DNA of 64,000 bases, taken from assembly GCF_020745735.1 (NCBI RefSeq), contig NC_083413.1:97932409-97996408 (forward strand), in the 5' to 3' direction. Under the pieces are notes generated by a model. The model saw nothing but the letters and a program-made list of their open reading frames with translations, was not told the origin of the DNA and did not search any database. This document shows positions 1 through 64,000 of the stretch, piece by piece. Made by a program: the position numbers and the translations under genes. The stretch is from Hemiscyllium ocellatum (lineage: Eukaryota). Every line of letters starts with the position of its first letter. Position 1 is the first letter of the stretch.

Positions 1-967
1 CCCTCAAAAAATTCCAGATATCTTCTCCCACTGCCCCGTAAGCCTGCCAAATGCTTTCAACTGATTCACACTATTTTTGTGGATCCTTATCTTTGTCAGG
101 GAGATTCATAGTCAGTGCCAAAATTTCCTGCGGTTTCCATGGCGTAAAAATTTCTAGGGTAGGAGGGTGACGAACCGCAGCGACAGGAGGGACAGCATTC
201 GGCTGGGCGGGGACTCTTACCCGTCCCGCTTGAGGGTTAGGAACAGTACGCATAGGGAACATGTGACCTGAGGGTTCCTCTATCTCTGAACTGTCATCGT
301 CAGCCTCCTCTGTCCAAGGGTAGGGCAATTGCTGTTCGGGTTCACACTGTGGTGGAGGCCGATATCCTTTTTTACCTGTGCTTGGGGTAAAACTCCTTTC
401 ACTACGTGCCTCCTGGGGTGCTGTACCCGATGGAGGGGGTTGGGGAGGAGATTCCACATTCGTAGAACTAATTCCCTTATCCTCCCATCCTGCACCCAGC
501 CTCAGGTCTGACAATGCCGTCTCCACCGCTTGGTTGGCCAACCGTTTGTTCTTATTAATATTTTCATCAAAATTTGCACATGCAACCTTGAGCTCATGGA
601 GGGTCAAAGGAAGCCCATCCTTAGTGACACTTAACCCCCTTTTTGTAGCATTATGTAACCAACTGTTGTAAACCTTCTGCTCGTGTTGTTGTTTAGCTTC
701 CTCTTTCTTTCTAAAGCATGCATCTCTTAGTTTAGCCATAATTTTCTTACCCTTCTTTCCCCCTGTTCCCTCTTTCCATACTAACTCCGTAGCTCTTTTT
801 ACAATCTCCAATTTCCACGTACCCCCTGCAGGCCATTCATCAGGTCCCAATTTTTCTGTTAGCCATCCTGACAATTTCCTGAGTGACTGTGCATCCTCAG
901 GATCTTCTGCGCAGACTGTTACAATTAATGATCCCGAATCCTCACATTTATCCATAAACTGTCCCAT
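1..967 (-). pseudogene. gag: ERV gag, 5' part (copy 1; runs off the window edge), with premature TAG at 71-73
   Basis: Identical to 49192-50158. Starts MGQ (myristoylation-type). The frame continues after the TAG as CESVESIWQAYGAVGEDIWNFLR. Confidence 0.95.
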
Positions 968-1482
968 AATATTCCCTAAACTTTCCCTAACCTTTTGTGA
1001 GTGTTGCGTTTATTAGATCCTGCTCAAGGGACTTTAAACCCTCTCACACATACGTACCTCGGTGCTTTTATGAGGACTCTAACCCCATGGGACTTTAAAC
1101 CCGTACGTATCTAAACAACTACTTGTGAGCGGTGCTTTTATGAGATCCTGCTCAAGGGACTTTAAACCCACTCACACATACGTACGTATCTAACTATTCT
1201 TACTTCTTACCGCGCTCCCAGCACCTTTTTATTCCTACCTTCTATAGCACTCCCAGTGCTTTTGTGGTGGTCCCTTTAAAAAGCTGTTCACTGGTTCGTT
1301 CTCGATCCCGTCCGGTAGCAGCTCCTGCTGCGGTGAGTTGGATCCAGGTCCGCCCCTGACTTGAGGAGACACTAGTCGCGAGTCCCAAACGGTATACTCA
1401 CGTCGTAGTTGGGCCCATGTCCACCTTGCCACAGCAAGACCGTGTCCTGTTCAACCGTCACCAGGAGCCGCCTTCCGTTGGG

Positions 1483-1500
1483 ATCCCACCGCTGCCACCA
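1483..1500 (-). promoter_or_regulatory. ERV primer-binding site, tRNA-Leu (copy 1)
   Basis: Minus strand TGGTGGCAGCGGTGGGAT, 3 nt from the LTR end; complementary to the vertebrate tRNA-Leu 3' end ATCCCACCGCTGCCA-CCA. Confidence 0.93.
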
Positions 1501-1503
1501 AAA

Positions 1504-2219
1504 TGTGAAAGCTCAGCCACGTTACCTGGCTTTCTGTGAACGCCTGTCCAAGAACAGAGAACCACCACTTAATTAATGCACTTCAACAGTACTGTTTTTA
1601 TTCAAGACTATCAGTATATGAATATACTAACAAGGCTTGGGAGAGAAAAGCCACTTAGACCACACTGGGTAATAAAGAGTGGATTCTCTCACCGTTGATA
1701 GGGAAAGTTGTAACATTTATACATAACTTCTCACGCAATACAGAGTCCCGTGTCATTAAGCTATCGCAAAGTATATTAATCAAAGTATACTTAATTGTAA
1801 GCTTACACATCAAAACATGCTCTAAATCTAACACACAGACACCAGCACCCATCTGGTTAAGATATTAACACTATCTTTAAAGTCAGACATTGACTCCCAT
1901 TATTTTTCTAACTCTTCAAAGCAACAGTCAAATCTCAGAGATGCTCTTTAAATGTAAACATTCAAACCTCATTAATGTGTTACAGCTAGACCGTAAGGCA
2001 CCAGTACTCCTCTGATGGCTGCCCTTTGACCTAGTGCTGGTACTATGTCATTCTCAGATCTGTGGGATTGGACATGTTTACCCAGCCTGTGCAAGTTGCT
2101 GTATTAGCAATTTGTTCGCTCAGGATGCTGGGCAATATAGCCAATGTGCTTCAGCCATTTTAGTTAACATTCTAAGCTCCATTTTCTATATGGTCACTAT
2201 ATCTATTTCCAACTTATCA
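1504..2219 (-). mobile_element. ERV 5' LTR (copy 1, 716 bp)
   Basis: TG...CA termini. Matches 50695-51410 at all 7 diagnostic sites and has the same ATAG flank at 2220-2223. Confidence 0.97.
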
Positions 2220-3255
2220 ATAGAGATGTACAACTTGGAAACAGATCTTTCAGTCTCACTTGCCCATGCTGACCAGCTATCCTAAACTAATCTAGTCCCA
2301 TTTGCCAGTACTTGGCCCATATCCCTCTTCTAAACCCTTCCTATTCTTATACACACTCAGATGCCTTTTAAATGTTGAAATTGCACCAGCCTCCACCACT
2401 TCCTCTGGCAGTTCGTTCCATACACACCATCCTCTGCATGAAAAAGTTACTCCTTAGGTACTTTCAACTTTTTCCCCTCTCACTCTAAACCTATACTCAC
2501 GAGTGTAGGTTTAGATGAGACTCCACCCATCTCAGGGAAAAAAACCTTGCCTATTCACTGTATCCATGCCTCTGATGATTTTATAAGCCTTTATAAAGTC
2601 ACCCCTCAGCCTCCAACGCTCCAGAGAAATCAACCCCAGCCTATTCAGCCTCTCCCTATATAACTCTACATGGCTGTGAATATGTATAAGCCTAGAGGAT
2701 TGGCTTCATAAATCATGTTGCATTTAATATAAATGTTGTTTTTTTAATTATCATTTAGTTTAAAATGGAGGACGGGTGCCTTTTCAATTTATGGTGTGTA
2801 TGGAAAGACCTGGAAAATAAACTACAACAAAAAAATGGACAAAATGTTATTGTACTACGGATCATCTCACCATATCATTCGTGTAAAAAATAATTCCCTG
2901 TTTTGACCGTGAAGTTAATAGAGTCTATTAATTAGTCCTGTGTTTGTAATAATTTTCATCTATCTGTCATTCTACATTTAGTTGTTGTAGTTAATGTGTG
3001 GATTACTGCACTTCTCTAAAAATTCAAAACAAAATAAAGTAAAACTGCAAATTAAATATTGCATCTAATTACGACAAAAAAAATAGCAATTTAATGACAT
3101 GAAATTGGAAAGGAATGTTGAAATATAGCCAGTTCTGAGGACTACAAGCGGTTGCAAGAGATCATTAATTAATTTACGGTATGTTCAAATAATTAGCAAA
3201 TGAAGATCCACACAGATAAAGGTAAGGTATTACATCTTGGTAGGAATAATGTGCA

Positions 3256-3943
3256 AGGAGAAAGTGAGGTCTGCAGATGCTGGAGATCAGAGCTGAAAAT
3301 GTGTTGCTGGAAAAGCGCAGCAGGTCAGGCAGCATCCAAGGAACAGGAAATTCGACGTTTCAGGCATAAGCCCTTCATCAGGAATGAGGAAAGTGTGTCC
3401 AGCAGGCTAAGATAAAAGGTAGGGAGGAGGGACTTGGGGGAGGGGTGATGGAGATGTGATAGGTGGAAGGAGGTCAAGATGAGGGTGATAAGCCGGAGTG
3501 GGGTGGGGGCGGAGAGGTTAGGAAGAAGATTGCAGGTTAGGAGGGCGGTGCTGAGTTCGAGGGATTCGACTGAGACAAGGTGGGGGGAGGGGAAATGAGG
3601 AAACTGGAGAAATCTGAGTTCATCCCTTGTGGTTGGAGGGTTCCCAGGCGGAAAATGAGGTGCTCTTCCTCCAATCGTCGTGTTGTTATGGTCTGGCGAT
3701 GGAGGAATCCAAGGACCTGCATGTCCTTGGTGGAGTGGGAGGGGGAGTTAAAGTGTTGAGCCACGGGGTGGTTGGGTTGGTTGGTCCGGGCGTCCCTGAG
3801 GTGTTCTCTGAAACGTTTCTCAAGTAGGTGGCCCGTCTCCCCAATATGGAGGAGGCCACATCGGGTGCAGCGGATGCAATAGATGATGTGTGTGGAGGTG
3901 CAGGTGAATTTGTGGCGGATATGGAAGGATCCCTTGGGGCCTT
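3256..3943 (-). mobile_element. 5'-truncated Penelope-like element (GIY-YIG endonuclease remnant plus pseudo-LTR) with 13-bp TSD
   Basis: ORF 3537-3962 reads IIYCIRCTRCGLLHIGETG...RFREH...HPVAQHFNS (Penelope GIY-YIG). Direct repeat GGAATAATGTGCA at 3243-3255 and 3944-3956. Confidence 0.9.
3350..3385 (-). ncRNA. Minimal type I hammerhead ribozyme core in the Penelope pseudo-LTR
   Basis: Minus strand ATTC-CTGATGA-A-GGGC TTAT GCCT-GAAA-CGTC-GAAT: CUGANGA/GAAA core, stem I ATTC/GAAT, palindromic ACGT stem III. Confidence 0.7.
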
Positions 3944-5709
3944 GGAATAATGTGCAGGTCACTTATTCAAAGATGCACGTCTAAGTGAGGGAGACAAACA
4001 AAGGGATTTCAGACAATTACATCAGTCACTAACAATTTCACCACAGGTTCCAAAGGCCATAAAAATGTAAACAAAGTACTAAGTTTTATCTCTAAAGGGA
4101 TAGATTCGAAAGTAGGGTCACTATAAAAATTTGGTTGACGATAATTAAGAGTATTGTTTGCAGTTCGAGTTGACATATTATAGAATGTATGAGACAGAGT
4201 GAAGAGATGATTTATGAGAATGCTCCACAAGTTTCTGGCTGTGTATATCCAGGAAGAATTGTTGTGCTGTTCACTTCTCTCTTGAAAAGAAGGCTGACAG
4301 TTCGAAAATTAAGAAAAGTTTTGAAAAGAGAAGGTACAAAGAAAACATTTCACTGTGGGATAGAATATAACTCGAGGCTGTCAATATAAGACGGTACCTC
4401 AAGAAGTCCAAAAGGGAATTCAGAGGAAACCTCTTCACTGAAAGAATGATGAGAATGGGGAATATGTGACCAGACGGAATAGTTGAAATCAATAGTTTAG
4501 ATGTATTTCAAGGAAACTAGGCGAGCACTTGGAAGGGATGGGAATAGAGAATTACAACGGGCGATTTAGATGAGGAAAGATGTGAAACACCTTGAGTGGA
4601 ACATAAGCACTGGCATGAACTGATTGTGCCAAATGGTCTGTTTTTCCTCTGTAATCCTACGTAGAAAATCACCATTGCATGAAACAAAAAGTGCATTATG
4701 AACATTTAGAAGAGTTATAAAGTTTCTCACAAAAAGTCTCAAGTATCCAGCATTGAATGTAAATGATTTTATCACATGGCCACACTTCACGATTTGCTTG
4801 ATAGCACTGAAACAGCAGTAATCACATTCCTCTTACTAGGAGTAGGAGTAACCCATCGTCCTTGCACCAATTGGGGGATCTTAATGACTTATTAATGGCC
4901 TCAGTAGGAGCTGCCAACCTGGTCCTGGGAATGTTGTGAACACTCTAGCCCTCACGGCTTCTTTCACTCACTTACTCTGATTTCCAGTTCCTGTAATGAT
5001 CACCACCATGGACAGGGGACTGTTCCAGTATGCAGATGGGATACCCTGTTGTGAGCCACAAGGTACTTCATTAGGAGGGACACCCTCCAGGTGTGTCACT
5101 AGGATGCAGGGGGAGGTCTCCCACACAATGGAGGACCTTACTGCTAATAAACTGCCAGCATTGGCGGGAACACACTCTACATTGACCACGTGAGTGGTCA
5201 TCCTTTCCCGAATTTGGGATCAATAACATACTAGGGAGGTGGAAACTCCTTCCTTCCCTTCTCACCTTCCACCCTATTATCCACCTAATGACCTTGCAGC
5301 CTGTCCCTAGAGGGCTGATAGAGCCCAGTCCCATTCCAATATTCAAGAACATGAAGAGCTGGCAACCTGGTCAAAATTGACAAAGCTTAACACAAACAGT
5401 CTTGGCCTGACCGTCAAACTCTAAAGTGTAACTTGAGATGAGTTCAATAAAAATGGCAGAAGTACAGAAACAACCACTTCCATCTGTCAGAAACACATGT
5501 CTATGAATGGGAACGGGTGGTCCGCTATTTGGAATGGAGCAGTGCATTTGAAAAGTGAATGAGGAGCAGCAATGTTTTGTGATGTACGTGTGCACAGTCT
5601 GAAGCTGTTTGCTGATTCAGTTTTGCTAAAGGTTTGGCAGATACATTCCAATGAGAATCAATTAAATCTGCCAAAGTGGATATTAATACTCACATTTATG
5701 AGATGCTTT

Positions 5710-6473
5710 AACATAGAACATAGAAAAATACAACACAGAACAGGCCCTTTGGCCCATGACAGTGTGCCGAGGTCTAATCCTAATGTAAAATATAACAACC
5801 TACACACCCCTCAACTCACTGCTAAACATGTGCATGTCCAGCAGTCACTTAAATGTCCCTAATGACTCTGCTTCCACCACCACCGCTGGCAATGTATTCC
5901 ATGCATTCACAACACTCTGCATAAAGAACCTACTCTAATATCTCCTCTATACCTTTCTCCTAATATCTTAAAACTATGACCCCCTCGTACCAGTCAATCC
6001 TGCCCTGGGGAAAATTCTCTAGCTATTGACTTTATCTATTCCTCTCATTATTTTGTATACCTCAATCAGGTCTCCTCTCTTCTTCCTTCTCCAGAGAGAA
6101 AAGTCTGAGCTTATTCAACCTTTCTTCATAAGGCAAGCCCTCCAGTTCAGGCAGCATCCTGGCAAACCTTCTTTGCACCCTCTCCAAAGCCTCTATCTAT
6201 TTCTTATAGCAGGGTGACCAGAACTGGACACAATTTTCCAGGTGTGGTCTCACCAGGGACTTGTAGAGCTGTAGCAAAACCTCGCTGCTCTCAAACTCGA
6301 TTCCCCTGTAAATGAAAGCCTAAACACCATATGCTTTCTTAACAACCCTATCCACTTGGGTGGCAACTTTGAGGGATCTATGTACTTGCACACCCAGATC
6401 CCTCTGTTCCTCCACACTGCCAAGAATCCTGCCTTTAACCCTATATTCAGCATTCGAGTTTGACCTTCCAACC
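5710..6473 (-). mobile_element. CR1 LINE 3' fragment
   Basis: ORF 6320-6598 EYRVKGRILGSVEEQRDLGVQVHRSLKVATQVDRVVKKAYG is CR1 ORF2-like; acatagaacatagaa tail. Confidence 0.8.
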
Positions 6474-9400
6474 TGGAAAAGGATGCACCGAACGCCAAAC
6501 AGGAGAAGGTTGTTGGCATGTATCGAAGAGTTAGGACCAATGACATGAAGCTGGCTTTTAAGCAAGCTTTCAAAGTGAGAATGAGTACCAGAGGGCATGT
6601 AAGGAAGTTTATCAGTAAAGTACAGCTAATTCAGGGGACTTGACCATACTCATGGACAAAAGCAATCAGAGACCCAAAGAACAGAGTGTGTATATAAGGG
6701 GTACAAGAGACAGCGTGAAACAAGGCCTTGAAGAATTTAGAGATAGACATAAGTTTAAACTCAATACATTCGATGATAAAGAGCCAGTTAAGATCTCAGT
6801 CCTTTCTCTATAAGCACAAGTTTAAGTTGACCAGTCTTGTCCAGGCCAGCATTAAATGGGATGTTTATTTGCACTGTGCACACCTCATGATTTCACAAGA
6901 TATCTCAGTTTTGTAAATGCAATAGAATGCATTATCCACCGTTTCAGCAATTCATTAAATAGAAGTTGACAGAAATAAACAACTTTCCAAAGCTGTCTTT
7001 CAACAGCCAGACTGATACAATATTCAAAAAGGATCTGCATGTACAAAGTGGGCTTGTCAGGGGGTTTAATCATTTCACATTCGAAAACTAGATTCCATTT
7101 TAATTATATCAGCTGGATGTTGGATGCTCCATCAACAAAAGGTTCCCATATTCAAACGGTTATTTGCAAATATAGTAATTGGATATTGCTATAAAATAGG
7201 ACATGCTTTTTTTTTGTCTTGCATACACCAGGATAGCTGCAAAGATTTTGATATTAAGGGAAACAACATTTTACACTGAACAAGAAAAGAATTCTGATGC
7301 TTTGGAAAGTGCACAATAATTGATCAAGATGTCCCCAATGGAAATGGACTGGTCAGATGGTGACAGACAGTTAACAGCTAAACTTTGTTAAGTTTACAAT
7401 TGGCAGGTTGCCTGAGTGGTCAAGGTATTGCCCTGCCAAATGAGTCCGAGAATGGCCATCACCAATTTAGTCGAATCACAACAAGCATTGGCTGTTAACT
7501 GCCAATCATCACCTGGTCCATTCTCCATGCCTTTACCAATCAGCACTCATTACCCAGACAGATTAAATGCTTTCTCCCTTCCCATTGGTATTCTTGAGAG
7601 TGTCCTGATAAGTACAATACTAAAGACTTAAATAAAAAAACACTTTATTTCCATCAATACTCAAATGTCCATGCTGCCCCAGCTGGCAGAGGGGAAACAT
7701 CACTACAATGTATCAGGCCGACAATGAACTGGTAAAGTTCTGCACTGGCCTCAGAGGGAAACCAGCAACAATGTCCTTGTGGAGACATTACTTTACCTTT
7801 GATCCTATACAGCAACAATTTCAAAGCCATTGAGGAACAGGAATAAATAGAAACAAACTACATGCACATACACACAGCATACTGTTATGTAAAGTAATAG
7901 AGAGAAATGCTGCACGAACAGGAAAATTAATTGTTATTCTGAATAGTGAATATGGCACCAAAAACACCCTTGTGATAATGACAGTTGGAAAATCTGCCCA
8001 CATTGGTTTGCAGCAGTTGAAGAGTTGCTCATTCTGTTCTGGGCCCCACTCAGTTCCTGCACCAGTATGTGACCATAGATTCAGATTGTTTTTAAAGGCA
8101 GATATCAATATGCAGTTGCACAGTGGCAGGAGTACAGCTATCCTATGGACAGCACTAAAGAGATCTCACACACATTGGCTCTTTAATAAAGAAATGGGGC
8201 AAACCTCAGAGATAGGGAAATGTAAATAAATGAACCACTAACAAGATTTCATCCAATTCGATAGTAACTGATACCTGATCACCAAATTCAGCTGCCACTT
8301 GAAAGGATGCAAGAAGCCCCAAAAGGAGATACTCCACATTTCACTTGATTCTGTGTCACATTATCGCAAGAGAGCTTTGTAGTTGCCTTTTAGCAGACAT
8401 TATTTTTATCCATAAACCACATCGGTTTATCAGAGAAGCATTGGTTCCAATCATAGATCAGAACTGAATAGTGCAGAACCACATCATAACCCATCTTGAG
8501 AAGCTGTGTCAGTGGGTGCATGGGTTTGCAGTGCCTCTGTGTTCTGAGCTTCGGCCCCAATCTCTCTCTGTTCCCTAGTTTTTCTGCTAAGTTGCGGTTC
8601 CAGTCAGTTTGTATTTCATCATTGTCCCAGATTATAGAGGGTTCCGTATCAGTGAGTTCACCAGGATAGCCCGTTGGGTAAATCAGCAGTGGCTCCACTG
8701 AAAAGGCTTTTAAATCCTGAGGCTCATAGAACAGCTTTTAGTTATCCCTATTAATTGACCTATTAACAATTAACAACGTTATATTTGATCTGCTTTATTT
8801 CTCATTACTGACTGCAATGAATTTACTTCATGGGATACAGAAACTCACCAATGTGAGTAAAAACCTCTTAAACTTTGGGCAAAATCCAGGCTATTGACTA
8901 AAGAGAATAAACTCCATACAATAATGCAACAAAGGAAAGCAAATTGAAGTCAAATGATGCACAGGTTTGATGAAGAGCAAAACCCCCTCTACCCCAGCAG
9001 GAAGGCAAGTAGAAAAGTTGTGCATTTATGTAACATCTTAATGCAATCTCAGAGTATCCTAAACATCTCTTTCCAGATCTCTGAAACAAGTGCAGAACCC
9101 CTGGGGCCACTGTCAACTACATGCTATCAAACCCATGGAATCATAGACGGAAATATCAGCATGTGCCCATGTAACAGTTTAAAATGTGTGTTTAATACCT
9201 TCGCTCGAGTAACTCGCAAAATTGTTTCGCGGTATGAACAATAAATGGGAATAGGTCACTTGGCCCTTCGAGCCTGGTCCACTATTCAATAAGATCCTGA
9301 CTGACCCGATTTTAATAAGCTTATAAAACATTCAGCTGACAATATCCCACTTTAGCTTCTCTTATTCTATCATTTTAGTATATTCTACTACATATCTATT

Positions 9401-9944
9401 CTAATCTGGAGAATAATTCTCCTGCTGTTAATCACTGATCCACACTGTACTGCTCTCCTCATGCACTGTTCTTTTCCTCAGCCTATCCTTTAGACAAGAT
9501 AAAATACATTGGAACAGACTCCACCGTTTGCTGGTACTTGACACAATGAGAACGATTGAAATATTTCAATACACTCCTTTGGTGGAAAATATAATTTGTT
9601 TTAATCATTTAAAACTGGTTCAATTTATTTTATATTTGCATTGAATGGTATATTAGTTTGATCCAGATGTTAGTACAAAGTGAAATATTACAGCACTGAG
9701 CTTTGTCTCTTCTCATTTGATGGAAGTTGGGAAGGAGTGTTTTCTTACAGCAGAGAGTGAAACATGAACAACCAAGTTGAGTAATAATACATGCAGGTTC
9801 TGACAAAGCTAATTTTCAATCAGAGATGTTCTATACAACAACTGAAGTACTTTTGATCATGGAGTCACATGTCAGAAATGTGATATCTAATTTGTGTCCC
9901 ATGAGAAAAGCAGGAAGGAGATGATGACCAGATCATCTGCTCAT

Positions 9945-10150
9945 CGGGATTGAGCGATAAGTATTGGCCGGGATATAATCTCCTCACTTTCATTCAAAAT
10001 AATAAGGGTCCCTTTAGAGGGCAGAGTGGCTTTGGTTTAATGCCTCATATACATCTGATGTATAGGATTATCTCAGCACTGCACTGCTGTGGCAGCATCA
10101 ATTAGTCTATTCTAAACCCGATGGTAGATCTTGAACCCTCCGACTCAAAG
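9945..10150 (+). mobile_element. Ancient Deu-domain SINE-like remnant
   Basis: gataagtattggccggga...gagggcagagtggctttggtttaatgcctcat...tcagcactgcactg resembles the DeuSINE core from memory; not searched. Confidence 0.45.
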
Positions 10151-11781
10151 ATCAGCACAATAGTCAGTGACACCTGAGCAACACCCAATACTCTGACAGG
10201 CGGCTTATTATTTACATCCCCAGGGATTAATGAAGCAATTCAGGGAAATTGCATTGATTCTGTATGAGATACAAAACAGTCCTCAAAGGGGAGAATGATA
10301 GTCTCCCTAGCCCTAGATCAGTAGGCTTAAGTTCCTAGATTAGACTTAGTAGGTTTAAATTCCTGTCCTACCTATTCCAGAGGCGTGTCATACATCGCTG
10401 AACATTTTAATGTTAAAAAAGGAAAGCCTCTTCAACCAATGGGCTGTTGTCATTTGGAAAGTGCTAATTAGGAATCAGCACTTTGAGTCACCTTTGCTGA
10501 TTCCCTGTGTGTTATACGGGAGTCAGTAATTTCTATCAGTGTCCACCGTTACAGCTACAAAAAGTCCTCTAATATCTCTCCTCAATGGGTCATTCTTCCC
10601 TTTTGAATATGGGCAGTGAGCACTCCGTCCTATCTCTTCCTTAGCAACAAATGGCTGCCATGCTTCCAGCCTGCTGTCAGCAAGAGGTTAACTTGCACTG
10701 TCAAAGTGTGGCAATACTGAGAATAACCCTCCCCATTATGACCCAGGCTAAGATCACAAGATGCAGCACAAGTCAGTGTTTGTGTCCAGAATTAGATAAC
10801 CAGGAAGGATGTTCTCCACGGCTGGGGAGCCCAGAACCAGGGCTCACGGTCTACGGATACTGGCTCGGGCATGTTGGACTGAGATGAGGAAACCTTTCTT
10901 CACCCTGACAGTGGTGACTCTTTGGAATTCACTGTCATAGAAATTGATTGAGCCCAAAATGTAATAGTTTCTTTTTCGGACTAAAGGGATCAAAGCTTAC
11001 AGAAAGAATGGTGGAACAGGGTGCTGAGTTGGACAATCAGCCATTGTCATTTTGAACAGCAGCGCATGCTTAAGGGGCTGAATGGCTCACTGTTCCACCC
11101 ATTTTTGTGACCATTCTGTGGCTTGAAGAGATGTGTTGTGTTCAAAAGCTATTTTGATAGGGAAAAAAAAAGAGAATGTGTTACTGTTTACAACACAGAG
11201 TGACGAAACAATTTCAGATGATTGTGAATTGGTCTCCTCAAATTACATTGATCAATGAGGAAGTTCTGGAAAATTGGGATAAACCACTGAGTTACCAGCC
11301 AGTTGAAAATCGAAGTGACTTGAAAGACTCAGTATAATCACATGGGGAGATATGTGGAAATAACCTGGGAATTACTAACCTAACTACACATAATATTGAT
11401 TGAGGAAATGCTGTTCTAATCAAACAACATCCTACAGACTTAACCTTTGGAGGTTAGCACAGATTCAGAAAGAGACTGAACACATGCTGAAAGACAATAT
11501 AATCAAAATCAGTCGTATGAATAGAGCTCACCTACATCAGTGGTACCACAGCCAGGTAATATCCAATGATTATATGTGGACCTATGCAAAATCCATGCAG
11601 TTACTAAATCTGATACATGTCCTAAATCAAGTTTGGAAGATCATATTGAGAAGATGGGACAAGCAACTTATATTTCTCAATACGACTTACTCAAAGGATG
11701 CTGGCAGCTACTTTTATTCAAAAAGGTGAAGACAATTTCAGCCTTCGTGACACCAAAATGCGCTGTACCAGTTTACAGACA

Positions 11782-12083
11782 TAGATTAGATTAGATTACT
11801 TACAGTGTGGAAACAGACCCTTCGGCCCAGCAAGTCCACACCGACCCGCCGAAGCACAACCCACCCATACCCTAACCTAACACTACCAGCAATTTAGCAT
11901 GGCCAATTCACCTGACCTGCACATCTTTGGACTGTGGGAGGAAGCCGGAGCACCGGAGGAAACCCACGCAGACACGGGTAGAACGTGCAAACTCCACACA
12001 GCCAGTCACCTGAGTTGGAAATTGAACCCAGGTCTCTGGCGCTGTGAGGCAGCAGTGCTAACCACTGTGCCACCGTGCCGCCC
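11782..12083 (-). mobile_element. tRNA-derived shark SINE (HE1-like) inserted in the Gypsy RT
   Basis: Minus strand head gggcggcacggtggcacagtggttagcactgctgcctcacagcgccagagacctgggttcaatt; (tctaa)n tail. Confidence 0.85.
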
Positions 12084-12365
12084 ATGTCATGTGGTATAAA
12101 GAATATGCCAGCTACATTTCAAAGACTAACCAATGAAGTAATTTCTTCATTACCCAATTGCGTGGTACACATTGATGACCTGATTTTTAGTCACACATGG
12201 AAGAAAAATTTGCAGAATTTCTCAAAGTTATTCATTCGACTTTGGGAGGCAGGCTTGGTGATAAACCTGGCTGACAGCGAATTCAAGGAAACACAAATCA
12301 CTCTCCTGGGCCATGTTATTGAACATGGCCAGATGGCCCCATCCACCAAAACAGCAGTACGACTA

Positions 12366-12544
12366 CAAAACAATCTTGATTATCCAAATGAGATGGGTGG
12401 GGATAACTAATTGTTCGGATAACTGATTGTTCAGATAATGCATTGCTCAGATAACTGATCTGATTGCAAACAAAGGACCTTGAGATCTTGTTTGGATAAT
12501 CTGAAATTTGGATAATTGACATTCGGATAACAGGGGTTGTTCTG
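12366..12544. mobile_element. Small Tc1/pogo-type MITE-like element
   Basis: Imperfect terminal inverted repeats (caaaacaatcttgattatccaaat vs reverse complement cagaacaacccctgttatccgaat), internal ggataa repeats, TA at the left flank. Confidence 0.45.
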
Positions 12545-15389
12545 CATTTGGTAGTACTACGAGTGGGTTTTATCAGAAAGTTGTACGGAATCTTAAAAGT
12601 GTGGCTGCTTCACTCACTGAATTATTGTAGAAATACAAAAAGTTTCAATGGATGGAAAACTGTCAGAAGGCATTTGTCAGCCTGAAAGTTGTGTTAGTTA
12701 CTGCCCCAATATTAATAACCCAAAGCTATTCAAGGTAGTTATCGATGTAAGTGATCAAAGTGTCGGTGCTGTACTCTTACAAGAAAACAACAAGAAGATA
12801 AAAAGACTTATCAATTTTTTCTCAGGAAGCTAAACATTCATCAACAGGAATATTTGACAGTAGAGAAAGAGACCTTGAGTTTGGTATTGGCGTTACAACA
12901 TTTGCCAGTAATGTATCTGAGACAACCATACATATTGATCATAATCCATTAAAGTTTTTTGGGGAAATTTAAGGACAAACATTGTAGACTGGTTTTCGGG
13001 GCATGTCTTCATGAGAAAGTCTCTACATTATTTTACAGGACATTCTGAATCTCCAGCAATTTCTCTCATGTTGTTCGATTCCACATTAAAAATACAATTT
13101 AGCCACATGACAAATCAAACTTACTTTTTCGTCACTGCTTTCATTTCTGCCGAATTGAGATTATCATTTTTTTTGAATGTTCGGTCTGTTAAAGTGCAAT
13201 TGCTCAATAAAGAAAAAATGAAAAGCAAACTAAAATGGTGTCTGGGTCTATAATTTATTGTCAGACATTAAAAAAAACCCAGCAGTCTCACAATGCTGCA
13301 TTTCAAGCCTTGATCAGCTCATTTAAAGAAACCAGGTCAGACTCCAATCAGCCATGATGGTGATGAATGGCAGAGCAGGCTCGAAGGATTGCATGGCCTC
13401 CTCCTGCTCCAATTTTCCACGTTTCTAAACCGGCTTCAATACCCAAGAAAACTGAAGATACAGAATTATAAGCCTTCATCAGATGATTTAGGTAAATAGG
13501 TTACACATTCGAGTTTTTAGTCAGCATATAAAGTTAGTCCATTTGATCGCCCAGTATTGTTGCTTGAGGCTGAGATTACAGTTCATTAGAAGCTTTCCCA
13601 CCACTAAGATGAATCTGGTTGTGGGATTTATCTAGATAATTTTGAATAAAAGTATTTTAAATGTTGCGATTCTCCTGTCTCTGATTCCATGCCTCTATTT
13701 GAACAGGATTAGATTGTTGTGGATATTACCACTGCAGCTTCAATGTTACTTTTCTCTGTATCCTTAGGTGTCTCCAATTCAGTTGTTATCAGTTGCCAAC
13801 ACTCACTGACAATCAGCCTTTCTAATTGAAGCAGAAATTGCTGGAGAAGCCCAATAGGTCACAGGACTCCAAAACATTAACTCTGCTTTCCTGCCACAGA
13901 TGCTGCCAGACCTGTTGAGATTCTCCAGCATTTCATTATTGTTTCAGATTTCCAGCATCTGCAATTTTGTTTTATTTTAGCCTTTCTAAAATTCTGTCAA
14001 ACTTCATCTCATCCAAGTCTCAACTACATTTTTTTCACATGAACTGGACACCAACTTCCTCTTCATAATACTTCAGCAAGGCCCCTGCCCCTGTGAAGTT
14101 TAAAAAGGGCATTTATGATCATTGGCCCCACTCATTCTTTTGCTACCCTTTCACGGTTTATGACTAAGGATGACTTTTGGATTCCCTTTTAAAGTTAGCT
14201 GCCTTACTCTTTATTTCCCCTCTGAACTGTCTATATTTCGCACGGTTCTCACTGGGGTTAAAAATAAAACGTATCCTTTGCAACATCATGCAGGGGATTA
14301 GAGTATTATTTTTGCCAACATTTCCTGCTTATGGAAATGTTAAGCTGTACTGTACAGCTGTAGCTGAACATTGCCCAGATTTGTGCTTTAATGCCCTTTC
14401 TCAAATGCCCTCTTGCCCCATTGAAATCAGCCCTCTTCCAACTCAGAATTATTCTGGTTTGTTCCTTGTTCATTTAATACACAAGCTAAAATCTTTTGAT
14501 ACAATGATCGATGCTTTCTTAAATGACCCCAGTCTAATATTTAATGCATTTTATACATATTGTGTGTATGCACACAGATTCTGAAGTTGGCAGCGCAAAT
14601 TGAAGATATCATTAGGATTCTGAACATTATAAATAGGACTGTTGCATGCAAAATAAGGAAATTATGACAAATGGTTATAAACAGTCCAGCCTTTCCCTTA
14701 TGTCTAGTATTTATACAGCAAGCTTCAGGAAGGGATTTGAGAAGGTGCACAAAAGGTACACAAAAATAGTACCAGAGATGAGCAACTGGACAACTATGTG
14801 GATAGTTTGGAGAAGCTCGGGCTGCTCTTTATGGAGAACAGAAGATGAAGAAGACATTTTACACGTGTTCAAAATCATGAGGGACTTCAATAGAGTAGCG
14901 TAAAAGGGGAGGAGAATGCATTTGGATTGGTTACTGTTTGGATGGTTGGTGTGGACTTGTTGGGCCAAGTGGCCTGTCTCCATTCTGTATGGATTCTATT
15001 TAAAAAGGCTTGAGAAGAAAAGGACACTGATTTAAAATCTCAGCAAAATAAAACAACGGTTACATGGAATCCTTTCTTTAAAACCAGCATAGTTCAGGAA
15101 ACTGGAATGTTCTGCCTGATAGTTTAGTGGTGGAGGCAGCAGCTTCAACTGAGGTCTTCAAAAGGAATCTACAATTTTCATAAGGAGAGGTTTTGCAGTA
15201 TCAAATGGTAAAAGGACTTGGAGTGAACATAGGCAAGTTCCTCTTTGAGAGCTGATCAAATCATTGCCTCCAAATTGTTACCATTGATCGTTGTATAACA
15301 TTGCACAAACTACCAGCTCACCAGTTATTTCCTAATGGTTTCTCATATCCTGATATAATGACTAACTTAGTCATGCATGCAACTAAGCT

Positions 15390-15402
15390 NNNNNNNNNNN
15401 NN
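15390..15402. other. Assembly gap of 13 N
   Basis: 13 consecutive n characters. Confidence 1.
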
Positions 15403-15930
15403 GAGAGACGTTGAGTGACAGCAAAATAAAGTCACTCATTTTGTTGGTTAATAATATGATTGAAGTTCTTTTTAGCTTTATCTGCTGCTTGTGGTGGAAT
15501 GTAGAATTAAAGGGAGTTAACTTCTAATTGAATATTCTGAATATAATCACTTTGGACACGCTCTGTATTCAGTTGCCTAAATTGAATTTTGAAATGTTTA
15601 GTATGAATTACATGTTATTTTGTAGTGGGACAGAGACTGGCAGTGTCCTGGGGAAAAAAAAACTCAATTGTTTTACTAGCTAGTATACGTTTGAACTTTG
15701 ATTTAGTTTTATCTGTTTGTGAATGAATGTAGAAATAAAGGGCGCTAACTTCCGAATGGATTTATTTTAAAACAAAAAACTTGCAACTATCATGTGAAAT
15801 AGACCTGAAGGTACTCAATTTTACTCCCACCATTAAAAAAAAACACTCCCAAAGAAGCTATTCAGCAAAATAAATATCCCAAGATGTGTATATATCCATG
15901 TTTAAGCGTAACCTGGTAAATACATGAGCC

Positions 15931-16035
15931 CATGTGTTGGGGCTGTGCAAGCTGAGACCAGGATCCAGTCTCAGCCTCCAGCAGGAAACCAACAGGCGGA
16001 AGCTGTGAGCCTGCCCTTTCCGATGGCCATATAAA
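15931..16035 (+). promoter_or_regulatory. VH promoter region
   Basis: TATAAA at 16030-16035 (88 nt before the ATG); E-box CATGTG at 15931; Ets-type GGAA cores at 15982-15989 and 15996-16003; no ATTTGCAT octamer in 15403-16122. Confidence 0.6.
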
Positions 16036-16122
16036 TCCTAGGCACTGGACCGTAATTCAACACTCCGGGATCGGCTTTGTTTAGAAAGATCTTGACAGAA
16101 CCGCTTCCCAGAAGTTATCAGA

Positions 16123-16171
16123 ATGATTGTGTCGACAATTTTTCTCAGTTTATTACTGACTTTCTTATCAT
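16123..16171 (+). CDS. IGHV: IgM VH leader exon (MIVSTIFLSLLLTFLS + phase-1 base)
   Basis: ATG, hydrophobic signal peptide, donor t|gtgagt; 106-nt intron to the acceptor at 16276-16277. Confidence 0.95.
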
Positions 16172-16277
16172 GTGAGTGTTTTTTTTGTTTAAGTCTGTCT
16201 TTGTTGCTGTCTCAATGTTAGTCTACCTCAGGAATGTAAAAGTAATGCTCATGGTTTATTTCTTGTCTTTTTTAAAG

Positions 16278-16582
16278 GTGTCCAGTCGGAGATTGTTTTG
16301 ACCCAGCCAGAGGCAGAGACTGGCCATCCCGGAAGCAGCCTGACACTGACCTGTAAAACCAGCGGGTTCGATCTCAGCAGCTACTACATGAGCTGGGTCC
16401 GCCAGGTTCCCGGCCAGGGTCTGGAGTGGCTGGTTAGCTACTATACTCCATCCAGCAATTACTATGCACCAGCGATTAAGGATCGATTTACTGCGTCCAA
16501 AGACAATTCAAACAACATTTTCTCGTTGACAATGACTAACCTGAAGATCGAAGACACCGCCATCTATTACTGTGCAAGATAC
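16278..16582 (+). CDS. IGHV: Immunoglobulin heavy-chain V segment, open frame
   Basis: [101 protein letters not shown]; canonical Cys, Trp and YYC. Confidence 0.99.
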
Positions 16583-16621
16583 CACAGCGAGAGGAACCAG
16601 GGCTGAACCCGTTCAAAAACA
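16583..16621 (+). promoter_or_regulatory. VH recombination signal, 23-bp spacer
   Basis: Heptamer CACAGCG 16583-16589, 23-nt spacer, nonamer TCAAAAACA 16613-16621. Confidence 0.95.
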
Positions 16622-16969
16622 GCTCGAGGGAACATTTTGTCAATTCCATCATAAACTGATGGTCAGTTTGAGTTTTAAATGCAATTATACCAACTGCGAT
16701 CTGAAGCAGACCTCAGGCTGCCTCTTACAAAGCTATCAAAGAGGAAATGTACCATTTAAACTAGCAAACTGGTGACACAATGGGACAATGTTTTAGGCAT
16801 GTCATATGTACTGCTAACACTTCCATCAATTAAATGCTGGGACAAAATATATCTGACAGCTCAGGAAATCACTGCTAATTGTTATGTCAACTATGGCATT
16901 CATTCTAAACATGATCAGTACTAAATGGCTCTTTCAAATGAAAATTGAGACCTTGAGTAAAGAACAGAG

Positions 16970-17049
16970 AATGAGTGTACTGGTCTACATCATTGTGATA
17001 CTACAGTGGGTCACAGTGTTGTGCACAGCGACATCCTCATACAATAACC
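16970..17049 (+). other. IGHD: D1 segment ATACTACAGTGGGT (16998-17011) with 12-bp 5' RSS and 22-bp 3' RSS
   Basis: 5' heptamer CATTGTG 16991-16997 with degenerate nonamer AATGAGTGT 16970-16978; 3' CACAGTG 17012-17018, 22 nt, ACAATAACC 17041-17049. Confidence 0.92.
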
Positions 17050-17352
17050 ACTGACAAGGATTTATCTCAAATTGGTGATTTCTACCGTGGCAGGAGCGTG
17101 AAATAATGTGAGATGCAATTTAAACACAATCCAGTCGGGCTAGTTTGTACAAATGTAGAATTATTTTCTACCTTCTTCGTGTTGATTGTCAAGTTAAATG
17201 CAGACCAAACCTGGAAAAGTATTCCAAGCTTTCAAAATACAATGAATAGTAAAAGCTGAAATAATGCACCAAATCATTTTTCGAGGAGTCTGAATCACTG
17301 CTTTCTAGGAAGTGAAGAAATTATTTGCATTTTACAGTTTACAGTCTGTCAT

Positions 17353-17423
17353 AGTATTTGACACAACGTGTCTCACAGTGATATAACTGGGGTGACACTG
17401 CAATTATGATCAGTACAAAAACC
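17353..17423 (+). other. IGHD: D2 segment ATATAACTGGGGTGA (17381-17395) with 12/12 RSS
   Basis: AGTATTTGA 17353-17361, 12 nt, CACAGTG 17374-17380; CACTGCA 17396-17402, 12 nt, ACAAAAACC 17415-17423. Confidence 0.93.
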
Positions 17424-17750
17424 TATTCAGCCTCCATTGTTTGAAACTAGTCAGTGATTACTTCTACAAGCCGTCTTAACTTGCAGTGCAGTATTAGTTC
17501 TGTGGGGTTTTATGCCAGTATCACTATTTAATTTGTAAAAGTGTTGGGTAATTATTGATACACCAGTTGGGAATTTTGAGAATCAGCTGATGTGTTACTC
17601 TGTGAAGTATAAAACAGTATTAAAATTTATCAAGAATGATCAAAATTCACTCGCGCAATTATGTGATGAAGATTTATCGTGACTTTATTTTGCCTGTGGT
17701 TCTGAAAATTTAAAATGATGGTAGATTTTTGATTTGTTTTATGTAGAGCT

Positions 17751-17789
17751 AGTTATTGTGTGATCCAGTCCAGAGAATGTAACACTGTG
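17751..17789 (+). promoter_or_regulatory. JH recombination signal, 23-bp spacer
   Basis: Nonamer AGTTATTGT 17751-17759, 23 nt, heptamer CACTGTG 17783-17789. Confidence 0.95.
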
Positions 17790-17837
17790 ATGCTTTTGAT
17801 TACTGGGGCCAAGGGACCATGGTGACAGTGACTTCAG
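17790..17837 (+). CDS. IGHJ: JH segment (AFDYWGQGTMVTVTS)
   Basis: WGxG motif; donor g|gtaag at 17838. Confidence 0.99.
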
Positions 17838-18339
17838 GTAAGAACTTTGAACATTCTTAGTGACTTTTTAAAAACTTTCTATTCATGAGACTAATTTCTG
17901 AATTAAATGAAACTCAGATTCTGTGCTGAGTTTGGTTTGGTTCGGATTGATCTTTGTTCAGACTGATTATAGACTTCAATTAAGGCTCAGCAAATAGTTA
18001 AAATGGTGATGGTGGAGTCATTTGCTCAGTGTATCTCTTTTTTGATCAGTTGGACATTCTATGTGGCTGGGTTACTTGAAACACCTAATGTCTCTTAATC
18101 AGTCAGCTATAAATAATGTTTAATGTCAGTGACACCCTGACTGTGAGTTTTATTATCAACAACAAATGCTACGAATTCAAAGATGTTCAAGATATTACCA
18201 AACATGACTAAAATATGCTAAAATATCATTATTCATTTCTTGAATATATGTTCTTATCATGATGATATTTTCTCATTTATTTTGTTAATTTTGTTGATGA
18301 CAAGCAGGTTAGAAACTGTCATCAAAGTTTCTTGCGGTG

Positions 18340-18645
18340 CTATATTGCATTCTGTTGATTAGATTCGGAGTTTGTTTTACTTGATTCTGTTGAATTGAGT
18401 TGATTGGATTTTGGCTTTGTTTTAGTTGTTTCGGGTTGAAGTGTGTTGATTGGATTCTGACTTTGTTTTTACTTGGTTTTGTTGAATTGTGTTGATTGAC
18501 TTTTGAAATTGTTTTATTTGATTCTGTTGAATTGAATTGGTTGGATTCTGATTATGTTTCATTCAATCTGTTGTTTTGAGTTGATTGGATTCTGATTTTA
18601 TTTTCCTTGATTCTGTTGAATTGAGTTGATTGGATTCTTATTCAG
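18340..18645 (+). repeat. Degenerate tandem repeat of about 45 bp, about 6.5 units, T/G-rich
   Basis: Units like ttgattctgttgaattgagttgattggattctgactttgttttac start at about 18381, 18426, 18473, 18518, 18562 and 18607. Confidence 0.9.
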
Positions 18646-20249
18646 TTTGTGAAATTGATCTGCGTTTTCATGCTTTCTGAATCGATGTTTTCTTTCTGGT
18701 GAGGAGATTGACTCTCTGGATTACTTTTCATTACCAATATTTGTGAAGTTCTTTTGTTTTTCATGAATCATTTCTGCATTTGTTAAACTTATATGACACA
18801 TTTTTCTCTGCTTGATTGAAAACATGACATCCATTTGAAACGGTCTGAAAAACAACTTAAGGCAGAAACCCAGATATGTGAGAAATGAAAAAAAACGAGT
18901 TTTTAATGGATTGACTTTAAAAAAAAACTCAGTTCTAATTGTAAACGAACTGAATTTTGTTTTAAGTAGCCTCATTCAAAATAAAATTTAGGACCTAAAT
19001 CTGAAACTGCAGAATTGATCAGATTACGTAATTGAAACTAACTTAAAATTATAATGTGGTAATATTTGTCCATTCAGTAATTTTGTTTTGACCATGAGGT
19101 GATTAATCAATATATGCCTTCAACCCCACTCTACTGTGCACTGCACAAGATTGTCATGATCAGGAAGGGTGTGCAGGTTAGAAATAAATTGAACTATTGC
19201 CAGAAACGTTACAGCTTTAAGTGTTAAGTCCCCTCACAAACAAGGTTGCTATTATGACCTGTTATTTCTATTCAATTTAATCATTAGTTTGCTTGATTCT
19301 GAGCAGCTTTGTTAGACTTCAATTTGGTTTTATTTGTGAGGTGACATCATGTTCTTGGTTCTGTTGAAAATGTTTGCAGAGCTAGTTCTGCTGCAAACAT
19401 ACCGTGTTGTGATCTGGTGATCGTTGATCTGTTGAGGAGGGACTGTGCTTGGGTAACATTAAATGTGTTATATTTGGGAAACCGTTTCTGGTTTCTACAT
19501 TGTTTTTGCAATGTTAACACGGTTGGTGACAGTGAACTGCTCTTTCCTCATTCAATGCAATCAGCATGCGAGTTACAATTTCATAAAGTCTATTATAAAG
19601 TGAAAGGCAAATCGCACAGGTTTTAGAAATGAAGGGAAAACAGATACCTTCAGGTGCTATTTTTACTTAAAATAAATAATTAAGGATTAATCTAATCCAT
19701 GCTTTACAATCCAAATTCGAAACTCAACTATCTAGTTCAATCACAAGGTCTGTCTTTAAGCAGTTTACAAGTCATAGAGAAATATAAATAGAATTTCAAA
19801 AGTCTAATGTTCTAATTGTTCTTGCTCTTGAGCAAAAATGCCATGACTGTGCTATAATTGATCAAGAAACACCTTTCAATTCCCCTGTACACTACATACA
19901 TATTTTTCTGGCTGGAAAAGATCATTGGCAAAGCCCATGTGGAAATTCTGCTCAATTCTATGAAGAACAGATCAGTTTCACTGCTTTGATCAGTTTCACA
20001 TATAACTTGAGTTAATTAATTGTTATGTCCCTGATTAAACTGGATTTGCATGATAAAAATAAAACATTAACTGAATTATTTAAGCTGCACAGTACTTTAG
20101 GTGTTCCCAATCTGTGCATGTTAAATAAATAGTTACATTTTACAACAAAATATCAACTGAAGAGTCATTCTTCAGGAAACAACTGCTATAGTGAATTATG
20201 TGACCAACCAAATTTCGAATTAATTAAAGTAATCCACTCATGAACTCCA

Positions 20250-20592
20250 GGGCAGCATGGTGGCTCAGTGATTGGCATTGCTGCCTCACAGCGCCAGGGT
20301 CCCAAATTTGATTCCACCCTCGGTGACTGCCTGTGTGGAGTTTGCACATTCTCCCTGTGTCTGTGTGGGTTTCCTTCGAGTGCTGTGGTTTCCTACCACA
20401 GTCCAAAAGATGTGCAGGTCAGGTGATTGTGCAGTTTAGCACAGCCATAGTGTTCAGGGATGTCTAGGTTAGGGTGCATTAGTCAGGGGTAAATATAAAT
20501 TAGGGGGAATGGGTCTGGGTGGGCTACTTACTGTTCAGAGGGTCAGTGTGGAATTGTTGGGCCAAATGGCCCGTTTCCATACTGTAGGAACT
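20250..20592 (+). mobile_element. tRNA-derived shark SINE
   Basis: gggcagcatggtggctcagtgattggcattgctgcctcacagcgccaggg head and gggccaaatggccc body; same family as 11782-12083. Confidence 0.85.
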
Positions 20593-20835
20593 CTCCTCTT
20601 AAAACCATGGGAGTACTTGCTGCAAACGCAGAAAACTCATTTTACATCGATGTGTTCAGGCGTATGCAGAGTTCACAAATTTGCAGAAGACATGAACTAG
20701 AGGATAACAGAGCACATTGTTTATTCAAACACTGAAAATAGAGTAATATTTATTTTAATTAATATACTTAATCGATTTATTGCAATGTAGCGATCTGAAG
20801 GAATCTGCTCACATTAGTTCAGTGTGACAATCATT

Positions 20836-21125
20836 TAGATTAGATTTCCTGCAGTATGTATCAGGCCATTTGGCCCAACAAGTCCACACTGACCCTCTGA
20901 AGAGGAACCCATCCAGACCCATTCCCCTACCCTATATTTACCCCTGACTGATGCACCTAACACTATAGACAATATAGCATGACTAGTTCACCTGACTTGC
21001 ACATCTTTGGATTTTGGGAGGAAATCCACACAGACACAGGGGAGATTGTGTAAACTCCACATAGGCCGTCACCTGAGGCTGGAACCGAGCCTGGGTACCT
21101 GGATCTGTGAGGCAGCAGTGCCCAC
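20836..21125 (-). mobile_element. tRNA-derived shark SINE, inverted relative to 20250-20592
   Basis: ttagattagat tail, ggccatttggcccaac, tgtgaggcagcagtg; 5' head truncated. Confidence 0.8.
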
Positions 21126-23839
21126 ATTTACTTAGACATCCGTTAAAGTGGGCAACTCCAGACAGAAGCATGTTTTCAATTCATACCTTTTTCAACATTT
21201 TAGTTCATTACAAGCAGTTAACAAGAAAATAACCTTGCCCTAATTCCTTCAACAGAAATGCTTTCCACACTGGAATGCAGTATCGTTTATGCAGTGCATG
21301 CAAAGTCTCCACAATTCGAGGAACGTTTTAAGAATATTTAAAAATAATTTCGAGAATAATCCATTTCCTCCAGATCTGTGCTTTAATTGGCAATATTTCC
21401 CACCTCAATAATTTTGTTAAATACAATGACTTATTAAGTTTATGAACTCAGTGGTTATTTATGTTCATTGTGAATACATTCTCGTTCACATTAATCCACT
21501 GGTTAGTTCCTCTGATGAATATTCAATTACAGTGAATATATTTGACGTGAGGAGTTGAGCAATGTATCCTCTGGGATTAAGTCTGTTGTACAGTTTGTTT
21601 CAGTGCTATCTCTGACTAACTTGTCCACGGTCCTGACCATTTATAAATTGTCCAGTTCGGATACCTGAATCTCAGACAGTTCAATTTTATCTCGCGCTTC
21701 AAAACCACTTTTATCTGCCAGAAATACAATATTTGATTAGGTGCCTCAGAATTGAGAGCCCTGACTAAGTTGTTCCAATCAGAACGAACGTTTCAGGAAC
21801 AAAAGGCAGATAGCAAGAGTTTTTGAAATTGGTTGTTGACAACAAGAGATATTTGATTGAGCGAGGCAGAGGGAAATATGCTGCAGATTTTCTTTGTGCC
21901 TCAGTTATGCAGGAGATGTTTCGTGGCACAATGTAAAATCAGAATTTTTTTTTGCATCTTATTATTTGAAAACTTATTATCAGCTTTTAATGTTACTGGC
22001 AATGGTCTTATTACACTTCAAAACATTTTAATCTTTTTCAAACTAAGTAGACCGTCTGGTGCAGCAACATTCACAGGGGAAAGAGGAAGGGAGTTCGAGG
22101 TTGGAATCTAGTGACAGTGAATTGATGGCAATGCAATTCCTAGTTTTATTGCTCTATAGTTCCCATCGAGTTTGAACAATTTGGAGCAGCTGTCAAAGTA
22201 TTCTTGGATAAATGTTGAAATGTTACTTTCATTGTACAAACATTCTGGAACAATCCCTGGTTGTTGGAAGGTGTTAATAACTAACATGGTTTATAAACTG
22301 TCAAAACAGGTGAGCTGTGTTCTCCGTGATAGTGTCGAGCTCATTGTGTTCAGGTCTGTTGTGATGTTGTGGTAGGGTCCCTGATTCTGTGTCAGGTGGC
22401 CTGTGTTCACTTACAACCTGTTAGAGAGGTATGTAACACCATCTCTTATCAGGTTACTTCAGTACAAGAAAGCAGATTGAGATGTTTGGGTGTTTGTTGG
22501 AATTCCACTCACAGAGGCCAGTGAAATCTATTCAATCGCTGTCCTGACTTGTGTCTCTTAGATATTAAACAGAATTTTGGTGGTTAGCAGCTTTTTCCAG
22601 ATCAATATTTGTTCACAAGCTTTTGGGCATCGCTAGATGGGGTTAATGGAGTAAGTGCTCAAAGAAATCCCAGCTTTTGACTTGCTGTTCTAACAATATC
22701 ATTTATAACTAATCCCGAATGAATCATTTTCAAAGTATATTTGATGAGATTTTGCTTAGGCTGTTTTACTTTATATTAAACCAGTGCTGTAGCTGAATTT
22801 GATAGTTCAGTACGGTGGGGGTTCCGCTGAATCCAACACTTGCAGCAGATGGTGATAGCTTTTCAGTTGGTCTTCCATTGCTATCTCAGACCATCAGTAC
22901 CTCTGCTAAGAATCCTTTTTCCAACAGGAGTCAAGCCAACGGAATCACTGTTTATCTCAACGGGTGTGAGCTCTTGTGCCAAAAACATGAAAACAATTTG
23001 GTGAAGAGGGGGGTCTCTGGATGGGAAAGGTTCACCTTGCCTTCTCTCCACAGGAGCTGCTAGACCTGCTGAGTTTCTTCAGACGTTTCTGTCTTTATTT
23101 TGGTTTTCTAGCATTTAAAGTTTGTTGTTTCATTGAAAAACGTTCTGTTCGATTAAACACGTTTTTCAGAGAAAAGATGCATTTGAACAAATTGCGAATC
23201 TTCAGAGATATTATTGAATTTGAGTGCCCTGATCTCGAGCTGTAGTTTCACAAGAAACTATTATGAAGTAACAACACACTGCAGAGTGCAGTGGCTGCTG
23301 TAATTGGGTGGAAGTTATTTTGATCACTCAAATAGAGAATGTCAATGATCCCATTCCAAATAATCAACAAGTTTTTTTTAAAGCATGTGTGAAACAATTA
23401 ATTTATCGAAATATTTTAATAAAAGTATTCACGGCCAGTGCTAGCTTAATGAATGACACAATGATAGGAAGGTAGGAACAAGAGGAGGGCACTCAGCCCC
23501 TCTAGTTGTTCCCCCACTTACTTAGATCATGGTGCATCTGTGAGCTCAATCCACAGGTCTCCCTTTGGCTAAAGCTCTTTAACACCTTTGTTTAACAAGC
23601 AAAAGCTATCCCAGATTTACTGATTTGACTGCCCACAACAAAGGGAGACACCATTTCTGAAAGACATTCCTGTGAGTACTGTGACACAATGAGGCTGGGA
23701 TTAATTGCTCATGAAAGTAAACTTTAAATATCTGACAATTTCCAATGGAAACATCCCAATCATCATATTTCATTAATTTAACACTATACTTCCCTGGAAT
23801 CAAGAAATATAATGTGTGATTGCCTTGCTAAAAATGAGG

Positions 23840-24021
23840 AGAAAGTGAGGACTGCAGATGCTGGAGATCAGAGCTGAAAATGTGTTGCTGAAAAGCACAG
23901 CAGGTCAGGCAGCATCCAAGGAGCAGGAGAATCGACGTTTCGGGCATGAGCCCTTCTTCAGGAAGGGCTCCTTGGATGCTGCCTGACCTGCTGCGCTTTT
24001 CCAGCAATACATTTTCAGCAG
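23840..24021. mobile_element. Fold-back Penelope pseudo-LTR insertion with 15-bp TSD
   Basis: TSD TTGCTAAAAATGAGG at 23825-23839 and 24022-24036. Arms 23873-23924 and 23967-24019 are reverse complements (2 mismatches, 1 indel). Same family as 3256-3943. Confidence 0.88.
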
Positions 24022-24120
24022 TTGCTAAAAATGAGGGAAGCTTCATTCCTATTATATGATTAAGAAATAGCTCTGTTCATTCAGTGAAAACACAGTCAAA
24101 TCACTCAAAAGGAAACCATG

Positions 24121-24324
24121 ATTTGGAGATGCTGGTGTTGGACTGGGGTGTACAAAGTTAAAAATCACACAACCCCAGGTTATAGTCCAACAGGTTTAAT
24201 TGGAAGCACACTTGCTTTTGGAGCGACGCTCCTTTATCAGGTGATAGTGGAGCGTCACTCCGAAAGCTAGTTTTCTTCCAATTAAACCTGTTGGACTATA
24301 ACTTGGTGTTGTGTGATTTTTAAA
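24121..24324. mobile_element. Second fold-back insertion (different Penelope-like terminal repeat) with 14-bp TSD
   Basis: TSD AAAAGGAAA(C/T)CATG at 24107-24120 and 24325-24338. 75-bp arms 24158-24232 and 24249-24323 (68/75 complementary), 16-nt loop, degenerate hammerhead-like core. Confidence 0.8.
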
Positions 24325-25827
24325 AAAAGGAAATCATGTCATCTTGCGAAGACACACAAGTGCCTCAAATAATTTTCAATTCTTCTAGTGGTTGTTTGAA
24401 TCTCGAGACAGGTGTGGAAGTGTCAGACTTTTTATATCGCCTTGAGAAACCAGTTGTCATCAGTCTATTTGAATTGCTGAAGTTTGTGTGGTATTAGCAC
24501 ATTCACAGTGCTGTTAGGAAGTGAGCCCCATGGCTGTGATTGAGGAAGAGGAAATGGGCAGGGAAATAGTTGAGAGTTAAGTTGAAGTCTGATTTGGAGG
24601 AAAGCTTTACGTGCATGTGTGCCCTTATCCTCAAGGATCACAATTTTGGAATATGCTGCCGAACGGACATGTCAGCATGCAAAATGGAAGCTGAAGAAGG
24701 CTTCTTGGCCTCTCTAGAAGGCTATTCCATTCATGGGATCATCATTAATCTTGCTGCTCATCAATCTTCCCAACACACTGATAACATTGAACCTGATTGT
24801 TTACTGTTCAGCACAAGAATGGTGAATTCGTTTGGAATTCTCCACCACAGAAATTCATAGATTCAAGACTCCTAGATTCTTGAAAGCGTTGTCTCAAGTA
24901 CCTAGTGTGTTGAAGGTGTTTGGCACATGTACCTTCATTGGTCAGAGCACTGAGTGCAGGAGTTAGGGCTTCATGTTGTAACTGTCCAAAACATTGGAAT
25001 GAACTGCCAGAGGAAGCGGGAAGTGCAGAGATCGGTCCCACATTGAGAAGACATTTGAACAGCTGCAGGAACTGGATCGGTCTGGATGGATATGGGCCAA
25101 AGGCAGGCAAGTGGAATGAGTTTAATTTGGGAACTCTGGTCAGCATGGCTGGGCTGGACCAAGGGAACTGTTTCGGTGCTGTACGACTTTATGTCTCACT
25201 GACTTTATGGTGGATAGGCTCAAAGTTGGAAGGTGGTGAGCAAGTGAGGGGCTAGATTGGGCATGTGGGAGAGTTTGGGCTGGTAGGCTGGTAGGCTGGC
25301 TGCTGGGTAAGCTTGCGTGCACTCTGTCTGGCAAAAGGTGGCATCAAGGGAAATGGTAATGGTCATAGGATAATTTGGTCGAATTGTGCTTGGTAGGTGA
25401 GGGGTAGTTTGAGCTGAAATGCAGGAGGTCTGTCTTTGCCAGGCTGGTTTATGGAGAGGTGGGCAGGATGCCAGGCTGTTTAGTGTAGAGATGGGCAGAG
25501 TGCCAGGATGTTTCAGGGGGTGGAAGGTCACTGTAATGAAGTGACAGGTGGACGTGTTGTCAAAATGCAAAGCTCAGAGTCTGGCAAAATGGTAGGTTGT
25601 AAAGCACAGATGCCAAAGGAGCTAGGATGCAATGTGCACAGGTTGTCTTGGGTAAGATGAGAGGTCAGTGATCAAGGGCTGAGGTCATGTCTTGGGTAGT
25701 GGGCTTTTGTCAGAGGTTGTGGAAATGATGGTGTCAGGTCCAGTCAGGGCCAGGTTCACCATGGACCAGGTACAGGGCGGCAGGAGTGTAAATGACTGAA
25801 AGGAATTGAGATCATATGTCCATCTGG

Positions 25828-26490
25828 AATATAGAATATAGAACATTACTGTGCAGTACAGGCCCTTCAGCCCTCGATGGTTCCACAGGTCAGTGTAAAA
25901 ATCTGAAGCCTATCTATCCTACACTATTCCATTTTCATCCATATGTTTATCCAATGACCTTTTAAATGCCCTTAAAGTGGGCGAGTGTACTATTGTTGCA
26001 GGCAGTGCGTTCCATGCCCCTACCACTCTCTGAGTTAAGAAACAACCTCTGACATCTGTCATCTATGTCCTCTCCTGCTAGCCATCACTATTCAAGGAAA
26101 AAGACTTTCACTGTCCACCCTCTGTTTATCTTTTATGTCTCAATTAAGTCAACCTTCTTCTCTCAAACAAAAACAGCCTCAAGACCCTCATCCTTTCCTC
26201 ATTAAACCTTCCCGCCATACCAAACAACATCCTGGTAAACCTCCTCTGAACTCTTCCAAAGATTCCACATTCTCTCTATAATGTGGCGACCAGAACAGTA
26301 CACAATACTCCAAGTGCAGCTACACCAGAGTTTTTTACAGCTGCAACCTAACCTCGTGGTTCTGAAACCCAGTCCCTCTATCGATGAAAGCCAGCACAAA
26401 GTATGCCTTCTTAACAACTCTATCAAACTGGCTGGCAACTTTTAGGGATCTGTGTACATGGGCACCGAGATCTCTCTGCTCAGCTACACT
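25828..26490 (-). mobile_element. CR1 LINE 3' fragment
   Basis: atagaatatagaac tail; similar to 5710-6473. Confidence 0.75.
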
Positions 26491-26888
26491 GTCAATATGG
26501 ATTGCCTTGGATGTGTTTTGTGTGATAGGGGGTTGTGTGTTCCGGGCATGAATGGGTGTATAGCAGGGTGGGGTTTGTCAATGTGAGTGGAAATTTAGGT
26601 CTCGGCAGAGTAAGTGCAGTGGTTAGTCTGAGAGATGAGGTTTGGTGGTGAACTGCGTATCAGTTTGATAGTTATTAAAGTTAAAGATTACTTGTTCATT
26701 TCTCAAATCATATTTACATAAATACTCAGCTGTAACACTCCAAAGTCTCTGAACCTTAATGGTCCTCCATTTTTCAGAGGCCTCCAGAATTCAGATAATT
26801 GTAAATTAGATGTTTCAACTTCCAGCCAATTGGCCTGAGTTCAGCCGTGACAGCCATCCTCCCCGTCCCAGTGCTCAGCTCCTGCCTG

Positions 26889-26912
26889 TGCTGCTGCTGC
26901 TGCTGCTGCTGC
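26889..26912 (+). repeat. (TGC)8 microsatellite
   Basis: Direct read. Confidence 0.97.
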
Positions 26913-26984
26913 AGTGACCTTCCTCCCAGAGAGAACATTCTGCCTTACATTGATAAGTGAGGAAGGCTCACTGGACCTGATTTC

Positions 26985-27278
26985 CAAGTATGGGGACGGC
27001 AAACACGAGGGGACACAACTTTAAAGTGAGGGGAGACAGGTATAAGACAGATATCAGAGGTAGTTTCTTTACTCATTGAGTAGTAAGGGTATGGAGTGCT
27101 TTGCCTGCAATGGTGGTAGATTCGCCAAGTTTAAGTACATTTAAGTTGTCATTGGACAGGCCTATGCATGTACATGGAATAGTGTAGGTGGGATGGGCTT
27201 CATATTAGTATGTCAGGGCAGCGCAACATCGAGGGCCGAAGGGCCTGCACTGCACTGTGATGTTCTATGTTCTATGAT
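26985..27278 (+). mobile_element. CR1 LINE 3' end
   Basis: gcaaacacgaggggacacaactttaaagtgaggggag (TRGH motif) and gttctatgttctatg tail. Confidence 0.75.
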
Positions 27279-27342
27279 TCACTCTGATGTCTCTCTGGGG
27301 GTACTGCCAGCTGTTGGGTATTTCCAGCAGCACGGTACCTAG

Positions 27343-27660
27343 TGGGGCGGCACGCTGGTTCCATGGTTAGCGCTGCTGCCTCACAGTGCTAGGGACTCTG
27401 GCTCCATTCCAGCCTCGGGTAACTGTCTGTGTGGAGTTGGCACTTTCTCCCCATATCTGTGTGCATTTCCTCCCACAGTCCAAATCTGTCCAAGCTGGGG
27501 AAATTGCGAGTGTTGTGTTCAGTGATTGGGAGGTTAGATGCATTAGTCAGGGTTAACCGTAGCATAATAGGGTAGAGGAATGGGTCTGAATGCGTTTCTT
27601 TTCAGAGGGTGGGTGTGGACTTGTTGGGCCAAATGGCCTGTTTGCACACACTGTAGAATT
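27343..27660 (+). mobile_element. tRNA-derived shark SINE
   Basis: ggggcggcacgctggttccatggttagcgctgctgcctcacagtgctaggga head; gggccaaatggcctg body. Confidence 0.8.
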
Positions 27661-28006
27661 TCGATGAATCTGCATTTCCTTGGTTTGTATTTTGTGAAAC
27701 TTCTCTGCTCTTCACAGCAATCCAATGAAAGTGTCAATTGGTGAGATCTTCAAACAGTTCCTGGGGTGGGATCAGGATGTTCTTCTTCCTAAATTATATG
27801 GCAATGGTCAAGGTCGAGGGCATGTTTCTCAAGAGGGAACCAATGGTCATGATCAGCAACTGGTAGGAAACAAAAATAAACTCCAGTTATGCTGTAGACT
27901 TCAGCGGGAGCATACTGGCAAACGGTTACAGCTGAGGATACATTTGAGTAACTGATAAGGTCAAATTAACAGAAACTAACATGCTCAATTGGTCATTCTA
28001 TTGTAG

Positions 28007-28315
28007 AGACACCATCTCCCCCCACGCTTTATGGCCTGGTCTCCTCCTGTGAGGGGCACAACACCGATTCGACAATCTTTGGTTGTTTGGTGATGGACTA
28101 TTCCCCAGAAGTCACCAAGGTAACCTGGAAGAAAGGTGGGGAGCTAATCACGAATGGTGGATTGAAGACTTACCCATCAGTGAGAAACAAGAAGGGAACC
28201 TACACCCTGAGCAGCCAGTTAACCCTGCCCGGGTCAGCGGTAGATTGCCCCAGCAAAATCTACTGTGAGGTTCAACACAGCGGGTCACACAAGAGCAAAG
28301 AAATGCCATGTCCAG
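28007..28315 (+). CDS. IGHM: IgM CH1 exon
   Basis: ttgtag| acceptor; (E)[17 protein letters not shown]...[10 protein letters not shown]...W...[18 protein letters not shown]; donor g|gtacgt; 309 nt, phase 1/1. Confidence 0.98.
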
Positions 28316-28389
28316 GTACGTATTGTGGGAACTGAGATAAACAGAGCATCTGGCATTAATATGAATAAGGCATTATTTATAACCATTTT

Positions 28390-29365
28390 CACAGAATCCC
28401 CTTATACAGCACAGGAAAAAGGCCCTTTGATCCATCTAGTTTGCGCCTATCAATAACAGCCACCTAACTATTCCAGTCTCATGTGCCAGCACATGATCCA
28501 TTGCCTTGTGTGACTTGCCCTTGCAAGGATGCATCTCAATACTTCATACTTATTATGAGGGTCTCAGTCTCTACATGACTTAGAGGTGCTGAGCTCCAGG
28601 CTAACACCACCCTCTGTTTGATTTTGTTTTCCCCTGAGATCCACTTGGAACCTCCTGGCCTTACCTTCACCCTGTGCCCCTGAGGCATTGATCTCTCCAT
28701 CAAGGGGAAAGGTTTCATCCAGTTTACCCAGTCTATGCCTAAAATAATTCTAGACATCATGATAATCTTCTCCCTAACTCTCCTCTGCTTCAAGGAAAAC
28801 TCCTGTCTATCTCATCTCGTTTCATAACTAAAACCCTCCAACCCAGGCAAGATCCTGGCAAATCTAATCAATACTGCCTTCAGTGTAATCACATTCCTTC
28901 GATAACATGCACACAACGCTTCAGTATGGCCTAACCAGTGTTCTATCAAGTTCCAGTATCATCTCCCGATTCTTCATTGTCAATGTCTAGGCTAATAAAA
29001 GCAAATATCCTCCCACCTCCTTAGTCTCTTTATCCAGATGACACAGTACTATAGGGGATCGGTGGGTACATGCACCAAAGATCCTCAGGCCTTTCCAGGG
29101 TTCCACCATTCAAAATGTCATACCTCACAGATTCTTCTGCCGAATTACATTACCTTACATTTATCCAGAATAATTTCCATTTGCAACTTCTCTTCACATA
29201 CAACCAACCCTTTTATATCCTCCTGCAATCTAAAGCTATAATGCTCATGACTTACCAACATGACAGTTTTCATTTCATCTGTGAATTCACTGGTTAATCC
29301 TCCTAAATTTGAGTCTAAATCATTGGTATGTAAGAGAAATAACATGGAAATCAACCCCAATCCCT
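28390..29365 (-). mobile_element. CR1 LINE RT/3' fragment in the CH1-CH2 intron
   Basis: HTNDLD...SEFTDEMK...LQEDI...QMEIILDKCKVM and PQGHRVK...QRVVLAW remnants. Confidence 0.8.
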
Positions 29366-29559
29366 ACAGAACACCAGGAGACATAGATTCCCAGTCACCC
29401 AGACACCCGAGACTATTATCCCCTGCTCCCATCACTCAGCCAGTTCTCGATCCAATCTGTCAAATTAACTCGGATCCCATTGGCTCTGATTATTGCTATC
29501 ATCTGGACATCGAGTTATCTCTCTGAAAACTACTATCAAATTGTTACACATGACTTTCT

Positions 29560-31290
29560 CTCAATAAAACTATGCTGAAAATTGTTGATTTATCTTCCAA
29601 ATGAAGACAAATTTCACTTTTCAATAGTTTCCCTACCACTGAGACTAGCTTGACAGATCTGTGTTTTCATTATTTATCCCTTCCTTTGTCCTGCGTAACA
29701 GTGCAACGTTGGCTGATCTACACTCACTTGGCACAACTGCTGTGGCCAGACAGTAATTCTAAATTATTGTTAGCGACCCAACTATTTCATCCCTTGCATC
29801 GCTCAACCGCTTGATATACTTTTCATCTGCCCTGGAAATATAACCACTTTTCATTTAGCAAGACAACACAGAACATCACGTCATGTGCCCTAATTTCTGA
29901 AAGTACATCACAACACTCCTCCATGATTTCTGTCCCCACATTGTCCCTCTTACTAGTGAACACTGACACAACACATTCGTTTTGACCACAACCTAATCCT
30001 CCGGCTCCACTCCAATAATAACACTTAATGGGCATTACTGTTTCCCGAATCATTCTTTAATTATGAATGAGCCTGTAACTTTTAAAAATATTTTCCTTTA
30101 TTTTGACTCCTATTATTTTCTCATGGTCCCTTTTGTTCTTCTAATTCCTTTCTCTTTCAAACTCCCCCTTGCGCGTTCTGTACTCCAGACTAATTTCTAT
30201 TGTTTTGAGATTTCAGTATAGACAGGAAGCCTCCCTTGTTTCTCCTTATCTCACCCTCCATGCCCTTTGGTGTCCAGAGCACGTTACATTCTTGGTCCCA
30301 TTCAGTGGCTTCCTGGGAAATATCCTCCTTATGATTTTCCTGTCTCTTTCTTAAATGTTTCACACTGCTCTGACTCAGATTTACCAATAAGTGTCAGCTT
30401 CCAGTCCACTCTGGTTAAGTCATTACCTGATCTTACTAAAATTGTCCTTCCCCTTTTCAGAACTTTGGGCCAATGTCTATTCCTTTGCAGTACAATCTGA
30501 AATCCAACTGATTTACGATCACTGTCTGCAAAGTGCACCACCATTGATGTTTTACCCAATGGGTCGACTTCATTCCCAAAAGTTAAATTCAGGTTCACCC
30601 CTCTCTTGCAAGGTCTGGATTAAAATTCTCTGTATTAACACATACTTTGTTTAAATATTCTCCTGGGGGCATTTTCAGAATTGTGCTCCCTCTAAACGTT
30701 TGACAAAATGAATATCCAAGCCTATGCTGAGGAAGTTAAAAACCTCTTTTCTCATTCCCCTATTTAATTTACATATCTCTGAAATTTATCCATGTATTTG
30801 CACTTGGTCTTTTGGATCTATAGTAAGGCCTATCGTGCTCTCCCAGTAGTTATGTTTGCTGTATTTTGGTTTTGAAGTACTGTCCATTTGCCTTTGTTCG
30901 AGGAGGTATCTATGATTTCATTTCTCTTTACAGCCTAAAATACTCTTGTCAGAATTGTGACAGAAGCAACATTCCGTGCCGCAAACCCCTGCCCCCATCC
31001 TTTTCCATCTTTCCCTGTCTCGCCTGAAGGCACTAAATCCTGGAAAATTGAACAGCCACTCCTGCCCCGCTCTCAATATGTCTCCGTGATAGCAACAGCA
31101 TCATTTCCTCATTTATGCCGGTAATTCATCTGCCTTGATCATCAGACTCTGTCATTAAAACGAATACCATCCAACGTTGCTATCTCCCTTCTGATGTTAC
31201 CGGCCTATAGTTTCTATGCCTGCTTGACTCCTTGCTGTGTCCTATAATTTTAGCCTTTCACATTGTCCTGATGATCTTTCTGTGTGGATC
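29560..31290 (-). mobile_element. Older CR1 ORF2 (endonuclease-linker) remnant
   Basis: DLTRVDWKLTLIGKSESEQCETFKKE resembles the CR1 ORF2 linker. Boundaries approximate. Confidence 0.5.
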
Positions 31291-31419
31291 CCAGCTTCTC
31301 CAGCACTCTGCACAATTATGATTCTTGTATCCATTAATCACAAGAAACCTTGATATATGAGAACTGATTGTATTTGTTATGAAATTCATCAGATAATTTA
31401 TGCGATGTGTTTCCTAAAG

Positions 31420-31731
31420 GTACAGGTCCTCTCCCACCAACTCTTCTCCTAACTGTGAGCTCCAGTGAAGAAATCGCAAGCAGCAAGTTTGCAACTGTCG
31501 TTTGTTCAATCATCGATTTCCATCCGAAGGCAATCAACGTGACTTGGTTGAAAAATGGACGACGCTTGGATTCTGGCTTCATCACGTCTCCCGTGTGTGA
31601 GGCGAACGGGAACTTCTCGGTGACGAGTCGGCTGATGGTCCCTTATGGTGAATGGTACAACAGCGCAGTCTATACCTGCCAGGTCACTCACGAAGAGAAC
31701 ATTCAAAGTAAAAACATCTCCGCACTCCAGG
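31420..31731 (+). CDS. IGHM: IgM CH2 exon
   Basis: (G)[46 protein letters not shown]...[20 protein letters not shown]; donor g|gtaaga. An alternative in-frame acceptor gives a start at 31426. Confidence 0.97.
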
Positions 31732-32099
31732 GTAAGAGACACATACTGAGAGAGCTACAAATCACTCTGAACTCTGATGTGAATCAAACACACTAATTTA
31801 TCAGGCGTAGTAAACAGCACGGTACAGCTTCTCATTTCCCAGCATGTCACGTATCTCATTTCAGTTTGAATGTTACATTAGCATTGCTCATAATTCAACA
31901 TTTTGGCAAGTCAGAAAAGCATGTTTCCTCTCTGTTGAAGATAGATATATAGACGGTGAGCTTTGTTAAATAGTTTGTTAAATAGTTTGTTGCCTGACCA
32001 TGCTGGGAGAAGCATTCAGAGTGCTGAATCCTTGCCTGGTAGTGGCTTCAAGGATAAGTTTGGGGGTGGAAGGGGGATATTGGAGAGATATCTAATTGA

Positions 32100-32430
32100 A
32101 ACATAGAAAATACTGAGAGACTGAGGTCGAGTGAATGTGAAATAGATGTTTTGACTGGTAGGCGAGACTAGGACCCAAGGGCACAGTCTCAGGATCAAAG
32201 GGGCACCGTTTAGAACTGAGATGGGGAGGAATTTCTTCAGCCAGAGGGTGATGAATCTGTGGAACTTGTTGCTGCAGAGGGCTGTGGAGACCAGGCCATT
32301 GTGTATATTCAAGCCAGAGATGGATCGGTTCTTGTTTAGTGTGGGGAGAAGACCATAGAATGGCTTTAGCCCAAATGTCGATTTTCCTGCTCGTCGGATG
32401 CTGCCTAACCTGCTGTGCTTTTCCAGCATC
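32100..32430 (+). mobile_element. CR1 3' fragment plus Penelope-type terminal repeat
   Basis: ctaggacccaagggcacagtctcagg...gtggtgaatctgtggaac-like CR1 motifs; ggatgctgcctaacctgctgtgcttttccagc. Confidence 0.6.
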
Positions 32431-33711
32431 ATTCTGATCTAAACTCTGGATTGGCCGAACAGCCTTATTCTGATCCTCTATCTTATGATGTTGTGGTCTC
32501 AAAATGACGTGGTTAAAATATGCAGTGACCCTAACTTGAAAATAAATCAAAATGCGTTCAATGCTTCACTCCCTGATCAGGAATGAACTGTTGGCCTTGG
32601 ACAGTGTACGACATCGATTTTTATCTGGTGCTGAGCTCTTTAACTTCATTTATGGGATCAGACCACAGACCAAGTGGGTATCACATTTGATGAACTGGGA
32701 TAAACGTGATCTCACTGAGCCTCTTTAAGATGCTCTCTGTAAGTAGTGGATGAGTCAGGAGAATAAATTCTGGTAAGAATGCTACAATAGGGATGAGTGA
32801 ACGAGGAACTTGAGACAGGCTGATTTAGCCTGGTTTGGGGTGGCGATGTTTACACAGTGGGTAGTGGATGTCTATAAAATTAGTGTACATTTCCATCACG
32901 TTTGTAGATTAATTTAAGACGCTTTTGTTTGTTTTTTTTTCTCCCCTGCTCTATGAAGAAATTAAAAAATGCAGCTTGGTAAATAAAGTGAAAGTACAGA
33001 CCAGTCATGAACTAACTGAATGGAGGGAAAGACTTAAGGAGATGGGTGTCCTTCTCGATATCCAATGCTGTACTCAGTGCCTTGTTTTCAGATCTACTCC
33101 AAACTCAGCCCACGAGGAACAATGACATAAATTAGAGAATGACATCACACCAATAACGCAAAGTATTTTTGATCACGTTAAATATAATGAACAGAATTTC
33201 CATGGATATTCACTGCTCCTGTAGCACTTTAGAACTCTGCAAAGAGAATAATTATTATTTCTTATAATTTGTCCAAAATTTGGGATGTGATTTGGCAGTC
33301 AGCATGACCAGCGCACTTGCACCTAAGGGTTATGAACATGGAAATGAACTCATTATATTCAGATTACTCTTGTCACAAGTATCAATAGATGGTCTTAAGT
33401 GAGAGACAAACTCTGAAAGAAAGGTAATTCCATGGGTTACATCATGGTATCTTCGATGGTTTTACTTTTTTCACAGCTTTCACTTGTTACAAAGCCAGTG
33501 TTCTTTTGGAATAATTACACAGGGTATGTCATAGGTAATCACAAATGCTTTCACAAATCAAAATACATCAACAATAGTAAGCATTGTTTCAGCAATGGTT
33601 GGAGTTGCCATTTTGAAGGTGGTGTCTTCACCCTGTGAAGAAGTAATCTGAAGATTGGGTGTTTGTATCATAAAGGGGCATTTTTCATTGACTTTGATTT
33701 TTGTTTCATAG

Positions 33712-34020
33712 AAGATACCGAGTGCCACCCTAACACCGTTAAAATCCTCCCACCGCCAATCGAACAAGTCTTACTGGAGGCGACGGTGACGTTAACCTGC
33801 GTTGTGTCCAATTTTCCATCTGGAGTCAGCGTGACCTGGAAGCAAGAAAAGAAGCTTCTGAAAACCGAGATTGCTGACCAGCCTGGACAGACTCCCGACA
33901 GCGTGATCAGCAAATTAGACATTTCTACTGAAGCCTGGCTGAGTGGTGTTACTTTTGAATGTGTGGTGTACCATCAGAATCTACCGACTCCGCTGAGAGA
34001 CTCCATCCACAAGGAGAAAG
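33712..34020 (+). CDS. IGHM: IgM CH3 exon
   Basis: catag| acceptor; (E)[31 protein letters not shown]...W...[22 protein letters not shown]; donor g|gtgagc; 309 nt. Confidence 0.98.
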
Positions 34021-34467
34021 GTGAGCGGTGAGATTAAAACACAAAGCATCCCATGTGGAATCCAGATCCAGTTACATCAATGGCAGGCTTTCATTGGTAA
34101 TGAACAAACACCGTTGGGAGCATTAATGATGCATCTGAAGGCAGGATAACTAAGTAGCTGATAAAGAAAAAGATGGACCAAAGGATATTGTATTCTGATT
34201 AAGTCAGATAAGGTGGGAAGAAACCTGGGTTGTGATGTCACCATCAGCAATGACAGTTGGACAGAATGCCCTTGTTGTGGGCTGGAAACATGGAGGCAAC
34301 TTTCACATTAAACTTTACTTGTTTTACTGAACAGAATGTGTACTCTTTTAGAAAACGAAAGTGAATAAATCCCAAATTAAAAATGGCATATTTTAATATT
34401 GAGTGAAATTGTGATATTGGTTCAGGATGTTTTTGATTGATTTATATTTGTCTCAAATATTCTGCAG

Positions 34468-34859
34468 TGATTAATCCGCTGGAGCCATCAGTGTCGGTCC
34501 TCCTGCCACCAACAGAAGAAATCTCCACTCAGAGGTTTCTCTCCCTCACCTGTTTAGTGAGAGGTTTCTCCCCCCGAGAGATCTTCGTCAAGTGGACAAC
34601 CAATGACAAGCCGGTGAATCCCAGTAACTACAAGAACACCGAGGTGATGGCGGAGAGTGATAACACTTCCTTCTTCATGTACAGCCTGTTATCCATTACA
34701 GCGGAGGAGTGGGCCAGCGGTGCTTCTTACTCCTGTGTGGTGGGACATGAAGCGATTCCATTGAAGCTCATCAACAGAACAGTCGATAAATCCAGCGGTA
34801 AACCGAGTTTCGTAAACATTTCACTTGCACTGATGGACACTGTTAATTCATGTCAATAA
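34468..34859 (+). CDS. IGHM: IgM CH4 exon with secretory tailpiece; internal donor at 34797|34798 for the membrane form
   Basis: (V)[14 protein letters not shown]...[17 protein letters not shown]...[43 protein letters not shown]; NxS sequon and penultimate Cys; agcg|gtaaa donor. Confidence 0.99.
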
Positions 34860-34901
34860 AAATCTCAAAGTTGCATTTAATAATTCAACAGAAGTAATAA
34901 A
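34855..34901 (+). terminator. Poly(A) signals for secreted mu mRNA
   Basis: AATAAA at 34855-34860 (overlaps the stop) and 34896-34901, followed by a T/GT-rich tract. Confidence 0.8.
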
Positions 34902-35989
34902 GTTTCTTTTTCCTCCAGTTGTGAGTTAAATACTGAATTAGTTGTTTCTCACTGTGACTTACACTGCATCTCTGTAGTTAAAGTGGGTTATTAACAGGTC
35001 TAGGACAAGTGTCTTGTGCAGTTAATGTTCTCTGCTCAGATACACCCTGGGTCAGGGACGGAGTAAAGCTCACTCATTGCAGGATTCCGCCAAGTCCCTT
35101 GTCCATCTTAAATCCCTCTGTGACAAAATCTGACAATGTCCATTTTATGTCAAGGGTAGAGCACGAGTTTTGAACTTGGTGTTCTTGATTCCCCTGATTG
35201 GACATTCTTATAAAATTCATGTCAGTTTTAAACTGCCACATTGCACCAATTGGAAATGTAAATTTAAGACAGTTTCAAATTAAATTTGATTGGAACATAC
35301 CAATCGTAAAGAGTGCAGAACAGTTTGAATGTAACCGTTGTTTCTGGGGAACTGCCAGGGATCTTGCGCCAGCGCATGAGTTGACAGAATATATCTTCAC
35401 TTTCACACCAAAGAGAAATGACAGATAAGTTGTCGTGGAGCAGAGGGGAGGGGAACGATGAATGGTCTGTCCTCTTGCTCCCTGTGCAGAGTTTTCATGG
35501 TCGATGTCCTCTGTAATGTAACCCAGTTACTAACAGGAACAGTCAGCTTCTTGCTTACTGTCCAAAGATTTAACATTTCCATGCAAAATAATACCTTTGA
35601 AACATGTTGGACACGCTTGGCTCTGTTAACAAATGATTAACATTGATTCCCCTAATCCAAAACTGGTGTTTGCATTGTCCGGTTTGAATTCTATAGTTTT
35701 GTCTCAGTTTTCTGGAGCACATGGGATCAATTCTGGTATTCGAATACCCGGTACCATTTTGTTTCACATACAGAACACAAGTAGACATTTTCTAATAAAC
35801 ATATTCAGAAATGTTATCTCTGGGGCAGTGGGGATTTGAACTCACGCCTTTTCTCTCAGAGACAGAAATTCTATCACTGCAACAGAAGAGTTGCTCATAA
35901 AACGCTTATCTCTTCACGACGATGGGAAATGTTTCCTACAACACCAAGGTCAAATCTAATTATAGGCAATCCATTAAAATTAGAACAAT

Positions 35990-37130
35990 AAATTAGAATA
36001 ATAAAAATTGCAGTCTGGTATAAGAACAGATACAGAGAGATGATCGCAAATACACACGGAATGACACATATATGGGCTCTCACCTAAAGACACATATTGA
36101 TGTGCACACTCAAATGTGCATACAGATAAGATGTCACACACGCATACTCGCACAGAGCCACACATGCAAGTGGTACTTGAACACTCACCTAAGCTCATAC
36201 AAAAACTCACATACACCGAAAGAAAATTATTTGCACAAATGATCAGGGTACTCACACTTAACCATGAGAAATATAGACACACGGTAACACACGAATGGGC
36301 ATGAATACATATACATTCATACAGCACAATGCGTACAGACATACACGCATGAACACACAGATACAAATTCCAAAAAATGTCCTCCCACATGTCAACTCAC
36401 ACAGGCACATAAGTGCACAGAGATAAACATTAATATCATTATTTTCCCATTTTCAGAATCACAAACATACGATGACAGAGGTAGCTTAATTAGTTATTTT
36501 TAAACCACATTGATCAGCATGTATACAATGTCACACGTACACACAAATTCAGAGTCTCACATGCAGACACACAAGTGCATAGATCAATAAATAGAGGGGC
36601 ATTTATTAAATAAGGATAATGAGCACAAGCATCAGCAAGCATCCACAAACACTAACACAAACAAGCTTCTCAGGAGATGGTTTGGGAAAGATTGCCACAC
36701 AAGCAGACATCATCATATAAATATAAACATCCATCAAAACATGACGTTGCATGCTAACATTTATTAAGCATAAACAGGAAAATAACCTAGTTTAGGTAGG
36801 ACCTGAAACAGACACATAAGCACACATTTTAGATAGCACTAATGAAAAGTGAACACTCACAAAGACATTACAAGATAAGCATAGGCAGCAATGAAGTGGC
36901 ATATTCACATAATGATGCTTACACAATGTGAAAAGACCAAAATTTCGGTGCACAAACACATGAGAACACTAGCAGTAAAGGAACAGGAATATGTTTATTC
37001 ATGCACAGACTCCAACATGGGCAAGAGTGAAGTAAGAGGCACTCATAACCACATACACAACCATTAAAGGGAAACCAAACACACCAAGCAGTAGGTCAAA
37101 TAAATTAAGGGACACATGTACAAAAACTTA
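35990..37130 (+). repeat. About 1.1 kb A/C-rich low-complexity tract (decayed CA repeat) in the CH4-TM1 intron
   Basis: Dense acac/acat/cacac runs with strong strand bias. Confidence 0.75.
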
Positions 37131-37628
37131 TTCCTAAATATACAGATCCTACAAACAAAAATATGAAGCAATGTCCTGACTGTGATGTCACTTATATTCA
37201 CGATTTGCCAAGCAATTGGTCACCAATACATAAAGGTGAGAATCACATTTGAACTTTTATTCAGTGATGGCCACAATTTTCAACTAAAGTGCTGTCACAG
37301 CCTATATTTAAAATATAATGATATAGTTAAAATAATCATTCGTAATAAGCATTCCTCAAATAATAATATCCTTAAATAATAGATTAAAAGAAAATTAATT
37401 TAAAACATTCTGACATGGACAATGAAGAAAGAACATGTGCAGTCAGTATTTGTAATTTCTTGTTGAGAGTCAATAATGCACTGATGGGTACAGATAAGAG
37501 TCACACTTGAGAAATACCTGACTGCTTTATGAAGATGTAATGGTCTCTAATTACATGATTTGGATACACATAGATCGATCTGGATCAATAAACGATCTAA
37601 ATGCGTTCTCTCGGCTTTATATTCATAG

Positions 37629-37756
37629 ATTCAATAGATCGCACTTGGATTGAAGACTATGAGGATGATAACAGCAACATCTGGACAACTGCTTCCACGT
37701 TCATCACCTTGTTCTTCCTGAGTATTTTCTACAGCGCTGCCGTCACTCTGGTGAAG
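37629..37756 (+). CDS. IGHM: IgM TM1 exon
   Basis: (D)SIDRTWIEDYEDDNSNIWTTASTFITLFFLSIFYSAAVTLVK; CART-type transmembrane motif; donor aag|gtgaga. Confidence 0.98.
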
Positions 37757-37895
37757 GTGAGAATAATCACATCTTTCTCATGCCAAACAGCCCAATATGT
37801 TTTGTGAAATCTCTAAGTGTGCCATTGAATAAACATTAAATCTGAAAGTCCCTGATCATAAATATCTGTGTCATTGCTTTATCTCTCTTTTCCAG

Positions 37896-37904
37896 GTTAA
37901 GTGA
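37896..37904 (+). CDS. IGHM: IgM TM2 exon (VK-stop; KVK cytoplasmic tail)
   Basis: ctctcttttccag|GTT AAG TGA. Confidence 0.96.
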   Translation, partial: VK

Positions 37905-38332
37905 ATGAGTTGTGGACCCCTTTGATTTTCCTGATCTGCTTATCAAGGTCTCTGAATTCCCAATCTACAATCTGTCCTGTTACTGACTCTCACAGTGAGA
38001 TCACTTCAGTTTATCAGTGTGTAACTGAGACAATTATTGATGGATTTTCGTTTTTACTTTATATCTTTGAGATGGTTGTGGTTGGAAGAATTTGTAGCTT
38101 TCCTGTTGTTTGAAGCCCATTTGTTTTGTTTTTATTTGTTCCTTACTCAGAATGGTTGCCTACCCTTTATGATGAGCCTTTGTATTCCCTTTCTTGTGAC
38201 TGTTACTGATGTACAGAAAATTCCCACCTCACAGCGCATGTGTTCTCATCTCAATGTGGCACCCAGCCATTATATTCACTTCTGTTAGCTTTTACCTCAA
38301 CTTTTTGGATAAAAATGCTTTCTGAAATGGTT

Positions 38333-38338
38333 AATAAA
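38333..38338 (+). terminator. Probable poly(A) signal for membrane mu mRNA
   Basis: First AATAAA downstream of TM2. Confidence 0.6.
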
Positions 38339-40639
38339 TCTTGAATGAATATGCACTAACCTTGAGTTTGCTTCATTCTTTCTTCAAGGCCAGTCAGTAA
38401 TCATACATTTTCCCACATCCTACTCCTTTCCCAGCCAAATACTTTCACTTGTTCTGTTTGGTTGTGTTTCATCCAGTCATTTAGTTTAATGTTGCGCTGC
38501 CATGCCGCCCACTAATGTAAATACATCTTTCACACGATATGCCTGATGGAACACTCCAGAGGCAGAATGATTAGAGAACATTTCCTCTTATGCACCAAAG
38601 GTAAAGGCCTCGGGTCACGTAATGATACAAATGAGGAGCTTTGCTCCATCAGAAGCCTATAAAAGGCAGGCAAAGGAGTTTGAAAGTTTACTCTACACCG
38701 TCTAAACTACATGTACTCCCAATGTCCGGACAGCCTGGGTTAGTAATGCATAACTCACCACCTAAAATGCCCAACGAAACATTCATCAGCCAAAAATGTC
38801 AACGTTCAGTCAGGTAGTCAGACACAACACGTGCACAATCCAAGGGCGGATTCTCAGAACTGGAGATTTTCTCACACATAAATCTCATGGAGCACTATTC
38901 CTGGGATCTATTTGACACACCACACCTGTCAAATCCCAGGGAATGAGACTGGGATCTATCTGATACACGGATATTACTGAACAGCAACCCTCAAAAATAA
39001 TAAATCAGAGGTCGATGTTGACCAGGCAAGTCAGAGCTCATGAGTCCCTGAAATATTCAGCCATTGGGATCTATATGATGCAAGATGGAGTTGGGAACCA
39101 ATCATAGCAACTGTTCACAGAGTCTGGGAACTATCAGCAGAGGAGAACATTCTCAATTTCTCAGAGTTGGTGAGGTGTATCATCCCGGGAATAGTGTTGT
39201 GAATCAGTCACGCACCCAATCTCATAACTTCGCATTTTGTCAAAAATGTGGCACCTGAAACTAGATGCAATATTCCAGGTGAGACAAGAGACTGTTTGAT
39301 TTCAGTTTAACATAATTGCTTTGTGTTTGTTCTCTGCGGTGTTATTGATGAAGTAGGGTTTAGTTGCTCTTCTGTCCACGTATCATGGTACATTCCCTGA
39401 TTTGTGCACATACACACGGAGGATCCTCTGCTCCTTCACCCCCTTTGGGTTTACCCCTTACTATTGTATGTTCCCCTGAGTTCATCACAAAACAAAGAAG
39501 CACGTCACCCCTCCCTGAGACGGAGATCTATCTGACACACCGATATTAATGAATAACAATCCTCAAAAATGATCAATCACAGGTTGATTTCGATCAGAGA
39601 AGACAAAGATCAGAAGTTCTGGAATCCCTGCTGCTTTCCACGTCCTTTCCCACAACCCCTCTGTCAAACATGATGCTCTTAGCTGTTTTTCCAATATCCT
39701 AACATTTTACCTTAAATTGCTGTTAATATTTTTCTGTAATTTTGCATGATGGACCAAAGCACAGGTTGGTACAACAAGGACTCCAAACACTGAACTCGGA
39801 GAACGTACACAGTAAGGCAGCCTACATTCTGTAACAGCAAACACCCGTTAACAAATGGTTGACAAGTACAAAACAGCGGGTGAGATTAACTTGAACTCAT
39901 CAAAATAAAAGGAAAGTACTCTGGAGGTACAGCGGTGTAGGCAAGAGCTGGGCAGACAGAGTGGAGTTCGTTTTTTAAAATTCTTGTTTATATCCAGAAT
40001 TTTCCTTCCACACAATGGAACCTTTTATTTCCCATCACCCAAGTCCCCCACAGTCTCTTTATTTTCTGCTACTAACCATCACCAGTAAATTGAATAATTT
40101 ATGTTCAAAGCCCCTCCCACCATCAAAGATACGGCAGAAGTAGGAAGAGCTAGAAGGAGATTGGAGTCATTTTTTCTTGTGGTGATACATTACTGCTGTT
40201 CTAACACAAGGTATTTCTGAGGGATGGTCCAGTGAGGCTATGTGGATGTAACTCATAAATAAGAAGGGCATGATTACTTTGATGCAATTGTAATAGTCCC
40301 CCCAGTAGTCAGAGTGAAATTGAGTAATGAATATGTGGAGAGATCTTATTTATATGTAAGGATAATAGGATTGCAATAATCGCAAATTTTAACCTTCCAA
40401 ACATAAAGTGAGACAGTCATGATCTTAAGAGCTTGGTGAGGAATTTGGTAAGTGCTAAAGTCAATTTTCTTCATTAATATACAGATGTAACTCTCACAGA
40501 AAGAGCAAACCTGACCTACTCTTGTGCTATAAGGCAGGACAAGTGACTGAATGGTTAGTAGGGGAGCTTTTTGGGGCCTGGGTCATAATTCGATTAGTTT
40601 AAAACATCCATGGAAGGGATTGGCATTATATATAAGTTA

Positions 40640-41050
40640 AAGTTCTTAATTGAACTAGGGCAAATTTTGATAGTATGAGACAAAAATTTTCAAGAGTTGA
40701 TTGGAGTAGACTGTTTGCAGCTCAAGGGACGGCCGGCAAGAGTGAGGCTTTCAGAAGTGAGATAACGAGAGTTCGGAGGCGTGATGTTCCTGTTAGTGTG
40801 AAGATAAGGCTGGTAAGAGGAGGGAACACTGGAGGAATAAAGATATTGAGGCTCTGGTTCAGATTAAGAATGAATCATATATTAGATATCGATAAGTGAG
40901 ATTCAGTGAATCTCGAAGAGTAAAAGAGGGGCAGGGACATTCTAAAGAGGGAAATGAGGAGGGCAAGAAAGGAAAATGAGATAGCCTTGGGAGATAATGT
41001 TAAAGATAATCCAAAGAGATTCGTCTCGAACATTAAGAGCAAAGGGGTAG
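40640..41050 (+). mobile_element. CR1 ORF2 fragment next to the ERV
   Basis: RQKFSRVDWSRLF...GKSEAFRSEITRVRRRDVPVSVK. Confidence 0.7.
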
Positions 41051-41065
41051 ATCACAGAGTCATAG

Positions 41066-41781
41066 TGTGAAAGCTCAGCCACGTTACCTGGCTTTCTGTG
41101 AACTCCTGTCCAAGAACAGAGAACCACCACTTAATTAATACACTTCAACAGTACTGTTTTTATTCAAGACTATCAGTATATGAATATACTAACAAGGCTT
41201 GGGAGAGAAAAGCCACTTAGACCACACTGGGTACTAAAGAGTGGATTCTCTCACCGTTGATAGGGAAAGTTGTTACATTTATACATAACTTCTCACGCAA
41301 TACAGAGTCCAGTGTCATTAAGCTATCGCAAAGTATATTAATCAAAGTATACTTAATTGTAAGCTTACACATCAAAACATGCTCTAAATCTAACACACAG
41401 ACACCAGCACCCATCTGGTTAAGATATTAACACTATCTTTAAAGTCAGACATTAACTCCCATTATTTTTCTAACTCTTCAAAGCAACAGTCAAATCTCAG
41501 AGATGCTCTTTAAATGTAAACATTCAAACCTCATTAATGTGTTACAGCTAGACCGTAAGGCACCAGTACTCCTCTGATGGCTGCCCTTTGACCTAGTGCT
41601 GGTACTATGTCATTCTCAGATCTGTGGGATTGGACATGTTTACCCAGCCTGTGCAAGTTGCTGTATTAGCAATTTGTTCGCTCAGGATGCTGGGCAATAT
41701 AGCCAATGTGCTTCAGCCATTTTAGTTAACATTCTAAGCTCCATTTTCTATATGGTCACTATATCTATTTCCAATTTATCA
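41066..41781 (-). mobile_element. ERV 3' LTR (716 bp)
   Basis: Minus strand TGATAAATTGG...TTCACA; TATAAA at 41278-41283 and AATAAA at 41159-41164; 7 substitutions versus the 5' LTR. Confidence 0.98.
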
Positions 41782-41794
41782 TTCCTCCCTTTTT
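41782..41794 (-). promoter_or_regulatory. Polypurine tract
   Basis: Minus strand AAAAAGGGAGGAA immediately before the 3' LTR TG. Confidence 0.93.
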
Positions 41795-41812
41795 ATCATT
41801 TCATGATAACCT

Positions 41813-44194
41813 TCAGATATTAATACGTTGAAGTCGAGCAAACTCTTTTTCTGTTTCTACATCTAAATTGCCATCAGTCAAAAGTGTAGGTGTCAATCTT
41901 TCCTCCTGTGTCCATATCGGGCTTGTCTCCTTTTTACATCGGCGTCGTGCGGGACAAGTTTGACAACTTCTCTTAATAAGGGCCCAAGCGATTCGAATAC
42001 TAATACAAATGCCAAGAATGATGGCCAGAATGGAGAGAATGTCCAGCCCAATAGACTTTAGCCATCCCAACAGCTGACACAGTAGGTTCCACCAGGCACA
42101 GGCCTCCTTTGAGTCTGTGTGGTCCCGATCATATGCTTTAGTGGCAACATCGTTAATTAGTGAAGTGTCATTATATACAGCCGAGCTCTCATCCTCAATA
42201 TAGGTACAACACACCGGGCCAATAACTGCACATGCTCCCCCTTGGCTTGCTAAGAGATAATCTAAAGCCATCCTATTCTGTAAGGTCATCATTCGCAGGG
42301 CAGTCTGCTCGTGTTCCAAATGATCCAGGGCATCAGCAGTGGCCTTAGCTATTTCCTCAAGCTCGTGACTGAGATCACGAATCTGGTCCAGGGCTTGCAT
42401 GACCCCATAATTGGGCAGAAGGGCGCCAAAGAATCTGCTCCAAAATGTCTGTTGGTGGAACAGATCTCTCCTGCCTCGAGCATGAGGTTTGTAATTTGAA
42501 TTAAGATCATGCCACTTCTTCCATTCGCTGTTAACCTCTGGGGTTGAATTCAATAACCGGAATGCTGGGAGGTGATATATCAGCGCACAGGTGCCCTTAA
42601 AGTTAATAGGTAGGTATTCATAGGCTGTGTGATTGCATAACCAAAATGTCCCGTTAAGTGCAGGCGTAATACAGTGTTTAGCGTGGAAGAGGACAGCACC
42701 CATGCGGCTTGTAGGGGCGTCGGGACGAGTCTTTTCATTAACACAAAGGTCCCAATCGTCCTCCGGGAGGCCCCCAAAGGGGTCTGACCTGGTTTGATCA
42801 TGAGATATTATTACCTGGCATCTACTGTCTTCTAAGTCTCCCATGGCATGTTTTCCTGTATCACTATGAAAGCACCATTTAAATTCTGGCACCACCGCTA
42901 CTACAAAACCTTTTGGTACCACTTGCCAGGTGTCATAGCAACGCCTGAGGTAACCATACTGGATCGGGTATTGGTCAGAAATGTCTCTATAGGGAATAAT
43001 TTTTGGGGTTTGTTGGGTACGCCTGTAGGTAAGACTGCATAATTCATCCTGACCAGTAGGGGCCGCCATCATGAGGAATCCGGACCCTACCGAGTGTGGG
43101 CCTGGGACACATACTACTTTGGTATTCTTTCCTTCATCAGTCTGATTGTCAAGATGAGTTTTTACTGTTTCAAGGAAGCCAGTAAAGGTGTTGCCGGTAA
43201 GGCTCGTTGCTTCCGGTAAATTGCTTCTTTTCTTTCGGTGGGTCTTAAGAAAACGGTGCAGTGTGCGGACGAGATTTTTTAATTTTAAGTAACTGGGAAA
43301 GTTGAACAAATAGTCTCTAGGGTCCGCTGCAGTATTATTCACAAAGGCATGGCAGCACGTGCGTGTATCATTTAAGTACGTATAGGTATCCTCGGATTTG
43401 GTGCCATTTCCTCGTAGGCATACATACATTACTTCCTGGCAGATGCCAGTGTTATGAATTGTTATATTACTGGGACATTCTGTCCTAGCATCCAGAGTTG
43501 TAATATTATATCCAGGGCACCACTGTTGAAGTCCTGTTAGGTTTTGCAAATGCTGTACGCAATCCTGTGACCAGGCAATATTTTGGACAACTATGCTGCT
43601 ATAATTAGAAGTGGCCTTAGAGTAGTCAGGAAAACCGACCAAGGGACAAATTGTCTGGTTAAACCCACTGTTACCTGGGCCATGACGATCACACGTGGCA
43701 TTCACTCTGACCTGAACTATTCTTGTGGGGCCTGTGTTATTCAACATTTTGCTATTCTCCTGTTTCCATACCCACCAATCCCTGATGAGATTGCAAGGGG
43801 TAGCTAGGGTCTGACTTGGTTCACTTATATTATTAGACTGGGTACCTATCACTCTGGACAGTGATAAACTCATTAGGGGGGTGCTAATAGTCATATTGTC
43901 ACTCATAGTACTCACGAGATCCCTCGGGACTATTACTGTACCATTGGGGCCATCAGAAGCAATACGTGGTGCCATACTCACAAAACCTTTAGTCATTTTA
44001 GTAGTAACATCTGTAGAGTGTGAAGTCATCACGGGGGTGCCTGTTTTTATCCACGTCTCCGCGGTGGCTGCACTAGAGTTGCTTGTAGGCCCTTGGAGAG
44101 TAGGGGGTGCACCGCTGGTGGTGTTACTGGTCTGCATTGATGTCCCTGTCACTGTTAGGCAGAGGCCAAAGAGAAAGAGGGTAGGTTTCATCAT
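41813..44194 (-). CDS. env: Envelope glycoprotein, intact 793 aa
   Basis: Signal peptide; furin motifs RKKR (aa 320-323) and RGRR (aa 573-576); NGTFWLC...LP.NF.GTC; fusion peptide FFGALLPNYGV; ISD LQNRMALDYLLASQGG; CAVIGPVCC (CX6CC); TM helix. Confidence 0.98.
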   Translation of the reverse strand: MMKPTLFLFGLCLTVTGTSMQTSNTTSGAPPTLQGPTSNSSAATAETWIKTGTPVMTSHSTDVTTKMTKGFVSMAPRIASDGPNGTVIVPRDLVSTMSDNMTISTPLMSLSLSRVIGTQSNNISEPSQTLATPCNLIRDWWVWKQENSKMLNNTGPTRIVQVRVNATCDRHGPGNSGFNQTICPLVGFPDYSKATSNYSSIVVQNIAWSQDCVQHLQNLTGLQQWCPGYNITTLDARTECPSNITIHNTGICQEVMYVCLRGNGTKSEDTYTYLNDTRTCCHAFVNNTAADPRDYLFNFPSYLKLKNLVRTLHRFLKTHRKKRSNLPEATSLTGNTFTGFLETVKTHLDNQTDEGKNTKVVCVPGPHSVGSGFLMMAAPTGQDELCSLTYRRTQQTPKIIPYRDISDQYPIQYGYLRRCYDTWQVVPKGFVVAVVPEFKWCFHSDTGKHAMGDLEDSRCQVIISHDQTRSDPFGGLPEDDWDLCVNEKTRPDAPTSRMGAVLFHAKHCITPALNGTFWLCNHTAYEYLPINFKGTCALIYHLPAFRLLNSTPEVNSEWKKWHDLNSNYKPHARGRRDLFHQQTFWSRFFGALLPNYGVMQALDQIRDLSHELEEIAKATADALDHLEHEQTALRMMTLQNRMALDYLLASQGGACAVIGPVCCTYIEDESSAVYNDTSLINDVATKAYDRDHTDSKEACAWWNLLCQLLGWLKSIGLDILSILAIILGICISIRIAWALIKRSCQTCPARRRCKKETSPIWTQEERLTPTLLTDGNLDVETEKEFARLQRINI

Positions 44195-44229
44195 TTCACT
44201 TTTCTTCAGTCTTCCTTCCTTAGTGGCAC

Positions 44230-44250
44230 CTATGTCAAAGGAAGAGAAAA
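44230..44250 (-). promoter_or_regulatory. env splice acceptor
   Basis: Minus strand ttttctcttcctttgacatag|gtgcc between the pol stop and the env ATG; no ATG in the 35 nt before env. Confidence 0.75.
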
Positions 44251-44278
44251 TACATACAGCAGTAGCTGCCCCTTATTC

Positions 44279-47200
44279 TCATTCCTCCCCAATAAGCTTG
44301 CAATGGTGTAGGCTGATCCAGGCTTTACGACCCTCAACCTTAACAGCAGTAGGGGTGGTAAGGAGGACTTGGAAAGGGCCCTCCCACCGGGGTTCCAGGC
44401 CGTGCTTTCTGGCAAAGTTTTTGATCAATACAAAGGTGCCAGGTCGGATATTTGGGGGCAACGGCAAATCCGACCGCAAAGGCCTGGCAGCTTTAACCAT
44501 CGCATGGTTCATGCGTAAGGCATCAGTTAAGGATAAAACATAGAAGATCATCCCATCTGACATCTGATGTATGTCAACAGGAGAATCAGAGAAGTCAGAG
44601 CTAAAGGGAGTGCGGAGGGGCCGCCCATACAAAATCTCGGCAGGGGAGAGACGGTGGGCTCCTGCCGGGGACACCCGGAGTTGAAACAAGGCAATGGGCA
44701 AATTTTGGAGCCACGAGAGAACGTTGTCAGCTGACAGTTTGGCCAATTTAGATTTCAAGGTCTGATTAGCCCGTTCCACCACTCCCGCGCTCTGAGGGTG
44801 GTAAGCACAGTGGAACTGCTGCTTGATATTAAGAACTTTACAAAGTTCTTGACTAACAAAGGCCACAAAATGAGAGCCGTTATCGGAACTGAGCGTCCGC
44901 GGCACACCAAATCTAGGAATAATCTCCTTGAGTAAAGTCTTAACAACAGTGTCAGCCTTGTTATCGGCTGCAGGATAAGCCTCAATCCATTTACTAAAAA
45001 CATCAACAATAACTAAAACATATTTACACTTGGCCGTTCTGGGTAGCTCAATGAAATCCATTTGCAACGTGTCGAAGGGGCCTTCAGGCAGCGGGGTTCT
45101 ACCCTGTTCACAGGGGACCCCCTTGCCGGGGTTATGCTGCATGCATGTCAAGCATTTTTTAGTTTGTGCTCTAGCCAATTGCAGAACACTGGGATGCCAC
45201 CAAGATTCCCAGACTAAATCTGCAGTTTGTCTAGCCCCACAGTGTGTTAAGTGATGGACAACATCAACCACCCAGACGGCTAAAACATTAGTCATACACA
45301 CCTGGCCTGCTGGGGTTTTCCAAAGACCATCAACGTCCTTGAAACATCCCAGATCAGTCCATTCATGAAGTACATTGTCAGGGGCGTCCCCCTGTAAAGC
45401 AACAATATCAGCGGTGGAGGGAGGCTGCTTGTCAGGAACTGAGGCCCTAATAGATTTCCTCTGAACCATCATTAAGGAGCCAGGGAGCTCCGTAGCCTGT
45501 TTAGCAATTTCATCTGCCTGTTTATTTCCCATAGAAACCGGAACTGTTCCGGCAGAGTGCGCGGAACATTTAATAATGGCCAATTCGCGAGGACTTTGAA
45601 TGGCCTGTAACAAATGAATGACTTCCTCCCTGTGTACGATAGGGGTCCCCGACGAGGTGAGGAAACCTCGATTTTCCCATAGTGTCCCAAAATCATGGGC
45701 AACCCCGAAGGCATACCTAGAGTCAGTATAAATATTAGCTGTAACTCCGGAGGCTAGCTCACATGCCCTAGTTAATGCAATTAATTCAGCTTTCTGAGCG
45801 GATACCGCAGGTATGAGGCGACACTGTTCCACGATCCTGCCCTCCGCATCCACTATACCATATCCAGCCACCCTGTCTCCATTCTTGTTTACAGAGGAGC
45901 TACCATCCACGAACAAAGTGACATCGGGATGTGGGAGGGGGCGGTCAGTCAAGTCAAGTCTGGGCCTAGTGTCTAGCATGATTTTGTGGGCGCATTCGTG
46001 AACGGGGACAGGACTCTCAGCAGGAATATCAGACATAAACGTTGCCGGGTTAATACTTGCGTAATATTTGAAGGTCAACAAGGGGTTCCCTAAAAGGAAG
46101 ATTTCATAGCGAGACTGGCGGGCAGATGTCAGGTGTTGCGTCTGCATTTGGCCCAACATAGAAACTACTGCATGAGGACTAAAAACAGTGACCGGTTGTT
46201 GGAGCGTTGTGTTTGCTGCAGCCAACACCATCAAATACGTAGCAGCCAGTTGTTGAATACAATGAGGCTGACCACTAATCACAGAATCCAACTTAGTAGA
46301 AAAATATGCCACCGGCCTACGGGTACCTCCATGGTCCTGCGTCAAAACCGCGACCGCGCAGCCCGAGGTAGTGGCCACAAAAAGCTGAAAAGGCCTATCG
46401 TAGAGGGGTCTCCCTAAAGCAGGAGCATTGATTAGCGCCTGCTTCAACTGGTTAAATGTCTCAAGTGCAACTTCGGATAGAGTGAAGGGCTGTCGCTCAG
46501 TGGTAAAGGGAGTGAGAACCTTTACTAAGGGGGCAATGTTAGGAATCCATTGTCTGCAGAAGTTAACTAATCCCAAAAACCGTCTCATCTGCTTAGCCGT
46601 GGTAGGGGCCGGAGTATTGACAATCGGACCAATTCTATCCGGGGCCAACCTACGCTCATGCGCTGAAATTTCTACCCCCAGGAATTTAATTTTACGTTGG
46701 CCGATGACAACCTTGTCATAATTAGCTACATAACCTAACTCGGCCAGCTTGTTGAGGAGATGCTTAGTGTCCTTTTCATTCGACAGGGCATCAGGGCTGG
46801 CAAGTAAAAGGTCATCCACGTATTGTACCAGGGTGGATCGACAAGGCAAATGGATCTGGTCTAATTGCCTTTGGAGGATCTGAGAAAATATTGTGGGGGA
46901 ATCACAGAATCCCTGTGGTAGTCTCGTCCATGTATATTGCTTGCCCAAAAAGGTAAAGGCAAACAAATGTTGGCTGTCAGGGGCTAGGGGAATAGCAAAA
47001 TAGGCATTTTGTAGGTCTATCAAGGAGAACACACAGGCCTCTGGAGGGATTGCCGCAAGTATGGTGGCAGGATTAGGGACGATAGGGTGCAAGGGCGCCA
47101 CGATTTTGTTAATTTCATGGAGATCCTGAAGTAAGCGATACTCGCCAGGTTTACCTGGTTTAGCTACGGGAAGGATAGGGGTATTTGCTTGTGATTGACA

Positions 47201-47674
47201 CTCGATCAGAACTCCCTGAGCCAGTAGGTGATCAATCAGGCCACGTAGAGGGGCCACAGCTTGACTCTTGATAGGATACTGCTTAACACTGGGGATCCGT
47301 GCTCCTGGCCTTAACATGACACTGACAGGGGCAACCCCCTTCGCCAACCCCACGCAGTACTTGTCGGTGGCCCAGACCGCAGGGTCAATCTCGACCTGGC
47401 TGTAACCACCTTCATGCTGCCGTAGCGTGGATAATACTGGTTCAGGATGGTCAAGGTAGACGATAGAAAGGCCGTCTCTTAAGTCCTGATACCCCATTAC
47501 ATTCGGATCTGACAAGGCTACAGCCTGTGCTACCATGGGTCCTAAGTCCTTTGCTACATATCCCTTGTGAACTAAGACAGTTTGATGTGGGGCAATACCG
47601 GGCTCTTGGTCCCACAGCTCTGGTGGCACCCAAACGTACCAAGCCGTACCCTGTTTCCCATTAACTTTAGCCAA
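44279..47674 (-). CDS. pol: pol open segment (1131 codons): second half of a 2H-like domain, RT, RNase H, integrase
   Basis: LPQGFCDSP, QYVDDLLL; FVDGSS/AELIAL/YTDSRY/ADEIAK; HHLTH-CLTC, QMDF, SDNGSHF with E exactly 35 residues later, GPF motif. Confidence 0.98.
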   Translation of the reverse strand: MAKVNGKQGTAWYVWVPPELWDQEPGIAPHQTVLVHKGYVAKDLGPMVAQAVALSDPNVMGYQDLRDGLSIVYLDHPEPVLSTLRQHEGGYSQVEIDPAVWATDKYCVGLAKGVAPVSVMLRPGARIPSVKQYPIKSQAVAPLRGLIDHLLAQGVLIECQSQANTPILPVAKPGKPGEYRLLQDLHEINKIVAPLHPIVPNPATILAAIPPEACVFSLIDLQNAYFAIPLAPDSQHLFAFTFLGKQYTWTRLPQGFCDSPTIFSQILQRQLDQIHLPCRSTLVQYVDDLLLASPDALSNEKDTKHLLNKLAELGYVANYDKVVIGQRKIKFLGVEISAHERRLAPDRIGPIVNTPAPTTAKQMRRFLGLVNFCRQWIPNIAPLVKVLTPFTTERQPFTLSEVALETFNQLKQALINAPALGRPLYDRPFQLFVATTSGCAVAVLTQDHGGTRRPVAYFSTKLDSVISGQPHCIQQLAATYLMVLAAANTTLQQPVTVFSPHAVVSMLGQMQTQHLTSARQSRYEIFLLGNPLLTFKYYASINPATFMSDIPAESPVPVHECAHKIMLDTRPRLDLTDRPLPHPDVTLFVDGSSSVNKNGDRVAGYGIVDAEGRIVEQCRLIPAVSAQKAELIALTRACELASGVTANIYTDSRYAFGVAHDFGTLWENRGFLTSSGTPIVHREEVIHLLQAIQSPRELAIIKCSAHSAGTVPVSMGNKQADEIAKQATELPGSLMMVQRKSIRASVPDKQPPSTADIVALQGDAPDNVLHEWTDLGCFKDVDGLWKTPAGQVCMTNVLAVWVVDVVHHLTHCGARQTADLVWESWWHPSVLQLARAQTKKCLTCMQHNPGKGVPCEQGRTPLPEGPFDTLQMDFIELPRTAKCKYVLVIVDVFSKWIEAYPAADNKADTVVKTLLKEIIPRFGVPRTLSSDNGSHFVAFVSQELCKVLNIKQQFHCAYHPQSAGVVERANQTLKSKLAKLSADNVLSWLQNLPIALFQLRVSPAGAHRLSPAEILYGRPLRTPFSSDFSDSPVDIHQMSDGMIFYVLSLTDALRMNHAMVKAARPLRSDLPLPPNIRPGTFVLIKNFARKHGLEPRWEGPFQVLLTTPTAVKVEGRKAWISLHHCKLIGEE

Positions 47675-47840
47675 TCATGTAAATATATACTGATTGCCTA
47701 GCAAGGATTCAAACTTTTCCTCCTTTTTCTAGTCAACTCCTGACTTATCGTAACAGAGCGTTACATGAGGAGGGTATCGAAAAGGGGTCTGGGTGTCACT
47801 GTCAGAGTCAGGGAAAAGTGCCCAAAAGCGTGCTGGAATG
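47420..47840 (-). pseudogene. 2H-phosphoesterase-like domain between PR and RT, broken by TAG (47729-47731) and TGA (47675-47677)
   Basis: HxT motifs PPHVTL (His codon 47765-47767) and APHQTV (47585-47587), 60 codons apart in the pro-pol frame. Domain limits approximate. Confidence 0.72.
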
Positions 47841-48211
47841 CGGACGGAGTACTGGCCTTTCTGTGTCAAGCGGATCTCTTCTGGGGTGCACTTGATGATC
47901 ACGCCAAGACCACCAAGAATATCTCGTCCTAGGATGTTGATACCAATGTGGGGGTTAATTACAAATTCATGCTCCCATTCGTCATTTTCCCAGCTAACTT
48001 TCAATGGTTTAGTAATTTGATAAGGCACGAACTTGCCCTCAAACCCCAATAAACGTTGAATCTTGTTACCACAAGGATAGTGGGTCCCTGCTAGTGAAGA
48101 TGCGCATGCTCCTGTGTCAACCAAAAAGCGTTCAGGGGTACTTTCAATTAATAGGGTCACAATGGGCTCTGGAATGGCGTTGTGAGAAAAGACAGGCAGC
48201 ATCTCATCATA
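47729..48211 (-). CDS. pro: Aspartic protease, in frame with gag directly after the gag TGA
   Basis: FLVDTGA and NILGRDIL motifs; CAG-TGA-TAT-GAT-GAG-ATG junction. Confidence 0.95.
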   Translation of the reverse strand, partial: YDEMLPVFSHNAIPEPIVTLLIESTPERFLVDTGACASSLAGTHYPCGNKIQRLLGFEGKFVPYQITKPLKVSWENDEWEHEFVINPHIGINILGRDILGGLGVIIKCTPEEIRLTQKGQYSVRIPARFWALFPDSDSDTQTPFRYPPHVTLCYDKSGVD

Positions 48212-50158
48212 TCACTGTTGTGGGGACGGTGGGGGTGGTAGTATATTACTAAACGGATTTTGGCCGCCATAGCCACCTCTGGGGGTGCCTTGAGCACCCC
48301 GGCCCCTTCCTCCTCTGCTCCCTCGACCTCGTGGCTGTTCAGGGCAATCTTGTTTCCAATGGCTAGGATTTCCACAGTTAAAACAACCCTTCCCTTTAAA
48401 GTTATTCGTGGCCCGAAATGTCTGGGGCTGACTGGGATAACCCGAATTCCAGAGATTGGGAGTCCACGGCTGGCCACGCCAGTCAGGGGGACCTAATGAG
48501 TAAGGACCACCCCTAGCTGGACCATTTGGGTGCTGCATCGCGTGAAACTCGCCCTTTTGGTTTTGCCAGCCTGGGACATAAAAATCCGGTTCCAGCTGAT
48601 AGCCTCTATTGTCAGACTGCAGCTGGGGACCGGGTAATCTCCACAGCCCTTGCTGCTGGGTCTGCTGGGGAGGGGTGGGAGGTTGCCGCAAGGGGGCCAT
48701 GGTATTTTGATCACTTTCCCGTACAACAAATTCAGATTTAATAGGTTTTTCGGCCTTAGGACCGTCACCCTCACCCCATAATGCTTTAATTGCCCTAGCT
48801 GTATCACCCTGTGAGGAATTGATCCAATTTAAGTTGTTAGTTTTCCATCTATCTTGTGTAGGTTTAGGCAAAGTATTCATCAAGAGACTATTATACTGTT
48901 GTGAGACCGCCCCCGCTCCCAAAGGGAAAAGAGGGTCCCCAGAATATGTGCCATACGTTTCATTAAACCTCTGTAGGTATTCCTCAGCACCCTCCCCCTT
49001 TTTTGGTTTTAGATCAATGATTTTTGCGAAGTAAACCGGTTTTCTGAGGACCTGCCGCATTGCTTCTTTAATTTCCTGCTCCTGTTGTTGTTGGTTCGGG
49101 TGTTGTGCTGTAAAAGCAGTCCAACTGTTGGCACCAGGGGGCATATCTAATATTTCTAAAAATTTTGTCCACTTCAAGCCAATAAACACAACCCTCAAAA
49201 AATTCCAGATATCTTCTCCCACTGCCCCGTAAGCCTGCCAAATGCTTTCAACTGATTCACACTATTTTTGTGGATCCTTATCTTTGTCAGGGAGATTCAT
49301 AGTCAGTGCCAAAATTTCCTGCGGTTTCCATGGCGTAAAAATTTCTAGGGTAGGAGGGTGACGAACCGCAGCGACAGGAGGGACAGCATTCGGCTGGGCG
49401 GGGACTCTTACCCGTCCCGCTTGAGGGTTAGGAACAGTACGCATAGGGAACATGTGACCTGAGGGTTCCTCTATCTCTGAACTGTCATCGTCAGCCTCCT
49501 CTGTCCAAGGGTAGGGCAATTGCTGTTCGGGTTCACACTGTGGTGGAGGCCGATATCCTTTTTTACCTGTGCTTGGGGTAAAACTCCTTTCACTACGTGC
49601 CTCCTGGGGTGCTGTACCCGATGGAGGGGGTTGGGGAGGAGATTCCACATTCGTAGAACTAATTCCCTTATCCTCCCATCCTGCACCCAGCCTCAGGTCT
49701 GACAATGCCGTCTCCACCGCTTGGTTGGCCAACCGTTTGTTCTTATTAATATTTTCATCAAAATTTGCACATGCAACCTTGAGCTCATGGAGGGTCAAAG
49801 GAAGCCCATCCTTAGTGACACTTAACCCCCTTTTTGTAGCATTATGTAACCAACTGTTGTAAACCTTCTGCTCGTGTTGTTGTTTAGCTTCCTCTTTCTT
49901 TCTAAAGCATGCATCTCTTAGTTTAGCCATAATTTTCTTACCCTTCTTTCCCCCTGTTCCCTCTTTCCATACTAACTCCGTAGCTCTTTTTACAATCTCC
50001 AATTTCCACGTACCCCCTGCAGGCCATTCATCAGGTCCCAATTTTTCTGTTAGCCATCCTGACAATTTCCTGAGTGACTGTGCATCCTCAGGATCTTCTG
50101 CGCAGACTGTTACAATTAATGATCCCGAATCCTCACATTTATCCATAAACTGTCCCAT
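48212..50158 (-). pseudogene. gag: gag (649 codons including stop) with one premature TAG at 49262-49264
   Basis: The two ORF-track pieces share one frame (QK*CESVESIWQAYGAVGED). MGQ start, MHR-like KPKKGEGAEEYLQRF, single CFNCGNPSHWKQDC zinc knuckle. Confidence 0.96.
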
Positions 50159-50205
50159 AATATTCCCTAAACTTTCCCTAACCTTTTGTGAGTGTTGCGT
50201 TTATT

Positions 50206-50384
50206 AGATCCTGCTCAAGGGACTTTAAACCCTCTCACACATACGTACCTCGGTGCTTTTATGAGGACTCTAACCCCATGGGACTTTAAACCCGTACGTA
50301 TCTAAACAACTACTTGTGAGCGGTGCTTTTATGAGATCCTGCTCAAGGGACTTTAAACCCACTCACACATACGTACGTATCTAA
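50206..50384 (-). repeat. Mosaic direct repeats in the ERV 5' leader
   Basis: 43-bp repeat at 50206-50248 and 50334-50376; gggactttaaaccc x3; cggtgcttttatgag x2; also at 1015-1193. Confidence 0.9.
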
Positions 50385-50395
50385 CTATTCTTACT

Positions 50396-50404
50396 TCTTA
50401 CCGC
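50396..50404 (-). promoter_or_regulatory. Candidate major splice donor
   Basis: Minus strand GCG|GTAAGA between the PBS and gag; an alternative GAC|GTGAGT lies at 50587-50595. Confidence 0.55.
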
Positions 50405-50673
50405 GCTCCCAGCACCTTTTTATTCCTACCTTCTATAGCACTCCCAGTGCTTTTGTGGTGGTCCCTTTAAAAAGCTGTTCACTGGTTCGTTCTCGATCCC
50501 GTCCGGTAGCAGCTCCTGCTGCGGTGAGTTGGATCCAGGTCCGCCCCTGACTTGAGGAGACACTAGTCGCGAGTCCCAAACGGTATACTCACGTCGTAGT
50601 TGGGCCCATGTCCACCTTGCCACAGCAAGACCGTGTCCTGTTCAACCGTCACCAGGAGCCGCCTTCCGTTGGG

Positions 50674-50691
50674 ATCCCACCGCTGCCACCA
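50674..50691 (-). promoter_or_regulatory. Primer-binding site, tRNA-Leu
   Basis: TGGTGGCAGCGGTGGGAT; 18-nt complement of the tRNA-Leu 3' end. Confidence 0.93.
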
Positions 50692-50694
50692 AAA

Positions 50695-51410
50695 TGTGAA
50701 AGCTCAGCCACGTTACCTGGCTTTCTGTGAACGCCTGTCCAAGAACAGAGAACCACCACTTAATTAATGCACTTCAACAGTACTGTTTTTATTCAAGACT
50801 ATCAGTATATGAATATACTAACAAGGCTTGGGAGAGAAAAGCCACTTAGACCACACTGGGTAATAAAGAGTGGATTCTCTCACCGTTGATAGGGAAAGTT
50901 GTAACATTTATACATAACTTCTCACGCAATACAGAGTCCCGTGTCATTAAGCTATCGCAAAGTATATTAATCAAAGTATACTTAATTGTAAGCTTACACA
51001 TCAAAACATGCTCTAAATCTAACACACAGACACCAGCACCCATCTGGTTAAGATATTAACACTATCTTTAAAGTCAGACATTGACTCCCATTATTTTTCT
51101 AACTCTTCAAAGCAACAGTCAAATCTCAGAGATGCTCTTTAAATGTAAACATTCAAACCTCATTAATGTGTTACAGCTAGACCGTAAGGCACCAGTACTC
51201 CTCTGATGGCTGCCCTTTGACCTAGTGCTGGTACTATGTCATTCTCAGATCTGTGGGATTGGACATGTTTACCCAGCCTGTGCAAGTTGCTGTATTAGCA
51301 ATTTGTTCGCTCAGGATGCTGGGCAATATAGCCAATGTGCTTCAGCCATTTTAGTTAACATTCTAAGCTCCATTTTCTATATGGTCACTATATCTATTTC
51401 CAACTTATCA
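50695..51410 (-). mobile_element. ERV 5' LTR (716 bp)
   Basis: Aligns without gaps to 41066-41781; TATAAA at 50907-50912 and AATAAA at 50788-50793 on the minus strand. Confidence 0.98.
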
Positions 51411-51870
51411 ATAGAGATGTACAACTTGGAAACAGATCTTTCAGTCTCACTTGCCCATGCTGACCAGCTATCCTAAACTAATCTAGTCCCATTTGCCAGT
51501 ACTTGGCCCATATCCCTCTTCTAAACCCTTCCTATTCTTATACACACTCAGATGCCTTTTAAATGTTGAAATTGCACCAGCCTCCACCACTTCCTCTGGC
51601 AGTTCGTTCCATACACACCATCCTCTGCATGAAAAAGTTACTCCTTAGGTACTTTCAACTTTTTCCCCTCTCACTCTAAACCTATACTCACGAGTGTAGG
51701 TTTAGATGAGACTCCACCCATCTCAGGGAAAAAAACCTTGCCTATTCACTGTATCCATGCCTCTGATGATTTTATAAGCCTTTATAAAGTCACCCCTCAG
51801 CCTCCAACGCTCCAGAGAAATCAACCCCAGCCTATTCAGCCTCTCCCTATATAACTCTACATGGCTGTGA
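51411..51870 (-). mobile_element. CR1 3' fragment into whose tail the ERV integrated (also 2220-2679)
   Basis: Continues the left flank agagtcatag as agatgtacaacttggaaacag...; CR1-like 3' sequence. Confidence 0.7.
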
Positions 51871-52446
51871 ATATGTATAAGCCTAGAGGATTGGCTTCAT
51901 AAATCATGTTGCATTTAATATAAATGTTGTTTTTTTAATTATCATTTAGTTTAAAATGGAGGACGGGTGCCTTTTCAATTTATGGTGTGTATGGAAAGAC
52001 CTGGAAAATAAACTACAACAAAAAAATGGACAAAATGTTATTGTACTACGGATCATCTCACCATATCATTCGTGTAAAAAATAATTCCCTGTTTTGACCG
52101 TGAAGTTAATAGAGTCTATTAATTAGTCCTGTGTTTGTAATAATTTTCATCTATCTGTCATTCTACATTTAGTTGTTGTAGTTAATGTGTGGATTACTGC
52201 ACTTCTCTAAAAATTCAAAACAAAATAAAGTAAAACTGCAAATTAAATATTGCATCTAATTACGACAAAAAAAATAGCAATTTAATGACATGAAATTGGA
52301 AAGGAATGTTGAAATATAGCCAGTTCTGAGGACTACAAGCGGTTGCAAGAGATCATTAATTAATTTACGGTATGTTCAAATAATTAGCAAATGAAGATCC
52401 ACACAGATAAAGGTAAGGTATTACATCTTGGTAGGAATAATGTGCA

Positions 52447-53132
52447 AGGAGAAAGTGAGGTCTGCAGATGCTGGAGATCAGAGCTGAAAATGTGTTGCTG
52501 GAAAAGCGCAGCAGGTCAGGCAGCATCCAAGGAACAGGAAATTCGACGTTTCAGGCATAAGCCCTTCATCAGGAATGAGGAAAGTGTGTCCAGCAGGCTA
52601 AGATAAAAGGTAGGGAGGAGGGACTTGGGGGAGGGGTGATGGAGATGTGATAGGTGGAAGGAGGTCAAGATGAGGGTGATAAGCCGGAGTGGGGTGGGGG
52701 CGGAGAGGTTAGGAAGAAGATTGCAGGTTAGGAGGGCGGTGCTGAGTTCGAGGGATTCGACTGAGACAAGGTGGGGGGAGGGGAAATGAGGAAACTGGAG
52801 AAATGAGTTCATCCCTTGTGGTTGGAGGGTTCCCAGGCGGAAAATGAGGTGCTCTTCCTCCAATCGTCGTGTTGTTATGGTCTGGCGATGGAGGAATCCA
52901 AGGACCTGCATGTCCTTGGTGGAGTGGGAGGGGGAGTTAAAGTGTTGAGCCACGGGGTGGTTGGGTTGGTTGGTCCGGGCGTCCCTGAGGTGTTCTCTGA
53001 AACGTTTCTCAAGTAGGTGGCCCGTCTCCCCAATATGGAGGAGGCCACATCGGGTGCAGCGGATGCAATAGATGATGTGTGTGGAGGTGCAGGTGAATTT
53101 GTGGCGGATATGGAAGGATCCCTTGGGGCCTT
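52447..53132 (-). mobile_element. Penelope-like element, copy 2 (2 bp shorter); hammerhead core at 52541-52576
   Basis: Same as 3256-3943; TSD at 52434-52446 and 53133-53145. Confidence 0.9.
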
Positions 53133-56100
53133 GGAATAATGTGCAGGTCACTTATTCAAAGATGCACGTCTAAGTGAGGGAGACAAACAAAGGGATTTCA
53201 GACAATTACATCAGTCACTAACAATTTCACCACAGGTTCCAAAGGCCATAAAAATGTAAACAAAGTACTAAGTTTTATCTCTAAAGGGATAGATTCGAAA
53301 GTAGGGTCACTATAAAAATTTGGTTGACGATAATTAAGAGTATTGTTTGCAGTTCGAGTTGACATATTATAGAATGTATGAGACAGAGTGAAGAGATGAT
53401 TTATGAGAATGCTCCACAAGTTTCTGGCTGTGTATATCCAGGAAGAATTGTTGTGCTGTTCACTTCTCTCTTGAAAAGAAGGCTGACAGTTCGAAAATTA
53501 AGAAAAGTTTTGAAAAGAGAAGGTACAAAGAAAACATTTCACTGTGGGATAGAATATAACTCGAGGCTGTCAATATAAGACGGTACCTCAAGAAGTCCAA
53601 AAGGGAATTCAGAGGAAACCTCTTCACTGAAAGAATGATGAGAATGGGGAATATGTGACCAGACGGAATAGTTGAAATCAATAGTTTAGATGTATTTCAA
53701 GGAAACTAGGCGAGCACTTGGAAGGGATGGGAATAGAGAATTACAACGGGCGATTTAGATGAGGAAAGATGTGAAACACCTTGAGTGGAACATAAGCACT
53801 GGCATGAACTGATTGTGCCAAATGGTCTGTTTTTCCTCTGTAATCCTACGTAGAAAATCACCATTGCATGAAACAAAAAGTGCATTATGAACATTTAGAA
53901 GAGTTATAAAGTTTCTCACAAAAAGTCTCAAGTATCCAGCATTGAATGTAAATGATTTTATCACATGGCCACACTTCACGATTTGCTTGATAGCACTGAA
54001 ACAGCAGTAATCACATTCCTCTTACTAGGAGTAGGAGTAACCCATCGTCCTTGCACCAATTGGGGGATCTTAATGACTTATTAATGGCCTCAGTAGGAGC
54101 TGCCAACCTGGTCCTGGGAATGTTGTGAACACTCTAGCCCTCACGGCTTCTTTCACTCACTTACTCTGATTTCCAGTTCCTGTAATGATCACCACCATGG
54201 ACAGGGGACTGTTCCAGTATGCAGATGGGATACCCTGTTGTGAGCCACAAGGTACTTCATTAGGAGGGACACCCTCCAGGTGTGTCACTAGGATGCAGGG
54301 GGAGGTCTCCCACACAATGGAGGACCTTACTGCTAATAAACTGCCAGCATTGGCGGGAACACACTCTACATTGACCACGTGAGTGGTCATCCTTTCCCGA
54401 ATTTGGGATCAATAACATACTAGGGAGGTGGAAACTCCTTCCTTCCCTTCTCACCTTCCACCCTATTATCCACCTAATGACCTTGCAGCCTGTCCCTAGA
54501 GGGCTGATAGAGCCCAGTCCCATTCCAATATTCAAGAACATGAAGAGCTGGCAACCTGGTCAAAATTGACAAAGCTTAACACAAACAGTCTTGGCCTGAC
54601 CGTCAAACTCTAAAGTGTAACTTGAGATGAGTTCAATAAAAATGGCAGAAGTACAGAAACAACCACTTCCATCTGTCAGAAACACATGTCTATGAATGGG
54701 AACGGGTGGTCCGCTATTTGGAATGGAGCAGTGCATTTGAAAAGTGAATGAGGAGCAGCAATGTTTTGTGATGTACGTGTGCACAGTCTGAAGCTGTTTG
54801 CTGATTCAGTTTTGCTAAAGGTTTGGCAGATACATTCCAATGAGAATCAATTAAATCTGCCAAAGTGGATATTAATACTCACATTTATGAGATGCTTTAA
54901 CATAGAACATAGAAAAATACAACACAGAACAGGCCCTTTGGCCCATGACAGTGTGCCGAGGTCTAATCCTAATGTAAAATATAACAACCTACACACCCCT
55001 CAACTCACTGCTAAACATGTGCATGTCCAGCAGTCACTTAAATGTCCCTAATGACTCTGCTTCCACCACCACCGCTGGCAATGTATTCCATGCATTCACA
55101 ACACTCTGCATAAAGAACCTACTCTAATATCTCCTCTATACCTTTCTCCTAATATCTTAAAACTATGACCCCCTCGTACCAGTCAATCCTGCCCTGGGGA
55201 AAATTCTCTAGCTATTGACTTTATCTATTCCTCTCATTATTTTGTATACCTCAATCAGGTCTCCTCTCTTCTTCCTTCTCCAGAGAGAAAAGTCTGAGCT
55301 TATTCAACCTTTCTTCATAAGGCAAGCCCTCCAGTTCAGGCAGCATCCTGGCAAACCTTCTTTGCACCCTCTCCAAAGCCTCTATCTATTTCTTATAGCA
55401 GGGTGACCAGAACTGGACACAATTTTCCAGGTGTGGTCTCACCAGGGACTTGTAGAGCTGTAGCAAAACCTCGCTGCTCTCAAACTCGATTCCCCTGTAA
55501 ATGAAAGCCTAAACACCATATGCTTTCTTAACAACCCTATCCACTTGGGTGGCAACTTTGAGGGATCTATGTACTTGCACACCCAGATCCCTCTGTTCCT
55601 CCACACTGCCAAGAATCCTGCCTTTAACCCTATATTCAGCATTCGAGTTTGACCTTCCAACCTGGAAAAGGATGCACCGAACGCCAAACAGGAGAAGGTT
55701 GTTGGCATGTATCGAAGAGTTAGGACCAATGACATGAAGCTGGCTTTTAAGCAAGCTTTCAAAGTGAGAATGAGTACCAGAGGGCATGTAAGGAAGTTTA
55801 TCAGTAAAGTACAGCTAATTCAGGGGACTTGACCATACTCATGGACAAAAGCAATCAGAGACCCAAAGAACAGAGTGTGTATATAAGGGGTACAAGAGAC
55901 AGCGTGAAACAAGGCCTTGAAGAATTTAGAGATAGACATAAGTTTAAACTCAATACATTCGATGATAAAGAGCCAGTTAAGATCTCAGTCCTTTCTCTAT
56001 AAGCACAAGTTTAAGTTGACCAGTCTTGTCCAGGCCAGCATTAAATGGGATGTTTATTTGCACTGTGCACACCTCATGATTTCACAAGATATCTCAGTTT

Positions 56101-59100
56101 TGTAAATGCAATAGAATGCATTATCCACCGTTTCAGCAATTCATTAAATAGAAGTTGACAGAAATAAACAACTTTCCAAAGCTGTCTTTCAACAGCCAGA
56201 CTGATACAATATTCAAAAAGGATCTGCATGTACAAAGTGGGCTTGTCAGGGGGTTTAATCATTTCACATTCGAAAACTAGATTCCATTTTAATTATATCA
56301 GCTGGATGTTGGATGCTCCATCAACAAAAGGTTCCCATATTCAAACGGTTATTTGCAAATATAGTAATTGGATATTGCTATAAAATAGGACATGCTTTTT
56401 TTTTGTCTTGCATACACCAGGATAGCTGCAAAGATTTTGATATTAAGGGAAACAACATTTTACACTGAACAAGAAAAGAATTCTGATGCTTTGGAAAGTG
56501 CACAATAATTGATCAAGATGTCCCCAATGGAAATGGACTGGTCAGATGGTGACAGACAGTTAACAGCTAAACTTTGTTAAGTTTACAATTGGCAGGTTGC
56601 CTGAGTGGTCAAGGTATTGCCCTGCCAAATGAGTCCGAGAATGGCCATCACCAATTTAGTCGAATCACAACAAGCATTGGCTGTTAACTGCCAATCATCA
56701 CCTGGTCCATTCTCCATGCCTTTACCAATCAGCACTCATTACCCAGACAGATTAAATGCTTTCTCCCTTCCCATTGGTATTCTTGAGAGTGTCCTGATAA
56801 GTACAATACTAAAGACTTAAATAAAAAAACACTTTATTTCCATCAATACTCAAATGTCCATGCTGCCCCAGCTGGCAGAGGGGAAACATCACTACAATGT
56901 ATCAGGCCGACAATGAACTGGTAAAGTTCTGCACTGGCCTCAGAGGGAAACCAGCAACAATGTCCTTGTGGAGACATTACTTTACCTTTGATCCTATACA
57001 GCAACAATTTCAAAGCCATTGAGGAACAGGAATAAATAGAAACAAACTACATGCACATACACACAGCATACTGTTATGTAAAGTAATAGAGAGAAATGCT
57101 GCACGAACAGGAAAATTAATTGTTATTCTGAATAGTGAATATGGCACCAAAAACACCCTTGTGATAATGACAGTTGGAAAATCTGCCCACATTGGTTTGC
57201 AGCAGTTGAAGAGTTGCTCATTCTGTTCTGGGCCCCACTCAGTTCCTGCACCAGTATGTGACCATAGATTCAGATTGTTTTTAAAGGCAGATATCAATAT
57301 GCAGTTGCACAGTGGCAGGAGTACAGCTATCCTATGGACAGCACTAAAGAGATCTCACACACATTGGCTCTTTAATAAAGAAATGGGGCAAACCTCAGAG
57401 ATAGGGAAATGTAAATAAATGAACCACTAACAAGATTTCATCCAATTCGATAGTAACTGATACCTGATCACCAAATTCAGCTGCCACTTGAAAGGATGCA
57501 AGAAGCCCCAAAAGGAGATACTCCACATTTCACTTGATTCTGTGTCACATTATCGCAAGAGAGCTTTGTAGTTGCCTTTTAGCAGACATTATTTTTATCC
57601 ATAAACCACATCGGTTTATCAGAGAAGCATTGGTTCCAATCATAGATCAGAACTGAATAGTGCAGAACCACATCATAACCCATCTTGAGAAGCTGTGTCA
57701 GTGGGTGCATGGGTTTGCAGTGCCTCTGTGTTCTGAGCTTCGGCCCCAATCTCTCTCTGTTCCCTAGTTTTTCTGCTAAGTTGCGGTTCCAGTCAGTTTG
57801 TATTTCATCATTGTCCCAGATTATAGAGGGTTCCGTATCAGTGAGTTCACCAGGATAGCCCGTTGGGTAAATCAGCAGTGGCTCCACTGAAAAGGCTTTT
57901 AAATCCTGAGGCTCATAGAACAGCTTTTAGTTATCCCTATTAATTGACCTATTAACAATTAACAACGTTATATTTGATCTGCTTTATTTCTCATTACTGA
58001 CTGCAATGAATTTACTTCATGGGATACAGAAACTCACCAATGTGAGTAAAAACCTCTTAAACTTTGGGCAAAATCCAGGCTATTGACTAAAGAGAATAAA
58101 CTCCATACAATAATGCAACAAAGGAAAGCAAATTGAAGTCAAATGATGCACAGGTTTGATGAAGAGCAAAACCCCCTCTACCCCAGCAGGAAGGCAAGTA
58201 GAAAAGTTGTGCATTTATGTAACATCTTAATGCAATCTCAGAGTATCCTAAACATCTCTTTCCAGATCTCTGAAACAAGTGCAGAACCCCTGGGGCCACT
58301 GTCAACTACATGCTATCAAACCCATGGAATCATAGACGGAAATATCAGCATGTGCCCATGTAACAGTTTAAAATGTGTGTTTAATACCTTCGCTCGAGTA
58401 ACTCGCAAAATTGTTTCGCGGTATGAACAATAAATGGGAATAGGTCACTTGGCCCTTCGAGCCTGGTCCACTATTCAATAAGATCCTGACTGACCCGATT
58501 TTAATAAGCTTATAAAACATTCAGCTGACAATATCCCACTTTAGCTTCTCTTATTCTATCATTTTAGTATATTCTACTACATATCTATTCTAATCTGGAG
58601 AATAATTCTCCTGCTGTTAATCACTGATCCACACTGTACTGCTCTCCTCATGCACTGTTCTTTTCCTCAGCCTATCCTTTAGACAAGATAAAATACATTG
58701 GAACAGACTCCACCGTTTGCTGGTACTTGACACAATGAGAACGATTGAAATATTTCAATACACTCCTTTGGTGGAAAATATAATTTGTTTTAATCATTTA
58801 AAACTGGTTCAATTTATTTTATATTTGCATTGAATGGTATATTAGTTTGATCCAGATGTTAGTACAAAGTGAAATATTACAGCACTGAGCTTTGTCTCTT
58901 CTCATTTGATGGAAGTTGGGAAGGAGTGTTTTCTTACAGCAGAGAGTGAAACATGAACAACCAAGTTGAGTAATAATACATGCAGGTTCTGACAAAGCTA
59001 ATTTTCAATCAGAGATGTTCTATACAACAACTGAAGTACTTTTGATCATGGAGTCACATGTCAGAAATGTGATATCTAATTTGTGTCCCATGAGAAAAGC

Positions 59101-60568
59101 AGGAAGGAGATGATGACCAGATCATCTGCTCATCGGGATTGAGCGATAAGTATTGGCCGGGATATAATCTCCTCACTTTCATTCAAAATAATAAGGGTCC
59201 CTTTAGAGGGCAGAGTGGCTTTGGTTTAATGCCTCATATACATCTGATGTATAGGATTATCTCAGCACTGCACTGCTGTGGCAGCATCAATTAGTCTATT
59301 CTAAACCCGATGGTAGATCTTGAACCCTCCGACTCAAAGATCAGCACAATAGTCAGTGACACCTGAGCAACACCCAATACTCTGACAGGCGGCTTATTAT
59401 TTACATCCCCAGGGATTAATGAAGCAATTCAGGGAAATTGCATTGATTCTGTATGAGATACAAAACAGTCCTCAAAGGGGAGAATGATAGTCTCCCTAGC
59501 CCTAGATCAGTAGGCTTAAGTTCCTAGATTAGACTTAGTAGGTTTAAATTCCTGTCCTACCTATTCCAGAGGCGTGTCATACATCGCTGAACATTTTAAT
59601 GTTAAAAAAGGAAAGCCTCTTCAACCAATGGGCTGTTGTCATTTGGAAAGTGCTAATTAGGAATCAGCACTTTGAGTCACCTTTGCTGATTCCCTGTGTG
59701 TTATACGGGAGTCAGTAATTTCTATCAGTGTCCACCGTTACAGCTACAAAAAGTCCTCTAATATCTCTCCTCAATGGGTCATTCTTCCCTTTTGAATATG
59801 GGCAGTGAGCACTCCGTCCTATCTCTTCCTTAGCAACAAATGGCTGCCATGCTTCCAGCCTGCTGTCAGCAAGAGGTTAACTTGCACTGTCAAAGTGTGG
59901 CAATACTGAGAATAACCCTCCCCATTATGACCCAGGCTAAGATCACAAGATGCAGCACAAGTCAGTGTTTGTGTCCAGAATTAGATAACCAGGAAGGATG
60001 TTCTCCACGGCTGGGGAGCCCAGAACCAGGGCTCACGGTCTACGGATACTGGCTCGGGCATGTTGGACTGAGATGAGGAAACCTTTCTTCACCCTGACAG
60101 TGGTGACTCTTTGGAATTCACTGTCATAGAAATTGATTGAGCCCAAAATGTAATAGTTTCTTTTTCGGACTAAAGGGATCAAAGCTTACAGAAAGAATGG
60201 TGGAACAGGGTGCTGAGTTGGACAATCAGCCATTGTCATTTTGAACAGCAGCGCATGCTTAAGGGGCTGAATGGCTCACTGTTCCACCCATTTTTGTGAC
60301 CATTCTGTGGCTTGAAGAGATGTGTTGTGTTCAAAAGCTATTTTGATAGGGAAAAAAAAAGAGAATGTGTTACTGTTTACAACACAGAGTGACGAAACAA
60401 TTTCAGATGATTGTGAATTGGTCTCCTCAAATTACATTGATCAATGAGGAAGTTCTGGAAAATTGGGATAAACCACTGAGTTACCAGCCAGTTGAAAATC
60501 GAAGTGACTTGAAAGACTCAGTATAATCACATGGGGAGATATGTGGAAATAACCTGGGAATTACTAAC

Positions 60569-62191
60569 CTAACTACACATAATATTGATTGAGGAAATGC
60601 TGTTCTAATCAAACAACATCCTACAGACTTAACCTTTGGAGGTTAGCACAGATTCAGAAAGAGACTGAACACATGCTGAAAGACAATATAATCAAAATCA
60701 GTCGTATGAATAGAGCTCACCTACATCAGTGGTACCACAGCCAGGTAATATCCAATGATTATATGTGGACCTATGCAAAATCCATGCAGTTACTAAATCT
60801 GATACATGTCCTAAATCAAGTTTGGAAGATCATATTGAGAAGATGGGACAAGCAACTTATATTTCTCAATACGACTTACTCAAAGGATGCTGGCAGCTAC
60901 TTTTATTCAAAAAGGTGAAGACAATTTCAGCCTTCGTGACACCAAAATGCGCTGTACCAGTTTACAGACATAGATTAGATTAGATTACTTACAGTGTGGA
61001 AACAGACCCTTCGGCCCAGCAAGTCCACACCGACCCGCCGAAGCACAACCCACCCATACCCCTAACCTAACACTACCAGCAATTTAGCATGGCCAATTCA
61101 CCTGACCTGCACATCTTTGGACTGTGGGAGGAAGCCGGAGCACCCGGAGGAAACCCACGCAGACACGGGTAGAACGTGCAAACTCCACACAGCCAGTCAC
61201 CTGAGTTGGAAATTGAACCCAGGTCTCTGGCGCTGTGAGGCAGCAGTGCTAACCACTGTGCCACCGTGCCGCCCATGTCATGTGGTATAAAGAATATGCC
61301 AGCTACATTTCAAAGACTAACCAATGAAGTAATTTCTTCATTACCCAATTGCGTGGTACACATTGATGACCTGATTTTTAGTCACACATGGAAGAAAAAT
61401 TTGCAGAATTTCTCAAAGTTATTCATTCGACTTTGGGAGGCAGGCTTGGTGATAAACCTGGCTGACAGCGAATTCAAGGAAACACAAATCACTCTCCTGG
61501 GCCATGTTATTGAACATGGCCAGATGGCCCCATCCACCAAAACAGCAGTACGACTACAAAACAATCTTGATTATCCAAATGAGATGGGTGGGGATAACTA
61601 ATTGTTCGGATAACTGATTGTTCAGATAATGCATTGCTCAGATAACTGATCTGATTGCAAACAAAGGACCTTGAGATCTTGTTTGGATAATCTGAAATTT
61701 GGATAATTGACATTCGGATAACAGGGGTTGTTCTGCATTTGGTAGTACTACGAGTGGGTTTTATCAGAAAGTTGTACGGAATCTTAAAAGTGTGGCTGCT
61801 TCACTCACTGAATTATTGTAGAAATACAAAAAGTTTCAATGGATGGAAAACTGTCAGAAGGCATTTGTCAGCCTGAAAGTTGTGTTAGTTACTGCCCCAA
61901 TATTAATAACCCAAAGCTATTCAAGGTAGTTATCGATGTAAGTGATCAAAGTGTCGGTGCTGTACTCTTACAAGAAAACAACAAGAAGATAAAAAGACTT
62001 ATCAATTTTTTCTCAGGAAGCTAAACATTCATCAACAGGAATATTTGACAGTAGAGAAAGAGACCTTGAGTTTGGTATTGGCGTTACAACATTTGCCAGT
62101 AATGTATCTGAGACAACCATACATATTGATCATAATCCATTAAAGTTTTTTGGGGAAATTTAAGGACAAACATTGTAGACTGGTTTTCGGG
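60569..62191 (+). mobile_element. Gypsy pol remnant with nested SINE (60971-61274) and MITE, copy 2
   Basis: Same as 11380-13000. Confidence 0.8.
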
Positions 62192-64000
62192 GCATGTCTT
62201 CATGAGAAAGTCTCTACATTATTTTACAGGACATTCTGAATCTCCAGCAATTTCTCTCATGTTGTTCGATTCCACATTAAAAATACAATTTAGCCACATG
62301 ACAAATCAAACTTACTTTTTCGTCACTGCTTTCATTTCTGTCGAATTGAGATTATCATTTTTTTTGAATGTTCGGTCTGTTAAAGTGCAATTGCTCAATA
62401 AAGAAAAAATGAAAAGCAAACTAAAATGGTGTCTGGGTCTATAATTTATTGTCAGACATTAAAAAAAACCCAGCAGTCTCACAATGCTGCATTTCAAGCC
62501 TTGATCAGCTCATTTAAAGAAACCAGGTCAGACTCCAATCAGCCATGATGGTGATGAATGGCAGAGCAGGCTCGAAGGATTGCATGGCCTCCTCCTGCTC
62601 CAATTTTCCACGTTTCTAAACCGGCTTCAATACCCAAGAAAACTGAAGATACAGAATTATAAGCCTTCATCAGATGATTTAGGTAAATAGGTTACACATT
62701 CGAGTTTTTAGTCAGCATATAAAGTTAGTCCATTTGATCGCCCAGTATTGTTGCTTGAGGCTGAGATTACAGTTCATTAGAAGCTTTCCCACCACTAAGA
62801 TGAATCTGGTTGCGGGATTTATCTAGATAATTTTGAATAAAAGTATTTTAAATGTTGTGATTCTCCTGTCTCTGATTCCATGCCTCTATTTGAACAGGAT
62901 TAGATTGTTGTGGATATTACCACTGCAGCTTCAATGTTACTTTTCTCTGTATCCTTAGGTGTCTCCAATTCAGTTGTTATCAGTTGCCAACACTCACTGA
63001 CAATCAGCCTTTCTAATTGAAGCAGAAATTGCTGGAGAAGCCCAATAGGTCACAGGACTCCAAAACATTAACTCTGCTTTCCTGCCACAGATGCTGCCAG
63101 ACCTGTTGAGATTCTCCAGCATTTCATTATTGTTTCAGATTTCCAGCATCTGCAATTTTGTTTTATTTTAGCCTTTCTAAAATTCTGTCAAACTTCATCT
63201 CATCCAAGTCTCAACTACATTTTTTTCACCATGAACTGGACACCAACTTCCTCTTCATAATACTTCAGCAAGGCCCCTGCCCCTGTGAAGTTTAAAAAGG
63301 GCATTTATGATAATTGGCCCCACTCATTCTTTTGCTACCCTTTCACGGTTTATGACTAAGGATGACTTTTGGATTCCCTTTTAAAGTTAGCTGCCTTACT
63401 CTTTATTTCCCCTCTGAACTGTCTATATTTCGCACGGTTCTCACTGGGGTTAAAAATAAAACGTATCCTTTGCAACATCATGCAGGGGATTAGAGTATTA
63501 TTTTTGCCAACATTTCCTGCTTATGGAAATGTTAAGCTGTACTGTACAGCTGTAGCTGAACATTGCCCAGATTTGTGCTTTAATGCCCTTTCTCAAATGC
63601 CCTCTTGCCCCATTGAAATCAGCCCTCTTCCAACTCAGAATTATTCTGGTTTGTTCCTTGTTCATTTAATACACAAGCTAAAATCTTTTGATACAATGAT
63701 CGATGCTTTCTTAAATGACCCCAGTCTAATATTTAATGCATTTTATACATATTGTGTGTATGCACACAGATTCTGAAGTTGGCAGTGCAAATTGAAGATA
63801 TCATTAGGATTCTGAACATTATAAATAGGACTGTTGCATGCAAAATAAGGAAATTATGACAAATGGTTATAAACAGCCCAGCCTTTCCCTTATGTCTAGT
63901 ATTTATACAGCAAGCTTCAGGAAGGGATTTGAGAAGGTGCACAAAAGGTACACAAAAATAGTACCAGAGATGAGCAACTGGACAACTATGTGGATAGTTT

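Follow-up and report, generated by a model that had tools for sequence, protein, structure and literature searches.

A predicted CNPase-type 2H phosphoesterase domain between protease and reverse transcriptase in an endogenous retrovirus of a shark

The walleye virus carries a 2H phosphoesterase domain in Pol at the same place as the shark provirus described here, between the protease and the reverse transcriptase (RT). The presence of such a domain in fish retroviruses, which an earlier note on this DNA had pointed out, is already in print (PMC9503650, citing Mazumder 2002), and the existence of a retroviral 2H domain is not new; what is particular here is a shortened shark and ray form with an unusual H-Q-T second motif. 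The catalytic mechanism of the vertebrate 2H enzyme CNPase and the role in it of helix alpha7 have been described (PMC4643303, PMC5283653). Of the 2H proteins with known structures, only CNPase is reported to have this helix, which is further reported to hold the nucleophilic water, to exclude nucleophiles larger than water (PMC4643303, PMC5283653) and to block the side used by enzymes that cleave 2-5A (PMC5283653). The physiological substrate of CNPase is still called unknown (PMC3290555), and the families closest to the present domain, those of the CNPase and tRNA-ligase type, heal tRNA ends (PMC5434554).

The window, a stretch of 64,000 nucleotides from Hemiscyllium ocellatum, contains a complete provirus (Table 1). 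As in the walleye virus, the 2H domain lies between protease and RT, where it is also seen in named fish endogenous retrovirus (ERV) proteins, gag and pol form one frame with a stop between them and there is a single CCHC knuckle (for the frame and the knuckle of the walleye virus, PMC3185560). In these features the provirus agrees with the epsilon-like fish ERVs that have a 2H domain in Pol. The gag frame closes with a TGA that is in phase with pro-pol, and 31 of the 35 family copies have a stop in this column, so that Pol is likely to be expressed by readthrough, as is likewise predicted for walleye dermal sarcoma virus (PMC3185560); in a folding model without pseudoknots, no stable hairpin was found 3′ of the gag stop (z -0.04). 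Unlike the walleye virus, the provirus shows no walleye-type accessory genes, resides in a shark, and has a domain with a shorter N-terminal part and the H-Q-T second motif. The "shark" lineage named in the earlier note fits the host, whose last CNP exon is 93% identical to its counterpart in Chiloscyllium plagiosum. With one stop in gag and two in the 2H domain, this copy of the provirus is dead.

Table 1. Features of the provirus, with positions counted from the first letter of the window
Feature	Position	Strand	Remarks
Complete LTR-gag-pro-[2H]-pol-env-LTR provirus	41066..51410	minus	4-bp target-site duplication ATAG
5′ LTR, 716 bp, TG...CA	50695..51410	minus	differs from 3′ LTR at 7 sites
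3′ LTR, 716 bp	41066..41781	minus	
Primer-binding site, starts TGG	50674..50691	minus	
gag, one CCHC knuckle	48212..50158	minus	interrupted by premature stop 49262-49264
gag terminal TGA	48212-48214	minus	in frame with pro-pol
Retroviral aspartyl protease	47894..48169	minus	Pfam RVP, E 2.6e-11
CNPase-type 2H phosphoesterase domain (predicted; model residues 14-154)	47408..47830	minus	carries two premature stops
First motif H-V-T (His35, Thr37), then Tyr40	47759..47767	minus	Tyr40 at CNPase Phe235 position
Premature stop TAG, domain codon 47	47729..47731	minus	
Premature stop TGA, domain codon 65	47675..47677	minus	
Second motif H-Q-T (His95, Thr97)	47579..47587	minus	
Predicted helix 106-119 (AKDLGPMV...), CNPase helix alpha7 equivalent	47513..47554	minus	model
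RT, connection, RNase H, integrase, open frame	44279..47401	minus	Pfam RVT_1 E 6.3e-26 for RT
env, open frame	41813..44194	minus	Pfam TLV_coat, E 7.5e-14

The two HxT motifs that the earlier note had pointed out in the protease-RT interval, PPHVTLCY (His codon 47765-47767) and APHQTVLV (His codon 47585-47587), are exactly 60 codons apart and are followed in the same frame by AKDLGPMV and then EIDPAVWA. The length of about 140 codons given in the note agrees with a modelled domain of ∼141 codons. The two premature stops, a TAG and a TGA, fall between the motifs, and Pfam places the protease (RVP) upstream of the domain and the RT (RVT_1) downstream. Conservation of the catalytic residues, proposed in the note as a check, was examined in 159 related proteins, with residues counted in the 127 that span both motifs: His35 is kept in 123/127, Thr37 in 116/127, His95 in 121/127 and Thr or Ser at position 97 in 123/127. 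Gly110, 15 residues after the second His (His2+15), is found in 121 of these relatives, an aromatic residue (Tyr or Phe; Tyr40 here) at His1+5 in 112, and a Cys directly after the first His, as in the HCT of CNP, in 59. The two conserved His-x-Thr/Ser motifs of the 2H superfamily are present, and the hydrophobic residue that belongs between His and Thr in both motifs is found in nearly all relatives but is replaced here by the Gln that follows His95.

At the DNA level there are 39 matches in the host genome, from which 36 loci were fetched and 35 distinct copies of the window's family compared. Both His are present in 35/35 copies, a count that is weak by itself because the copies are 90-100% identical; each Thr is present in 34/35 and the domain is unbroken in 26/35. 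For estimates of dN/dS, six near-identical copies were dropped and variants occurring in at least 3 of the remaining 29 copies were classed as shared. Shared variants gave a dN/dS of ∼0.32 for the domain, compared with 0.16 for the protease, 0.11 for the RT and 0.28 for part of gag, and private variants gave 0.52-1.07 across regions. The 24 synonymous and 26 non-synonymous shared variants of the domain depart from the ratio of sites (P 7e-5) and from the pooled private variants (P 0.003), with P 0.065 against the private variants of the domain itself; among the shared variants the domain thus shows purifying selection, weaker than that on the RT (0.32 vs 0.11, P 0.004). A chance pair of motifs is ruled out by conservation in related proteins and loci, and the insertion of a host gene peculiar to this copy by the many genome copies and the related proteins. 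No matches came from a word-seeded search in which the query was the stretch of the domain beyond the stops.

The fold of the domain was predicted with AlphaFold from an alignment of 111 sequences (pLDDT 89.6, pTM 0.83); folding of the single sequence was uninformative (pLDDT 37). Both the model and the structure searches, in which 2H relatives were matched, bear out the 2H fold suggested earlier. CNPase, RICH and a fungal tRNA-ligase entry take the top ranks among the Foldseek matches listed. In a search of 48,161 representative chains, CNPase alone reached a Z of at least 8 (13.6, rmsd 4.0, 144 residues aligned), followed by VP3 (6.3), Acb1 (6.2), the Escherichia coli phosphoesterase 4qak (6.0), NS2a (5.0), AKAP18 (4.9) and the penguinpox PDE (4.6), with the plant CPDase within the range 4.6-6.3. 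A second structural comparison gave up to 14.4 for CNPase, 11.3 for goldfish RICH, 10.7 for the fungal ligase 6u05 and at most 6.9 for other non-CNP chains. Among viral structures, ranks 1 and 3 are held by the walleye-virus entries Q9WHI8 and A4GTG3 (E 8e-9 and 5e-6), which we take to be Pol although their table label is "Envelope polyprotein", and RNA-ligase proteins of phages and giant viruses rank above Acb1, VP3 and ORF4b. In the top Atlas match, 11% of the members carry tRNA_lig_CPD. Directly after the second motif, the model has a helix (residues 106-119) in register with helix alpha7 of CNP. The domain is accordingly predicted to fold like CNPase, and its alpha7-equivalent helix would, by equivalence to that enzyme, block the groove for 2-5A.

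Sequence comparison is consistent with this placement. Profile-profile comparison with 25 of the 120 CNPs listed gave E 2.1e-5 and a probability of 77%, with both motifs and the alpha7 Gly (His2+15) aligned in register, although a shallower alignment gave only a probability of 10% and E 0.003. Gly110 corresponds to the Gly at His+15 in 116 of the 116 CNPs counted, and the host CNP exon scored 6.9 bits on the viral profile, the best of 2000 shuffles scoring 4.8. None of the 111 members reached the Pfam cut-off for CNPase (2/111 at E ≤ 0.1, best 0.011); weak matches among them were to 2_5_RNA_ligase2 (11), Acb1 (6) and LigT_PEase (5), and searches of PDB sequences with both the sequence and the profile found no 2H protein. 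CNPase Arg307 has a counterpart in 0/104 members and the position of Val321 is occupied by Lys or Arg in 92/104, for which reason the specificity of the domain may differ from that of CNPase. Phe15 may pair with the ribose-binding Tyr168 of the first CNPase strand by structural start offsets, sequence alignment being unreliable in that strand.

The domain thus shares with the catalytic domains of CNPase and fish RICH (2xmi, 1woj, 2i3e; PF05881) the predicted fold over ∼141 residues, both motifs, the aromatic residue at His1+5 and an alpha7 with Gly at His2+15. It differs from CNPase in having only 12-17% identity to it, in being ∼60-70 residues shorter, and in a His spacing of 60 as against 79-84. 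Since it falls below the Pfam cut-off and lacks Arg307, Val321 and the N-terminal P-loop domain, it is not filed as CNP (PF05881); it is predicted to work like CNPase without being assignable to the vertebrate CNP family. The CPDase of the fungal tRNA ligase Trl1 is the second-best structural family (6u05), and the CPDases of phage and giant-virus RNA ligases are a further likeness, given the matches in the viral structure search and the tRNA_lig_CPD lead. Unlike Trl1 and the viral RNA ligases, however, the provirus has no ligase or kinase domain and hence none that would complete RNA repair.

The best reading overall, to which we give about an even chance, is that of a Pol-borne CNPase-like domain that would convert 2′,3′-cyclic phosphates to 2′-phosphate and 3′-OH ends, most likely healing RNA ends for RT. 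Its two parts are not equally secure: on the modelled fold, the chemistry is probably that of a packaged 2′,3′-cyclic-phosphate 3′-phosphodiesterase, and the purpose, RNA-end healing for reverse transcription, is put forward tentatively, at somewhat under an even chance. The healing role is preferred because the closest families heal tRNA ends and because the domain abuts RT. Metal-independent host RNases leave cyclic-phosphate ends, which cannot be extended by polymerase. Synthesis of the domain would depend on ribosomes reading through the stop of gag, and it would enter virions as part of Pol; cleavage at a site containing Gln would release it from the protease, and at its other end it would remain at or close to the RT N-terminus. 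As in CNPase, His95 would activate the water held by the N-terminus of alpha7 and His35 would protonate the 3′-O, and a 3′-OH would be restored where cyclic-phosphate ends of the tRNA primer, or of genome RNA that has been nicked, are opened.

A Gln-hydrophobic pattern occurs at the protease-domain junction in 18 of 34 rows, compared with 89 of 813 background windows (the pattern having been set post hoc), a hint that it may mark a protease site; Gln at P2 is reported for protease sites of the walleye virus (PMC3185560). Only 13 residues separate the last strand of the domain from the conserved Trp of RT and, with almost no linker after it, the domain may stay joined to RT.

The domain is widespread. 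A protein search of the host genome gave 149 matches among the 150 candidates scored of 445, and in the 60 distant loci fetched, a protease match was nearby in 47 and an RT match in 48. A profile search found 286 clusters at 50% identity that carry the domain. Thirty of the 149 clusters listed were looked up, picked for length or likeness and hence non-random, and 20 could be named: 15 from ray-finned fish, 5 from skates, rays or a catshark, and none from tetrapods, with both motifs intact in 14 of the 15 ray-finned fish representatives. Several other ERV families of the host also have the domain, some in a long form and some in a short one (loci L037-L096), and one domain match (G000:C190:25602619-25602906) lies inside an open frame of 7234 codons and is probably a repeat or artefact.

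Another 40 loci were picked for the likeness of their RT. The domain profile was matched, at least weakly (>8 bits), in 19 of them, and 10 make up a domain-free ERV clade of the same genome in an RT tree (10 rows, support 100; L123-L125, L129, L134, L136, L138, L144, L148 and L149), a natural group for contrast. In this clade the protease is joined directly to RT, the catalytic motif and RT being 95-98 codons apart in the cases found, against 246 in the window's provirus. The domain is lineage-wide, but retroviruses can therefore replicate without it in this host. The RT of the provirus falls in a group of 32 rows (support 99) together with skate proteins and further shark loci; the tree is a quick version, midpoint-rooted and without outgroup or named reference viruses, so that gain and loss of the domain cannot be ordered on it.

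The same chemistry might instead serve an immune role, the main rival reading, which we regard as unlikely. The packaged enzyme would destroy 2′,3′-cyclic nucleotides and cyclic-phosphate RNA fragments that arise in virion digestion, above all guanosine 2′,3′-cyclic phosphate, a TLR7 ligand (PMC12684396). The predicted CNPase-type fold would suit this activity, and an accessory role would accord with the absence of the domain from some ERV clades of the same host and with selection weaker than that on RT. However, the activity would be required inside the endolysosome, where the enzyme would be exposed to proteases, and RNase T2 itself hydrolyses these nucleotides (PMC12684396). A broader proposal, which we think no likelier, is that the catalytic domain of the vertebrate CNP gene, or of its PNK/CPDase forerunner, was acquired early by a lineage of fish retroviruses, which trimmed it, most of all in sharks and rays, and has since kept it in Pol as a virion eraser of 2′,3′-cyclic phosphates; this would be a new class of viral immune evasion, directed against RNase-made RNA ends and against 2′,3′-cGMP as a TLR7 ligand, and would, if true, provide a natural handle on the purpose of CNPase catalysis.

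A little less probable again is the degradation of 2-5A or of cyclic dinucleotides such as cGAMP, in the manner of NS2a, VP3 and Acb1. This was the substrate proposed in the earlier note, whose 2H-fold part stands and whose substrate part is not favoured, the fold grouping with CNPase and the tRNA-ligase CPDases. The domain has in common with NS2a, NS4b, VP3-CTD, AKAP7/18, Acb1 and the avipox PDE a 2H core, the catalytic motifs and a viral context, and the only Pfam match of the window's domain is to Acb1 (E 0.019, 23 residues), although at 15.2 bits this lies below the cut-off of 27. Changes of substrate have occurred repeatedly among the 2H enzymes of viruses (PMC11410667, bioRxiv 2025.08.21.671373), and the Lys or Arg at the start of alpha7 could hold a second phosphate. 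The host genome itself contains OAS-like genes (two loci with 11 exon matches in all), STING and Mab-21 family genes, cGAS not being identified among the latter. The OAS-like loci comprise a cluster of about three genes at G000:C59:18.29-18.36 Mb and a divergent gene at C2:58.01 Mb. RNase L was not detected in the host by Pfam search, which may have missed it; the search found two KEN-domain matches, which we take to be IRE1. A working OAS-RNase L pair is reported from the elephant shark (PMC10400998).

Structural likeness points the other way, with Z 4.6-6.8 to NS2a, VP3, Acb1, AKAP18 and the poxvirus PDE as against 13.6-14.4 to CNPase. Unlike the viral 2′,5′-PDEs and AKAP7-like enzymes (Z 4.9-6.8), the Pol domain has an equivalent of alpha7, the helix reported to close off the 2-5A side of CNPase (PMC5283653), and its Z to Acb1 and the avipox cGAMP PDE is 6.2 and 4.6, respectively. 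For 2-5A, though not for cGAMP, the host range is a further objection: 15 of the 20 named clusters are from ray-finned fish, which have lost OAS-RNase L (PMC10400998), and the upkeep of the domain across fish therefore cannot be due to 2-5A. The CNPase-type fold, the alpha7 equivalent and the intact domains in fish without OAS-RNase L together disfavour the 2-5A or cGAMP reading, the last of them bearing on 2-5A only, and hydrolysis of cGAMP might still occur in a host that has STING.

The short form raises the further question of whether an ancestrally active enzyme has lost or changed its activity and been retained as a folded spacer before RT, which we consider improbable. The Gln96 of the second motif occurs in 35/35 family copies and in 0/127 distant relatives, and the first strand is separated from His35 by 20 residues here as against 34-41 in the other 33 rows selected by pattern, which makes this a very small CNPase-type domain. 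Against lapsed activity, the catalytic His and Thr of each motif have been retained, as have Tyr40, Lys107 and Gly110, the shared variants bear the mark of purifying selection and the model is confident in the region. The shortened form was seen in sharks and rays only: in the short-form RT clade the members with names belong to skates, and the other named short-form proteins are from a catshark and a devil ray. Host CNP binds Gag and thereby prevents some lentiviruses from assembling (activity cited in PMC5434554). A non-catalytic mimic that would compete with CNP or serve as a decoy for it is very unlikely despite the resemblance to CNP in structure and profile comparisons, given that conservation centres on the catalytic residues, identity to CNP is only 12-17% and the N-terminal domain of CNP is missing.

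The preferred reading, a CNPase-like enzyme that would heal RNA ends, changes the order in which substrates should be tested. Should the domain prove active, it would give fish retroviruses a packaged enzyme of a class that no other retroviruses are known to have, and CNPase a counterpart in viruses. Widespread as it is (several ERV families in one genome), the domain has no Pfam annotation. A literature search, covering mostly the main text of open papers, found none that calls it CNPase-like or tests its activity, although Mazumder (2002) may already link it to CNPase. It is unmentioned in the passages searched of PMC8672886, PMC12690878 and PMC3185748, and the string "retro" is absent from the main text of PMC11410667.

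Several further observations concern the provirus and its surroundings. The primer-binding site is presumably of the tRNA-Leu type. The leader before gag contains two 63-nt direct repeats, 92% alike, at 50186-50376. The LTR pair is 99.0% identical (7/716 mismatches), a divergence that corresponds, roughly, to about 22 million years at an assumed shark rate of 2.2e-10 per site per year (PMC4422223). Positions 1-14808 and 49192-64000 of the window are 99.93% identical and represent a tandem duplication of 49,191 bp that includes the provirus; both stops of the domain are also present in the tandem twin copy and in one copy on another contig. Beyond the provirus, a 211-codon open frame on the minus strand (52516-53151) resembles what we take to be the GIY-YIG endonuclease of a Penelope-like element.
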